A DNA stretch of 42,836 nucleotides from the NCBI GenBank assembly GCA_051955775.1, contig JBQCGJ010000244.1, positions 1-42,836 of the forward strand, read 5' to 3'. Origin of the DNA: Gaiellales bacterium. GTDB taxonomy: Bacteria; Actinomycetota; Thermoleophilia; Gaiellales; JAICJC01. Position 1 is the first letter of the stretch; every line of letters starts with the position of its first letter. The position numbers and the translations under genes were made by a program. Positions 1 through 42,836 of the stretch are shown piece after piece. A model generated the notes under the pieces. The model did not search any database. It had not been told where the DNA came from and worked only from the letters and a program-made list of their open reading frames with translations.

Positions 1-897
1 GCGGCGATCGCCTTCTCGCTTTCCATGCACAACGCGGTGGCCGCGGCGGTGTGCAGCGTGGGCGGGCAGGCGGCCGGCGACTGGGGCCGCTCGCTGGCGG
101 CCGGCGAGCGGCTGGGCGGGTTCTCGCTGACCGAGCCGCACGCGGGGTCGGACGCCACGGCGATCACGACGCGCGCGGTCGAGCGACCCGATGGGTGGCG
201 GGTGAGCGGGCGCAAGGCGTGGGTGTCGCTGGCAGGGGAGGCGGACGTGTTCCTCGTCGTGTGCCGGACCGGCGATGGGCGGGGTCATGCCGACGTCGCC
301 ATCGCCGCGGTCGAGCGCACCGCGTCCGGCGTGTCGTTCCCGCGGCTGTACGACAAGGCCGCGGCCGCCTTCCTGCCCATCGGCGAGATGCTGCTCGAGG
401 ACGCGCCGGCCCGCATGCTGGTACCGCCCGGCGCCGGAATGCGAGCTGCGCTGGCGGCCATCGACGTGGCCCGCTGCGACATCGCGGCGATCGCAGCCGG
501 CCTGCACGCCGAAGCGCTGGACGTGGCGCTGCGGTACGCCCGCGACCGCATGGCGTTCGGCGGGCGAGTGCTGGACTTCCAGGGCATCCGGTGGATGCTC
601 GCGGACGCGGCCACCGAGCTCGAGGCCAGCCGGCTGCTGTACGGTCGCGCGGCGGCCGCACTGGGCGGGCCGGAGGGCCCGGTGGCGGTGGCGCACGCAA
701 AGCGGTTCTGCCCCGACGCGGCGCTGCGCGCGGCGATCGCGTGCAGCGAGGTGCTGGGGGCGTACGGCTGGCTGCATGACCACCCGCTCGCGCGGTTCGT
801 GGCCGAGGCCAAGATGCTGCAGGTGGTGGACGGGACGACGGAGGTGCAGCGGGTTGTGATCAGCCGGGCGCTGGAGAAGCGGGCCGAGGACCTCTGA
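1..897 (+). CDS. Acyl-CoA dehydrogenase (5'-partial; frame is open from position 1)
   Basis: Motifs FSLTEPHAGSDA, G-x-K-x-W, R-x-x-FG, LGAYG and DGTTEVQR are typical of the ACAD family. Confidence 0.92.
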   Translation, partial: AAIAFSLSMHNAVAAAVCSVGGQAAGDWGRSLAAGERLGGFSLTEPHAGSDATAITTRAVERPDGWRVSGRKAWVSLAGEADVFLVVCRTGDGRGHADVAIAAVERTASGVSFPRLYDKAAAAFLPIGEMLLEDAPARMLVPPGAGMRAALAAIDVARCDIAAIAAGLHAEALDVALRYARDRMAFGGRVLDFQGIRWMLADAATELEASRLLYGRAAAALGGPEGPVAVAHAKRFCPDAALRAAIACSEVLGAYGWLHDHPLARFVAEAKMLQVVDGTTEVQRVVISRALEKRAEDL

Positions 898-911
898 TCA
901 AGCTCTCCCCA

Positions 912-1019
912 TGACAGGCGAGCGAAAGTCAAGCCTGGCACGGACGCCGGGAGCCCCGATATCGGAAATATCGGGGCGAACGAGGACACAGCCAGGCGCC
1001 GACTTGCAGCCGCCTGTCA
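912..1019. repeat. Nested imperfect palindrome, copy 1 of the TGGCAMGGA...GGACACAGCCA hairpin element; may also terminate the two convergent genes
   Basis: Stems 912-920/1011-1019, 926-930/1001-1005, 933-939/991-997 and 953-962/968-977. Confidence 0.75.
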
Positions 1020-1499
1020 GCCCGCAAAGTCCTCGGGGTTGACGTTCTCCAGAAACTGCTTGAACTCGTCGATCACCTCGGTGGCGTCCTCGGGCTCCTG
1101 GCCGAACTCGATCGCCGAGTCGTCCATCACCTCGTCGGCCACGAAGATCGGCGCCTCGGTGCGCACGGCCAGCGCCAGCGCGTCTGACGGCCGGGAGTCG
1201 ATCTCGATCTCCGAGCCGTTCACCTGCAGCGTGATGGACGCGTGGAACGTGTTCTCACGCAGCTCGGTCACGACCACCTTGGCCACCGTTGCGTTCAGCT
1301 CGGTCAGCATCGACGTCACCAGGTCATGGGTCATCGGCCGCGCGGTGGGCGTCCCCTGCAGCTTCATGAGGATGGCTGCGGCCTCGGGGTGACCGATCCA
1401 GATTGGCAGGAACCGGTTGCCGTCGAGCGTCCGCAGAAGGACGATGGGCTGCTTTCCGACCATGTCGAACGAGACCCCGTAGATCGTCATCTTCTGCAA
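1017..1499 (-). CDS. Bifunctional nuclease family protein (DUF151)
   Basis: Motifs LPIWIG, RPMTHDL and IDSRPSDALALA. TTG start chosen 7 nt after GAGGAGG (1507-1513). Confidence 0.9.
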   Translation of the reverse strand: MQKMTIYGVSFDMVGKQPIVLLRTLDGNRFLPIWIGHPEAAAILMKLQGTPTARPMTHDLVTSMLTELNATVAKVVVTELRENTFHASITLQVNGSEIEIDSRPSDALALAVRTEAPIFVADEVMDDSAIEFGQEPEDATEVIDEFKQFLENVNPEDFAG

Positions 1500-1519
1500 C
1501 GCCACACCTCCTCGGACCG

Positions 1520-1528
1520 ATTGTACCA
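1520..1528 (-). promoter_or_regulatory. Extended -10 element (TGG-TACAAT) for the DUF151 gene
   Basis: TGnTACAAT just upstream of the SD sequence. Confidence 0.6.
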
Positions 1529-1546
1529 AGGGGTGTAGCGGTGGCC

Positions 1547-2932
1547 TCAGGCCGCTGCTGCGGCCGCCGAGAGCACCGCCCGGACGTCCTCGGCAGACGT
1601 CCGGTGGCCCAGCACGCAGACCCTTGCCACCGTCTCCCCGCCCAGCACGGTGGTCGAGATGACGCCCCGCCCGGAGGCCGCCACAGCCTGCACCAGGCGA
1701 TCCGCCGGGAGCCCCTCGGAGGAGCGAAAGGTGACCACGCCGAGCCACGGCCCTGTGATCCGCTCGAGCCGCGGCGATCGCTCGATCTCCTCCGCCGCGA
1801 GCTCGGCCAGGTCGAGCCCCCGGTCCAGCGCGGCGGCCAGCCTGCGGAAGCCGAACGTGCGGATGGTCAGCCACACCTTGAGCGCGCGGAAGGGGCGGGT
1901 CAGCTCAGGGCCGCGGTCACTGAAATTGGTGCCGCCCAGCGAGTACGCGTCGTGCAGGTAGTCGGGGCGCACCGCGAACGTGCGCTCCAGCAGGCCGGGC
2001 CGGCGCACGAACACGATGCCGGCAGTGATCGGCACGAACAGCGACTTGTGGGCGTCGAGCACCAGCGAGTCGGCCAGCTCCAGACTTGGCATCAACCGCC
2101 GCCCGCGCTCGGTGAGGGCCAGGAACCCGCCGTAGGCCCCGTCGACGTGCAGCCACATGCCGTGTCGACGGCAAACCCTGGCCAGCTCCTGGACGTCGTC
2201 CACGGCTCCGGTGCTGGTGGCGCCGGCGGCTGCGATCACGCACCACGGCACGCGGCCGGCTGCGCGATCGGCGGACGCCGCCTGGTCCAGCAGGTCAGGA
2301 CGCAGCCTGTAGCCGTCGTCAAGCTCGATCTGCGTGGCGGCGGGAACGCCCAGCAGACTGAGCGCCCGGCCCACGGACGAGTGCGCCTGGCCCGACGTAT
2401 AGGCGACCCGATCCGGCTCGCCGGGCAGATGGGAGTCGCGGGCAGCGGCCAGACCGACGAGGTTGGCCATCGAGCCGCCGGACTGCAGAACTCCCTCGGC
2501 GTCCGGGTCGAGCCCAAGCTGGTCGCGGATCCAGCCCAGGGTCGCGAGCTCGAGCACGGCCGCACCTGGGCCCCCCTGCCATGATCCGGCGAAGACGTTG
2601 GCACCCGACGCGGCGAAGTCGGCCACCGCACCGGGGAAGGTCGGGTGGTTGGGAATGTAGGCCAGCATCCCGGGGTGGTCGGCGCGGATCCCGCACCCGA
2701 TGACGGCGCCGACCGCCTGCCGCAGCAGCGCCACGGGATCCTCGCCCTCGGCGGGCGCGGGGCCGCCCAGCACCGACCACAGCACGTCGGGATCGGGGGG
2801 CGCATAGGCGGGGCGGCGGCCGATGCCGGTCATGTGCTCGACCATCAGGTCAACCGCCGCGTAGCCGAGCGCTCGCATCTGTTCCGCCGAGAGGTCGAGC
2901 GCGGAGGCCTCGTCGCCGGGAGGGGAAGACAC
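1547..2932 (-). CDS. Group II PLP-dependent decarboxylase (aromatic-L-amino-acid/glutamate decarboxylase-like)
   Basis: Motifs SGGSMAN, AHSSV, WLHVDGAYGG, DAHK (PLP lysine) and RALKVW. Confidence 0.9.
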   Translation of the reverse strand: MSSPPGDEASALDLSAEQMRALGYAAVDLMVEHMTGIGRRPAYAPPDPDVLWSVLGGPAPAEGEDPVALLRQAVGAVIGCGIRADHPGMLAYIPNHPTFPGAVADFAASGANVFAGSWQGGPGAAVLELATLGWIRDQLGLDPDAEGVLQSGGSMANLVGLAAARDSHLPGEPDRVAYTSGQAHSSVGRALSLLGVPAATQIELDDGYRLRPDLLDQAASADRAAGRVPWCVIAAAGATSTGAVDDVQELARVCRRHGMWLHVDGAYGGFLALTERGRRLMPSLELADSLVLDAHKSLFVPITAGIVFVRRPGLLERTFAVRPDYLHDAYSLGGTNFSDRGPELTRPFRALKVWLTIRTFGFRRLAAALDRGLDLAELAAEEIERSPRLERITGPWLGVVTFRSSEGLPADRLVQAVAASGRGVISTTVLGGETVARVCVLGHRTSAEDVRAVLSAAAAAA

Positions 2933-2933
2933 A

Positions 2934-3007
<74 letters not shown>

Positions 3008-3016
3008 GGCCGCGTG

Positions 3017-3025
3017 AGAATAGCA
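3017..3025 (-). promoter_or_regulatory. Extended -10 (TGC-TATTCT) with GC-rich discriminator for tRNA-Ile
   Basis: TGnTATTCT 9 nt upstream of the mature tRNA 5' end. Confidence 0.6.
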
Positions 3026-3085
3026 GTCTGGAAGACGGGATTCGCGGGTGTGCGCGACCAGAATGGAGATGGTTGAAACCGCGTC

Positions 3086-3213
3086 CTAAGGCGCCGTATG
3101 CGTGTCCGGTGGCAAGGATCGAGCAGCGGGCGGCGCGAAGGCGTGGCTAAGACCCACGTCGAGCGTCGCCCGCTGCGTGGGACACAGCCACCGGGCGCGC
3201 AGGCAAGCCTTAG
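3086..3213. ncRNA. 128-nt rod-like hairpin, copy 2 of the shared hairpin element (candidate structured RNA or REP-like repeat)
   Basis: Stems 3086-3092/3207-3213, 3099-3113/3187-3201, 3123-3136/3163-3176 and 3142-3146/3154-3158; three G-U pairs on the + strand. Confidence 0.6.
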
Positions 3214-4091
3214 TCGGCCCAGCTGACGCGTTCCGCACGTAACTGATCAATGATCCGGCCCAGCTCGGCGGTGGAGGAAAAGTGCAGCTCCACCCGGCCT
3301 CCCCGCGGGCCCGATCGCACGCTCGCCCGCAGTCCCAGAGATTGCCAGGCGGCGTCCACGGCCAGGTTGGCGAGCTCCTGGTCGAGCGCCTGCGTCGCTG
3401 TCGCACGCCGGGGAGTGGTCTTACCGGTCGCCTTGGCCGCCGCCTCCGTCTGCCGCACCGAGAGCCCGCGGGCCAGCACCCGCCGCGCAAGCTGGAGGCG
3501 GCCGTCCTGATCGGACACCTGCAGGATCGCGCGTCCGTGCCCCTCGCTGAGGTCGCCTCTGGCGACCATCTCCAGCACCTCGTCGGGCAGCTCCAGCAGT
3601 CGCAGCGTATTGGCCACTGCGGCCCGGCTCTTGCCCAGCCGGCGCGCGATCTCGGTCTGTGTGAGGTCGAGCTCATCGGCCAGCACGGCAAACGCCCGCG
3701 CCTGCTCCAGCGGGTTCAGATCCTCGCGGGCGACGTTCTCGGCCAGCGCCAGGATCAGGCTCTCGCGCTCGTCCGTCTGCCGGACGACGGCCGGGATCGT
3801 GCGCAGCCCGGCCTGGCGCGCCGCTCTCCACCGCCGCTCGCCGGCCACGATCTCGTACCCAGGCTCGACCTCGCGGACGAGGATGGGCTGCACCACGCCC
3901 TCTGCAGTGATCGATTCGGCCAGCCGGCCGATGGCCTCTTCGTCGAAGTCCCGCCGCGGCTGCTTGGGGTTCGGGCGGATCTGCGACAGCTCGAGATCGA
4001 TCAGCGACACCTGGCCGCTGGGGAACTCCGCCACCAGGGCCGCCAGGCCCCGGCCGAGTCCGCGCCGCGGCGGCGGCGGGGTGTCAGCCAC
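3210..4091 (-). CDS. parB: Chromosome partitioning protein ParB
   Basis: N-terminal LGRGL, QPRR, GERRWRA CTPase box, ENVAREDL, HTH; GTG start overlaps the parA end. Confidence 0.95.
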   Translation of the reverse strand: MADTPPPPRRGLGRGLAALVAEFPSGQVSLIDLELSQIRPNPKQPRRDFDEEAIGRLAESITAEGVVQPILVREVEPGYEIVAGERRWRAARQAGLRTIPAVVRQTDERESLILALAENVAREDLNPLEQARAFAVLADELDLTQTEIARRLGKSRAAVANTLRLLELPDEVLEMVARGDLSEGHGRAILQVSDQDGRLQLARRVLARGLSVRQTEAAAKATGKTTPRRATATQALDQELANLAVDAAWQSLGLRASVRSGPRGGRVELHFSSTAELGRIIDQLRAERVSWAD

Positions 4092-4845
4092 GCTCCACCA
4101 CTTCCAGCGCGACCCGGTAGTACGCGTCCGCACCGGCCGACCGGGAGTCGTAGCGGTTGATCGGCACACCGTGGCTGGGCGCCTCGGCCAGCCGCACCGA
4201 GCGCGGCACGACCGTGTCGAACACCAGATCGCCGAAGTGGGATCGGACCTCGTCCACGACGTCGCTGGAGAGCTTCGTTCGTCCGTCGAACATGGTCAGC
4301 AGCACTCCCGTCAGTCCCAGTCGCGGATTGAGCCGCGTCCGCACCAGCTCCACGCTCTGCAGCAGCTGTGCGAGTCCTTCCAGCGCATAGTACTCACACT
4401 GTACCGGCACAATCAGGCGATTTGCAGCCGAAAGCGCGTTCACGGTGAGCAGTCCGAGCGAGGGTGGGCAGTCGACGAAGACGTACGGATAGCGCTGCTC
4501 GGTGCCGACCAGCAGGTCGCGCAGCAGCGTGCCATGGTCCGCGCGCCGCGGAAGCTCGACCTGAGCGGCGGCCAGATCGGGATGCGACGGCGCCAGGAAC
4601 AGGTTCGGCACGCTGGTCTCGATCACCACTTCGTCCAGTGGCCGGCCATGCAGCAGGTCGTAGGTGCTCGCCTCGAGTTCGTCGGGGCGCAGGCCGAGGC
4701 CGGTGGTGGCGTTGGCCTGGGGATCGAGGTCGATGAGCAGGACCGGAGTCCCGGCCTCGGCCAGGCAGGCGGCCATGTTGATCGCCGTCGTCGTCTTGCC
4801 AACCCCACCCTTCTGGTTCGCAAGCGCATACACCCGCGTGCTCAC
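4084..4845 (-). CDS. parA: ParA/Soj ATPase
   Basis: Motifs NQKGGVGKTTT, DLDPQAN, DCPPSLG and QCEYYALEG; TACCAT 7 nt before the GTG. Confidence 0.96.
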   Translation of the reverse strand: MSTRVYALANQKGGVGKTTTAINMAACLAEAGTPVLLIDLDPQANATTGLGLRPDELEASTYDLLHGRPLDEVVIETSVPNLFLAPSHPDLAAAQVELPRRADHGTLLRDLLVGTEQRYPYVFVDCPPSLGLLTVNALSAANRLIVPVQCEYYALEGLAQLLQSVELVRTRLNPRLGLTGVLLTMFDGRTKLSSDVVDEVRSHFGDLVFDTVVPRSVRLAEAPSHGVPINRYDSRSAGADAYYRVALEVVERG

Positions 4846-4862
4846 GCGCCCGATGGTAGCGA

Positions 4863-5477
4863 TCACGGCGGACGCCGCCGGGCCTGTCCGGCCCGGCGCG
4901 GGAACCGCTCGGGGGTCGGCCCGAGCTTGCGCAGCAGGGCCAGCGATCGCGCCCCTTCAGTGGGGACGACCTCGGCCAATTCGCCCGCGACAAGCGCTGC
5001 CGTCGCGGACAGCGACCCGGGTTCGAGGTTGGCCGTCCACAGGATGACGTGGCCCGAGGGGCGGACGAGCGGGAGGCACAACTCGGCGGCCGCCGGCGGA
5101 GGGGCAAGCGCTCGCGCGAGGGCGAGATCGAATGCGTCCCGGCCCGAACCTCGGGCCAGGGTCTCGGACCGCTCGTGCACCACCTCGCAGTCCAGCTCGA
5201 GCGCGCGCGCCGTCTCGCGGAGAAACCGAGCCCTGGCGTCCCGCGACTCGACCAGGATCAGGCGAATGCCGGTGGCGATCGCCAGCGGAATGCCCGGCGA
5301 TCCACCGCCGGACCCGACGTCCACCATGCACCCCGGAGCCAACCGCTCGACCAACGGCAGCGCGGTCAGCGGATCATCGACGTGGACTCGACGCAGCTCG
5401 GTGGGATCGCGGACCGAGGTGACGCCCACGGGCGCACCGGCCAGCAGCCGGCAGTACTCCGCCAGCAGGTGTTTCAC
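4863..5477 (-). CDS. rsmG: 16S rRNA m7G527 methyltransferase
   Basis: DVGSGGGSPG SAM motif, ARA motif, conserved position between jag and parA. Confidence 0.93.
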   Translation of the reverse strand: MKHLLAEYCRLLAGAPVGVTSVRDPTELRRVHVDDPLTALPLVERLAPGCMVDVGSGGGSPGIPLAIATGIRLILVESRDARARFLRETARALELDCEVVHERSETLARGSGRDAFDLALARALAPPPAAAELCLPLVRPSGHVILWTANLEPGSLSATAALVAGELAEVVPTEGARSLALLRKLGPTPERFPRRAGQARRRPP

Positions 5478-5485
5478 GTTTTACA
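5470..5485. promoter_or_regulatory. Degenerate parS site (TGTTTCACGTTTTACA)
   Basis: 13/16 match to TGTTTCACGTGAAACA; spans the jag stop and rsmG start. Confidence 0.6.
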
Positions 5486-6188
5486 CCTGGCTGGCGTCGG
5501 GCAGCACGACGACGTGCCGGTTGGGCTCGACGCCGTCGCTCTCCGTGCGGACGCCGGCGAACTCCTTCAGCCGCAGATGGATGATCTTGCGCTCGACCGA
5601 GGTCATCGGCTCCAGCTCGACGGACGCGCCGGTGCGCCGGGCCTCGGCTGCCGCCTTGACCGCCACGTCGTGCAGCATCCGCGCGCGACGTTCCCGGTAC
5701 CCCTGGGCGTCAACCACGACCTCCACGTCCTCGCCCCGGCGATGCATGACCGCGTTGGCCAGGTACTGCAGAGCGTCGATGGTCTGACCGTGTCGGCCGA
5801 TCAGAATTCCGAGATCATCTCCGGTCACGGTGGCCACGAGCTCGCCGTCGTTTTGCCTGACGGCCACGCGCCCGCGGACGCCGGTGGCGTCGAGCACCCG
5901 CTCCATCAGCTCGCGCAGCCGGCGGGCCGCGGGGCTCTCATCGGACGGAGGAGCCGGCGCCGGCCCGGCGGCGTCCTGCAGGGCCGGCGGATCGCTGAGC
6001 ACCGCCACCACTCGTGCCGGTTCGTACCCGACGCCGAGCAGGCCGCGCGCGCCCTCTGCGACGACCTGGAACTCCACCGCGCTGCGATCCAGGCCCGGGA
6101 ACCGCCGCTCCAGTTCATGCAGCGCCGACCACCGCGCCTCCCCGACGGTGTCGCCGGTGGCCTCGATCCGCACCGGCTCCCCGGTCAT
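5481..6188 (-). CDS. jag: Jag/EloR/KhpB RNA-binding protein (Jag_N, KH, R3H)
   Basis: GLLGVG, LIGRHGQTIDALQYL and ERKIIH motifs; ATGA overlap with yidC. Confidence 0.93.
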   Translation of the reverse strand: MTGEPVRIEATGDTVGEARWSALHELERRFPGLDRSAVEFQVVAEGARGLLGVGYEPARVVAVLSDPPALQDAAGPAPAPPSDESPAARRLRELMERVLDATGVRGRVAVRQNDGELVATVTGDDLGILIGRHGQTIDALQYLANAVMHRRGEDVEVVVDAQGYRERRARMLHDVAVKAAAEARRTGASVELEPMTSVERKIIHLRLKEFAGVRTESDGVEPNRHVVVLPDASQV

Positions 6189-7012
6189 CGCCGCCGCCCT
6201 CCGGTGCGGGTCCGTTGACCCTTCCCGCGGCCGCCGCCGCCGCCCCGCTTCGGTGTCGGCTTGGCGCCGTTTCCGCCCTTCCCCGGGCCCTTGCCTCCTC
6301 CGCCCTTTTTCTCCTGCAGATGCGGGAAGTGGTGACCCATTCGCTGTTTGATCACGCCCTGCTGCCCGATCGTCCACAGGTTGGTGGTGATCCAGTAGAT
6401 GCCGACGCCGGCAGGCACGCGGATGATGAAGAACACGAAGAACACCGACATGGCCGCGAACATGTACTTCTGCTGCTTGTCGGTGACGAACGAGAACAGC
6501 AGGGTCGAACCCAGCATGGAGGCCAGGTAGATGATCACCATGATGTACTCGGTGGGCCCGCCGATGGTGCCGAGGTTGTGGAAGATGTTATCGATGCCCA
6601 GGAACGACGGGCTGCCCGGTGGCGGCGGGTTCTGGTGCGCGAAGTTGGTCAGCACCCGGTACAGCCCGATGAACACCGGGATCTGGAACACCATCGGCAG
6701 GCAGGAGGCAAACGGGTTGACGTTGTGCTCCTTGTAGAGCGCCATCAACTCCTGCTGCATCTGCTGCTTGTCCTCGCGGGCGGTCTTGCCCTTGTACTTG
6801 TTTTGCAGCGCCTTGACCTTGGGCTGGATGGCCTGCATGGCCGCCATCGAGCGAAGCTGCTTGATCGTCAGCGGAAGGATCGCGACGCGCACCGTGATGG
6901 TCAGCAGGATGATCGCCAGACCCCAGTTGCCGACCCAGCTGTGGTAGGTCGTGAGCAGCGACTCGAGGACGCTTTTGATCTGGTCCCAGACGATGATGTC
7001 GTGGAAGATCAT
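6185..7012 (-). CDS. yidC: Membrane protein insertase YidC
   Basis: [26 protein letters not shown] and IYWIT motifs; basic Gly-rich C-terminal tail. Confidence 0.95.
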
Positions 7013-7242
7013 GGTCGCCGCACGGGGTCGTATCCACCCTTCGACCAGGGGTTGCAGCGCAGCAGGCGCCACGTCGCCATGGCCAGGCCGCGCAGCGGGC
7101 CATGGGCGTGGATGGCGTCCTCGGCATAGTGCGAGCAGGTGGGCTCGTACTTGCACACCCTGGGCGTCACCGAGGTCATGCTCGCGAACGGGATCATCGC
7201 GGTGCGCACCAGGCGCAGCATCCAGATCACCAGCCTGGTCAT
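7009..7242 (-). CDS. yidD: Membrane protein insertion efficiency factor
   Basis: [10 protein letters not shown] and [14 protein letters not shown] motifs. Confidence 0.94.
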
Positions 7243-7619
7243 TCCTCCGCCGCCTCCCGCAGCAGGCCGGCCACCTGATCGCACAACCAATCGAACCCCT
7301 GGGCCTCAGCCGCCGCCGCCAGGCCCGGACGGGCGATCACGACGTAGTCGGTCGAGTCCGCCAGCAGATCCGGGTGGCGGTCGACCGCCTCCCGCAGGCG
7401 GCGCTTGACGGCGTTGCGGTCGACGGCGCCGCCCACCTTGCGCGGCACCGCGAACCCGACCCGGGCGGTGCCGGGTCGCTCTCTGCGGCGGTACCGCAGG
7501 GTGACGTAGCGGCCGCCCACGGATCTCCCGAGCTGGGCCACCGCCTCGAACTCGGCAGCGCGCGACAGCCTCCCGCGGCGTGGCGGCGGTGACACGGCCC
7601 TTGCTGAATCGGCCGGCAC
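7239..7619 (-). CDS. rnpA: RNase P protein component
   Basis: [25 protein letters not shown]; exact start uncertain. Confidence 0.93.
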
Positions 7620-7629
7620 TCGCGCCTCG

Positions 7630-7764
7630 CTACGCGGAGAGCCGCTTTCGGCCCTTGGCGCGGCGACGCTTCAACACCGCCCGACCGGCGCGGGTACTCA
7701 TGCGCTTGCGGAACCCGTGCGTCTTCGAGCGCTTGCGCGTGTTGGGCTGATACGTGCGCTTCAT
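7630..7764 (-). CDS. rpmH: 50S ribosomal protein L34
   Basis: [22 protein letters not shown]; TATACT at 7777-7782 upstream. Confidence 0.98.
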
Positions 7765-7820
7765 CGGCCGGCGGTCAGTATAGAGCAGCCGTCGATGGTC
7801 ACCCACCGCACCGATTTCGC

Positions 7821-7944
7821 TGTGGATTGCGGCGACCGGGCTGACGGTAGACCGGGACCTGAAAGACGCCGGAAACCGCGACATTCGGAGCCCAACCAGC
7901 GAGCCGGAAACGCTTTCCACAGGCGTGGACAAGTGTGTGGACAG
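7821..7944. promoter_or_regulatory. DnaA-box cluster upstream of dnaA
   Basis: Near matches to TT(G/A)TCCACA: 7821-7829, CTTTCCACA 7913-7921, TTGTCCACG 7924-7932(-), CTGTCCACA 7936-7944(-). Confidence 0.7.
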
Positions 7945-8044
7945 CGGAGAAAAATGCCTGCAAATCAGCGTGAAATCGGAAGGTCCCTTGGCAACCTCAC
8001 CAGGGGCGGCGCGATGTTCCCAGGCGCGTTACACTCGTCCCCCC

Positions 8045-9403
8045 ATGACCTCCCCCGACGCCCCAACCGAGACCTGGGAGCGGATCGCTGCCAAGCTCCG
8101 CGAGGCCCTGAACGCCGGCACCTACGGCAAGTGGTTCGGGATGGCCGAGGCGCTCGAGGAATCGGGCGACCGGCTGGTCGTGGGCGTTCCCAACGAGTTC
8201 ACCAAGACCTGGATCGAAGGACACTTCGGGAGCCTCCTGGACGCCGCCGCAGCCGAGCAGGAGATGATCGTCGAGCTGCGTGTGGCGGTGTCCGAGGCGG
8301 CCGCCGCCGCGCGCGCCGAACAGTCCGCCGCCGACCCCGCCCATCCGGGTCTCCGCGAGCCCGCGCGCACCGATCCCCGGCTCAACCCGCGGTACACATT
8401 CGACGTGTTTGTGATCGGTCCGAGCAACCGCTTCGCGCACGCCGCGGCGCTGGCTGTGGCGGAGTCGCCGGCCCAGGCCTACAACCCTCTGTTCATCCAT
8501 GGTTCGACCGGCCTGGGGAAAACCCACCTCCTGCAGGCGATTGGTCAGTACGTTGTGCAGCAGCACGCAGCACTGAATGTGCGGTACGTGACCACCGAGA
8601 CGCTGATGAACGAGTTTGTGGATGCTTTGCGGGAAAAAAAGGTCGTGGCATTCAAACACCGCTATAGGACAGCGGACATTCTGCTCGTCGACGACATCCA
8701 ATTCCTCGAAGGCAAAGAGAACCTCCAGGAGGAGTTTTTCCACACCTTCAACAGCCTGTACGAGGCTGGAAAACAGATTGTGATCGCGTGCGACCGGGCG
8801 CCCAAGAAGCTTGCGACGCTCGAGGAGCGCCTGCGCACCAGGTTCGAATGGGGTCTGACCACCGACGTGCAGCCGCCCGACGTGGAGACCCGGATTGCAA
8901 TCCTCCGCAAGAAGGTCATCACCGAGGACCTCGACGTCTCCGATCCCGAGGTGCTGACGTTCATCGCCGACCGAGTGACCACCAACATCCGCGAGCTCGA
9001 GGGCGCGCTGACCCGGGTGATCGCCTATGCGTCGCTGACGGGCCGGCCGATCTCGGCCGAGGTCGCCCGTGAGGTGCTCAAGGACATGTTCCCCGACGGC
9101 GCCGCCCGGCCGATCACCATCGAGCAGATCCAGGCCGCGGTGTGCGAGGCATTCCGGGTCAGCATGGCCGATCTCAAGGGCGACAAGCGAAGCCAGGACA
9201 TCGTCTACCCGCGACAGGTGGCCATGTACCTCGCGCGGGAGCTGACAGACCTCTCGCTGCCCAAGATCGGCGCCAAGTTCGGCGGCCGCGACCATTCCAC
9301 CGTGATCCACGCCAAGGACAAGATCTCCAAGCTCCTCAACGAGGACCGGGAGGCCTTCAACCTGGTGCAGGACCTCACCCTCCGCATCAAGCAGTCCCGG
9401 TGA
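8045..9403 (+). CDS. dnaA: Chromosomal replication initiator DnaA
   Basis: [10 protein letters not shown] Walker [33 protein letters not shown]; ATG chosen 9 nt after TACACT. Confidence 0.98.
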
Positions 9404-9641
9404 GCCCGGCAGACGCCTGTGGATCGACCGGCAGGATTGACACCGGTCTGGGGACAACCACGCCCCGCCACCGCACCGGCCGGGCGCGTCGTGGACAATG
9501 GCGCCGCCCATCCCCGGACACGTACCCGGCCCGCACCGGCTCGGTGAGCCGCCTCTGCGGGGTTATCCCCACCATGCACACCCCCTACCTCTATAACTTC
9601 TCTTTTAACGAGATAGTCGAGGTTTCAGGAGTCGCCCACAC
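9404..9641. other. oriC (dnaA-dnaN intergenic): DnaA boxes, GC spacer, DnaA-trio-like AT-rich unwinding region
   Basis: Boxes at 9418-9426, 9449-9457, 9490-9498 and tandem 9563-9571/9572-9580, followed by CCCCC-TAC-CTC-TAT-AAC-TTC-TCTTTTAA. Confidence 0.85.
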
Positions 9642-10739
9642 ATGAAGATCGTCTGCCCTCAGGATGCCCTGCTCGCACAGCTTCAGATCGCCGCCCGCGG
9701 CGTGTCGCAGCGCTCGACCGTGCAGATCCTGTCGGGCATTCTGGTCACCGCGGCGGGCGACGGATCGCCGGTGGAGCTCGCAGCGACCGACATGGAGCTC
9801 TCGCTGCGGGTGCCGCTCGAGGCGCAGGTGCCCGAACCGGGCTCGGTGGTCGTTCCGGGCCGGCTGCTGGTTGACATCGTGCGCGCGCTTCCCCCGGGCG
9901 AGGTGACGCTCGAACAGGCCGCGGGCGCCGGCACCGTGCGGCTGGCCTGCGGCGCCAGCGAGTACACCCTGCACACCCAGGCGGCCGAGGACTTCCCACA
10001 CCTGCCGCAGCCGTCCGGGTCACCGTTCGCGGTCGACCGTGAGCCGTTCGTGCAAACCATCGCGCACGTGTCGCGGGCGGCGTCGCGAGACGAGTCGCGG
10101 CCGGTGCTGACAGGTGTCCTGCTGGAGTTCGGCGAGGGTGCGGTGACCATGGCCGCCACCGACAGCTACCGGCTCTCGGTGAAGCGGTCCGAACTGCCCG
10201 GCACCGCCTCGGAGGCGCAGGCGATCGTGCCCGCACGGGCCCTCCAGGAGCTGGCGCGGATCGGCGCCGGCGACTCCATCCAGATCTCCATCGGCGACAA
10301 CCAGATCCTGTTCGGGATCGACGGCGCGTGGCTGTCCGCGCGCCGCATCGACGGCCAGTTCCCGAACTGGCGCCAGTTGCTGCCGCAGACGTTCGAGCAC
10401 GAGATCCCGGTGGCCCGCGGAGAGCTGCTGGACGTCGTGCGCCGGATCGCGCTGATGGCGCAGCGCAATCTGCCGCTGCGGCTGTCGTTCGACCAGGGCG
10501 CGTTGACGGTCAGCGCCCAGACACAGGACGTGGGAGAGGCCCACGAGACGCTGCCGGTGGGGTTTCAGGGCGAGCGGCTGGAGATCGGGTTCAACGCCGA
10601 CTTCCTGCGCGACGGGATCGAGAGCGTCGACGGCGACACGCTGAAGCTGCGGCTGATCAGCCCGCTGCGGCCCGGGCTGCTGCAGGGCGAGGACGACAGC
10701 TTCTCGTACCTGATCATGCCGATCAGGCTGTCGTCCTGA
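9642..10739 (+). CDS. dnaN: DNA polymerase III beta sliding clamp
   Basis: AATDMELS, SRPVLTGV, AATDSYRL, IGFN and LIMPIR motifs. Confidence 0.97.
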   Translation: MKIVCPQDALLAQLQIAARGVSQRSTVQILSGILVTAAGDGSPVELAATDMELSLRVPLEAQVPEPGSVVVPGRLLVDIVRALPPGEVTLEQAAGAGTVRLACGASEYTLHTQAAEDFPHLPQPSGSPFAVDREPFVQTIAHVSRAASRDESRPVLTGVLLEFGEGAVTMAATDSYRLSVKRSELPGTASEAQAIVPARALQELARIGAGDSIQISIGDNQILFGIDGAWLSARRIDGQFPNWRQLLPQTFEHEIPVARGELLDVVRRIALMAQRNLPLRLSFDQGALTVSAQTQDVGEAHETLPVGFQGERLEIGFNADFLRDGIESVDGDTLKLRLISPLRPGLLQGEDDSFSYLIMPIRLSS

Positions 10740-10746
10740 CCTGCAG

Positions 10747-11826
10747 TTGCGGGTGGCGGCGGTCAGGGGCGCCAACTTCCGCTGCTACGAGCGGATCAAC
10801 GTCGCGCTTCCGGGCGGCCTGGTGGGTGTGGTCGGGCCAAACGGGGCCGGCAAGACCAGCCTGCTGGAGCTGATCCACTTCGCCTGCCTGGGCTACTCGC
10901 CGCGCACCTCCTCCGACCAGGAGCTCGTGCGCTTCGGGTGTGACGTGCTGCGGGCCGAGGCGGATGTCGAGCTGGCAGGCGGCTCGGCGCGGCCCGCTGT
11001 CGGATATCGGCCCGGCGATCCGAAGCGGGCCACCGTCGATGGGTCGCCGGTGCGGTCCATCGACCGGCTGCTGGCCCGGTTCCCGGTGCTCGTGTTCACC
11101 CCCGACCGGCTGCGTCTGGTGCAGGGGCCGCCCGCGCTTCGGCGCTCCTACTTCGACCGGGTGCTGGCCCGTATGTGGCCGGCACAGGCGGCTCTGGCCA
11201 GCGAGTACGGGCGTGTCCTGGTGCAGCGAAACCATCTGCTGAGGCGGATCCGGGCGGGGCAGTCACCGGCGTCCGGGCTCGACCCGTGGGACGAGATGGC
11301 CGCCCGCACGGGGGCTGCCCTGGGCGCCGCGCGGAGCCGACTGTGCCACGCTCTGGCGCCGGTGCTGGCCAGGCGGCTGACCTCGCTGGGCGGGGCGCCC
11401 GGACCGCAGCCGCTGCTGCACGTGGCACACACTGCGGGCGGTGAGCGGGAGCTTCGCGAGGCACTGGTCGCGCGCCGCCGGCGTGACATCGACCGCGCTG
11501 CCACCGGAGCCGGCCCGCATCTGGACGACTACCGGATGGAGGACGACGGCCGCGATCTGCGGCGGTACGGATCGCAGGGCGAACAGCGGCGCATGCTCCT
11601 GGGGCTGATCCTGGCCGAGGCCGACCTGATCGAACGGGAGCGTGACGAGCAGCCGCTGCTGCTGCTGGACGACGTCACGGGGGAGTTCGACGCCGGCCGT
11701 CGCGAGTTGCTGCTGGAGGCCGTGTCCCGGTTTCAGCAGGCCATTCTGACCACCACCGACGCGGTCGATCTGGGCGCCGCGGCGGCGGTGGTGACCGTGC
11801 GGGAGGGTACGGTGACTCCGCCGTGA
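10747..11826 (+). CDS. recF: DNA replication/repair protein RecF
   Basis: NFRCY, GPNGAGKTS, GPHLDD, GSQGEQR and LLLDDV motifs; TTG start. Confidence 0.95.
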   Translation: MRVAAVRGANFRCYERINVALPGGLVGVVGPNGAGKTSLLELIHFACLGYSPRTSSDQELVRFGCDVLRAEADVELAGGSARPAVGYRPGDPKRATVDGSPVRSIDRLLARFPVLVFTPDRLRLVQGPPALRRSYFDRVLARMWPAQAALASEYGRVLVQRNHLLRRIRAGQSPASGLDPWDEMAARTGAALGAARSRLCHALAPVLARRLTSLGGAPGPQPLLHVAHTAGGERELREALVARRRRDIDRAATGAGPHLDDYRMEDDGRDLRRYGSQGEQRRMLLGLILAEADLIERERDEQPLLLLDDVTGEFDAGRRELLLEAVSRFQQAILTTTDAVDLGAAAAVVTVREGTVTPP

Positions 11827-12266
11827 GCGACCTCGAGCCGATCGGTCAGCTGCTCCCCGCGCGGATGCTCGCCCGCCGCCGCTCGGACCCGGTGGCGGAT
11901 GCTGCCCGGGCCGTATGGGCGGAGGTGGTCGGGGAGCGGGTGTCCCGCCACAGCGCACCCATTCGCACCTCCGGCGATGCCCTGGTCGTGCACTGCTCCA
12001 GTTCGACGTGGGCATCGGAGCTGACGTTGCTGGCGGGCCATGTCGGGGAGCGTCTGACGAGTCGTCTTGGAGAGCAGATGCCGGCCCGGCTGCGGTTCGA
12101 GGTGGGCGAGCTTCCGACCCTCGCCTCTCAACCGCAGGCGCCCGCGCCGGCGGTGGATCCGACCCGCGCCGAGCACGCGCGGTCGCTCGCCTCGGGGGTC
12201 GCCGACCAGCGCCTCAGGGACGCCCTGGCCAACGCCATCGCGCGCGCAAACAGCGGAAGTTCGTGA
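11823..12266 (+). CDS. dciA: DUF721/DciA family helicase-loader
   Basis: W-x-x-VVG...LVVHCSSSTWASEL; conserved position between recF and gyrB. Confidence 0.8.
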   Translation: MSDLEPIGQLLPARMLARRRSDPVADAARAVWAEVVGERVSRHSAPIRTSGDALVVHCSSSTWASELTLLAGHVGERLTSRLGEQMPARLRFEVGELPTLASQPQAPAPAVDPTRAEHARSLASGVADQRLRDALANAIARANSGSS

Positions 12267-12308
12267 CACTTTTCTGACGCCGCGGCGGGGGGATCCGGCA
12301 GCCCGCTC

Positions 12309-14747
<2,439 letters not shown>

Positions 14748-14786
14748 TGACGACCGCCGCCGCGACGACGCCGGAGGGCTGAGCCG

Positions 14787-17336
<2,550 letters not shown>

Positions 17337-17440
17337 GCGTTCGTTAGCGGACGCCCGAACGGCGGAAGGACTCCAGGCCGTGCCCCCGAATACGGTCGTG
17401 GGCGTTGGGCGGGCGCAGCGGCCCGGAAGGGAGGACGGCC

Positions 17441-17815
17441 GTGAGGCAAGCTGACCTGCTGGAACCCATCGAGCTGGACAAGCGGCTGCAGCGCCTGGAG
17501 CTGCACCTGGGACAGGTGTGTGCCGTGGCGGGCGTGACCAAGATGCAGCTCGACTACTGGACGACGAAGGCCGCGATCCGCACCAGCGGCCGCAAGCAGC
17601 GCGTCTACGACATGCAGGCGCTGGAACTGGTCATGCTGATCAAGCAGGCCAAGGACAAGGGGCTCAACCTGCAGGCCGCGATCGCCGCGGCGCGCGAGTT
17701 CCAGGCCCGCGCAGGGGCTGCCACCGCCGCGCCGGTGGTGGACGACCTAGACCGCCCGCAGCTCCTCGGCGGCCACGTCCGGGTCGACCACGTTCAGCCA
17801 CAGGCCGGTACCTAG
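17441..17815 (+). CDS. Small MerR-superfamily HTH protein
   Basis: LGQVCAVAGVTKMQLDYW...RVYD...IKQAKDKGLNL pattern; GGAGG SD upstream of the GTG; the 3' end overlaps galT. Confidence 0.75.
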   Translation: MRQADLLEPIELDKRLQRLELHLGQVCAVAGVTKMQLDYWTTKAAIRTSGRKQRVYDMQALELVMLIKQAKDKGLNLQAAIAAAREFQARAGAATAAPVVDDLDRPQLLGGHVRVDHVQPQAGT

Positions 17816-18625
17816 CTCGAGCGAGGCCGGCACGGTCAGTCGCGGCAGCAGCTCCACGTGCCAGTGAAACTCCCCGCCGTCCGCGGCGTCGTGCAGCACT
17901 GCGTTCCACGCCAGGTCCTCGCCGAGCGCCGTCCGCAGCCGGATCACCGCGTCGCGCAGCGTGTGCGCCAGTGCCGCATGACTCGCGACCGACCCGGCGT
18001 GGTCGGTGGGAGCGATCCACATCTCGTAGGGCAGGCGGCTCCAGCCCGGGCAGAACGCCAGCAGCCCGTCGGATTCGACCACCGTGCGCCGCGCCTCGCC
18101 GTCCAGTACGCCGCACAGCCGGCAGTCTCCCGAGGTGGCGCGCTGCTCGGCCTCGAGAGTGGGCGGGAGCTCGGCGAACGGGACGAGCTGCGAGTGGGAG
18201 TGCTCCAGCGACGCGCCGGCCCCTGGCCCCTCGTTGATGCACGCCAGCACCCACGAGGCGCCTGCCCGCCGGTGCTCGGCGCGGCGCGCCGCCCAGGCGT
18301 CGAGCGTGCGCTCCAGCACCGCGGGTTCGACCTCGGCCACCGATGTCACGTGCACTCCGCCATGCACGGCCACCTCCTGGCCGGGGATGGCCGGGTACTT
18401 GTTGGGGACGACCCGCACCGACCATCCCGGGGAGTCGGCCGGCGCGCCGGGCGGGCGGTCGAGTGCCAGTGTCTCGGGCGGCGTGAGCTGCTCGTGGCCC
18501 TCACAGAACGGGCACGTGGCAGCCGCGTCGACCCGCGTCACACGGCCCAGCGCACCGGGCCGCGCGCGGCGGCCGGGGGCGATCACGACCGGCACCCCCG
18601 TCAACGGGTTGTGGCGAAGGTCTAT
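17747..18625 (-). CDS. GalT/HIT-family nucleotidyltransferase (galactose-1-phosphate uridylyltransferase-like); apparent ATA start
   Basis: [40 protein letters not shown] and [10 protein letters not shown] motifs. Confidence 0.85.
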
Positions 18626-19401
18626 CCGGCGTCCTTGGACATCAGCGACTGCAGGAGGTCGATCGGCACCGGCAGGATGGTTGTCGTGTTGTTGGTGGCC
18701 GACACCTCCAGCAGCGTCTGCAGGTAGCGCAGCTGCAGCGCAATCGGGTGCCGCGAGATCACCTCGGCCGCATCCGACAACCGGGTCGAGGCCTGGAACT
18801 CGCCCTCCGCCGAGATCACCTTGGCGCGGCGCTCTCGCTCGGCCTCCGCCTGGCGGGCCATCGCCCGCTGCATGCTGGTGGGGATCTCCACGTCGCGCAC
18901 CTCGACCACGCTGACCTTGATGCCCCAGGGCGCCGTCTGCTCGTCGATGATCTGCTGCAGGATCTGGTTGATCTGGTCGCGCTCGGACAGCAGCTCGTCC
19001 AGGGAATGCTGGCCGAGCACGCTGCGCAGCGTCGTCTGCGCGATCTGCAGGGTTGCCAGCCCGAAGTCCGCGACCTCCACGATGGCGGCGGTGGGGTCGA
19101 CCACACGAAAGTAGGCCACCGCGTTCACGCGCACCGGCACGTTGTCCTTGGTGATCACCTCCTGCGGCGGCACGACCAGCGTCACCGTTCGCAGATCGAC
19201 CCGCACCATCTTGTCCACGATCGGGATCAGCAGGAACAGCCCCGGCCCCTTGGGCTTCCCCAGCAGCCGTCCCAGCCGGAACACCACGCCGCGCTCGTAA
19301 ACCCGCAGCACCCGCACCGAGGCAGCCACGACGCCGATGATGAAGGCGATCAGGATGGCGGCCACGATCAGCTCGGCCACCGAGGACACAAGGACGATCA
19401 T
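18622..19401 (-). CDS. Stomatin/slipin SPFH-domain membrane protein
   Basis: [29 protein letters not shown] and [11 protein letters not shown] motifs. Confidence 0.95.
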
Positions 19402-20744
19402 GTATTGGCTCCTTCGGGAGGGGTGCCGTCAGCACGGACGACATGAAGAAGTAGTCCTTCGACGGCCTGCACCACAACCCGTCCTCCAGCGGGGATGGGC
19501 CGATCGTCAGCGTGCGCCCGCCACAGCTCGCCGCGCAGGAACACCTGGCCCTCCGGCGCCAGCGGTGTGCGGGCGACGGCCTCGGCGCCGAGCAGCCCAC
19601 GGCTGCCGGCGGCGGCGTGTCCCGCCACCGGCTGGTGGCGGGCGGCCACGACCTTGGTGGCCACGAACGCCAGGCCGGTGCCCAGCCCGGCGCCGATCAG
19701 GATCACCACCAGCGGCGATACCTCGGCGCCCCCTCCCGGTGTGCGGAACAGCATCAGGCCGCCCACGCACAGTGCGATCACGCCCGAGATCCCGATCAGA
19801 CCGTGGCTGGTCACCCACCCCTCCAGCAACAGCAGGATCACTCCGAAAACGATCAGCGCAGCGCCCGCCCAGTTGATGGGCACGATCGTGAATCCGAACA
19901 GGGCCAGGACGAGCGCGATCAGACCGAGCGTGCCCGGCAGGATCACGCCGGGGTGGAACACCTCGTAGGCCAGGCCGGCGATCCCGGCCAGGAACAGCAG
20001 GTACAGCAGGTTGGGATCGATCAGGATGTCCAGCAGCTGCAGCGTCCACGGCATGTCCAGGGTCTCGATGCGTGCGTTGGCGGTGTGCAGCACGATCGGC
20101 TTGTGGATGTAGGTCGTGGTCGTGCCATCGATACGGTCGAGCAGCACCGGCAGGCTGCGCGCGTCGTACTCGATCAGGTTGCCCCGCAGGGCCTCCTGGT
20201 CGGTGTACTCGGTGGCCTTGCTGACGATCAGCTGGGCCAGCACCGGGTTGCGCCCGTGGTCGACGGCCAGCCCGCGGATCTGGGCTTCGGCGTCGTTCAT
20301 CACCTTGCGGCGCAGGTCGGAGCCGCTGATGTTCCCTCCCGACGCGTCGATCGGAGTGGCGGCGCCGATGTGCGTGGTGGGCGCCCTGGCCGCCACGTCC
20401 GACGCCATGGTGATGAACGACCCGGCCGACGCCGCACGGGCGCCGGCGGGCGCCACGTACACGATCACCGGTACCGGCGAGTTCAGCTCGTCCTGGATGA
20501 TGTTGTTCATCGAGGTGGAGTCCCCGCCCGGGGTGTTGAGCAGGATCACCAGGGCCGCCGCGTGCTCGCTCTTGGCGTGGTTGATGGAGTCCTGGACGAA
20601 GCTGGCCGAGACCGGATTGATCTCGGAGTCGAGGCGGATCGCGACCACCAGCGGCTGGGACGAGGAACCGGCCGCGGCCGCGGGTCCTGCGCCGGCTGCC
20701 AGCGCCACGCAGGCCACGATCACCGCGGTCACCCACCTGGTCAT
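19398..20744 (-). CDS. nfeD: Long-form NfeD (ClpP-like protease, TM region and OB fold)
   Basis: Signal peptide, LNTPGG, AASAG (Ser), KVMND (Lys), GELWRA; adjacent to a stomatin gene. Confidence 0.92.
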
Positions 20745-20746
20745 GG

Positions 20747-21481
20747 TCAAATTGTACGACCTGTCGGGTCCACCGCTACCTCGGCCACCTCGGCCGAGGT
20801 ATACGCCACCCCGTCGACCACCAGGCGGCCCTCTCCGTCGGTGCCCTGGCTGATCCCGTGCGGGCCGTCTGCGAGCCGGATCCGGCGGCCCCGTAACTCG
20901 TCTCGCTCCAGCCCCGCGAACCCGCTGCACTCGAAGGCATCAAACCGTTGCTCGAGCGTCCACAGGAGGTCCGACAGGAGCTGCGCGCGGTTCACCGCCG
21001 ACCCCGTCTCGAGGAGCAGTGACGTGGCGGGCACGCGGGCGTCCGTGGGCAGGTCGGCTGGGGTCAGGTTGGCGTTCACCCCGATTCCGACCACCATCGT
21101 ACCGTTCCGCACCTCGGCCAGGATGCCCGCCAGCTTGCGTCCGTCCACCACCACGTCGTTCGGCCACCGCACCGCGGCCGCCGGGGCCACCGCGTCACAC
21201 ACCGCCTCGGCCGCCACCAGCGAGAACGGCGCGAGCCGATCGGGCGGCGTCGTGGGATGTAGCATCACCGAGAACAGGACGCCCAGCCCGTGGGGGCACG
21301 CCCATGCCCGGCCGCGGCGTCCCCGTCCGGCCGTCTGCTCCTCGCACGCGGCCACACCGAACGCCGGTAGGCCGTGCGCCAGCTCCTGTGTCGACTCGCA
21401 CACGTCGTGCCACTCGTATGGGCGTCCAAAGCGCCCGCGCAGCAGCGGTTCCACCTGCTCGCGGCGCAACGTGTTCTCCAT
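20747..21481 (-). CDS. birA: Biotin-protein ligase (no N-terminal HTH)
   Basis: QTAGRGRRGRAW, WPNDV, KLAGIL and VGIGVN motifs. Confidence 0.93.
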   Translation of the reverse strand: MENTLRREQVEPLLRGRFGRPYEWHDVCESTQELAHGLPAFGVAACEEQTAGRGRRGRAWACPHGLGVLFSVMLHPTTPPDRLAPFSLVAAEAVCDAVAPAAAVRWPNDVVVDGRKLAGILAEVRNGTMVVGIGVNANLTPADLPTDARVPATSLLLETGSAVNRAQLLSDLLWTLEQRFDAFECSGFAGLERDELRGRRIRLADGPHGISQGTDGEGRLVVDGVAYTSAEVAEVAVDPTGRTI

Positions 21482-21489
21482 GCGATCAC

Positions 21490-21496
21490 TAGAATA
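21490..21496. promoter_or_regulatory. Overlapping bidirectional -10 elements: TAGAAT(+) and TATTCT(-)
   Basis: Centre of the 22-bp gap between divergent birA and ECF start codons; no SD for either gene. Confidence 0.65.
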
Positions 21497-21503
21497 CGCG
21501 CCC

Positions 21504-22130
21504 ATGCTTTCGCAACCCAATCGCGGCTCGGCGCGTCTGACGGTTCGAGATCGGGGTCGCGATCAGCTTGCGTACCCCACCCTGTCGGACCTGGTGCTTG
21601 CGGTGCGCGCCAGGGACGGCGACCGACGCGCGCTGGAGACGCTGATCGAGCGGCACGCGGCGGGGGTGCGGAGGCTGGCCGGGTACCTGCTCTCGGACCC
21701 CAACGACGCGGAGGACGCGGCCCAGGAGGCGCTGGCAAAGCTGTGCACGAGGATCGGTCAGTTCAGAGGCGAGTCGCAGTTCGCGACCTGGCTGTACAGC
21801 CTGGTCGCCAACACCTGCCGCGACCTCGGAGAACGGCAGCGCCGGCGGCGGCACCAGCCGCTGGAGACGGCGCGGGAAGCGATCTGTCCAGACGAGCCGG
21901 CAGCGCTCGCATTGCAGCGCGATCAGCGCCGGGCGCTGCGCGAGAGCCTGGCCGGCCTGTCACTCGAGCAGCGGCACGTGATGGTCATGAAGGACGTGCT
22001 GTCGCTGTCGTACGAAGAGATCGCCGGCGCGCTGCGGATGCCGGTGGGAACGGTCAAGTGCCACGCCCACAGGGGACGGGCACGGATGCGGCGGGCGATC
22101 GGATCGCTGCGCCAGGCGGCGGGAGCGTGA
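21504..22130 (+). CDS. ECF-family RNA polymerase sigma factor
   Basis: Region 2 (DAEDAAQEAL, FATWLYSLVANTCRD) and region 4 (LSYEEIA..MPVGTVK); start uncertain. Confidence 0.92.
   Translation: MLSQPNRGSARLTVRDRGRDQLAYPTLSDLVLAVRARDGDRRALETLIERHAAGVRRLAGYLLSDPNDAEDAAQEALAKLCTRIGQFRGESQFATWLYSLVANTCRDLGERQRRRRHQPLETAREAICPDEPAALALQRDQRRALRESLAGLSLEQRHVMVMKDVLSLSYEEIAGALRMPVGTVKCHAHRGRARMRRAIGSLRQAAGA
21512..21537 (+). promoter_or_regulatory. ECF-type promoter GCAACC-N16-CGTC, copy 1
   Basis: AAC/CGT ECF signature; same motif and spacing recur at 26508. Confidence 0.65.
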
Positions 22131-22582
22131 TCGAGGGGCTGCGGCTGCCGCTCGACCGCCAGCGCATCCAGAGCATCATTCCCCACCGCGATCCGTTTCT
22201 GCTGGTGGACGAGGTGACCGAGCTGGAGCCGGGCGTGCGGGCCCGCGGCAGCTACCGGGTCGACCCCGGGGCGTGGTATCTGGCAGGCCACTTCCCCGGC
22301 AACCCGATCATGCCGGGCGTGCTGCAGGTCGAGGCGCTGGCGCAGCTGGGCGCCATCTGCGGGCTGTCGCATCCCGACCACGCAGGCCGGCTGGCGCTGT
22401 TCGCCGGCATCGACGACGTGCGGTTCAAGCAGATCGTGCGCCCGCTCGATGTGCTCGATCTGGAGGCGGAGATCGTGCGCCTGCGCGGGCCGGTGGGGCG
22501 CGCCGAGGTGCAGGCGAGCGTGGCCGGCAAGCCGGCCTGCCGGGGCACCATCACCTTCGCGCTGACCGAGGCGCCGGAGTGA
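22127..22582 (+). CDS. fabZ: 3-hydroxyacyl-ACP dehydratase
   Basis: IPHRDPFLLVD and GHFPGNPIMPGVLQVEALAQ; GTGA overlap with the sigma gene. Confidence 0.95.
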   Translation: MIEGLRLPLDRQRIQSIIPHRDPFLLVDEVTELEPGVRARGSYRVDPGAWYLAGHFPGNPIMPGVLQVEALAQLGAICGLSHPDHAGRLALFAGIDDVRFKQIVRPLDVLDLEAEIVRLRGPVGRAEVQASVAGKPACRGTITFALTEAPE

Positions 22583-23574
22583 TGGCCGCCTGCCGCGGCG
22601 GGGTGTCCGTGCTCGGGGTGGGCTCCCATGCGCCCAGCCGGGTGATGTCCAATGCGGAGCTGGCCACCATGATGGACACCTCCGACGAGTGGATCGCATC
22701 GCGCACGGGGATCCGCGAGCGGCGTGTGGCGGCCGATTCGGAGTCGCCGGTCGATCTTGGCTGGGAGGCCGCCCGGCGCGCGCTCGACGACGCCGGCCTC
22801 GAGCCGTCGGACGTCGACCTGATCGTGGCCGCCACGTCCAGCCCCGACTTCTACTTCCCGGCTACCGCTGCGCTGATCGGTCACCGGCTGGGCACGAATG
22901 CCGCCGGGTTCGACCTGTCGGCCGCGTGCAGCGGCTTCGTGTTTGCGCTCGCACAGGCCTACAGCCAGGTCGCCGCGGGCATCTCGGAGGTGTCGCTGGT
23001 CGTGGGGACGGAGGTCTTCTCGCGACTCCTGGATTGGTCAGACCGATCAACATGCGTGCTGTTCGGCGACGGCGCCGGCGCTGTCGTTCTCGGCCGCGAC
23101 ACCCGGTCGCGGGGACTGCTGGGGATCGAGCTGGGCTCGAACGGCGAGGGCGGCGATCTGCTGTGCGTGGCCGCCGCCGGGCATCGGCCGAACGGTCAGT
23201 CACCCTACGTGCGGATGGACGGCCCGCAGGTGTACAAGTTCGCGACCACGGTCAGCGTGGAGTCCGCGCTGCGCGTGCTGGACACGGCCGGACTGGAGGT
23301 GGCCGACGTGGACCGGTTCGTCCCGCACCAGGCCAACCAGCGGATCATCGAGCACGCCGCACGCCGGCTGGGGATCCCGTTCTCCAAGGTGGAGTCGAAC
23401 GTGGACCGCTACGGGAACACCTCGGCGGCCTCGATCCCCATCTGCCTGGACGAGGCGTATCGTGCCGGTCGCATCACGACCGGAGACATCGTGCTCATGA
23501 CCGGATTCGGTGGCGGGCTCTCGTGGGGTTCGTGCGTGATGGAATGGACAACGTCTCTGAAGGAGCGAGCATGA
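22582..23574 (+). CDS. fabH: Beta-ketoacyl-ACP synthase III
   Basis: DTSDEWI..RTGI, AACSGF, PHQAN and GNTSAAS (C-H-N triad). Confidence 0.95.
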   Translation: MAACRGGVSVLGVGSHAPSRVMSNAELATMMDTSDEWIASRTGIRERRVAADSESPVDLGWEAARRALDDAGLEPSDVDLIVAATSSPDFYFPATAALIGHRLGTNAAGFDLSAACSGFVFALAQAYSQVAAGISEVSLVVGTEVFSRLLDWSDRSTCVLFGDGAGAVVLGRDTRSRGLLGIELGSNGEGGDLLCVAAAGHRPNGQSPYVRMDGPQVYKFATTVSVESALRVLDTAGLEVADVDRFVPHQANQRIIEHAARRLGIPFSKVESNVDRYGNTSAASIPICLDEAYRAGRITTGDIVLMTGFGGGLSWGSCVMEWTTSLKERA

Positions 23575-24485
23575 GCAAGATCGCGTTCTGCTTCCCCGGG
23601 CAGGGGAGCCAGCGCGTGGGCATGGGTCGTGAGCTGGCTGCGGCGTACCCGGAGGCCGCCGCGGTGTACGAGGAGGCGTCCGACGAGCTCGGATTCGACG
23701 TGGCCAAGCTGTGCTTCGAGGGGCCGCTGGATCAGCTGTCACAGACCGAGCTGACCCAGCCGGCGCTGGTGGCGACATCGCTGGCAGCGCTGCGCGCCGT
23801 GCAGGTCAGGCTGGGCGTGCAGCCCGACGTGGTGGTCGGGCACAGCGTGGGTGAGTACGCCGCCATCGCGGCCGCCGACAGCGTCGGCATCGGAGCCGTC
23901 TCGCGGCTTGTCCGCGAACGCGGCCTGGCCATGGCGGCGTCCCGCGCCAACGGCGCCATGGCGGCGGTGCTGGGCCTGGATGACGACGAGGTGGAGCGGC
24001 TGTGCGCCGAGCGCGGTGACGTCTGGCCCGCCAACTACAACTGCCCCGGCCAGCTCGTCATCTCGGGCCGGGAGGACGCCGTGTCAAGCGTCGGCGACCG
24101 CGCTCGCGAGCTTGGTGCGAAGGTGGTCAGGCTGCGGGTCTCGGGGGCATTCCACAGCCCGCTCGTCGAGGATGCTGCACATCGCCTGGAGCCCGCGCTG
24201 CGCGCGGTCAGCTTCGGTGACCTGAAGACGCGCTTCGTGTCCACCGTGTCGTCCAAGCTGGAGACGGTCGACCGGGTGCCGGGGCTGCTGGTCGAGCAGC
24301 TCACCGCGCCCGTGCGCTTCACCCAGGCCGTACTGGGGATGGTGGCCGACGGCGTGCGCACCTTCGTCGAGGTCGGCGCCGGCAGCGTGCTGTCCGGGCT
24401 GGTCAAGCGGATCGACCGCAACGTGACCGCGGTGTCGGTGAGCACGCCCGACGACCTGCGAGCCGCTGAGGGCACGATTGCCTGA
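23571..24485 (+). CDS. fabD: Malonyl-CoA:ACP transacylase
   Basis: FPGQGSQ, GHSVGEY and GAFHS motifs. Confidence 0.96.
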   Translation: MSKIAFCFPGQGSQRVGMGRELAAAYPEAAAVYEEASDELGFDVAKLCFEGPLDQLSQTELTQPALVATSLAALRAVQVRLGVQPDVVVGHSVGEYAAIAAADSVGIGAVSRLVRERGLAMAASRANGAMAAVLGLDDDEVERLCAERGDVWPANYNCPGQLVISGREDAVSSVGDRARELGAKVVRLRVSGAFHSPLVEDAAHRLEPALRAVSFGDLKTRFVSTVSSKLETVDRVPGLLVEQLTAPVRFTQAVLGMVADGVRTFVEVGAGSVLSGLVKRIDRNVTAVSVSTPDDLRAAEGTIA

Positions 24486-25230
24486 GCGCGAGCTGGACGG
24501 GCGGGTGGCGCTGGTCACCGGCGGGTCGCGCGGCATCGGCGCGGCGATATGCGCCGAGCTGGCCGCGGCCGGAGCGACCGTGGCCGTCAACTACGCCCGC
24601 CGGTCCGACGCCGCGGAGGCGGTGGTGGAGGAGATACGCGGGGGCGGGGGCACCGCACATGCGATCGAGGGCGACATCTCCACGGCCGCGGGGGCGACCG
24701 GGCTGGTCGAGCACGTCGAGGCCGAGATCGGGCCGATCGCGATCCTCGTGTGCAACGCGGGGATCACGCGCGACGACCTGATCATGAGGCTGGACGAGAC
24801 CGCGTGGCGGGAGGTGATCGACACCAACCTGGGCGGCGCATTCTTCACTTGCCGGGCGGTGGCGAGGCCGATGCTGAAACGACGGGCCGGCGTGATCGTC
24901 ACCATGTCATCCGTCGTGGGCGTGCACGGGAATGCTGGTCAGACCAACTACGCAGCGTCCAAGGCGGGCCTGATAGGCCTCACCAAATCACTGGCCAAGG
25001 AGCTCGGCGGGCGGGGGATCCGGGTCAACGCGATCGCCCCCGGCTACATCGCCACGGACATCACGGCGGGCCTTCCGGAGCAGGCCACCGAGGCCATCCT
25101 GGCGTCCACGCCGCTGGGCCGGCTGGGCACGCCGGCGGATGTGGCGGCGGCTGTCAGGTTTCTGGTGTCGGATGCGGCAGGATTCATCACGGGTGATGTG
25201 TTGGCAGTGGACGGAGGTCTGGGGGCATGA
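24478..25230 (+). CDS. fabG: 3-oxoacyl-ACP reductase
   Basis: TGGSRGIG, NAGITRD and GQTNYAASK motifs. Confidence 0.95.
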   Translation: MPERELDGRVALVTGGSRGIGAAICAELAAAGATVAVNYARRSDAAEAVVEEIRGGGGTAHAIEGDISTAAGATGLVEHVEAEIGPIAILVCNAGITRDDLIMRLDETAWREVIDTNLGGAFFTCRAVARPMLKRRAGVIVTMSSVVGVHGNAGQTNYAASKAGLIGLTKSLAKELGGRGIRVNAIAPGYIATDITAGLPEQATEAILASTPLGRLGTPADVAAAVRFLVSDAAGFITGDVLAVDGGLGA

Positions 25231-26483
25231 GCTCGAACGGGCGGCGGAGAGTGGTGGTCACGGGCGTGGGCATGGTCAGCCCCTGCGGGCTGACGTTCGA
25301 CGAGTCGTGGCAGGGGATCCGGGACGGCGTGCCCGGGGTGGCCCGTGTGGAGGGCGTCGACATGCCCGAGGGTACGGTGGATATCGCGGCGCAGGTCAAG
25401 GGCTTCGACCCCGAGCAGTGGATGGAGAAGCGCTCCGCGCGGCGCACCGACCGTTTCTCGCAGTTCGCGGTGGCCGCGGCGAAGATGGCGATCGAGGACG
25501 CCGGCCTCGAGATCGGGGATGACGCACATCGCATCGGATGCTCCATCGGCACCGGGATCGGCGGACTGGGCACGCAGGAGGTGGCCCACGCCAAGCTGTT
25601 CGAGGCCGGCCCGAGCCGTCTCAACCCGTTCTGGGTGACCGCGCTGATCGCGAACATGGGCGCGGCGGAGGTGTCGATGTCGCTGGGCACGCGCGGGCCG
25701 CTGACGACCGAATGCACGGCCTGCGCGGCCTCCGGCATGTCGCTCGGCAACGCGCTTCTGTACATCCGCGCGGGGATGGCCGACGCGATGCTCGCCGGCG
25801 GGGTGGAGGCGCCGATCTGGCGGCTCGCCCTGGGCGGATTCGGCACCATGCGCGCGCTGTCGAGGCGGCTCGACGATCCGGCCGGCGCCAGCCGTCCGTT
25901 CGACTCCGGGCGCGACGGGTTCGTGCTCGCCGAGGGCGGCGCGGTGCTCGTGCTGGAAGAGCTGGAGCGGGCGCGGGCGCGCGGCGCCCGCATCCTCGGG
26001 GAGGTGGCCGGCTACGGCATGTCCTCAGACGCCCATCACGTGACCGAGCCCGACCCGGTCGGCACCAACCCGGCTCGCGCCATGACGATGGCGATGGAGG
26101 ACGCCGGCGTCACGCCGGACCAGATCGGGTATATCAACGCGCACGGCACGTCAACGCCCGCAGGCGACACGGCCGAGACCAGGGCGCTGAAGCTCGCGCT
26201 GGGCGAGGACGAGGCGCGGCGGATCCCGATCTCGTCGACCAAGGGCGTGACCGGCCACATGCTGGGGGCGGCCGGGGCGGTCGAGGCCGCCGTGACCCTG
26301 GCGGCGATGCGCGACGGCTTCGTGCCGCCGACCGCCAACCTGACCGATCCCGACCCGACGTGTGACCTGGACTACATCCCGAACACCGGTCGCGCCGCCG
26401 ACGTCGAGGTCGCCATCTCCAACTCCTTCGGGTTCGGCGGCCATAACGCCGTGCTCGTGCTGCGGCGGGAGCCGGTGGACTGA
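25227..26483 (+). CDS. fabF: Beta-ketoacyl-ACP synthase II
   Basis: TACA, NAHGTST, GHMLGAAG and SNSFGFGG motifs. Confidence 0.95.
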   Translation: MSSNGRRRVVVTGVGMVSPCGLTFDESWQGIRDGVPGVARVEGVDMPEGTVDIAAQVKGFDPEQWMEKRSARRTDRFSQFAVAAAKMAIEDAGLEIGDDAHRIGCSIGTGIGGLGTQEVAHAKLFEAGPSRLNPFWVTALIANMGAAEVSMSLGTRGPLTTECTACAASGMSLGNALLYIRAGMADAMLAGGVEAPIWRLALGGFGTMRALSRRLDDPAGASRPFDSGRDGFVLAEGGAVLVLEELERARARGARILGEVAGYGMSSDAHHVTEPDPVGTNPARAMTMAMEDAGVTPDQIGYINAHGTSTPAGDTAETRALKLALGEDEARRIPISSTKGVTGHMLGAAGAVEAAVTLAAMRDGFVPPTANLTDPDPTCDLDYIPNTGRAADVEVAISNSFGFGGHNAVLVLRREPVD

Positions 26484-26507
26484 CGTCGCCGCCCGGCGGC
26501 CGTCCAC

Positions 26508-26533
26508 GCAACCTTTTCCGAGCCTGTATCGTC
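26508..26533 (+). promoter_or_regulatory. ECF-type promoter GCAACC-N16-CGTC, copy 2 (upstream of accD)
   Basis: Lies in the only sizeable intergenic gap of the fab cluster; identical hexamer, tetramer and spacing to copy 1. Confidence 0.7.
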
Positions 26534-26549
26534 CGGACTTCAGCCTCAC

Positions 26550-27524
26550 GTGGCCGATCACATCAGCGTCGATATCACCCGTGTGACCGATGGCGATGCC
26601 GATCCCGGCCCCGCCACGCGCACCCGCAACACCTGCCCTCGCTGTGCGTCGCATTACCGCGAGGATGAGATGGTGGCCAACCTGCGGGTGTGCACGCACT
26701 GCGGCTACCACTTCCCGGTGGCCGCCCGCGAGCGCATCGTGCAGCTTGTCGACGAGGGGTCGTGGACCGAGGTGGCGCGCGGCCTGCAGTCCGCCGACCC
26801 GCTGGAGTTCACCGACACCAGGCCGTACACCGAGCGCACGGCCGACGCCCAGGAGGCCACGGGGCTGCTGGACGCGGTGCTGGTCGGTGTGGCCTCGATC
26901 GGCGGCCAGCGCACCGCGCTCGCCGTCATGGACTTCACGTTTCTCGGCGGGTCGATGGGGTCGGTGGTGGGCGAGAAGTTCGTGCGGGTCGCCCATGTCG
27001 CTCTGGAGCAGCGGATCCCGCTGGTGTCGGTGGCGTCGTCCGGCGGCGCCCGCATGCAGGAGGGCGTGCTGGCGCTGATGCAGATGGCGAAGACGGTGTC
27101 GGCAGTGGACGAGCTGCGTGAGGCCGGCCGCCCATTCGTGTCGGTGCTCGCACACCCCACGACCGGCGGCGTGGCTGCCAGCTTCGCCGCGCTGGGCGAC
27201 GTCATCATGGCCGAGCCGGGCGCTCTGCTGTCGTTCTCCGGCCCGCGGGTGGTCCGTCAGACCACCCGGGAGACGGTGCCCGACGACTTCGGCCTGGCCG
27301 AGTCCAACCTCGAGCACGGCCACATCGACATGATCGTTGCCCGCGCCGAGCTGCGCGACCAGCTGGCGAGAGCGGTCGCCCTGCTGTCGGGCGGCACGCC
27401 GTACCGGCGGCCGACCGTGCTCGAGATCGATGCGGTGGGCGCGTTCGCCCGAGTGCTCGGCGACATGCGGCGGCGGGTGGGCGGCGTCTTCCGGCCGCCC
27501 TCCGACAACGGCGAGGGTCCGTGA
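26550..27524 (+). CDS. accD: Acetyl-CoA carboxylase carboxyltransferase beta subunit
   Basis: CPRC..CTHC zinc finger, GGSMGSVVGEK and SGGARMQEG. Confidence 0.95.
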   Translation: MADHISVDITRVTDGDADPGPATRTRNTCPRCASHYREDEMVANLRVCTHCGYHFPVAARERIVQLVDEGSWTEVARGLQSADPLEFTDTRPYTERTADAQEATGLLDAVLVGVASIGGQRTALAVMDFTFLGGSMGSVVGEKFVRVAHVALEQRIPLVSVASSGGARMQEGVLALMQMAKTVSAVDELREAGRPFVSVLAHPTTGGVAASFAALGDVIMAEPGALLSFSGPRVVRQTTRETVPDDFGLAESNLEHGHIDMIVARAELRDQLARAVALLSGGTPYRRPTVLEIDAVGAFARVLGDMRRRVGGVFRPPSDNGEGP

Positions 27525-28366
27525 CCGCCGGCGGCCGCAGATTCGGGTTCCTGCGCCGGGGTGGGGCGGATGCCGACTCCTGGCATGCCGTCCAGCTTGC
27601 CCGGCACCAGGATCGCCCATACACCCTGGACTACCTCGGGCGTATCTGCGACGACTTCATGGAGCTGCACGGCGACCGGGCAGAGGGCGACGACCCGGCG
27701 ATCGTCGCCGGCATCGGCTCGTTCCGCGGCCAGTCCGTGGCCTTCGTCGGTCATCAGAAGGGCCGTGACCTCAAGGAGCGCACCTTCCGCAACTTCGGCA
27801 TGCCGCGCCCGGAGGGGTACCGCAAGGCGATGCGGGTGTTCCAGCTCGCCGCCCGTCTGGACTTCCCGGTTGTCACCCTCATCGATACGCCCGGCGCCTA
27901 CCCGGGCGTTGGCGCCGAGCAGCGCGGCCAGTCCGGCGCGATCGCTCGCTCGCAGATGCTGCTGATGGGCCTGCGGGTGCCGGTGGTGGCCTGTGTGATC
28001 GGTGAGGGCTCGTCCGGCGGCGCGCTCGCGATCGGGGTGGCCGACCGCGTACTGATGCAGCAGAACGCGGTGTACACGGTGATCTCGCCTGAGGGCTGCG
28101 CGTCGATCCTGTGGAAGGACGCCGGCGAGGCCAGGCGGGCGGCGGGCGCGCTCAAGCCCACGGCCGAGGCGTGCCTGGCGCTGGGTGTGGTCGACGACAT
28201 CGTGCCCGAGCCGTCGGGCGGCGCGCACCGCGACCCGGCTCGCTCAGCCGAGCTGTTGGCCGACGCCATCGCAGGCGAGCTGGAGGTGGTCAGCGCCATC
28301 CCGCCTCCGGAGCGCCGCCGGCTGCGACGGGAGAAGTTCCAGCGGCTTGGCGCGTGGGTCGAGTAG
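27521..28366 (+). CDS. accA: Acetyl-CoA carboxylase carboxyltransferase alpha subunit
   Basis: ELHGDR, RNFGMPRPEGYRKA, IDTPGAYPG and SPEGCASILW motifs. Confidence 0.95.
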   Translation: MTAGGRRFGFLRRGGADADSWHAVQLARHQDRPYTLDYLGRICDDFMELHGDRAEGDDPAIVAGIGSFRGQSVAFVGHQKGRDLKERTFRNFGMPRPEGYRKAMRVFQLAARLDFPVVTLIDTPGAYPGVGAEQRGQSGAIARSQMLLMGLRVPVVACVIGEGSSGGALAIGVADRVLMQQNAVYTVISPEGCASILWKDAGEARRAAGALKPTAEACLALGVVDDIVPEPSGGAHRDPARSAELLADAIAGELEVVSAIPPPERRRLRREKFQRLGAWVE

Positions 28367-28376
28367 CCTCTCGCCG

Positions 28377-29423
28377 GTGACGCGACGCGAGACGCTCACC
28401 TTCGCGGCCGTGTTCGGCCTGGCGGCGGTCGCGGTGATCTTGCGAATCGCCGGCGTCGCCGGGCAGGTGGTGTTCATCATGTCGGCGGCGTCGCTGATGG
28501 CGCTGGCGTGGCTGCTGGGGGAGGCCACCGACCAGGCCGGCGACACGGCCGGGCCGCGTGTGTCCGCGCTGCTCAACGCCTCCATGGGCAACCTGCCCGA
28601 GATGGTGATCGTGGTGCTCGCGATCAACGCGGGGCTTGCTGACATCGCCCGCGCGTCCATCATCGGCTCGGTGATCGGGAACATCCTGATGATCCTCGGC
28701 CTGTCGCTCGTGCTGGGAGGCTGGAAGAACGGCGTTCAGACCTTCAACCAGCGGCTGGCTGCCACCAACTCCTCGATGCTGGTGCTGGCGGTTGCCGGGC
28801 TGGGCGTGCCGACGCTGTTCGCCGCGGTCAACTCGGATGCACATGACGCGGAGGTGTTGTCGTGGTGGACCGCCGCGGCGCTGCTGGTCACGTACGTGGC
28901 CTACCTGTACTACTCGTTCACCACGCCGGGCCTGCGCTACCGCCACAAGCATCAGGGCGGGACGTGGACGCGCACGCAGGCGGTCGCGCTGCTGTGCCTG
29001 ACCGCGCTGGCGACCGGCGTGGTCAGCGAGGTGCTGGTGCACTCGATCGCGCCCACCGTGCGCGACCTGGGCGTGCCGCGGGCGTTCATCGGGCTGATCG
29101 TGGTGCCGTTCGTGGGGAACGCCGCCGAGCATTTCTCCGCCGTTCGCCTGGCCTACCGGAACAGCCTCGACTTCGCGATGGGCATCGCCTACGGGTCGGG
29201 CATCCAGATCGCCCTGGCCGCGTCGGCGCTGGCGGTGTTCGCGTCGATCCCGCTCGGCCCGAACCTGACGCTCGTCTTCCCGCCGCTGGAGCTGGCGGCC
29301 CTGGCGGCGGCGGCGCTGGTGTCCACGCTGGTCGCACGAGGCGGCGAGACCAACTGGCTCGAGGGCCTGCAGCTGCTGGTCATCTATTTCGTGGTTGCGG
29401 TGTCTTTTTGGTTGCTCGGCTGA
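28377..29423 (+). CDS. Ca2+/H+ antiporter (CAX/ChaA, CaCA family)
   Basis: Alpha repeats GNLPE and GNAAEH, SIIGS..GN, TNWLEG. Confidence 0.9.
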   Translation: MTRRETLTFAAVFGLAAVAVILRIAGVAGQVVFIMSAASLMALAWLLGEATDQAGDTAGPRVSALLNASMGNLPEMVIVVLAINAGLADIARASIIGSVIGNILMILGLSLVLGGWKNGVQTFNQRLAATNSSMLVLAVAGLGVPTLFAAVNSDAHDAEVLSWWTAAALLVTYVAYLYYSFTTPGLRYRHKHQGGTWTRTQAVALLCLTALATGVVSEVLVHSIAPTVRDLGVPRAFIGLIVVPFVGNAAEHFSAVRLAYRNSLDFAMGIAYGSGIQIALAASALAVFASIPLGPNLTLVFPPLELAALAAAALVSTLVARGGETNWLEGLQLLVIYFVVAVSFWLLG

Positions 29424-31695
29424 GCGAGGCTGGTCTGCGCGCACGGTTCGCCTCGCCACGCCGAGACGGGTCAGCCGCTGCCGCTGCCAGCAGCTCCAGT
29501 GTGCGCAGGGCGCCCTTCTTGGACAGCGGGTGGTTGAGGTCGCCGCACTTCGGCGACTGGACGCATGACGGGCATCCCCTGGCGCACGGGCACGCGCGCA
29601 GCAGCTCGGCCGTGGTGGCGGTCCAGCGCTCGAACAGCTCGAATCCGCGGGCGGCGATGCCGACCCCGCCCGGATGGCCGTCGTACACGAACACCGTGGG
29701 CAGGCCCGTGTGCATGTGGTGTGACGTCGACAACCCGCCGATGTCCCCGCGGTCGCACGTCGCGAGCAGCGGCAGCAGCGAGATCATGGCGTGTTCGGCC
29801 GCGTGCAGGCTGCCCAGCAGCGGCTCTCCGTCCGGCACGGCAGGACTGAACCACACCGCCTCGGTCGAATACGTGTGCGCGGGGAGCTCCAGCTCGGTGA
29901 GGTCGATCGGGGTGTGGTCGGCCAGCCGCCGGCGCTGGAACCCGACCACCTGCTCGCGCATCTCGACGCCTCCCAGCGTGAGGCAGATGCCCGCCTGCTC
30001 GCGTGCGGCGTGCTCCGCCTGCACGGTCACGGCCGAGACGGTCTTCGGCTGCGTGTAGTAGTCGCCGGCGAAGGGCTCGACGACAGCCACCCGCCCCTCC
30101 AGATCGAGCTCGCGCACCAGCAGCCGCTCGCCCTGGTGCAGATACACGGCGCCGGGATGCACCGTGGACGGCGCCCGGGCCACGTCGACCAGCCCGCACA
30201 GCGCGCCGGTGGCGGCATCCACCACCGCCACGGCGCCGGCGCCGGTCGATCGCAGTGAGATTCGGCCTGCCGGATGGTCGAGCCCGCGGAAGACGAATCC
30301 GGCCCGTGTCGGCGCCAGGTCGCTCAGCTCCGCCGCGAGCGCGAGCGCGCCGCGTCCGAAGTGCTGCTCGTCGGCGGGCACCAGCGGCCGTTCCGCCGCC
30401 GCCGCCAGCAGGTGGCCGGACAGCACAGCAGGATTCCCCGGATTGGCCACCGCGGCCTCCACCGGGCGCGCCAGCAGCTCGTCCGGGTGGCGTGCGAAGT
30501 ACTGGTCGAGCGCGTCGTCGCCCGCGACCATCACCCCCAGTCCCGCCCGCCGCCGGCCCGCACGGCCCCACTGCTGGCGAAGCGAGGCCATCGACCCGGG
30601 AAAGCCGACGGACACGGCGCAATCCAGGTGCCCGACATCCACGCCAAGCTCGAGCGCGCTGGTGGCGACGACCCCCAGCAGCCGGCCGCCGGCCAGGCCC
30701 TGCTCGATCTCGCGCCGCTGCTCGGGGGTGTACCCGGCCCGATACGGGGCGATGGCGGCCGCGGCCTGAGGCGCGTGCCGTTCCAGCGCCTCGCGGGCGT
30801 ACCGGTACATCAGCTCGCAACCGCGCCGGGACTTGGCGAACGCGATCGTGCGCACGTCGCGGGCGACCAGGCCGGCGAACAGGGCCGCGGCCTCGCCCAG
30901 CGCGCTGGCCCGGATGCCCAGCGCCTCGTCCAGCAGGGGCGGGTTCCACACGGCCAGCTCCCGCTCGGCCGCCGGCGAGCCGTCCTGCTCGATCAGCGTG
31001 ACCGGCCCACCGGCCAGCACCTCGGCCGCCGGCCCGGGGTTCGCGACGGTGGCGGACGCGAGCAGGAACCGCGGCCGAGATCCATAGGCCGCGCACACGC
31101 GTCGCAGCCGCGCCAGCACATTGGCCACGTGCGAGCCGAACACCCCGCGGTAGGCGTGTGCCTCGTCGACCACGACGAAGCGCAGGTTGGCCAGCAGGTC
31201 GGCCCAGGCGGCGTGTGCCGGGAGCAGTCCGACGTGCAGCATGTCCGGGTTGGTGAGCACCACGTTCGCCCACTCGCGGGCCTGGCGTCGCTGCGCCGGC
31301 GGCGTGTCCCCGTCGTACATGGCCAGCCGCAGGCCGGGCGGACGCAGGCCGGCCATCGAGCGCGCCTGGTCATGTGCCAGGGCCTTGGTGGGATACAGGT
31401 AGAGGGCGCAGGCCCGGCGGTCGCCGGCAACCGCATCCAGCACCGGCAGGTTGAACCCCAGCGACTTGCCCGATGCGGTGCCGGTGACGATCGCGATGTT
31501 GCCCAGCGCCGCCGCCGCAAATGCCTCGGACTGATGTGAGTAGAGCTGCTCGACGCCGGCCGCCCGCAGGGCCGCGGCCAGCTCGGGATGCAGGGTGTCG
31601 GGGAGCGGCGCCACCTGGGCCGGCCGGGCGGGCACGTCGCGCCGGGCAACCACCTGCTCCATGGCCAGCAGGTCTGCCCAGGCGGACGACGTCAC
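29380..31695 (-). CDS. DEAH helicase with C-terminal DUF1998 (MrfA/Hrq1/SftH-like)
   Basis: TASGKSL, DEAH, SAT, QQWGRAGRR; C..CPC..GCPSC zinc motif; GTGA overlap with pheA. Confidence 0.92.
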   Translation of the reverse strand: MTSSAWADLLAMEQVVARRDVPARPAQVAPLPDTLHPELAAALRAAGVEQLYSHQSEAFAAAALGNIAIVTGTASGKSLGFNLPVLDAVAGDRRACALYLYPTKALAHDQARSMAGLRPPGLRLAMYDGDTPPAQRRQAREWANVVLTNPDMLHVGLLPAHAAWADLLANLRFVVVDEAHAYRGVFGSHVANVLARLRRVCAAYGSRPRFLLASATVANPGPAAEVLAGGPVTLIEQDGSPAAERELAVWNPPLLDEALGIRASALGEAAALFAGLVARDVRTIAFAKSRRGCELMYRYAREALERHAPQAAAAIAPYRAGYTPEQRREIEQGLAGGRLLGVVATSALELGVDVGHLDCAVSVGFPGSMASLRQQWGRAGRRRAGLGVMVAGDDALDQYFARHPDELLARPVEAAVANPGNPAVLSGHLLAAAAERPLVPADEQHFGRGALALAAELSDLAPTRAGFVFRGLDHPAGRISLRSTGAGAVAVVDAATGALCGLVDVARAPSTVHPGAVYLHQGERLLVRELDLEGRVAVVEPFAGDYYTQPKTVSAVTVQAEHAAREQAGICLTLGGVEMREQVVGFQRRRLADHTPIDLTELELPAHTYSTEAVWFSPAVPDGEPLLGSLHAAEHAMISLLPLLATCDRGDIGGLSTSHHMHTGLPTVFVYDGHPGGVGIAARGFELFERWTATTAELLRACPCARGCPSCVQSPKCGDLNHPLSKKGALRTLELLAAAAADPSRRGEANRARRPASLSRATKKTPQPRNR

Positions 31696-32528
31696 GGCCG
31701 GGACGCGGCCGGATAACAGCCCAGGAAGCTCAGCTCGGCCACCTCGCGCTCCAGCGCGGCCAGCGCCTCCGACATGGGGGCGTCCAGCGGATGACCTTCG
31801 AGATCCGCGTAGAACTGGTAGTTCCACGGGCGTCCGGGGATGGGCCGGCTCTGCAGCGAGCACATGTTGACGCCGAAGGTCGCCAGCGGGTTGATCGCGG
31901 ATGCCAGCGCGCCGGGGTGGTGGTGGGTCACGAAACGCACCGCGGTGCGCCACTCGCGGCCGTCGTCACGGTCGAGCCGCGTGTGCGGGGCGATGGCCAC
32001 GAACCGCGTGTAGTTCTCGGCGTGGTCGGACACGTCGTTGAGGAGCACGGTCAGGCCCAGCCGCTCGCCGGCCCGGCGGGATGCGATCGCCGCCTGGGCC
32101 TGGTCGCGGGCCTCGGCCACGCGGCGGGCGGCGGCGGCGGTGGAGGGCGCCACATCCGGCAACGTGTCGGGCAGCGAGGACAGGAACCGCCGGCACTGCG
32201 CGAGCGCCGCCGGGTGGCTGTGGATCCGAGACAGAGCGTCGATGTTCGTGCCGGGCAGGCCGACCAGGCAGTGCGGGACCGGCAGCACCACCTCGTCGAC
32301 GATGGCCAGGGGCGCGTGCGACAGCAGGTCATAGGTCTCGGGGATGGCACCGGCCAGCGAGTTCTCGATCGGCAGCACGCCGCACGCCACCTCGCTCTTC
32401 GTCACCGCACGCATGACGTCCGCCGCCGACCGGCAGGGCTGCAGCTCGGCCGACGGGTACAGGCGGGCGGCCGCCTCCGCCGCGTACGCATCGGCGTCGC
32501 CGAAGTGGGCAATCATCATGCTGGTCAT
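31692..32528 (-). CDS. pheA: Prephenate dehydratase with ACT domain
   Basis: LPIENSLAG, SHPAALAQC, NYTRF, PGAL and LQSRP motifs. Confidence 0.93.
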   Translation of the reverse strand: MTSMMIAHFGDADAYAAEAAARLYPSAELQPCRSAADVMRAVTKSEVACGVLPIENSLAGAIPETYDLLSHAPLAIVDEVVLPVPHCLVGLPGTNIDALSRIHSHPAALAQCRRFLSSLPDTLPDVAPSTAAAARRVAEARDQAQAAIASRRAGERLGLTVLLNDVSDHAENYTRFVAIAPHTRLDRDDGREWRTAVRFVTHHHPGALASAINPLATFGVNMCSLQSRPIPGRPWNYQFYADLEGHPLDAPMSEALAALEREVAELSFLGCYPAASRP

Positions 32529-32542
32529 CCGTCCTCCGTCAT

Positions 32543-32570
32543 AAAAAAAGCCTCCGGGATCCGGAGGCTT
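32543..32570 (-). terminator. Attenuator intrinsic terminator upstream of pheA
   Basis: AAGCCTCCGG-ATC-CCGGAGGC followed by T7, 14 nt before the pheA ATG. Confidence 0.9.
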
Positions 32571-32601
32571 CGAGCCGCGTCGTGATGGTCTGGCCGCGCG
32601 C

Positions 32602-32661
32602 TCAGATGCCTCGGTGGGGGCTGGTAAAGGCGAAGCCGAACGCGAAGCAGGCGCGATACAT
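32602..32661 (-). CDS. Phe-rich leader peptide MYRACFAFGFAFTSPHRGI (pheL-like)
   Basis: Four Phe within 7 codons, directly upstream of the terminator and pheA; TGA-TAGCAT lies 7 nt before the ATG. Confidence 0.85.
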   Translation of the reverse strand: MYRACFAFGFAFTSPHRGI

Positions 32662-32668
32662 TGGGCGG

Positions 32669-33469
32669 ATGCTATCAGAGCGCCAGATGGTGCAGGCGCT
32701 GGCCTCGGTCGCCGTTGGCATTGGAGACGACGCGGCGGTGCTGGAGGGCGGCCTGGTGTTCGCCTCGGACATGCTGGTGGAGGGCCAGCACTTCCAGATC
32801 GGGCGGCTGGACGCCTTCGCGGCCGGCCGGCGGGCGGCCGGAGCCAACCTGTCCGACATGGCGGCGATGGCGGCCGAGCCGCTGTGCATGGTGGCCGCGT
32901 TCGGGTTACCGGAGGGTTTCGAAGAGGTGCAGCGGCTGGCCGAGGGAATCGCCTCGTACGATGTGCCGCTGGTCGGCGGAGACCTCACTCGCAGCGACCG
33001 GCTGGTGATCTCGATCGCAGTGCTGGGGCGGGCCGAGCGGCCCGTGCTGCGCTCCGGGGGACGGCCGGGCGACCTGCTGGCGGTGACCGGTGAGCTGGGG
33101 CGCCAGGCTGCCACCGGCTACACCGCGCCGGTGACGCCGCGGCTCGCGGAGGGACGCGCGCTGGGCTCGGTGGCGACCGCCATGATCGACCTCTCCGACG
33201 GCATCGCCTCGGATGCGAGGCTGCTGGCCGAGGCGTCGGGCTGCGGCGCCGTGATCGAGCTCGCCACGCTGCCCATCGCTCCGGGCGCGACGCTCGAGCA
33301 GGCGGCCGGCGGCGGCGAGGACTACGAGCTCCTGGCTGCGCTGCCCGGCGGCGCCGAGATGCCTGTCCCGATGACGGTGGTCGGACATCTGACCGCCGAG
33401 CCGGGGTTCCGTCTGCTGGACGAGTCGGGGCGAGCGCGCGACATCCGCGGCTGGGACCACTTCGCATGA
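32669..33469 (+). CDS. thiL: Thiamine-monophosphate kinase
   Basis: GIGDDAAV, DMLVEGQHF, NLSDMAAM, GGD, IDLSDG, GGEDYEL and GWDHF motifs. Confidence 0.94.
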   Translation: MLSERQMVQALASVAVGIGDDAAVLEGGLVFASDMLVEGQHFQIGRLDAFAAGRRAAGANLSDMAAMAAEPLCMVAAFGLPEGFEEVQRLAEGIASYDVPLVGGDLTRSDRLVISIAVLGRAERPVLRSGGRPGDLLAVTGELGRQAATGYTAPVTPRLAEGRALGSVATAMIDLSDGIASDARLLAEASGCGAVIELATLPIAPGATLEQAAGGGEDYELLAALPGGAEMPVPMTVVGHLTAEPGFRLLDESGRARDIRGWDHFA

Positions 33470-34305
33470 TCCCGATCCTCAGCGGGCTGTCGGCGGCCGT
33501 CCTGTGGGGCGGCTCAACGCTCGCCGCGTCGCGCTCGACCCGGATCATCGGAGCGCAGCAGGCGCTGGCCTATGTGATGCTGTTCGGGCTGGTCGCAACC
33601 AGCGTCGCGGTCGCAGTGTCCGGCCCGCCGCCCCATCCGTCGCCGCGGGCCTTGGGGTGGGCGCTGCTGGGAGGGGTGGCGTCGGCAGTCGGCCTGGGCA
33701 TGATGTACCGCGCGCTGCGGCACGGGAAGGTCGGCGTGGTCGCCCCGATCGCCTCCACCGAGGGGGCGCTGGCTGCGATGTTCTCGGTGGCGTTCCTGGG
33801 CGAGCAGCTGACCGCGGGCGTAGTCGTGTGCCTCGCCGTGATCGCGGCCGGCGTGGTGCTGGTGACGTTGCACGGCCGCCGCTCCGACGTCCACCTGCGA
33901 CCGTCGCTGGATGCACTGGCGGCGGCGTGCGCGTTCGGCGTGGGCCTGGTCGCCAGCTCGCAGGCCGGGCATGGGCTGGGAGCCTTCTGGACGATCCTGG
34001 TGGCACGCGTCGTGGGGGTGGCCGTGATCGCCTGCCCGCTGATCCTGCGCGGCGTGCTGCGGCGGCCGGGCGCGGCCTGGTGGCTGGTGCTGTTCTCGGG
34101 GCTGGCCGAGCTGTTCGGGTTTGCGGCCTACATCTACGGCTCGCGGGGGGGCGCGGCGATTCCGGCCGTGCTCGCGTCGCAGTTCGCGGCCGTGGCCACG
34201 ATCGGCTCGTTCCTGCTGTTCGGCGAGCGCCTGCGCGGACGCCAGCTCGCGGCGGGCGCCGTGATCATCGCCGGCGTGGGCGGGCTCGCGCTGCTCCGCG
34301 CGTAG
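33466..34305 (+). CDS. EamA/DMT-family transporter
   Basis: About 10 hydrophobic segments; GKVGVVAPI and FLGE/LFGERL repeats. Confidence 0.85.
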   Translation: MIPILSGLSAAVLWGGSTLAASRSTRIIGAQQALAYVMLFGLVATSVAVAVSGPPPHPSPRALGWALLGGVASAVGLGMMYRALRHGKVGVVAPIASTEGALAAMFSVAFLGEQLTAGVVVCLAVIAAGVVLVTLHGRRSDVHLRPSLDALAAACAFGVGLVASSQAGHGLGAFWTILVARVVGVAVIACPLILRGVLRRPGAAWWLVLFSGLAELFGFAAYIYGSRGGAAIPAVLASQFAAVATIGSFLLFGERLRGRQLAAGAVIIAGVGGLALLRA

Positions 34306-34320
34306 CCTGCCGCCGGAGCT

Positions 34321-34659
34321 CTAGGCCGATGCCCCCAGCCAGGCCGACAGCTCGTCCTCCAGCTTGCGGCGCGGCTGTGCCCCGATCAGCTTCTTCTGCA
34401 CCTCGCCCTTCTCGAACACCATCAGCGTCGGGATGGACAGGATGTCGTAGCGCGACGCGGTCTGGAAGTTGTCGTCGACGTTCAGCTTGGTGAACTTGAC
34501 GCGACCGGAGTGCTGTGCAGCCATCTCGTCGAGGATCGGGTCCATCACCCTGCAGGGACCGCACCAGGGCGCCCAGAAGTCCACCACCACCGGATCGTCA
34601 GACCCCACCACCTGCTCGTCCCATGTGGCGTCAGTGACCTCGACCATTTGCTCGCTCAC
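34321..34659 (-). CDS. trxA: Thioredoxin
   Basis: DFWAPWCGPC and SIPTL; AAGGAG SD; TATACT at 34688-34693. Confidence 0.96.
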   Translation of the reverse strand: MSEQMVEVTDATWDEQVVGSDDPVVVDFWAPWCGPCRVMDPILDEMAAQHSGRVKFTKLNVDDNFQTASRYDILSIPTLMVFEKGEVQKKLIGAQPRRKLEDELSAWLGASA

Positions 34660-34705
34660 GACCAGCTCCTTGCCTCGCCTGGAGCCGAGTATAGCGACCG
34701 CGGGA

Positions 34706-35500
34706 TCAGCCTCCCGGCTCGCCGTGGGCGTTCTCACCGGGGCTTGCGGCCCCCCGGGCTGTGGCCGTCTCGAGCCGTCCGGCGAGCGCTCTGGCCCGCA
34801 GCGCCGGCACCTGCCAGACGGCCTCCAGCACGATCGCCATGCTCATCTTCGATTCGCCGAGGGTGCGGTCCTCGAACGTGATCGGCACCTCGGTCACGCG
34901 GCCGCCCATGCGCAGGGTGCGGTACGTCAGCTCGATCTGGAACACGTACCCCTGTCCGTGCACGGCGTCCAGGTCGAGCGCCTCCAGCACCCAGCGGCGG
35001 AAGCACTTGTACCCGCCCGTGAGGTCGGACACGTTCACGCCCAGCCACGTGCGGGCGTAGAACGAGCCGCCGCGGGAGATGATCCGGCGGTGCAGCGGCC
35101 ATCCGACCACGCCGCCCCCGGGGACGTACCGCGAGCCCAGCACGAGGTCGGCGTTGCGGCTTGCCTCGAGCATGCGCGGCACCGCCTGCGGCGGGTGGGA
35201 CAGGTCACAGTCCATCTCCAGCACGTGTGAATAGCCGCGCTCGAGCGCCCACCGAAAGCCCGCCACGTACGCCCGTCCGAGCCCCTGCTTGGCGCCGCGG
35301 TGCAGCACGTGCACCCAATCGTGGCGGCGGGCCAGATCGTCGGCCAGCCGGCCGGTGCCGTCCGGCGATCCGTCGTCGGTGACCAGCACGTCGCCGGAGA
35401 ACGGCGCCTGCTCGCGGACCCTGGCCAGCGCATCGATCACCCGCGGAAGGTTCTCGAGCTCGTTGTACGTGGGGAGCACGATCAGGAACCGGTCGGGCAC
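34706..35500 (-). CDS. Polyprenol monophosphomannose synthase (GT2, DPM1-like)
   Basis: PTYNE, DDGSPDGTG, GLGRAY, MDCDLSH, GSRY and EVPITF.DR..G.SKM motifs. Confidence 0.92.
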   Translation of the reverse strand: MPDRFLIVLPTYNELENLPRVIDALARVREQAPFSGDVLVTDDGSPDGTGRLADDLARRHDWVHVLHRGAKQGLGRAYVAGFRWALERGYSHVLEMDCDLSHPPQAVPRMLEASRNADLVLGSRYVPGGGVVGWPLHRRIISRGGSFYARTWLGVNVSDLTGGYKCFRRWVLEALDLDAVHGQGYVFQIELTYRTLRMGGRVTEVPITFEDRTLGESKMSMAIVLEAVWQVPALRARALAGRLETATARGAASPGENAHGEPGG

Positions 35501-35550
35501 GGGCTGAGAGCATAACGGCCGTGTGTTCGACATCCGTATGATCAGGTGCC

Positions 35551-37287
35551 GTGGCAGCCACCGACCTGACCAACGGGGACATCGCCGACCGGTTCGACCT
35601 GCTGGCCGACCTGCTGGAGCTGGAGGGCGCGGTCGTGTATCGCATTCTCGCCTACCGGCGGGCCGCCAAGGCGCTGCGGGAGACGCCGGAGTCGGTCGTG
35701 CGGCTGTCCCAGCAGGGCAAGCTCACCTCACTCCCCGGCGTCGGTTCGACGATCAGCGACAAGGTGGGCGAGCTCGTCGCCACGGGCGACATCGCAGCCC
35801 TGAAGAAGCTGGTCGACCGCAATCCGCCGGGCATCGTGCCGGTGATGCGAATCTCCGGGATCGGGCCCAAGACGGCCCGCCGGATCTTCGACGACCTCGG
35901 GCTGCGCACGGTCGAGGACGTGCGCTCGGCCGCCCGCGAGGAACGCATCCGGCGGCTGCCAGGGCTGGGCGAGCGCACCGAGGAGCTGATCCTGGAGGGG
36001 CTGTCCGAGCAGGCTGCCCCGGCCAGCCCGCGCATCTCGGTGGCCCGCCTGCGGCGGCTGGCCGACGGCATCCTGGAGGAGCTCGAGCGATCGCCGGCCG
36101 TCGTCCACTGCGAGGTCGCCGGCAGCATCCGGCGCTACGCCGAGACGGCCAAGGACATCGATCTGGTGGCGGCCGTGACCAACCGCATGACCGCGGCCGA
36201 GGCGTTCACGGCCGGCGAGTGGGTGGCGCGGGTGGAGTCGTCAGGGGACTCGCTGGTGGCCGCCCGTGCCCACGACGGCACCCGGGTCGAGCTGCGCATG
36301 GTGCCGGAGAGGTGCTTCGGCAACCTGCTTCAGCACTCGACCGGCTCGAAGGCGCACAACGTGGCCCTGCGGGAGGCGGCCGTGCGCGCGGGCCTGAGCG
36401 TGTCCGAGCACGGCATCGAGGAGGTCGCCACGGGTACCGTGGACACGGCCGCCGACGAGGCCGAGGTGTACGCCCGGCTCGGCCTGCCCTGGATCCCGCC
36501 GGAGCTGCGCGAGAACAAGGGGGAGCTGGAGGCGGCCCGGGCCGGCCGTCTGCCCGAGCTGGTCGAGCTCGGCCAGATCCGCGGCGATCTGCACTCCCAC
36601 ACCGACTGGAGCGATGGCAAGGCCACGCTCGAGCGGATGGTGGACACGGCCGTCGAGCGCGGCTACTCGTATCTGGCGATCACCGACCACTCGCCGGCTG
36701 TCGGATTCGGCATGGGCCTGGACGCCGGCCGTCTGCGCGCCCAGATCGACCGCGTGCGCGAGCTTGCCGCCCAGCTCGAGCCCGCCTTCACGCTGCTGGT
36801 GGGCTGTGAGGTGGACATCCTCAAGGACGGCTCCCTCGACTACTCGGACGAGCTGCTGGCGGAGCTGGACGTGGTGGTGGCCAGCGTGCACGCCGGCCAC
36901 CGGCTGAACGAGAAAGACCAGACGCGCCGGGTGTGCGCCGCGATGGAGAACCCGCACGTGCACAATCTCGGTCACCCGACTGGCCGGATGATCGGCGTGC
37001 GCGACCCTCGTCCGCTGGATATCGAGCAGGTGATCGCGACGGCCATCGAGACGGGAACGGTGCTGGAGGTGTCCGCCCAGCCCCACCGGCTCGACCTGCG
37101 CGATTCCCACGTCCGGCTGGCGGTGCGCAGCGGGGCGCGGCTGGTCATCGACACCGACGCGCACTCGGTCGACGCGCTGGACTACATGTCCTACGGCGTC
37201 ATGAACGCGCGTCGCGGGTGGGCCGAGCCCGAGAACGTGGTCAACACCCGCGAGTGGGGCGAGGCCAGGAAGCTGCTCAAGGCGTAG
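35551..37287 (+). CDS. polX: DNA polymerase X with PHP 3'-5' exonuclease domain
   Basis: AYRRAA, HhH GIGPK, GSIRR..KDID, TGSKAHN, IPPELRE; PHP motifs HSH, TDH and DAH. Confidence 0.94.
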   Translation: MAATDLTNGDIADRFDLLADLLELEGAVVYRILAYRRAAKALRETPESVVRLSQQGKLTSLPGVGSTISDKVGELVATGDIAALKKLVDRNPPGIVPVMRISGIGPKTARRIFDDLGLRTVEDVRSAAREERIRRLPGLGERTEELILEGLSEQAAPASPRISVARLRRLADGILEELERSPAVVHCEVAGSIRRYAETAKDIDLVAAVTNRMTAAEAFTAGEWVARVESSGDSLVAARAHDGTRVELRMVPERCFGNLLQHSTGSKAHNVALREAAVRAGLSVSEHGIEEVATGTVDTAADEAEVYARLGLPWIPPELRENKGELEAARAGRLPELVELGQIRGDLHSHTDWSDGKATLERMVDTAVERGYSYLAITDHSPAVGFGMGLDAGRLRAQIDRVRELAAQLEPAFTLLVGCEVDILKDGSLDYSDELLAELDVVVASVHAGHRLNEKDQTRRVCAAMENPHVHNLGHPTGRMIGVRDPRPLDIEQVIATAIETGTVLEVSAQPHRLDLRDSHVRLAVRSGARLVIDTDAHSVDALDYMSYGVMNARRGWAEPENVVNTREWGEARKLLKA

Positions 37288-37294
37288 GTGACCA

Positions 37295-37313
37295 TCCGGC
37301 GAACGACGCCGGA
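37295..37313. terminator. GC hairpin between convergent genes
   Basis: TCCGGCG-AACGA-CGCCGGA; no U-tract. Confidence 0.4.
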
Positions 37314-37323
37314 CGTCGACCGG

Positions 37324-37530
37324 CTACGACTGGGCGGAGACGATCTCGCCGGTCAGCACCGCCTGGCCGTCCTCCACGGACAGCATCACGCGGTCGGCCC
37401 AGAAGAACTGGCGCTCCAGCGCCGCAAACACGTCGACCACGCCGGGGGTCTCCTGCTCGAGCTCGCCGCGTGTGGCCTCGACGCCGATGAGAGTGGTTCC
37501 TGTCACCCTTCCACGGTACGGGCGCGTCAC
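37324..37530 (-). CDS. Small hypothetical protein (68 aa)
   Basis: GTGA-coupled to the NUDIX gene; GC3-rich codons; fills an otherwise empty gap. Confidence 0.7.
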   Translation of the reverse strand: MTRPYRGRVTGTTLIGVEATRGELEQETPGVVDVFAALERQFFWADRVMLSVEDGQAVLTGEIVSAQS

Positions 37531-38096
37531 CCCTCGAGCAACCCCGCGATGCGGTCGTGCAGGTCGGCGCGGTAGCGGAACAGCCCGCCCGGACCGGCGC
37601 GCAACACGGAGGCCACCGGCCCGGTGAGCTCATGCATGGTCATCCAGCGTGCATCGTCGATCTCCCGGCGGTCACGCGGTGCCAGACGGGTGTTGCGCAC
37701 CGGATGAGCCGTGACGACGTGCGTCGTCCAGCGGTCGACGCCCCCGTCCGCGTGCACGAACCGCGCGCGGACCACCAGCAGGTACGAGTCCAGCTCGATG
37801 CGCAGGCCGATCTCCTCCATTGCCTCGCGCAGCACGCCCTGTTCGAAGCTCTCGCCGCGGGCGATCCCCCCGGATGGGATCCGCCACGCGCCCGGCGGGA
37901 AGGTCGGCTTGCGGATCACCGCCACCCGTCCACGTGCGTCCCACACGGCGAAGGTGACGTCGTGGCGGCGGTCCGGGCCGCCCATCCCCAGCGTCCTGCG
38001 GTCGCCCCGCGGCAGGGGCACCGTCGGCCGCCACTCCCGCGGGCGGCCCAGACGCCGCCGCCCCGGAGCCAGCAGAGCGCGGTCGACGTGCGTCAC
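37527..38096 (-). CDS. NUDIX hydrolase
   Basis: Nudix box GGIARGESFEQGVLREAMEEIG. Confidence 0.9.
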   Translation of the reverse strand: MTHVDRALLAPGRRRLGRPREWRPTVPLPRGDRRTLGMGGPDRRHDVTFAVWDARGRVAVIRKPTFPPGAWRIPSGGIARGESFEQGVLREAMEEIGLRIELDSYLLVVRARFVHADGGVDRWTTHVVTAHPVRNTRLAPRDRREIDDARWMTMHELTGPVASVLRAGPGGLFRYRADLHDRIAGLLEG

Positions 38097-38857
38097 GACG
38101 CCAGGTGCCGCAGCAGCTCGGCCACCTCTCTTGGCCCGTCCAGCACCTCGTCGGCCATGTCGAGCAGCTCCTGCGGCCCCTCCGCCGAGCGCACGGCGAT
38201 GCGGATCGTCGCCTCGCGGAAGGCGTCGATGTCACTGCGGTCGTCACCGCAGAACAGGAGCTCGGTGATCCGCTTTCGCCCCCGCAGACGGCGCACCGCC
38301 GAGCCCTTGTCGAGCGGCACGGGAGGCCGCACCTCCAGCACCATGCGCCCGAACGCCGCCGCCAGGCCGGCGCGCTCCAGCTTGGGCACGATCTGCGCCT
38401 CCAGATAGCGCAGTGCGTGGTCGGGCCGGGGCGAGTTGCGGAAGTGCACGGTGAAGGTGATGCCCTTGTCCTCGACCTTGCAGCCCAGCTCGGGTAGCAG
38501 CCCGTCGTTCTGCACCATGACCAGCGCGTGGCGCACCGCGTCGCGGTGCTTGGCCGCCTGCGGCGCCAGGTGCACGGCGCCGTCGCGCCACACCTCCAGC
38601 CCGTGATTGCCGGAGATGGCAACGGTCTCGACCGGCACCAGGCGCCGGGCCTCAGCGGCAGGGCGGCCGGTCACACAGGCCACCAGCCCGTAGCGGCCGG
38701 CCAGCCGTTCCATCACGTTCAGGGTCGCCTTTGGCACCCGCGCTCGCGCGGGTGTGGAGACGATCGGCGCCAGCGTGCCGTCGATGTCGCACACGATCGC
38801 GCTGCGCCTGGGGTCGGCGACCAGCGGGGCAACCAGCCGGACCAGCCGCTCGTCCAC
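38093..38857 (-). CDS. otsB: Trehalose-6-phosphate phosphatase (HAD IIB)
   Basis: DIDGTLAPIV, TGR, GNHGLE, EDKG, LEVRP..DKG and GDDRSD motifs. Confidence 0.9.
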   Translation of the reverse strand: MDERLVRLVAPLVADPRRSAIVCDIDGTLAPIVSTPARARVPKATLNVMERLAGRYGLVACVTGRPAAEARRLVPVETVAISGNHGLEVWRDGAVHLAPQAAKHRDAVRHALVMVQNDGLLPELGCKVEDKGITFTVHFRNSPRPDHALRYLEAQIVPKLERAGLAAAFGRMVLEVRPPVPLDKGSAVRRLRGRKRITELLFCGDDRSDIDAFREATIRIAVRSAEGPQELLDMADEVLDGPREVAELLRHLAS

Positions 38858-38875
38858 GCTGCAACAATACCCGCC

Positions 38876-39232
38876 GTGCCCGCACGCTTCCCGACCCTGG
38901 TCGCCACCGGTCTGGCGGCGGGGTTCCTGGCCGGAGTGTTCGGGATCGGGGGAGGGATCGTGATCGTACCCATGCTGGTGGCGGGCGCCGCGTATCCGGC
39001 CAAATCCGCCATGGCAACGTCGCTTGCGGCGATGCTGTTCACCGCGCTGGCGGCAGGGGCGTCGCATGCCCAGGCCGGCCAGGTTGCCTGGACCGACGCC
39101 GTGCTGATCGGCGTCCCGGCAACGGCCGGAGCGGTGGCCGGCGCGTGGCTGCACCAGCGGATCGCGACCCGCGCCGTGGTGCTCGGCTTCTCGGTGTTGC
39201 TCGCAGTGACGGCGGCCAGGCTGGCGCTGTGA
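38876..39232 (+). CDS. Half-size TauE/SafE (TSUP) transporter, part 1
   Basis: GVFGIGGGIVIVP, A.ATSL; about 4 TM segments. Confidence 0.82.
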   Translation: MPARFPTLVATGLAAGFLAGVFGIGGGIVIVPMLVAGAAYPAKSAMATSLAAMLFTALAAGASHAQAGQVAWTDAVLIGVPATAGAVAGAWLHQRIATRAVVLGFSVLLAVTAARLAL

Positions 39233-39633
39233 GCCACGAGCTGGTGGCGGTGCTCCTGGGTGCGGTGGCCGGCACGCTGTCGGCGCTGTTCGGCGTGGGC
39301 GGCGGGGTGATCTTCGTGCCCACGCTGATCTTCCTCGGCCACTCGCCGCACGTCGCCGTGGCCACATCGCTGGTGGCCATGGTGCCGGTGATCGGCATGG
39401 GGGCGTGGCGGCAGACCCGCTATGGGTCGGTGCGGTGGAGGGACGCCGTGGTCATCGGAGCTGCGTCGGTGCCGACGGCCAAGCTCGGGGAGGTGGTTGC
39501 GACATCGTTGTCCAACGAGGTGCTGCGGCGGTTGTTTGCGGTGGTGCTCGCCGGCGCAGCGGTGCAGCTGGCCTACCGCGCTCTGCACGTGCGGGAGACC
39601 GAGCGGGAGGAGGTGGCCGATGGACGTGCGTGA
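39229..39633 (+). CDS. Half-size TauE/SafE (TSUP) transporter, part 2
   Basis: ALFGVGGGVIFVP, AVATSL; GTGA overlap with part 1. Confidence 0.82.
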   Translation: MSHELVAVLLGAVAGTLSALFGVGGGVIFVPTLIFLGHSPHVAVATSLVAMVPVIGMGAWRQTRYGSVRWRDAVVIGAASVPTAKLGEVVATSLSNEVLRRLFAVVLAGAAVQLAYRALHVRETEREEVADGRA

Positions 39634-40036
39634 GGTGTCCCCGGCCGATGCCCTTGACGTGGCCGGCCTGCTCGACGAGCTCGGGTATCCGGCGCACCCG
39701 GAGGCGGTGCGTGACCGGCTGGCCGAGGTCGCGCGCGACTCCCGCGTGCTCGTCGCAGTGGACGACGGGCGGCTTGAGGGAATGGTCGCGAGCCACCATA
39801 TGCGAGTGCTGGAGCATGAGCAGCCGGTGTGCCTGGTGACGGTGCTGGTGGTGGCGCCCGGCGCCCGGCGGAGGGGTGTGGGGCGGCTCCTGATGGACGC
39901 CGTCGAGCGGATCGCCCGCGACGCCGGCTGCGGCCGGATCGTGGTCGGTACGGCGCACCACCGCGTGTCGGCTCACGCGTTCTACCGCGGCCGCGGCTAC
40001 GAGGACACGGGGTTGCGGTTTCAGAAGAAACTGTGA
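39620..40036 (+). CDS. GNAT acetyltransferase
   Basis: LVVAPGARRRGVGRLL acetyl-CoA motif and AHAFY..GY; GGAGG SD. Confidence 0.9.
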   Translation: MDVREVSPADALDVAGLLDELGYPAHPEAVRDRLAEVARDSRVLVAVDDGRLEGMVASHHMRVLEHEQPVCLVTVLVVAPGARRRGVGRLLMDAVERIARDAGCGRIVVGTAHHRVSAHAFYRGRGYEDTGLRFQKKL

Positions 40037-40097
40037 GGCTGGTCGGCGGGCCTCGTCGGCGCTGCACTGGACCGAAATCAGGTGCGCAGGCGGTGAG

Positions 40098-42095
<1,998 letters not shown>

Positions 42096-42119
42096 GGATG
42101 CTCCTCCCTCCGGGCCGGT

Positions 42120-42482
42120 CTACGGCTCGTAGTCGAACTCGTCCTCGTCGTGGCTCAACAGCTGCTTGGCCGCGGCGACGGCGCCGATCACGATTGCCGA
42201 GGTGAGGATCAGCTTGCGCAGCTTGTGGCTCTTGCGCTTGGGCTGCTCCGACAGCCGGCGGGCCGTCTGACGCAGCTCGGCGGCTGCCTTCACGACCTCG
42301 TCCTGCACATCCCTGCGGGTAGCCGCCCTGCGTGCGCCGTCCGACTGGATCCTCTGATAGATCACGCGTGCCGAGTCGAGCGCTGTCTTGGCGTGGGCCC
42401 GCAGCTCTTCGTCCTCGGCGATCCTCGAGACAAATGGCGTGACGGTGTCCGCTACCTTGTCAGTGCGCAGCTTTGTCTGCAC
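42120..42482 (-). CDS. Hypothetical protein with C-terminal TM helix and acidic tail
   Basis: GGGAGG SD; helical body, KRKSHKLRK, hydrophobic ILTSAIVIGAVAAA, then DEDEFDYEP. Confidence 0.75.
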   Translation of the reverse strand: MQTKLRTDKVADTVTPFVSRIAEDEELRAHAKTALDSARVIYQRIQSDGARRAATRRDVQDEVVKAAAELRQTARRLSEQPKRKSHKLRKLILTSAIVIGAVAAAKQLLSHDEDEFDYEP

Positions 42483-42522
42483 AGTGGTACCTCCCAGCGG
42501 GTTTTCCGGTCACACTACCACG

Positions 42523-42836
42523 GTGGATTTTTCCCAGTTGCGCGCGTTCTTGAACCTGCACGGGCTGCCGGCGTACCGTGGCCGCCAGGTGTACGCACAG
42601 GTAACCCGAGGGCTGGCGCAGAGCTACGACGAGATGACCGACCTGCCGGCCTCGCTGCGTCGGATGCTTGATCAGGAGCTGCCGTTGCGTGATCTGGCCG
42701 AACGGGAGCGCCAGGCATCCGCGGACGGCACGCTCAAGCTGCGGTTCACGACCGCGGACGGGTTTCCGGTGGAGGCGGTGGCGATGGCCCACGGCGATCG
42801 GCGGACGGTGTGCGTGTCATCTCAGAGCGGATGCCC
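42523..42836 (+). CDS. rlmN: Radical-SAM RNA methyltransferase RlmN (3'-partial; not in the ORF track)
   Basis: Manual translation: MDFSQLRAFL..PAYRGRQVY..YDEMTDLP..SADGTLK..VEAV..RTVCVSSQSGC. Confidence 0.9.
   Translation, partial: MDFSQLRAFLNLHGLPAYRGRQVYAQVTRGLAQSYDEMTDLPASLRRMLDQELPLRDLAERERQASADGTLKLRFTTADGFPVEAVAMAHGDRRTVCVSSQSGC

Follow-up and report, generated by a model that had tools for sequence, protein, structure and literature searches.

Core fatty-acid synthesis is usually kept under metabolite-sensing repressors. Co-ordinate control of type II fatty-acid synthesis (FAS-II) is exerted by FapR, FabT, FabR, FadR and FasR, which bind DNA as repressors or activators and have metabolite ligands; FapR and FasR also act on malonyl-CoA-linked genes. 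For ECF sigma factors, a co-encoded anti-sigma factor is typical, though not universal; sigmaW of B. subtilis is encoded away from the fab genes together with its anti-sigma factor RsiW and directs a broad stress regulon.

A sigmaW promoter inside the fabHA-fabF operon has been described to raise the downstream elongation genes (Kingston et al. 2011, as related in PMC8144471 and PMC3875570), with sigmaW activity controlled by regulated steps (as outlined in PMC8144471). Over-production of SigX in P. aeruginosa raises accA, accB, accD, fabD, fabG and other FAS genes and alters membrane fluidity; no consensus promoter was found before the FAS operons in that study, whose authors suggest indirect control (PMC3875570). 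In M. tuberculosis, the sigmaH-dependent promoter P3 of sigE is located inside the coding region, and two non-canonical starts give isoforms of 215 and 218 aa compared with 257 aa for the main protein (PMC10027907). The ECF inputs to fatty-acid synthesis known so far either branch off broad stress regulons, as with sigmaW, or may be indirect, as with SigX.

Here, a stretch of 42,836 nucleotides (the window) from a Gaiellales bacterium (contig JBQCGJ010000244.1 of assembly GCA_051955775.1) has been analysed, following an earlier note that had proposed ECF control of a fatty-acid synthesis cluster. Comparative sequence evidence makes it rather probable that an ECF sigma factor constitutes the translationally coupled first FAS-II cistron, that two tiers of promoters serve the operon and that a small lipid/biotin regulon belongs to this system in Gaiellales.

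The gene array and its sigma factor

Genes assigned by Pfam and candidate promoter elements are as follows.

20747..21481, minus strand: birA, biotin-protein ligase group I (PF03099), CAT at 21479-21481, divergent from sigma
21490..21497, both strands: shared -10 box, TAGAAT on the plus strand (21490-21495), TATTCT on the minus strand
21504..22130, plus strand: ECF (group IV) sigma factor, 208 aa, first cistron (Sigma70_r2 and Sigma70_r4_2 only)
21511..21537, plus strand: ECF-type promoter motif 1, intragenic, -35 GCAACC at 21512-21517, -10 CGTC at 21534-21537
22127..22582, plus strand: fabZ (FabA-like)
22579..23574, plus strand: fabH (KAS-III)
23571..24485, plus strand: fabD (acyltransferase)
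24478..25230, plus strand: fabG (SDR)
25227..26483, plus strand: fabF (KAS-II)
26507..26533, plus strand: ECF-type promoter motif 2 in the fabF-accD gap, -35 at 26508-26513, -10 at 26530-26533
26550..27524, plus strand: accD (carboxyltransferase beta), GTG start at 26550
27521..28366, plus strand: accA (carboxyltransferase alpha, ACCA)

The order sigma-fabZHDGF-accDA divergent from birA, the GTGA coupling of sigma to fabZ and the single intergenic gap before accD, as claimed in the earlier note, were all borne out by Pfam and at the gene junctions. The five co-directional, overlapping genes fabZ, fabH, fabD, fabG and fabF form a FAS-II operon, with junctions of GTGA (sigma/fabZ, fabZ/fabH and also accD/accA) or ATGA (fabH/fabD, fabG/fabF) and an overlap of 8 nt between fabD and fabG, given the TTG start at 24478. 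The sole gap from sigma to accA comprises 66 nt (26484-26549) between fabF and accD. The gene acpP is absent between fabG and fabF and resides together with plsX on another contig (C294). The minus-strand open reading frame ending at 21481/21520 is a biotin ligase (BPL_LplA_LipB) for which the Pfam search gave no HTH match, and its ATG is 22 bp from the sigma ATG.

The sigma-fabZ synteny, a point of the earlier note that called for comparison, proved conserved. The order birA<>sigma-fabZHD(GF-accDA), including the divergent birA, is kept in 24 of 24 same-family genomes, two of them cut by contig ends, and sigma is followed by fabZ-fabH-fabD at 79 of 80 further loci of the order Gaiellales, drawn from 535 relatives, with the exception (L086) ending at sigma. 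The sigma stop and fabZ start overlap as GTGA or ATGA at all 25 junctions examined.

About 26 aa at the N-terminus of the sigma protein form a basic extension, and the protein contains the sigma2 and sigma4 regions only (PF04542 with PF08281/PF04545), without region 3 or 1.1; the conservation pattern of codons 13-30 is that of coding sequence. Among the best 25 of 81 matched NCBIfam families, the generic sigma70-ECF model (TIGR02937, 94.3 bits, cut-off 42.9) is the only one whose cut-off is passed, and the named ECF equivalogs (SigM, SigW, RpoE, SigE, SigX and others) all remain below theirs, the best being SigM (NF007225) with 111.1 bits against a cut-off of 190, and the SigW models reaching 81 and 72 bits against 209 and 243. 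By sequence search, relatives among PDB structures are RpoE, SigE, SigW and SigH. The main text of the ECF classification by Casas-Pastor et al. 2021 has 0 occurrences of 'fatty acid', 'lipid' and 'acyl', and its supplementary group tables could hold such a group. The statement that no anti-sigma gene is adjacent stood, as no anti-sigma domain was found by Pfam among the neighbours from 12357 to 37284; equally, a homologue of the anti-sigma factor of family f7, another Thermoleophilia family, was not detected at E 0.01 or better in the window's genome (G000), which is 90.5% complete and has about 15 sigma-70-family matches.

Conservation of an ECF-type promoter motif

The window contains two copies of the motif CGCAACC-N16-CGTC and no more, at 21511-21537 and 26507-26533 and with the same spacing, just as the earlier note had described; the plus strand carries both. 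Compared with 0.14 matches expected by chance and at least two in 2 of 100 shuffles, this count is weak evidence because the motif was picked after the sequence had been seen. Genome-wide, the motif is not enriched, with 21 matches to GCAACC-N16-CGTC in 3.44 Mb versus about 15 expected by base-composition arithmetic, and with 17 weight-matrix matches of at least 13 bits versus 23 in the reversed genome. What carries the case is how well the motif is conserved among relatives. At 19 bits or more, the complete genome G010 has just the sites at sigma, asp23 and fabF2, its next site scoring 14.4, and the best four matches of the window's genome are at sigma, asp23, bioY and fabF2.

Among the compared relatives, which represent the order Gaiellales, five kinds of site proved to have kept the motif, namely those at the sigma 5' end, accD, fabF2, asp23-fakA/degV and bioY, with a spacer fixed at N16 in length and variable in sequence. 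Its consensus GCAAC[CT]-N16-[CG]GTC carries the AAC of the -35 and the CGT/GTC of the -10 element of ECF promoters. Before the second KAS-II gene fabF2, the motif occurs in 22 of 22 cases, with the ATG 8-11 nt after CGTC, so that GCAACC and CGTC fall near -35 and -10, respectively, relative to a leaderless start. It precedes asp23-fakA/degV in 24 of 25 and bioY in 11 of 18 genomes. The accD site, with a predicted start at about 26541-26544 in the window, is found in 13 of 23 family genomes (N16 or N17, variable spacer sequence), the others having a fabF-accD gap of 10-30 nt, and in six Gaiellaceae loci; the accD and bioY sites are thus lineage-restricted. The earlier proposal that sigma drives both the elongation genes and malonyl-CoA supply is partly supported, with the motif at both gene sets and, within the family, the accD site confined to those 13 of 23 genomes. 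The additional targets predicted in the earlier note, acpP, plsX and accBC, were not recovered: acpP, plsX and accC have no motif of their own, the actual extra sites being fabF2, asp23-fakA/degV and bioY, and plsX and acpP are located further down the same strand from asp23-fakA/degV.

At the sigma 5' end, the motif is present in 24 of 25 family genomes, in G026 and at 60 of 80 further loci. Sixteen of the 20 loci without the exact site belong to a Gaiellaceae clade (22 loci) that has CGCAACC-N16-CGTC inside fabH, where it makes use of GCA, a rare choice for Ala (6.6% of its codons). Presence of the motif follows presence of the sigma gene. In Gaiellales without sigma, the motif is absent in 6 of 6, in which birA<>fabZ follows immediately on a TAnnnT box, and is found at asp23 in 0 of 4 and at fabF2 in 0 of 5, whereas Gaiellaceae carrying sigma have it at asp23 in 9 of 9. 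Within one genus, G026 has both sigma and motif and G030 neither, although G026 lacks the motif at fabF2. These observations support the view that the motif acts as a conserved promoter of ECF type linked to the sigma factor of the operon. From this co-occurrence, which is among related, non-independent genomes, we infer that the operon's sigma factor, rather than another of the about 15, reads the motif.

A promoter motif behind the start codon and a shared -10 box

Motif 1 occupies codons 3-12 of sigma, downstream of the conserved start codon and not upstream of the gene, with a predicted transcription start at about 21545-21548; therefore, its transcripts cannot encode full-length sigma. 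A reading as a classical autoregulatory promoter for the full-length protein was not confirmed, as the motif is on sigma's own gene but behind its start. This own-gene motif is found in three lineages at different offsets relative to the start codon: in the window's family it lies 7 nt past the ATG, in Gaiellaceae it is fused to the GTG, and in family f7 the motif spacer contains the ATG. In the operons of the window's family, Gln is encoded by CAA in 1.5% and Arg by CGT in 6.6% of cases, yet all 25 family genomes use CAA at sigma codon 4 and 24 of the 25 use CGT at codon 11, with third codon positions elsewhere only 52-63% identical. Fixation of these rare codons indicates that selection at motif 1 is acting on the DNA itself.

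On the plus strand, the -10 box between the divergent genes reads TAGAAT and stands 8 nt ahead of the sigma ATG; on the minus strand it reads TATTCT, 9 nt ahead of the ATG of birA. All 25 family genomes have a TAnnnT box 8-10 nt ahead of the sigma start, and the same box is directly before fabZ in relatives without sigma. It probably represents a housekeeping-type bidirectional promoter that would give rise to leaderless or near-leaderless mRNAs.

Proposed mechanism and alternatives

In the proposed mechanism, a first tier would consist of the -10-only housekeeping-type box TAGAAT, back-to-back with birA, with near-leaderless mRNAs providing basal levels of sigma and Fab enzymes. The second tier would be the ECF-type promoter [C/T]GCAAC[C/T]-N16-[C/G]GTC, read by the operon's sigma factor. 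Transcripts from the intragenic site would start about 40 nt past the sigma ATG and carry the fab genes without full-length sigma, and further second-tier sites would serve accD-accA, fabF2, asp23-fakA/degV (fatty-acid kinase) and bioY. Active sigma might thereby command a small regulon of its own, raising fatty-acid elongation and recycling together with malonyl-CoA supply and biotin uptake. The role favoured for the intragenic site is that sigma would boost the fab genes from it without synthesis of further sigma, occluding the overlapping first-tier promoter. As a counter-point, translation of fabZ appears coupled to sigma by the overlaps described above, and therefore a transcript without the sigma start might translate fabZ poorly.

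Possible, though on balance doubtful, is that mRNA from the intragenic promoter uses a downstream, perhaps non-canonical start to give a shorter sigma protein without the basic extension, a positive autoregulation by isoform switch for which the shorter isoforms from P3 of M. tuberculosis sigE offer a precedent (PMC10027907). An in-frame GTG at codon 31, from which a canonical ECF N-terminus would be made, is present in 22 of 25 family genomes but missing in G009 and G012, the latter having none at codon 34 either; Gaiellaceae sequences, inspected by eye, show no conserved in-frame ATG, GTG or TTG between the motif and the L-S-D block, and a Shine-Dalgarno sequence is not evident. Moreover, a clade lost the sigma-5' site after gaining the one inside fabH, which suggests that the sigma-5' site serves the downstream fab genes. 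A genuine ECF-type promoter might alternatively be read by a sigma factor encoded elsewhere, with the operon's sigma factor as co-regulated cargo that has a different regulon. The number of sigma-70-family matches in the genome and the look-alike promoters of related ECF groups speak for this possibility, which is nevertheless improbable given a motif on sigma's own gene in three lineages, restricted to genomes with the operon's sigma (compare G026 with G030), and the three top sites of G010 being sigma's own and two at lipid genes.

That there is no regulon, with motif 1 reflecting an N-terminal peptide or the -35 element of birA and motif 2 a chance resemblance, is very improbable. In favour of such a view, motif 1 is coding, TTGGGT (the reverse complement of ACCCAA) is 16 nt from the minus-strand TATTCT, genome-wide enrichment is lacking and protein motifs can imitate the pattern, as do the artefactual matches in fabD (TACAACT... 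in N-Y-N-C-P-G-Q). However, the peptide between Q and R varies across families while GCAACC, CGTC and N16 are constant, the rare codons CAA and CGT point to selection on DNA, the third base of the would-be birA -35 element varies (TTG/TTC) and the same motif occurs in many genomes in non-coding DNA with unrelated spacers before fabF2, asp23, bioY and accD. The conserved non-coding sites and the fixed rare codons largely refute this explanation.

Returning to the two-tier mechanism, we tentatively entertain, as a guess that may well prove wrong, that the promoter is placed purposely just past or across the sigma start, where it would exclude or shorten sigma and occlude the promoter shared with birA, a feedback or isoform switch in place of an anti-sigma factor, and that sigma may sense lipid or redox state via the invariant Cys105 with Cys81 and Cys186, or via its basic N-terminal extension.

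Significance and comparison with known systems

An alternative sigma factor is built into the FAS-II operon across an entire order of soil actinobacteria that are abundant and almost uncultured, and a dedicated transcription switch appears to govern their membrane-lipid synthesis. The small, sharp-edged candidate regulon joins elongation enzymes, acetyl-CoA carboxylase, biotin uptake and fatty-acid kinase and offers a testable model for setting membrane-lipid output in Gaiellales as well as a compact orthogonal sigma/promoter pair without anti-sigma factor. Equally, it provides a natural series for promoter movement within an operon, from the sigma open reading frame to fabH and before accD up to loss together with sigma, and the layout with the promoter after the start codon poses a concrete question on sigma feedback.

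The sigma factor of the window resembles sigmaW in being an ECF of the RpoE/SigW sequence neighbourhood with a promoter embedded in a fab operon, and differs in being the operon's first cistron, without adjacent anti-sigma gene and with detectable sites almost only at lipid and biotin genes. With SigX it shares the orphan state, an anti-sigma factor being absent from the operon, whereas sigX is outside any fab operon and commands a large, pleiotropic regulon (PMC3875570). Like sigmaD of C. glutamicum, it would be an actinobacterial ECF for envelope lipids (corynomycolate in the case of sigmaD) with an insulated small regulon and an AAC-type -35 motif; unlike it, sigmaD has mycolyl-transferases and fadD2 as targets in place of core FAS-II or ACC, recognizes GTAAC(A/G) ... 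GAT and is controlled by the anti-sigma factor RsdA (PMC6338062). The ECF-type promoter within the sigma gene's own coding region, past the main start, recalls P3 of sigE, which is, however, read by another sigma factor, sigmaH, in a gene unlinked to lipid synthesis, with shorter isoforms demonstrated for sigE only (PMC10027907).

Closer at hand, 7 of the 8 genomes sampled from family f7 have an ECF sigma gene, its product 34-38% identical, ahead of fabZ, with a promoter of like type, G[T/C]AAC-N17-CGTCT[A/G]A, overlapping the in-frame ATG/GTG of its open reading frame; there, a zf-HC2 anti-sigma gene (PF13490, 31.5 bits) intervenes between sigma and fabZ, whereas the sigma gene of the window abuts fabZ. 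The remark of the earlier note that such an arrangement had not been recognized as described thus stands to the extent that no paper describing it was found, and is qualified by the precedents for ECF control of fab and acc genes (sigmaW, SigX); a FAS-II-embedded sigma factor that lacks an anti-sigma factor and has a compact lipid/biotin regulon seems not to have been described before. Unlike with FapR, FabT, FabR, FadR and FasR, control would here be exerted through promoter recognition by an alternative sigma factor.

Gene organization of the sigma-fab operon

The source genome comprises 3.44 Mb with 70.7% G+C on 409 contigs, of which C244 constitutes the window. The earlier note had assigned an ECF sigma factor gene to the head of fabZ-fabH-fabD-fabG-fabF and accD-accA with birA divergent, and every named gene was confirmed by Pfam, with birA on the minus strand and sigma, FabZ, FabH, FabD, FabG, FabF, AccD and AccA on the plus strand. 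The relevant features are:

21481, minus strand, ATG of birA
21490-21495, TAGAAT box, 8 bases upstream of the sigma ATG; on the other strand TATTCT, 9 nt before the birA ATG
21504-22130, plus strand, ECF sigma factor gene, first cistron of the operon (21504-28366)
21511-21537, CGCAACC-N16-CGTC, covering sigma codons 3-12 (inner site)
26484-26549, sole intergenic gap, before accD as claimed
26507-26533, CGCAACC-N16-CGTC (accD site)

The proposed coupling of sigma to fabZ was read at the junction as the overlap GTGA, and start and stop codons overlap equally at fabZ/fabH (GTGA), fabH/fabD (ATGA), fabG/fabF (ATGA) and accD/accA (GTGA). The sigma factor is built of regions 2 and 4 only as identified by Pfam, with no named equivalog in NCBIfam among the best 25 of 81 matched families listed. 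In agreement with the claim that no anti-sigma gene is adjacent, Pfam gave no anti-sigma domain among the neighbours gyrB, gyrA, the MerR protein, the SPFH/NfeD pair, a Na/Ca exchanger, a helicase and others. The region adjoining birA (17405-20750) holds ordinary neighbours, namely a MerR regulator, a DUF4921-like protein and an SPFH/NfeD membrane pair, and gyrB-gyrA is located at 12357-17336.

Conservation of synteny and of the motif

The synteny suggested for checking in relatives is borne out by a sigma orthologue in all 24 same-family genomes (68-93% identity), in the order birA<>sigma-fabZ-fabH-fabD-fabG-fabF-accD-accA, with two of the 24 loci cut by contig ends. A search through species-representative genomes gave 535 relatives; in 79 of the best 80 loci fabZ-fabH-fabD(-fabG-fabF) comes after sigma, and one (L086) stops at sigma; the two sets overlap, because three loci are the same contigs as genomes G003, G005 and G022. 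In Gaiellaceae, accD-accA is found 0.8-3 kb past fabF. In 201 genomes sampled from the class, orthologues (E 1e-35 or better) were confined to the window's family (3/3) and family f3 (21/32); at the same threshold, the 9 other families sampled gave none. The sigma stop overlaps the fabZ start in all 25 junctions examined, by GTGA and, in G026, by ATGA; this count leaves out the frameshifted G011, where the sigma orthologue (contig C9, 1350239-1350857; L025, L054) is split into two pieces that overlap (residues 1-125 and 117-205), which suggests a frameshift or an assembly error. In G017, with 5% contamination, near-identical copies of the locus on contigs C30 and C6 are likely assembly redundancy.

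At the sigma 5' end, CGCAACC-N16-CGTC is kept in 24 of 25 family genomes, with CGGC in place of CGTC in G007, and in G026, with a sigma 49% identical, GTGCAACC-N16-CGTC is found with a different intervening peptide. Over the 80 loci, 60 match CAAC[CT]-N15-18-CGT[CAT], 59 of them with N16. Gln codon 4 is CAA in 25/25 and Arg codon 11 is CGT in 24/25 genomes. Across the fab/acc genes of these genomes, CAA is used for 18 of 1163 Gln residues and CGT for 245 of 3711 Arg residues; the constraint therefore acts on the DNA. The accD site is kept less uniformly: 13 of 23 family genomes have the motif in the fabF-accD gap, with spacers that are N16 or N17 and unrelated in sequence. The remaining 10, which belong to genera g2 and g7 and have a gap of only 10-30 nt, lack it. 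Six Gaiellaceae loci have GCAAC[CT]-N15/16-[CG]GTCTAA ahead of the displaced accD, and 10 of 39 evaluable loci overall have the motif before accD.

Motif statistics

The exact pattern, picked after the fact, is indeed found twice at equal spacing in the window, where 0.14 copies are expected and at least two occur in 2 of 100 shuffles; the two-copy count alone is barely more than chance. Throughout the source genome, GCAACC-N16-CGTC has 21 matches vs approximately 15 expected by arithmetic from base composition, and a weight matrix built from conserved sites gave no genome-wide enrichment at a threshold of 13 bits (17 matches vs 23 in the reversed genome). Equally, the complete genome G010 has 20 pattern matches vs 15 in the control. 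The case for a candidate regulon rests on the location of the best matches and on their conservation. Among the matrix matches in the source genome the sigma site ranks first at 23.3 bits; the next three, at 21.0, 21.0 and 20.2 bits, are on other contigs, and further matches (C125, C280, C407, C175, C326) are within coding sequence or ahead of unannotated ORFs. In G010 only the sigma, asp23 and fabF2 (second KAS-II gene) sites reach at least 19 bits, the next match being coding with 14.4 bits. Matches of CAAC[CT]-N16-CGTC within fabD are coding artefacts arising from TACAACT in N-Y-N-C-P-G-Q. A third GCAACC-N16-CGTC in the window (38829-38854, plus strand), which scores below 13 bits and is overlapped by a minus-strand ORF (38093-39154), is probably due to chance.

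Other candidate regulon members

The genes behind the three other top matches were identified by Pfam as Asp23 with a fused Dak2/FakA-M/DegV protein, BioY and FabF2. The fused protein has 601 aa with Dak2, FakA middle and DegV domains (C294, 10693-12498; L138:1694-3499, minus strand), and looks like a fusion of two fatty-acid-kinase subunits behind Asp23 and a putative ECF-type promoter. The asp23 motif is present in 24 of 25 family genomes, with none in the 260 nt examined in G002. The fabF2 motif is found in 22/22 family genomes, always with N16 and with the ATG 8-11 nt past CGTC. Counted from a leaderless start at this ATG, GCAACC falls at about -35 to -30, and CGTC occupies about -13 to -10. 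The neighbours of fabF2 (ClpP, CBS, aldehyde dehydrogenase) differ among genomes, and in G010 the gene looks monocistronic because the next downstream gene is convergent.

The bioY motif is present in 11 of 18 family genomes. Upstream of bioY in L143 and L147 (G022, G010) and L148 (G001), a repeated palindrome-like element of the type CTTACCGTAAG / TTACGTAAGT replaces or accompanies the ECF motif; a different biotin regulator may use this element as its operator. Of the additional targets predicted in the earlier note, acpP and plsX have no motif of their own; both are co-oriented with asp23 and lie 6-8 kb past its promoter. Nor was accBC recovered, with no match of at least 9 bits at the three biotin-carboxylase loci.

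Divergent from the asp23-fakA/degV pair is a gene that, read by eye, we take to be rpmB (C294, approximately 12920-12960, and in relatives). A TATACT-type box 8 nt before its ATG directly abuts the ECF -35, a back-to-back leaderless layout like that of birA and sigma.

Presence and absence of the motif largely follow those of sigma. Six Gaiellales genomes without a sigma orthologue (G025, G027, G031, G039, G030, G034) have a TAnnnT box directly preceding fabZ, birA divergent from fabZ in four, and no ECF motif before fabZ in any. Equally, no motif was found at asp23 in the sigma-less G030, G034, G039 and G091 or at fabF2 in the sigma-less G025, G027, G031, G034 and G039. Among sigma-bearing Gaiellaceae, GCAAC[CT]-N16-[CG]GTC is located ahead of asp23 in 9/9 genomes (G026, G041, G043-G045, G079, G103, G114, G230; four use GGTC) and the motif ahead of fabF2 in three of four examined, with N15 or N17, and not in G026. 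Within one genus, G026 and G030 share the box TAGACTCGCCGGGTG; the gene behind it is sigma in G026 and fabZ in G030. This co-occurrence is supportive and not a test, because related genomes are not independent.

A putative promoter behind the start codon

The birA and sigma start codons are 22 bp apart, and a TAnnnT box occurs 8-10 nt ahead of the sigma ATG in 25/25 family genomes. We infer from this layout that the box at 21490 is a -10-only, bidirectional housekeeping-type promoter giving near-leaderless birA and sigma mRNAs. A scan of 20500-29800 found 0 sigma-70-type promoter-like sites, with both hexamers required and the scan thus blind to a -10-only box, and 2 terminator-like sites, numbers not exceeding those in shuffled sequence. 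At sigma codons 13-30, pairwise identity is 0.69 for the first, 0.79 for the second and 0.52 for the third codon position; by this coding pattern the N-terminal extension is translated, with the ATG as start. Sigma genes of Gaiellaceae have start codon and motif merged as [A/G]TGCAACC and regulon promoters of the same genomes read CGCAACC or AGCAACC, therefore a separate start-codon constraint applies at sigma.

The sigma-5' site is missing in 20 of the 80 loci, most of which have an N-terminus shorter by about 7 codons; near-variants occur in L078, L086, L121 and L122, and L098 is cut by a contig end. In 22 of the 58 loci with an alignable FabH segment (21 loci failing the search expression are uncounted), all Gaiellaceae (L069-L118), the FabH peptide H-A-T-x-K-L-G-x-P-S is encoded CAC GCA ACC ... 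CCG TCN, so that CGCAACC-N16-CGTC appears some 750 nt from the start of fabH; at this position other clades encode A-A ... P-K/E/R. A coding artefact such as that in fabD was ruled out, as CGCAACC includes GCA, a rare codon that makes up 6.6% of the Ala codons there. Of the 20 loci that lack the sigma-5' site, 16 have the fabH site, and six loci only have both; the fabH-site loci form a clade, so that these counts reflect one or a few events. The pattern fits the two sites doing the same job of driving the downstream fab genes.

In family f7, an ECF sigma (34-38% identical) and a zf-HC2 protein (identity checked for one protein, 31.5 bits) precede fabZ in 7 of 8 sampled genomes, whereas the window's sigma abuts fabZ, and the source genome has no homologue of the f7 anti-sigma at E 0.01 or better. 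The f7 sigma 5' region has G[T/C]AAC-N17-CGTCT[A/G]A with an in-frame ATG/GTG within the spacer in 7/7, so that the layout with the promoter after a start codon recurs at three offsets.

Proposed mechanism

Gene order, overlapping starts and stops and the positions and conservation of the motif can be read directly from the DNA. In the mechanism proposed, the housekeeping -10 box would provide a basal sigma-fab mRNA, and active sigma would then fire the inner site, the accD site, fabF2, asp23-fakA/degV and bioY. With an expected start near 21545-21548, transcripts from the inner site would not include the sigma ATG. With 16 nt between the housekeeping box and the inner -35, binding of the two polymerases should be mutually exclusive, and the ECF holoenzyme may block birA too.

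What such transcripts are for can be read in two ways. The inner promoter might boost the fab genes without making sigma, a proposal favoured by the relocation of the site to fabH and made difficult by the coupling of sigma to fabZ. Alternatively, translation might begin at a downstream start and give a shorter sigma, of which M. tuberculosis sigE P3 is a demonstrated case (PMC10027907). As a lead only to how sigma activity may be controlled, the extension ahead of L-S-D is 25 aa long with a net charge of +4 (both medians). Among sigma orthologues, Cys105 is invariant (79/79), as is His189, with Cys81 in 75/79 and Cys186 in 77/79; as a lead only, these four residues may form a redox or metal site in a sigma factor without anti-sigma.

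Comparison with known systems

The claim of an undescribed arrangement stands insofar as no description was found in the literature on ECF genomic context with fabZ or fatty-acid genes and on Gaiellales sigma factors, but ECF input into fatty-acid genes is known from sigmaW and SigX. The sigmaW regulon is broad and its fab input is one internal promoter. The main text of the ECF re-classification does not mention fatty acid, lipid or acyl (Casas-Pastor et al. 2021). A sigmaW promoter is described in the B. subtilis fabHA-fabF operon, with one review placing it within the fabHa coding sequence (PMC8144471, PMC3875570), an internal position echoed by the Gaiellaceae fabH site. SigX is an orphan ECF whose overproduction raises acc and fab genes, with no promoter consensus found (PMC3875570), and corynebacterial sigmaD is described as controlling mycolate genes (PMC6338062). 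An ECF regulon for membrane lipid synthesis would be of a known kind; what appears new is the embedding of the sigma gene in, and its coupling to, a FAS-II operon with the anti-sigma absent, together with a small, coherent putative regulon of lipid and biotin genes and a putative cognate promoter that sits after the sigma's own start codon.

Follow-up and report, generated by a model that had tools for sequence, protein, structure and literature searches.

The closest described counterpart of the element reported here is the E. coli pheL-pheA leader (Rfam RF01859), where a Phe-rich leader peptide likewise precedes pheA and four RNA segments are arranged into alternative terminator and antiterminator structures. 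According to the available portion of Gurvich 2011 (PMC3082878), pheL is found in gamma-proteobacteria, with few candidates elsewhere. E. coli pheM-pheST shares the Phe-rich leader, with AGGAGGC just after its stop codon and a terminator of the form GCCUCC...GGAGGC followed by U7, but it is proteobacterial, has upstream leader sequence and controls Phe-tRNA synthetase rather than biosynthesis.

An attenuator of C. glutamicum aroR-aroF was reportedly described by Neshat et al. in 2014. In the accessible text of a review (PMC11802643), Phe is found in the aroR leader peptide and transcription of this aromatic-pathway operon goes up under Phe limitation; the system belongs to the class Actinomycetes, carries the motif Phe-Tyr-Phe and has DAHP synthase (aroF) rather than pheA as its target. 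Leader peptide and terminator are of the same classical type in the actinobacterial trp, ilvB and leuA attenuators, which sense other amino acids (PMC1262725 and PMC11857589, as excerpted), and the C. glutamicum ilvB leader (ilvBNC) is treated as a leaderless mRNA in the excerpted text of PMC11857589. The mycobacterial poly-Cys attenuators likewise have a leaderless short ORF of end-product codons heading an operon, with ribosome pausing as the signal; in contrast to the locus described below, they sense Cys and, in the case studied, work by Shine-Dalgarno sequestration in a very stable duplex, without an intrinsic terminator (Canestrari et al. 2020, 10.1101/834739, available part). The accessible sections of Seliverstov et al. 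2005 (PMC1262725) report no conserved RNA structure upstream of phenylalanine genes in the genome set of that study. A preliminary description of the present locus had stated that its author knew of no actinobacterial attenuator for pheA; this agrees with Seliverstov et al. and with our literature search, which, within the texts available, returned no pheA attenuator described for Actinobacteria.

Here, we analyze a 42,836-nucleotide stretch of DNA (the window) from a member of the Gaiellales, a deep-branching actinobacterial order sampled here as metagenome-assembled genomes only. With a probability of roughly 85%, its pheA leader is a ribosome-mediated leader-peptide transcription attenuator that tunes pheA to the supply of charged tRNA-Phe. 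Judging from the sequence, Phe shortage would most likely raise pheA in this uncultured soil actinobacterium by means of an upstream ORF (uORF) and a switchable hairpin. Our computations show the leader's features and their conservation, covariation within its terminator and, for the alternative folds, their geometry and thermodynamic feasibility.

Results and Discussion

Organization of the pheA Leader

The elements of the leader are all encoded on the minus strand. The uORF, 19 codons followed by UGA (32661-32602, stop TGA at 32604-32602), encodes MYRACFAFGFAFTSPHRGI. Downstream lies a terminator-like hairpin, GAAGCCTCCGG-ATC-CCGGAGGCTTT (32571-32547), with an 11-bp stem and a 3-nt loop that make up regions 3 and 4 of the switch, and a T7 (U7) run that can be read directly from the sequence (32549-32543). 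The Shine-Dalgarno GGAGG (32537-32533), equally readable and matched by GGAGG-like sequences at this position in relatives, precedes pheA (32528-31692), which encodes a 278-aa monofunctional prephenate dehydratase carrying an ACT domain. The preliminary description had placed the uORF, hairpin with U7, GGAGG and pheA correctly. In a Pfam search, the pheA product matches PF00800 (PDT) with an E value of 6.5e-54, the ACT match being below its own cutoff; the matches to NF008866 (220 bits) and NF008865 (214.1 bits) are both under the curated cutoffs.

A terminator search of positions 31500-34000 returned the hairpin at 32571-32543 as the sole terminator-like site, and Rfam at gathering thresholds found tRNA alone in the whole window. 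The whole 3.4-Mb genome was also scanned, crudely, for attenuator-like arrangements, defined as a small ORF in which one amino acid is clustered (leaving out A, R, G, P, L, S and V), followed by a perfect hairpin with a T-run and then by a long ORF. The pheA leader was the sole result. Together with the family-wide conservation, this places the feature beyond chance. For comparative analysis, 65 family loci were collapsed to 51 distinct leaders, alongside a first set of 25 family loci, and a model, R1, was built from the family leaders.

Predicted Terminator and Antiterminator

In the alignment of relatives, 92% of the cells of the terminator are paired, three pairs show compensatory changes, and the covariation score was reached by none of 500 shuffles. 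The hairpin averages -18.6 kcal/mol over the 51 distinct leaders, and the U-run that follows it is conserved within the family.

The competing antiterminator of the host leader is a predicted fold of 32615-32561 with a free energy of -24.6 kcal/mol. Its 5' strand (region 2, 32614-32595) comprises CCGAGGC, the UGA stop and GAGC-CGCG, while its 3' strand (region 3, 32579-32561) contains GCCUCCGG, the segment that doubles as the terminator 5' arm. This fold reproduces the pairing of GAGGC and UGAGC with GCUCG and GCCUC that had been proposed in the preliminary description; the further suggestion that GCCUU among the Phe codons can sequester GAGGC is borne out by folding when masking is limited to the initial portion of the uORF. 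Across the family, the antiterminator spans 16-21 bp, with a GGAGGC:GCCUCC core and inner helices, and is predicted to use the terminator 5' arm in 50 of the 51 leaders, with weak covariation. The core is ~91% paired in register, compared with 41-65% when slid by 1-3 columns, and, with a ribosome at UUU, the mean z-score of the antiterminator against dinucleotide shuffles is -3.0 (25-locus set).

Just two antiterminator pairs are changed on both sides, a number matched by 163 of 500 shuffles. The core is highly conserved and thus leaves little true covariation available, and the inner helices are not countable on a sequence alignment, as their 3' partner shifts between clades. The whole-leader RNAalifold consensus holds the antiterminator core and a CUUC:GGGG helix alone, and such a lack of a usable single structure is as expected of a switch. 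The minimum-energy fold of the host leader, taken alone, is indistinguishable from shuffles (z -1.03).

These folds suggest a mechanism whose transcription start, uORF translation, dependence on Phe and in vivo termination are inferred. A transcription start at or 1-2 nt before the uORF AUG would be driven by an extended -10 element, TGnTAGCAT, and the mRNA from which the leader peptide is made would therefore be leaderless. Under Phe-tRNA shortage, the ribosome would stall at the F-x-F-x-F codons, chiefly at the invariant rare UUU, from where it would reach ~13 nt downstream, short of GGAGGC. The RNA left free, from GGAGGC through the stop codon, may then pair with the segment ending in GCCUCC; the resulting helix of 16-21 bp would tie up the terminator 5' arm, so that RNA polymerase would read into pheA. 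When Phe-tRNA is ample, the ribosome would reach UGA and cover nearly the whole 5' strand of the antiterminator. With this strand covered, the GCCUCCGG/CCGGAGGC hairpin with its U7 would form, and transcription would end before pheA.

The geometry of the predicted folds fits such a switch if a 13-nt ribosome footprint is assumed: a ribosome at UUU would free the antiterminator and one at the stop codon would block it. With the ribosome at UUU and the terminator 3' arm not yet made, the antiterminator folds in 50/51 leaders, at a mean of -28.3 kcal/mol. At the stop codon, the ribosome would cover on average 98% of the antiterminator 5' strand, the remaining structure is worth just -3.3 kcal/mol, and the terminator fold is obtained in 50/51 full-length leaders. 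At equilibrium with the ribosome at UUU, the terminator is still the minimum-energy structure in 39/51 full-length leaders, indicating that the attenuator model depends on the co-transcriptional order of folding, as classical attenuators do. Without a ribosome, the antiterminator is preferred in 8/51 full-length leaders.

The uORF might sense Phe and yet have another output, namely pheA translation (through coupling, re-initiation or accessibility of the Shine-Dalgarno), Rho-dependent polarity or mRNA stability, with the hairpin and U-run being merely structural. Another kind of output does appear to exist in the Gaiellales, as the Phe-rich uORFs of three leaders of family f3 (L027, L028, L161) have their stop codon inside an 11-12 bp hairpin without a U-tract. 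Moreover, according to the available part of 10.1101/834739, translation is the target of the leaderless poly-Cys short ORFs of mycobacteria, and the terminator 3' arm CCGGAGGC looks Shine-Dalgarno-like. In the present family, however, the hairpin combines a conserved U-run like that of a canonical terminator with compensatory changes, the segment contested by the antiterminator is precisely its 5' arm, and the pheA Shine-Dalgarno is located outside both alternative folds. A non-terminating output is therefore unlikely here.

Putative Leader Peptide

The uORF is enriched in codons for the pathway's end product and is located directly upstream of the prephenate dehydratase gene. Phe accounts for 4 of its 19 codons (TTC at 32646-44, 32640-38 and 32634-32; TTT at 32628-26), compared with 3.1% of all codons genome-wide. 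In the host genome, with 70.7% GC, UUU makes up 3.9% of the Phe codons. This rare codon is nevertheless kept in all 51 distinct leaders, UUU and UGA both forming invariant columns. The distance from UUU to the stop codon is 24 nt in 50 of these leaders, and that from UUU to GGNGG is 15 nt in 21/25 loci. Leader peptides range from 16 to 19 aa among the 51 distinct leaders; an intact uORF of this length with 2-5 Phe is present in 24/25 family loci, and 11 of the 65 leader loci have 2 Phe codons only. An alignment of relatives, proposed in the preliminary description as a check, thus recovers a Phe-rich uORF that stays in frame in 50/51 distinct leaders despite length differences, with invariant start and stop codons, along with the three compensatory terminator pairs. 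The reading frame and its Phe codons are conserved, as are the position of the stop codon and both alternative structures, terminator and antiterminator; combined with the folding results, this argues for the pheL-type Phe attenuator that had been put forward there.

Conservation of the GGCUUCGCCUUUACC nucleotides extends to synonymous sites. Such a pattern could mark a binding site, and hence hint at ribosome-free control of the terminator by a protein, a tRNA (T-box-like) or a small molecule, with the uORF being incidental. We regard this as very improbable. The frame and the start and stop codons are retained through changes in length, the codons conserved specify the amino acid that the regulated pathway makes, and the leaders in other families stay Phe-rich while their nucleotide sequence drifts. 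Besides Phe_leader, no Rfam family matched at E < 0.2.

Possible Overlapping Promoters of the Leader and thiL

The candidate extended -10 element, TG-A-TAGCAT (32677-32669), overlaps codons 1-3 of thiL on the opposite strand; its presumed role is that of a promoter for the leader transcript. TAGCAT is present upstream of the uORF AUG in 62 of the 65 family loci and TACCAT in the other 3, with TG two bases upstream of the hexamer in all 65 and a spacer to the ATG of 7 nt (5 loci), 8 nt (57) or 9 nt (3). In the host, the order of TAGCAT, 7 nt and ATG is as previously reported, and the 7-nt spacer, CCGCCCA, is not purine-rich, so that no Shine-Dalgarno precedes the uORF ATG. TANNNT is the usual actinobacterial -10 element, and in 65/65 loci it is placed for a start at or near the AUG, without a Shine-Dalgarno. 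These features point to a transcript that is probably leaderless, as the preliminary description had suggested. The TGA before TAGCAT does not terminate an upstream gene: the neighbor, thiL (thiamine-phosphate kinase, 32669-33469), is divergent on the plus strand, and the CAT of TAGCAT is the thiL ATG (32669) read on the opposite strand.

The thiL product matches TIGR01379 with 202.9 bits (cutoff 184.15). Position 14 of this profile aligns with residue 38 of the ORF, which places the thiL start near M30 (32669), inside the -10 element of the leader. The gene is divergent in 25/25 family loci, and in 22 of these its alignment begins at residue 1 of the M30 form. The thiL codons imposed by the -10 element are rare in this genome (CTA, 0.4% of Leu; TCA, 3.5% of Ser; CCA, 2.9% of Pro), and codon 3 retains its CA although the residue it encodes differs (Ser, Pro, Ala). 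On the other side, CAATGTA at the uORF start is invariant in 25/25 family loci, and the second uORF codon is Tyr in 65/65; in other families, the diverged leaders, which thiL does not overlap, have a codon other than Tyr at this position. Read on the plus strand, A-ATG-TA of the uORF start gives TACATT (32657-32662), a candidate -10 element of a leaderless thiL transcript. The leader and thiL promoters would thus form an overlapping, divergent, leaderless pair, with the start codon of each inside the -10 hexamer of the other. If true, RNA polymerase binding to the two promoters would be mutually exclusive, and initiation of both genes would be linked.

We give hardly any credence to the block being mainly a thiL promoter and start region, with the hairpin insulating the genes and the Phe-rich frame a by-product: codons 1 and 2 of the uORF, like the -10 element, do lie across the start region of thiL, and some of their conservation looks like thiL-linked constraint at the DNA level, but conservation reaches ~110 nt away from thiL and takes in the stop codon, antiterminator and terminator, which are all located on the pheA side, G043 (family f4, L146) retains the Phe uORF, terminator and pheA with thiL ~50 nt further away, and the Phe uORFs of family f3 have no adjacent thiL.

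Distribution

The leader element is present in 25/25 loci of the first family sample. R1 matches 43 of 45 other sampled family genomes, mostly in single copy and with E values from 4e-20 to 2e-30; the two genomes without a match are 79% and 70% complete. In the host genome, the pheA leader is the sole R1 match. Diverged versions of the leader, with Phe-rich uORFs before pheA, also occur in two other Gaiellales families. In the order-wide sample beyond the family, the real pheA leaders among the R1 matches are only those of G043 (L146) and G030. Partial R1 matches in this sample turned out to be other terminators, located before trpE (with a WWW leader), an ACT-domain gene and a metY-like gene, and the match L145 falls in a coding region. 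Inspection of 6 weak matches outside the order, from the class sample, assigned 2 to a tRNA with terminator, 3 to coding sequence and 1 to another terminator; the remaining class-sample matches score at most 26 bits.

No Phe-rich uORF was found upstream of pheA at 4 loci of family f2, 2 of f5, 3 of f4 and 2 of f3 in the Gaiellales samples, at 23 loci from other Thermoleophilia families, or at 28 loci from 27 other actinobacterial families. In the three frames listed among the latter (L213, L222, L223), Phe is scattered or limited to two. These negatives rest on samples with alignment-estimated pheA starts and do not demonstrate absence.

Comparison with Enterobacterial Leaders

At E ≤ 1, the only Rfam Phe_leader match in the whole host genome is the pheA leader (E 0.089). 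The match covers the full length of the model, but its 25.2 bits stay far below the gathering threshold of 55. In the reverse direction, the top R1 match in the E. coli K-12 chromosome is pheL (40.8 bits, E 1.9e-9), and the pheM leader ranks third with 22.0 bits.

The likeness extends to the switch sequences themselves. E. coli pheL has near-identical segments, UUCGCNUU(C/U)...UUUACC..CCC, GGGAGGC, GGCCUCC and GGGGGCC followed by a U-run, and overall the Gaiellales pheA and enterobacterial pheL/pheM leaders share almost the same series of UUC/UUU-ACC-CCC, GGGAGGC, GCCUCC, GGRGGC and U-run. Their layout differs in several respects. The Gaiellales leader has no Shine-Dalgarno and is probably leaderless, whereas the pheL start has preceding 5' sequence. 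Its Phe codons alternate as F-x-F-x-F (2-5 per leader), while pheL has the dense FFFAFFFTF. GGAGGC is found inside the Gaiellales uORF, just before the stop codon, but after the stop in pheL. Finally, the controlled gene here encodes a monofunctional prephenate dehydratase, in place of the fused chorismate mutase/prephenate dehydratase of E. coli.

One explanation for the shared sequences is that the Phe codons themselves dictate the complementary segments, which may have driven two phyla to converge on nearly the same RNA switch; alternatively, the regulatory cassette could have been transferred long ago. This reading of the likeness and that of overlapping divergent leaderless promoters for the leader and thiL are tentative proposals, to which we assign somewhat less than even odds.

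Conclusions

As far as sequence comparison can tell, the attenuator is real. Its mechanism would be of the textbook kind; what is new is its presence before pheA in a bacterial group where it was undescribed for this gene. Neither the 19-codon gene nor the actual start of thiL would be picked up by standard annotation pipelines. At ~120 nt, the leader is a compact example in which the putative promoter, the leaderless sensor ORF, the antiterminator and the terminator can all be read from sequence, making it suitable for transfer to a model actinobacterium. The resemblance of its switch sequences to those of E. coli pheL and pheM makes it a concrete example on which to ask whether sensed codons constrain attenuator RNAs. 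The Gaiellales are an abundant soil lineage and, to our knowledge, their gene regulation has been little studied. The pheA leader would extend Phe-sensing leader-peptide attenuation of this gene to the Gaiellales and, more broadly, to the Actinomycetota, where a dedicated comparative study, in its accessible sections, reports none for phenylalanine genes (PMC1262725).

Organization of the pheA leader

The divergent genes thiL and pheA are separated by a gap of 140 nt that holds all leader elements, read on the minus strand. TG-A-TAGCAT (32677-32669) is followed by a 7-nt spacer, CCGCCCA, which is not purine-rich, and by an upstream frame (uORF) encoding MYRACFAFGFAFTSPHRGI, from an ATG at 32661 to a TGA at 32604-32602. 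A perfect hairpin, GAAGCCTCCGG-ATC-CCGGAGGCTTT (32571-32547), runs into a T7 tract ending at 32543; this is the sole terminator-like site found by a terminator scan within 31500-34000. Next come the Shine-Dalgarno sequence GGAGG (32537-32533) and the ATG of pheA (32528), whose 278-aa product is a prephenate dehydratase (PF00800, E 6.5e-54) that also carries an ACT domain. The Phe-rich uORF, the GC hairpin with its U7 tract and the GGAGG ahead of pheA are thus all present as the preliminary description had them. The TGA noted there before TAGCAT is not a stop codon: the neighbour is the plus-strand thiL (TIGR01379, 202.9 bits, exceeding the cutoff), whose ATG at 32669 lies within the complement of TAGCAT.

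Downstream, a gene for a DEAD/DEAH helicase with an MrfA Zn-binding domain (29380-31665, minus strand) starts ~30 nt past the pheA stop. No terminator-like site was found between the pheA stop and the helicase start, and the order of the two genes is kept in 19 of 25 family loci, with gaps of ~30-69 nt. Judging from this arrangement, the helicase may be co-transcribed with pheA and hence fall under the attenuator. The window's sole Rfam match at gathering thresholds is a tRNA gene (2934-3007, minus strand).

Conservation and the control codon

All 25 loci retrieved for the window's family, spanning 7 genera, display TCTG-N-TAGCAT, a spacer of 7-9 nt, ATGTAY, a short frame, a terminator, a Shine-Dalgarno sequence and pheA. 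As the preliminary description had suggested, the upstream regions of relatives were aligned; it had named a non-conserved uORF as evidence against attenuation, and what the alignment reveals is conservation. The uORF is intact, with 16-19 codons and 2-5 Phe, in 24 of the 25 loci. The exception, L025 in genome G011, has its reading frame broken in the uORF and in pheA alike, as would result from errors in the assembly or from decay of the unit as a whole. Pooling two collections that overlap in genomes gave 65 loci and 51 distinct leaders, with the peptide consensus M-Y-(R/S)-x-x-F-x-(G/F)-F-(A/L/P)-F-T-x-x-x-G-G-(I/V). Across an order-wide sample, a covariance model built from these 51 leaders (R1) matches 43 of 45 other family genomes, scoring 75-108 bits; the two lacking a match are 79% and 70% complete. 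In the genome that holds the window, R1 finds this locus only. The pheA leader element is real and conserved family-wide.

Several features indicate that the frame is read. The UGA stop forms an invariant alignment column, a UUU codon lies 24 nt upstream of it in 50/51 distinct leaders, and AUG and UUU are in frame in 50/51, with length changes in the variable N-terminal part being multiples of three. UUU is fixed in the leaders, yet in this assembly (70.7% GC) only 3.9% of Phe codons are UUU, as counted over a sample of 1141 ORFs chosen as long and high in GC3, where Phe accounts for 3.1% of all codons. Rarity combined with fixation is to be expected of a sensor's control codon; the Salmonella leu leader, with its rare CUA codons, offers a precedent.

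The predicted terminator/antiterminator switch

In the terminator helix, 92% of alignment cells are paired, three pairs display compensatory changes, and the covariation score exceeds that of all 500 shuffles. The antiterminator that the preliminary description considered possible takes a definite form: towards its 3' end the uORF carries GGAGGC, the complement of GCCUCC in the terminator 5' arm. This core is paired in register in 91% of cells, against 41-65% when slid; covariation within the antiterminator is weak because both sides of the core are nearly invariant. Its inner helices have clade-specific sequences with pairing retained.

Constrained folding of the 51 leaders offers a more detailed picture. 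When a stalled ribosome is modelled with UUU in its A site, masking 13 nt downstream, and the terminator 3' arm is still untranscribed, 50/51 leaders form a single long GGAGGC-to-GCCUCC hairpin of 16-21 bp, averaging -28.3 kcal/mol (mean z-score -3.0 in the 25-locus set). The stop codon is partly paired within this hairpin in 51/51 leaders, and a ribosome at that codon would occlude, averaged over the leaders, 98% of the 5' strand of the hairpin. The structure then remaining amounts to only -3.3 kcal/mol, and the terminator is folded by 50/51 full-length leaders (mean -18.6 kcal/mol). Two results count against the model. At equilibrium the terminator is still best in 39/51 leaders despite the stalled ribosome, and therefore the switch must be kinetic, as in classical cases; in 8/51 leaders the antiterminator is preferred without any ribosome. 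On balance, we consider it very probable (roughly 0.85) that the element attenuates pheA transcription in response to Phe, by way of a leaderless leader peptide.

Probable leaderless start and putative thiL promoter

The -10-like hexamer is TAGCAT in 62 and TACCAT in 3 of the 65 loci, with TG two bases upstream in 65/65 and a spacer to the AUG of 7 nt (5 loci), 8 nt (57) or 9 nt (3). Its CAT is the reverse complement of the thiL ATG at 32669, and thiL alignments begin at this methionine in 22/25 loci. On the plus strand, the hexamer region forms thiL codons 1-3, ATG-CTA-(T/C/G)CA. The codons CTA and TCA/CCA are fixed there, and they are rare in the genome (CTA 0.4% of Leu, TCA 3.5% of Ser, CCA 2.9% of Pro). 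At codon 3 the amino acid varies while CA is retained, indicating that the constraint acts on the DNA, as would be expected for an extended -10 element.

The uORF start holds a corresponding feature. Its invariant CAATGTA corresponds on the plus strand to TACATTG, which precedes the thiL ATG by 6-8 nt; in the window (32657-32677), TACATT overlaps the uORF start and lies 6 nt from that ATG. Codon 2 of the uORF specifies Tyr in all 65 family loci, and a residue other than Tyr in the diverged leaders from outside the family, where the overlap with thiL is absent. Such motif placement suggests two overlapping, divergent, probably leaderless promoters for the pheA leader and thiL.

Distribution beyond the family

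Diverged leaders precede pheA in two other Gaiellales families, f3 and f4. In genome G043 (L146, f4), a uORF encoding MTLAATFAFIGFTRISGG, with GGGAGGC ahead of its stop, and a hairpin with a broken U-run lie before pheA; a thiL-like gene is divergent, ~50 nt off, without promoter overlap. The f3 uORFs upstream of pheA (L027, L028, L161/L165) contain up to 6 Phe (MWNAPTPSCFFGTFFGFAFTG in G030, MPRARDFFAFSFAFGARIFAR in G026 and G034). Their UAG stop falls within the 5' arm of a perfect hairpin of 11-12 bp, GCTAGCCGGCG...CGCCGGCTAGC, without a U-tract, so that this related sensor may have a different, non-terminator output.

Further sampling gave no Phe-rich pheA leader: none among the 11 remaining Gaiellales loci examined, 23 pheA loci from Thermoleophilia families outside the order, or 28 loci representing 27 additional actinobacterial families (two of these genomes flagged unpublished). 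Gene starts were estimated in these samples, which do not prove absence. R1 gave nothing credible outside the order among 150 genomes of the class.

Other candidate leader regions were also seen. In family f2, genus g12 (L142, L143, L144), a trp leader of classical appearance, MRTTPTGAWWWPMPGRDPVR, contains three Trp and gives a partial R1 match; a GC-rich hairpin and U-run accompany it ~30 nt upstream of a trpE-like gene (MNPTTPRPK...LESVEGG). In genus g28 of f2 (L140, L141, L150), a conserved hairpin and U-run, GAGGCCTCGGATTTTCCGGGGCCTTTTT, lies directly upstream of a gene starting MTDDRYLIRLALPDRPGG, ACT-domain-like by eye; no leader peptide was recognised there. In a Chloroflexota MAG (L081), the frame MLNQRFTARAFLCFAFITPPL, with 5 Phe and an FAF motif ~150 nt upstream of pheA, may be an independent Phe leader.

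Relation to known attenuators

The Rfam model of enterobacterial pheL, Phe_leader, aligns along its entire length to 32541-32665. The score of 25.2 bits is far below the gathering score of 55, but with E 0.089 this is its sole match at E<=1 in the whole genome. Conversely, pheL is the top-ranking R1 match in the chromosome of E. coli K-12, at 40.8 bits (E 1.9e-9, rough calibration), with thrL (25.7 bits) and pheM (22.0) completing the top three and hisL (16.8) fifth. The Gaiellales-derived model thus picks E. coli attenuators in general (K-12 loci L193-L195), so that ~25 bits reflect generic attenuator architecture and ~15 more are pheL-specific.

With the Gaiellales leader, E. coli pheL has in common UUCGCAUUC...UUUACCUUCCCC, GGGAGGC, GGCCUCCC and GGGGGGCC followed by the U-run; pheM has AGGAGGC together with GCCUCC...GGAGGC and its U7 run. 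A chain of pairings would account for this simply: C-flanked UUC/UUU with GGAGG, GGAGG with CCUCC, and CCUCC with GGRGG; the likeness could reflect either convergence or descent. Unlike E. coli pheL, the Gaiellales leader belongs to another phylum, has no Shine-Dalgarno sequence before its uORF, carries fewer and alternating Phe codons, holds GGAGGC inside the uORF rather than after its stop, and precedes a monofunctional enzyme.

Seliverstov et al. (2005; PMC1262725) agree with the preliminary description in reporting actinobacterial attenuators for trp, ilv/leu and cys genes, and state that they saw none for phenylalanine. Gurvich et al. (2011; PMC3082878) describe pheL in gamma-proteobacteria with few candidates outside, Stav et al. 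(2019; PMC6429828) report Phe/Tyr uORFs upstream of shikimate-pathway genes, and a review places the C. glutamicum aroR leader (Phe-Tyr-Phe) before aroF (PMC11802643). Leaderless sensor ORFs have been described in mycobacteria, where they respond to Cys (10.1101/834739), and in C. glutamicum upstream of ilvB (PMC11857589). Full-text literature searches found no pheA attenuator in Actinobacteria or Gaiellales. Most likely, then, the Gaiellales pheA leader joins the well-known leader-peptide attenuators as a new case, in which two features are worth specialist attention: switch sequences near-identical to those of E. coli pheL and pheM, and the interlocking of the putative pheA-leader and thiL promoters.
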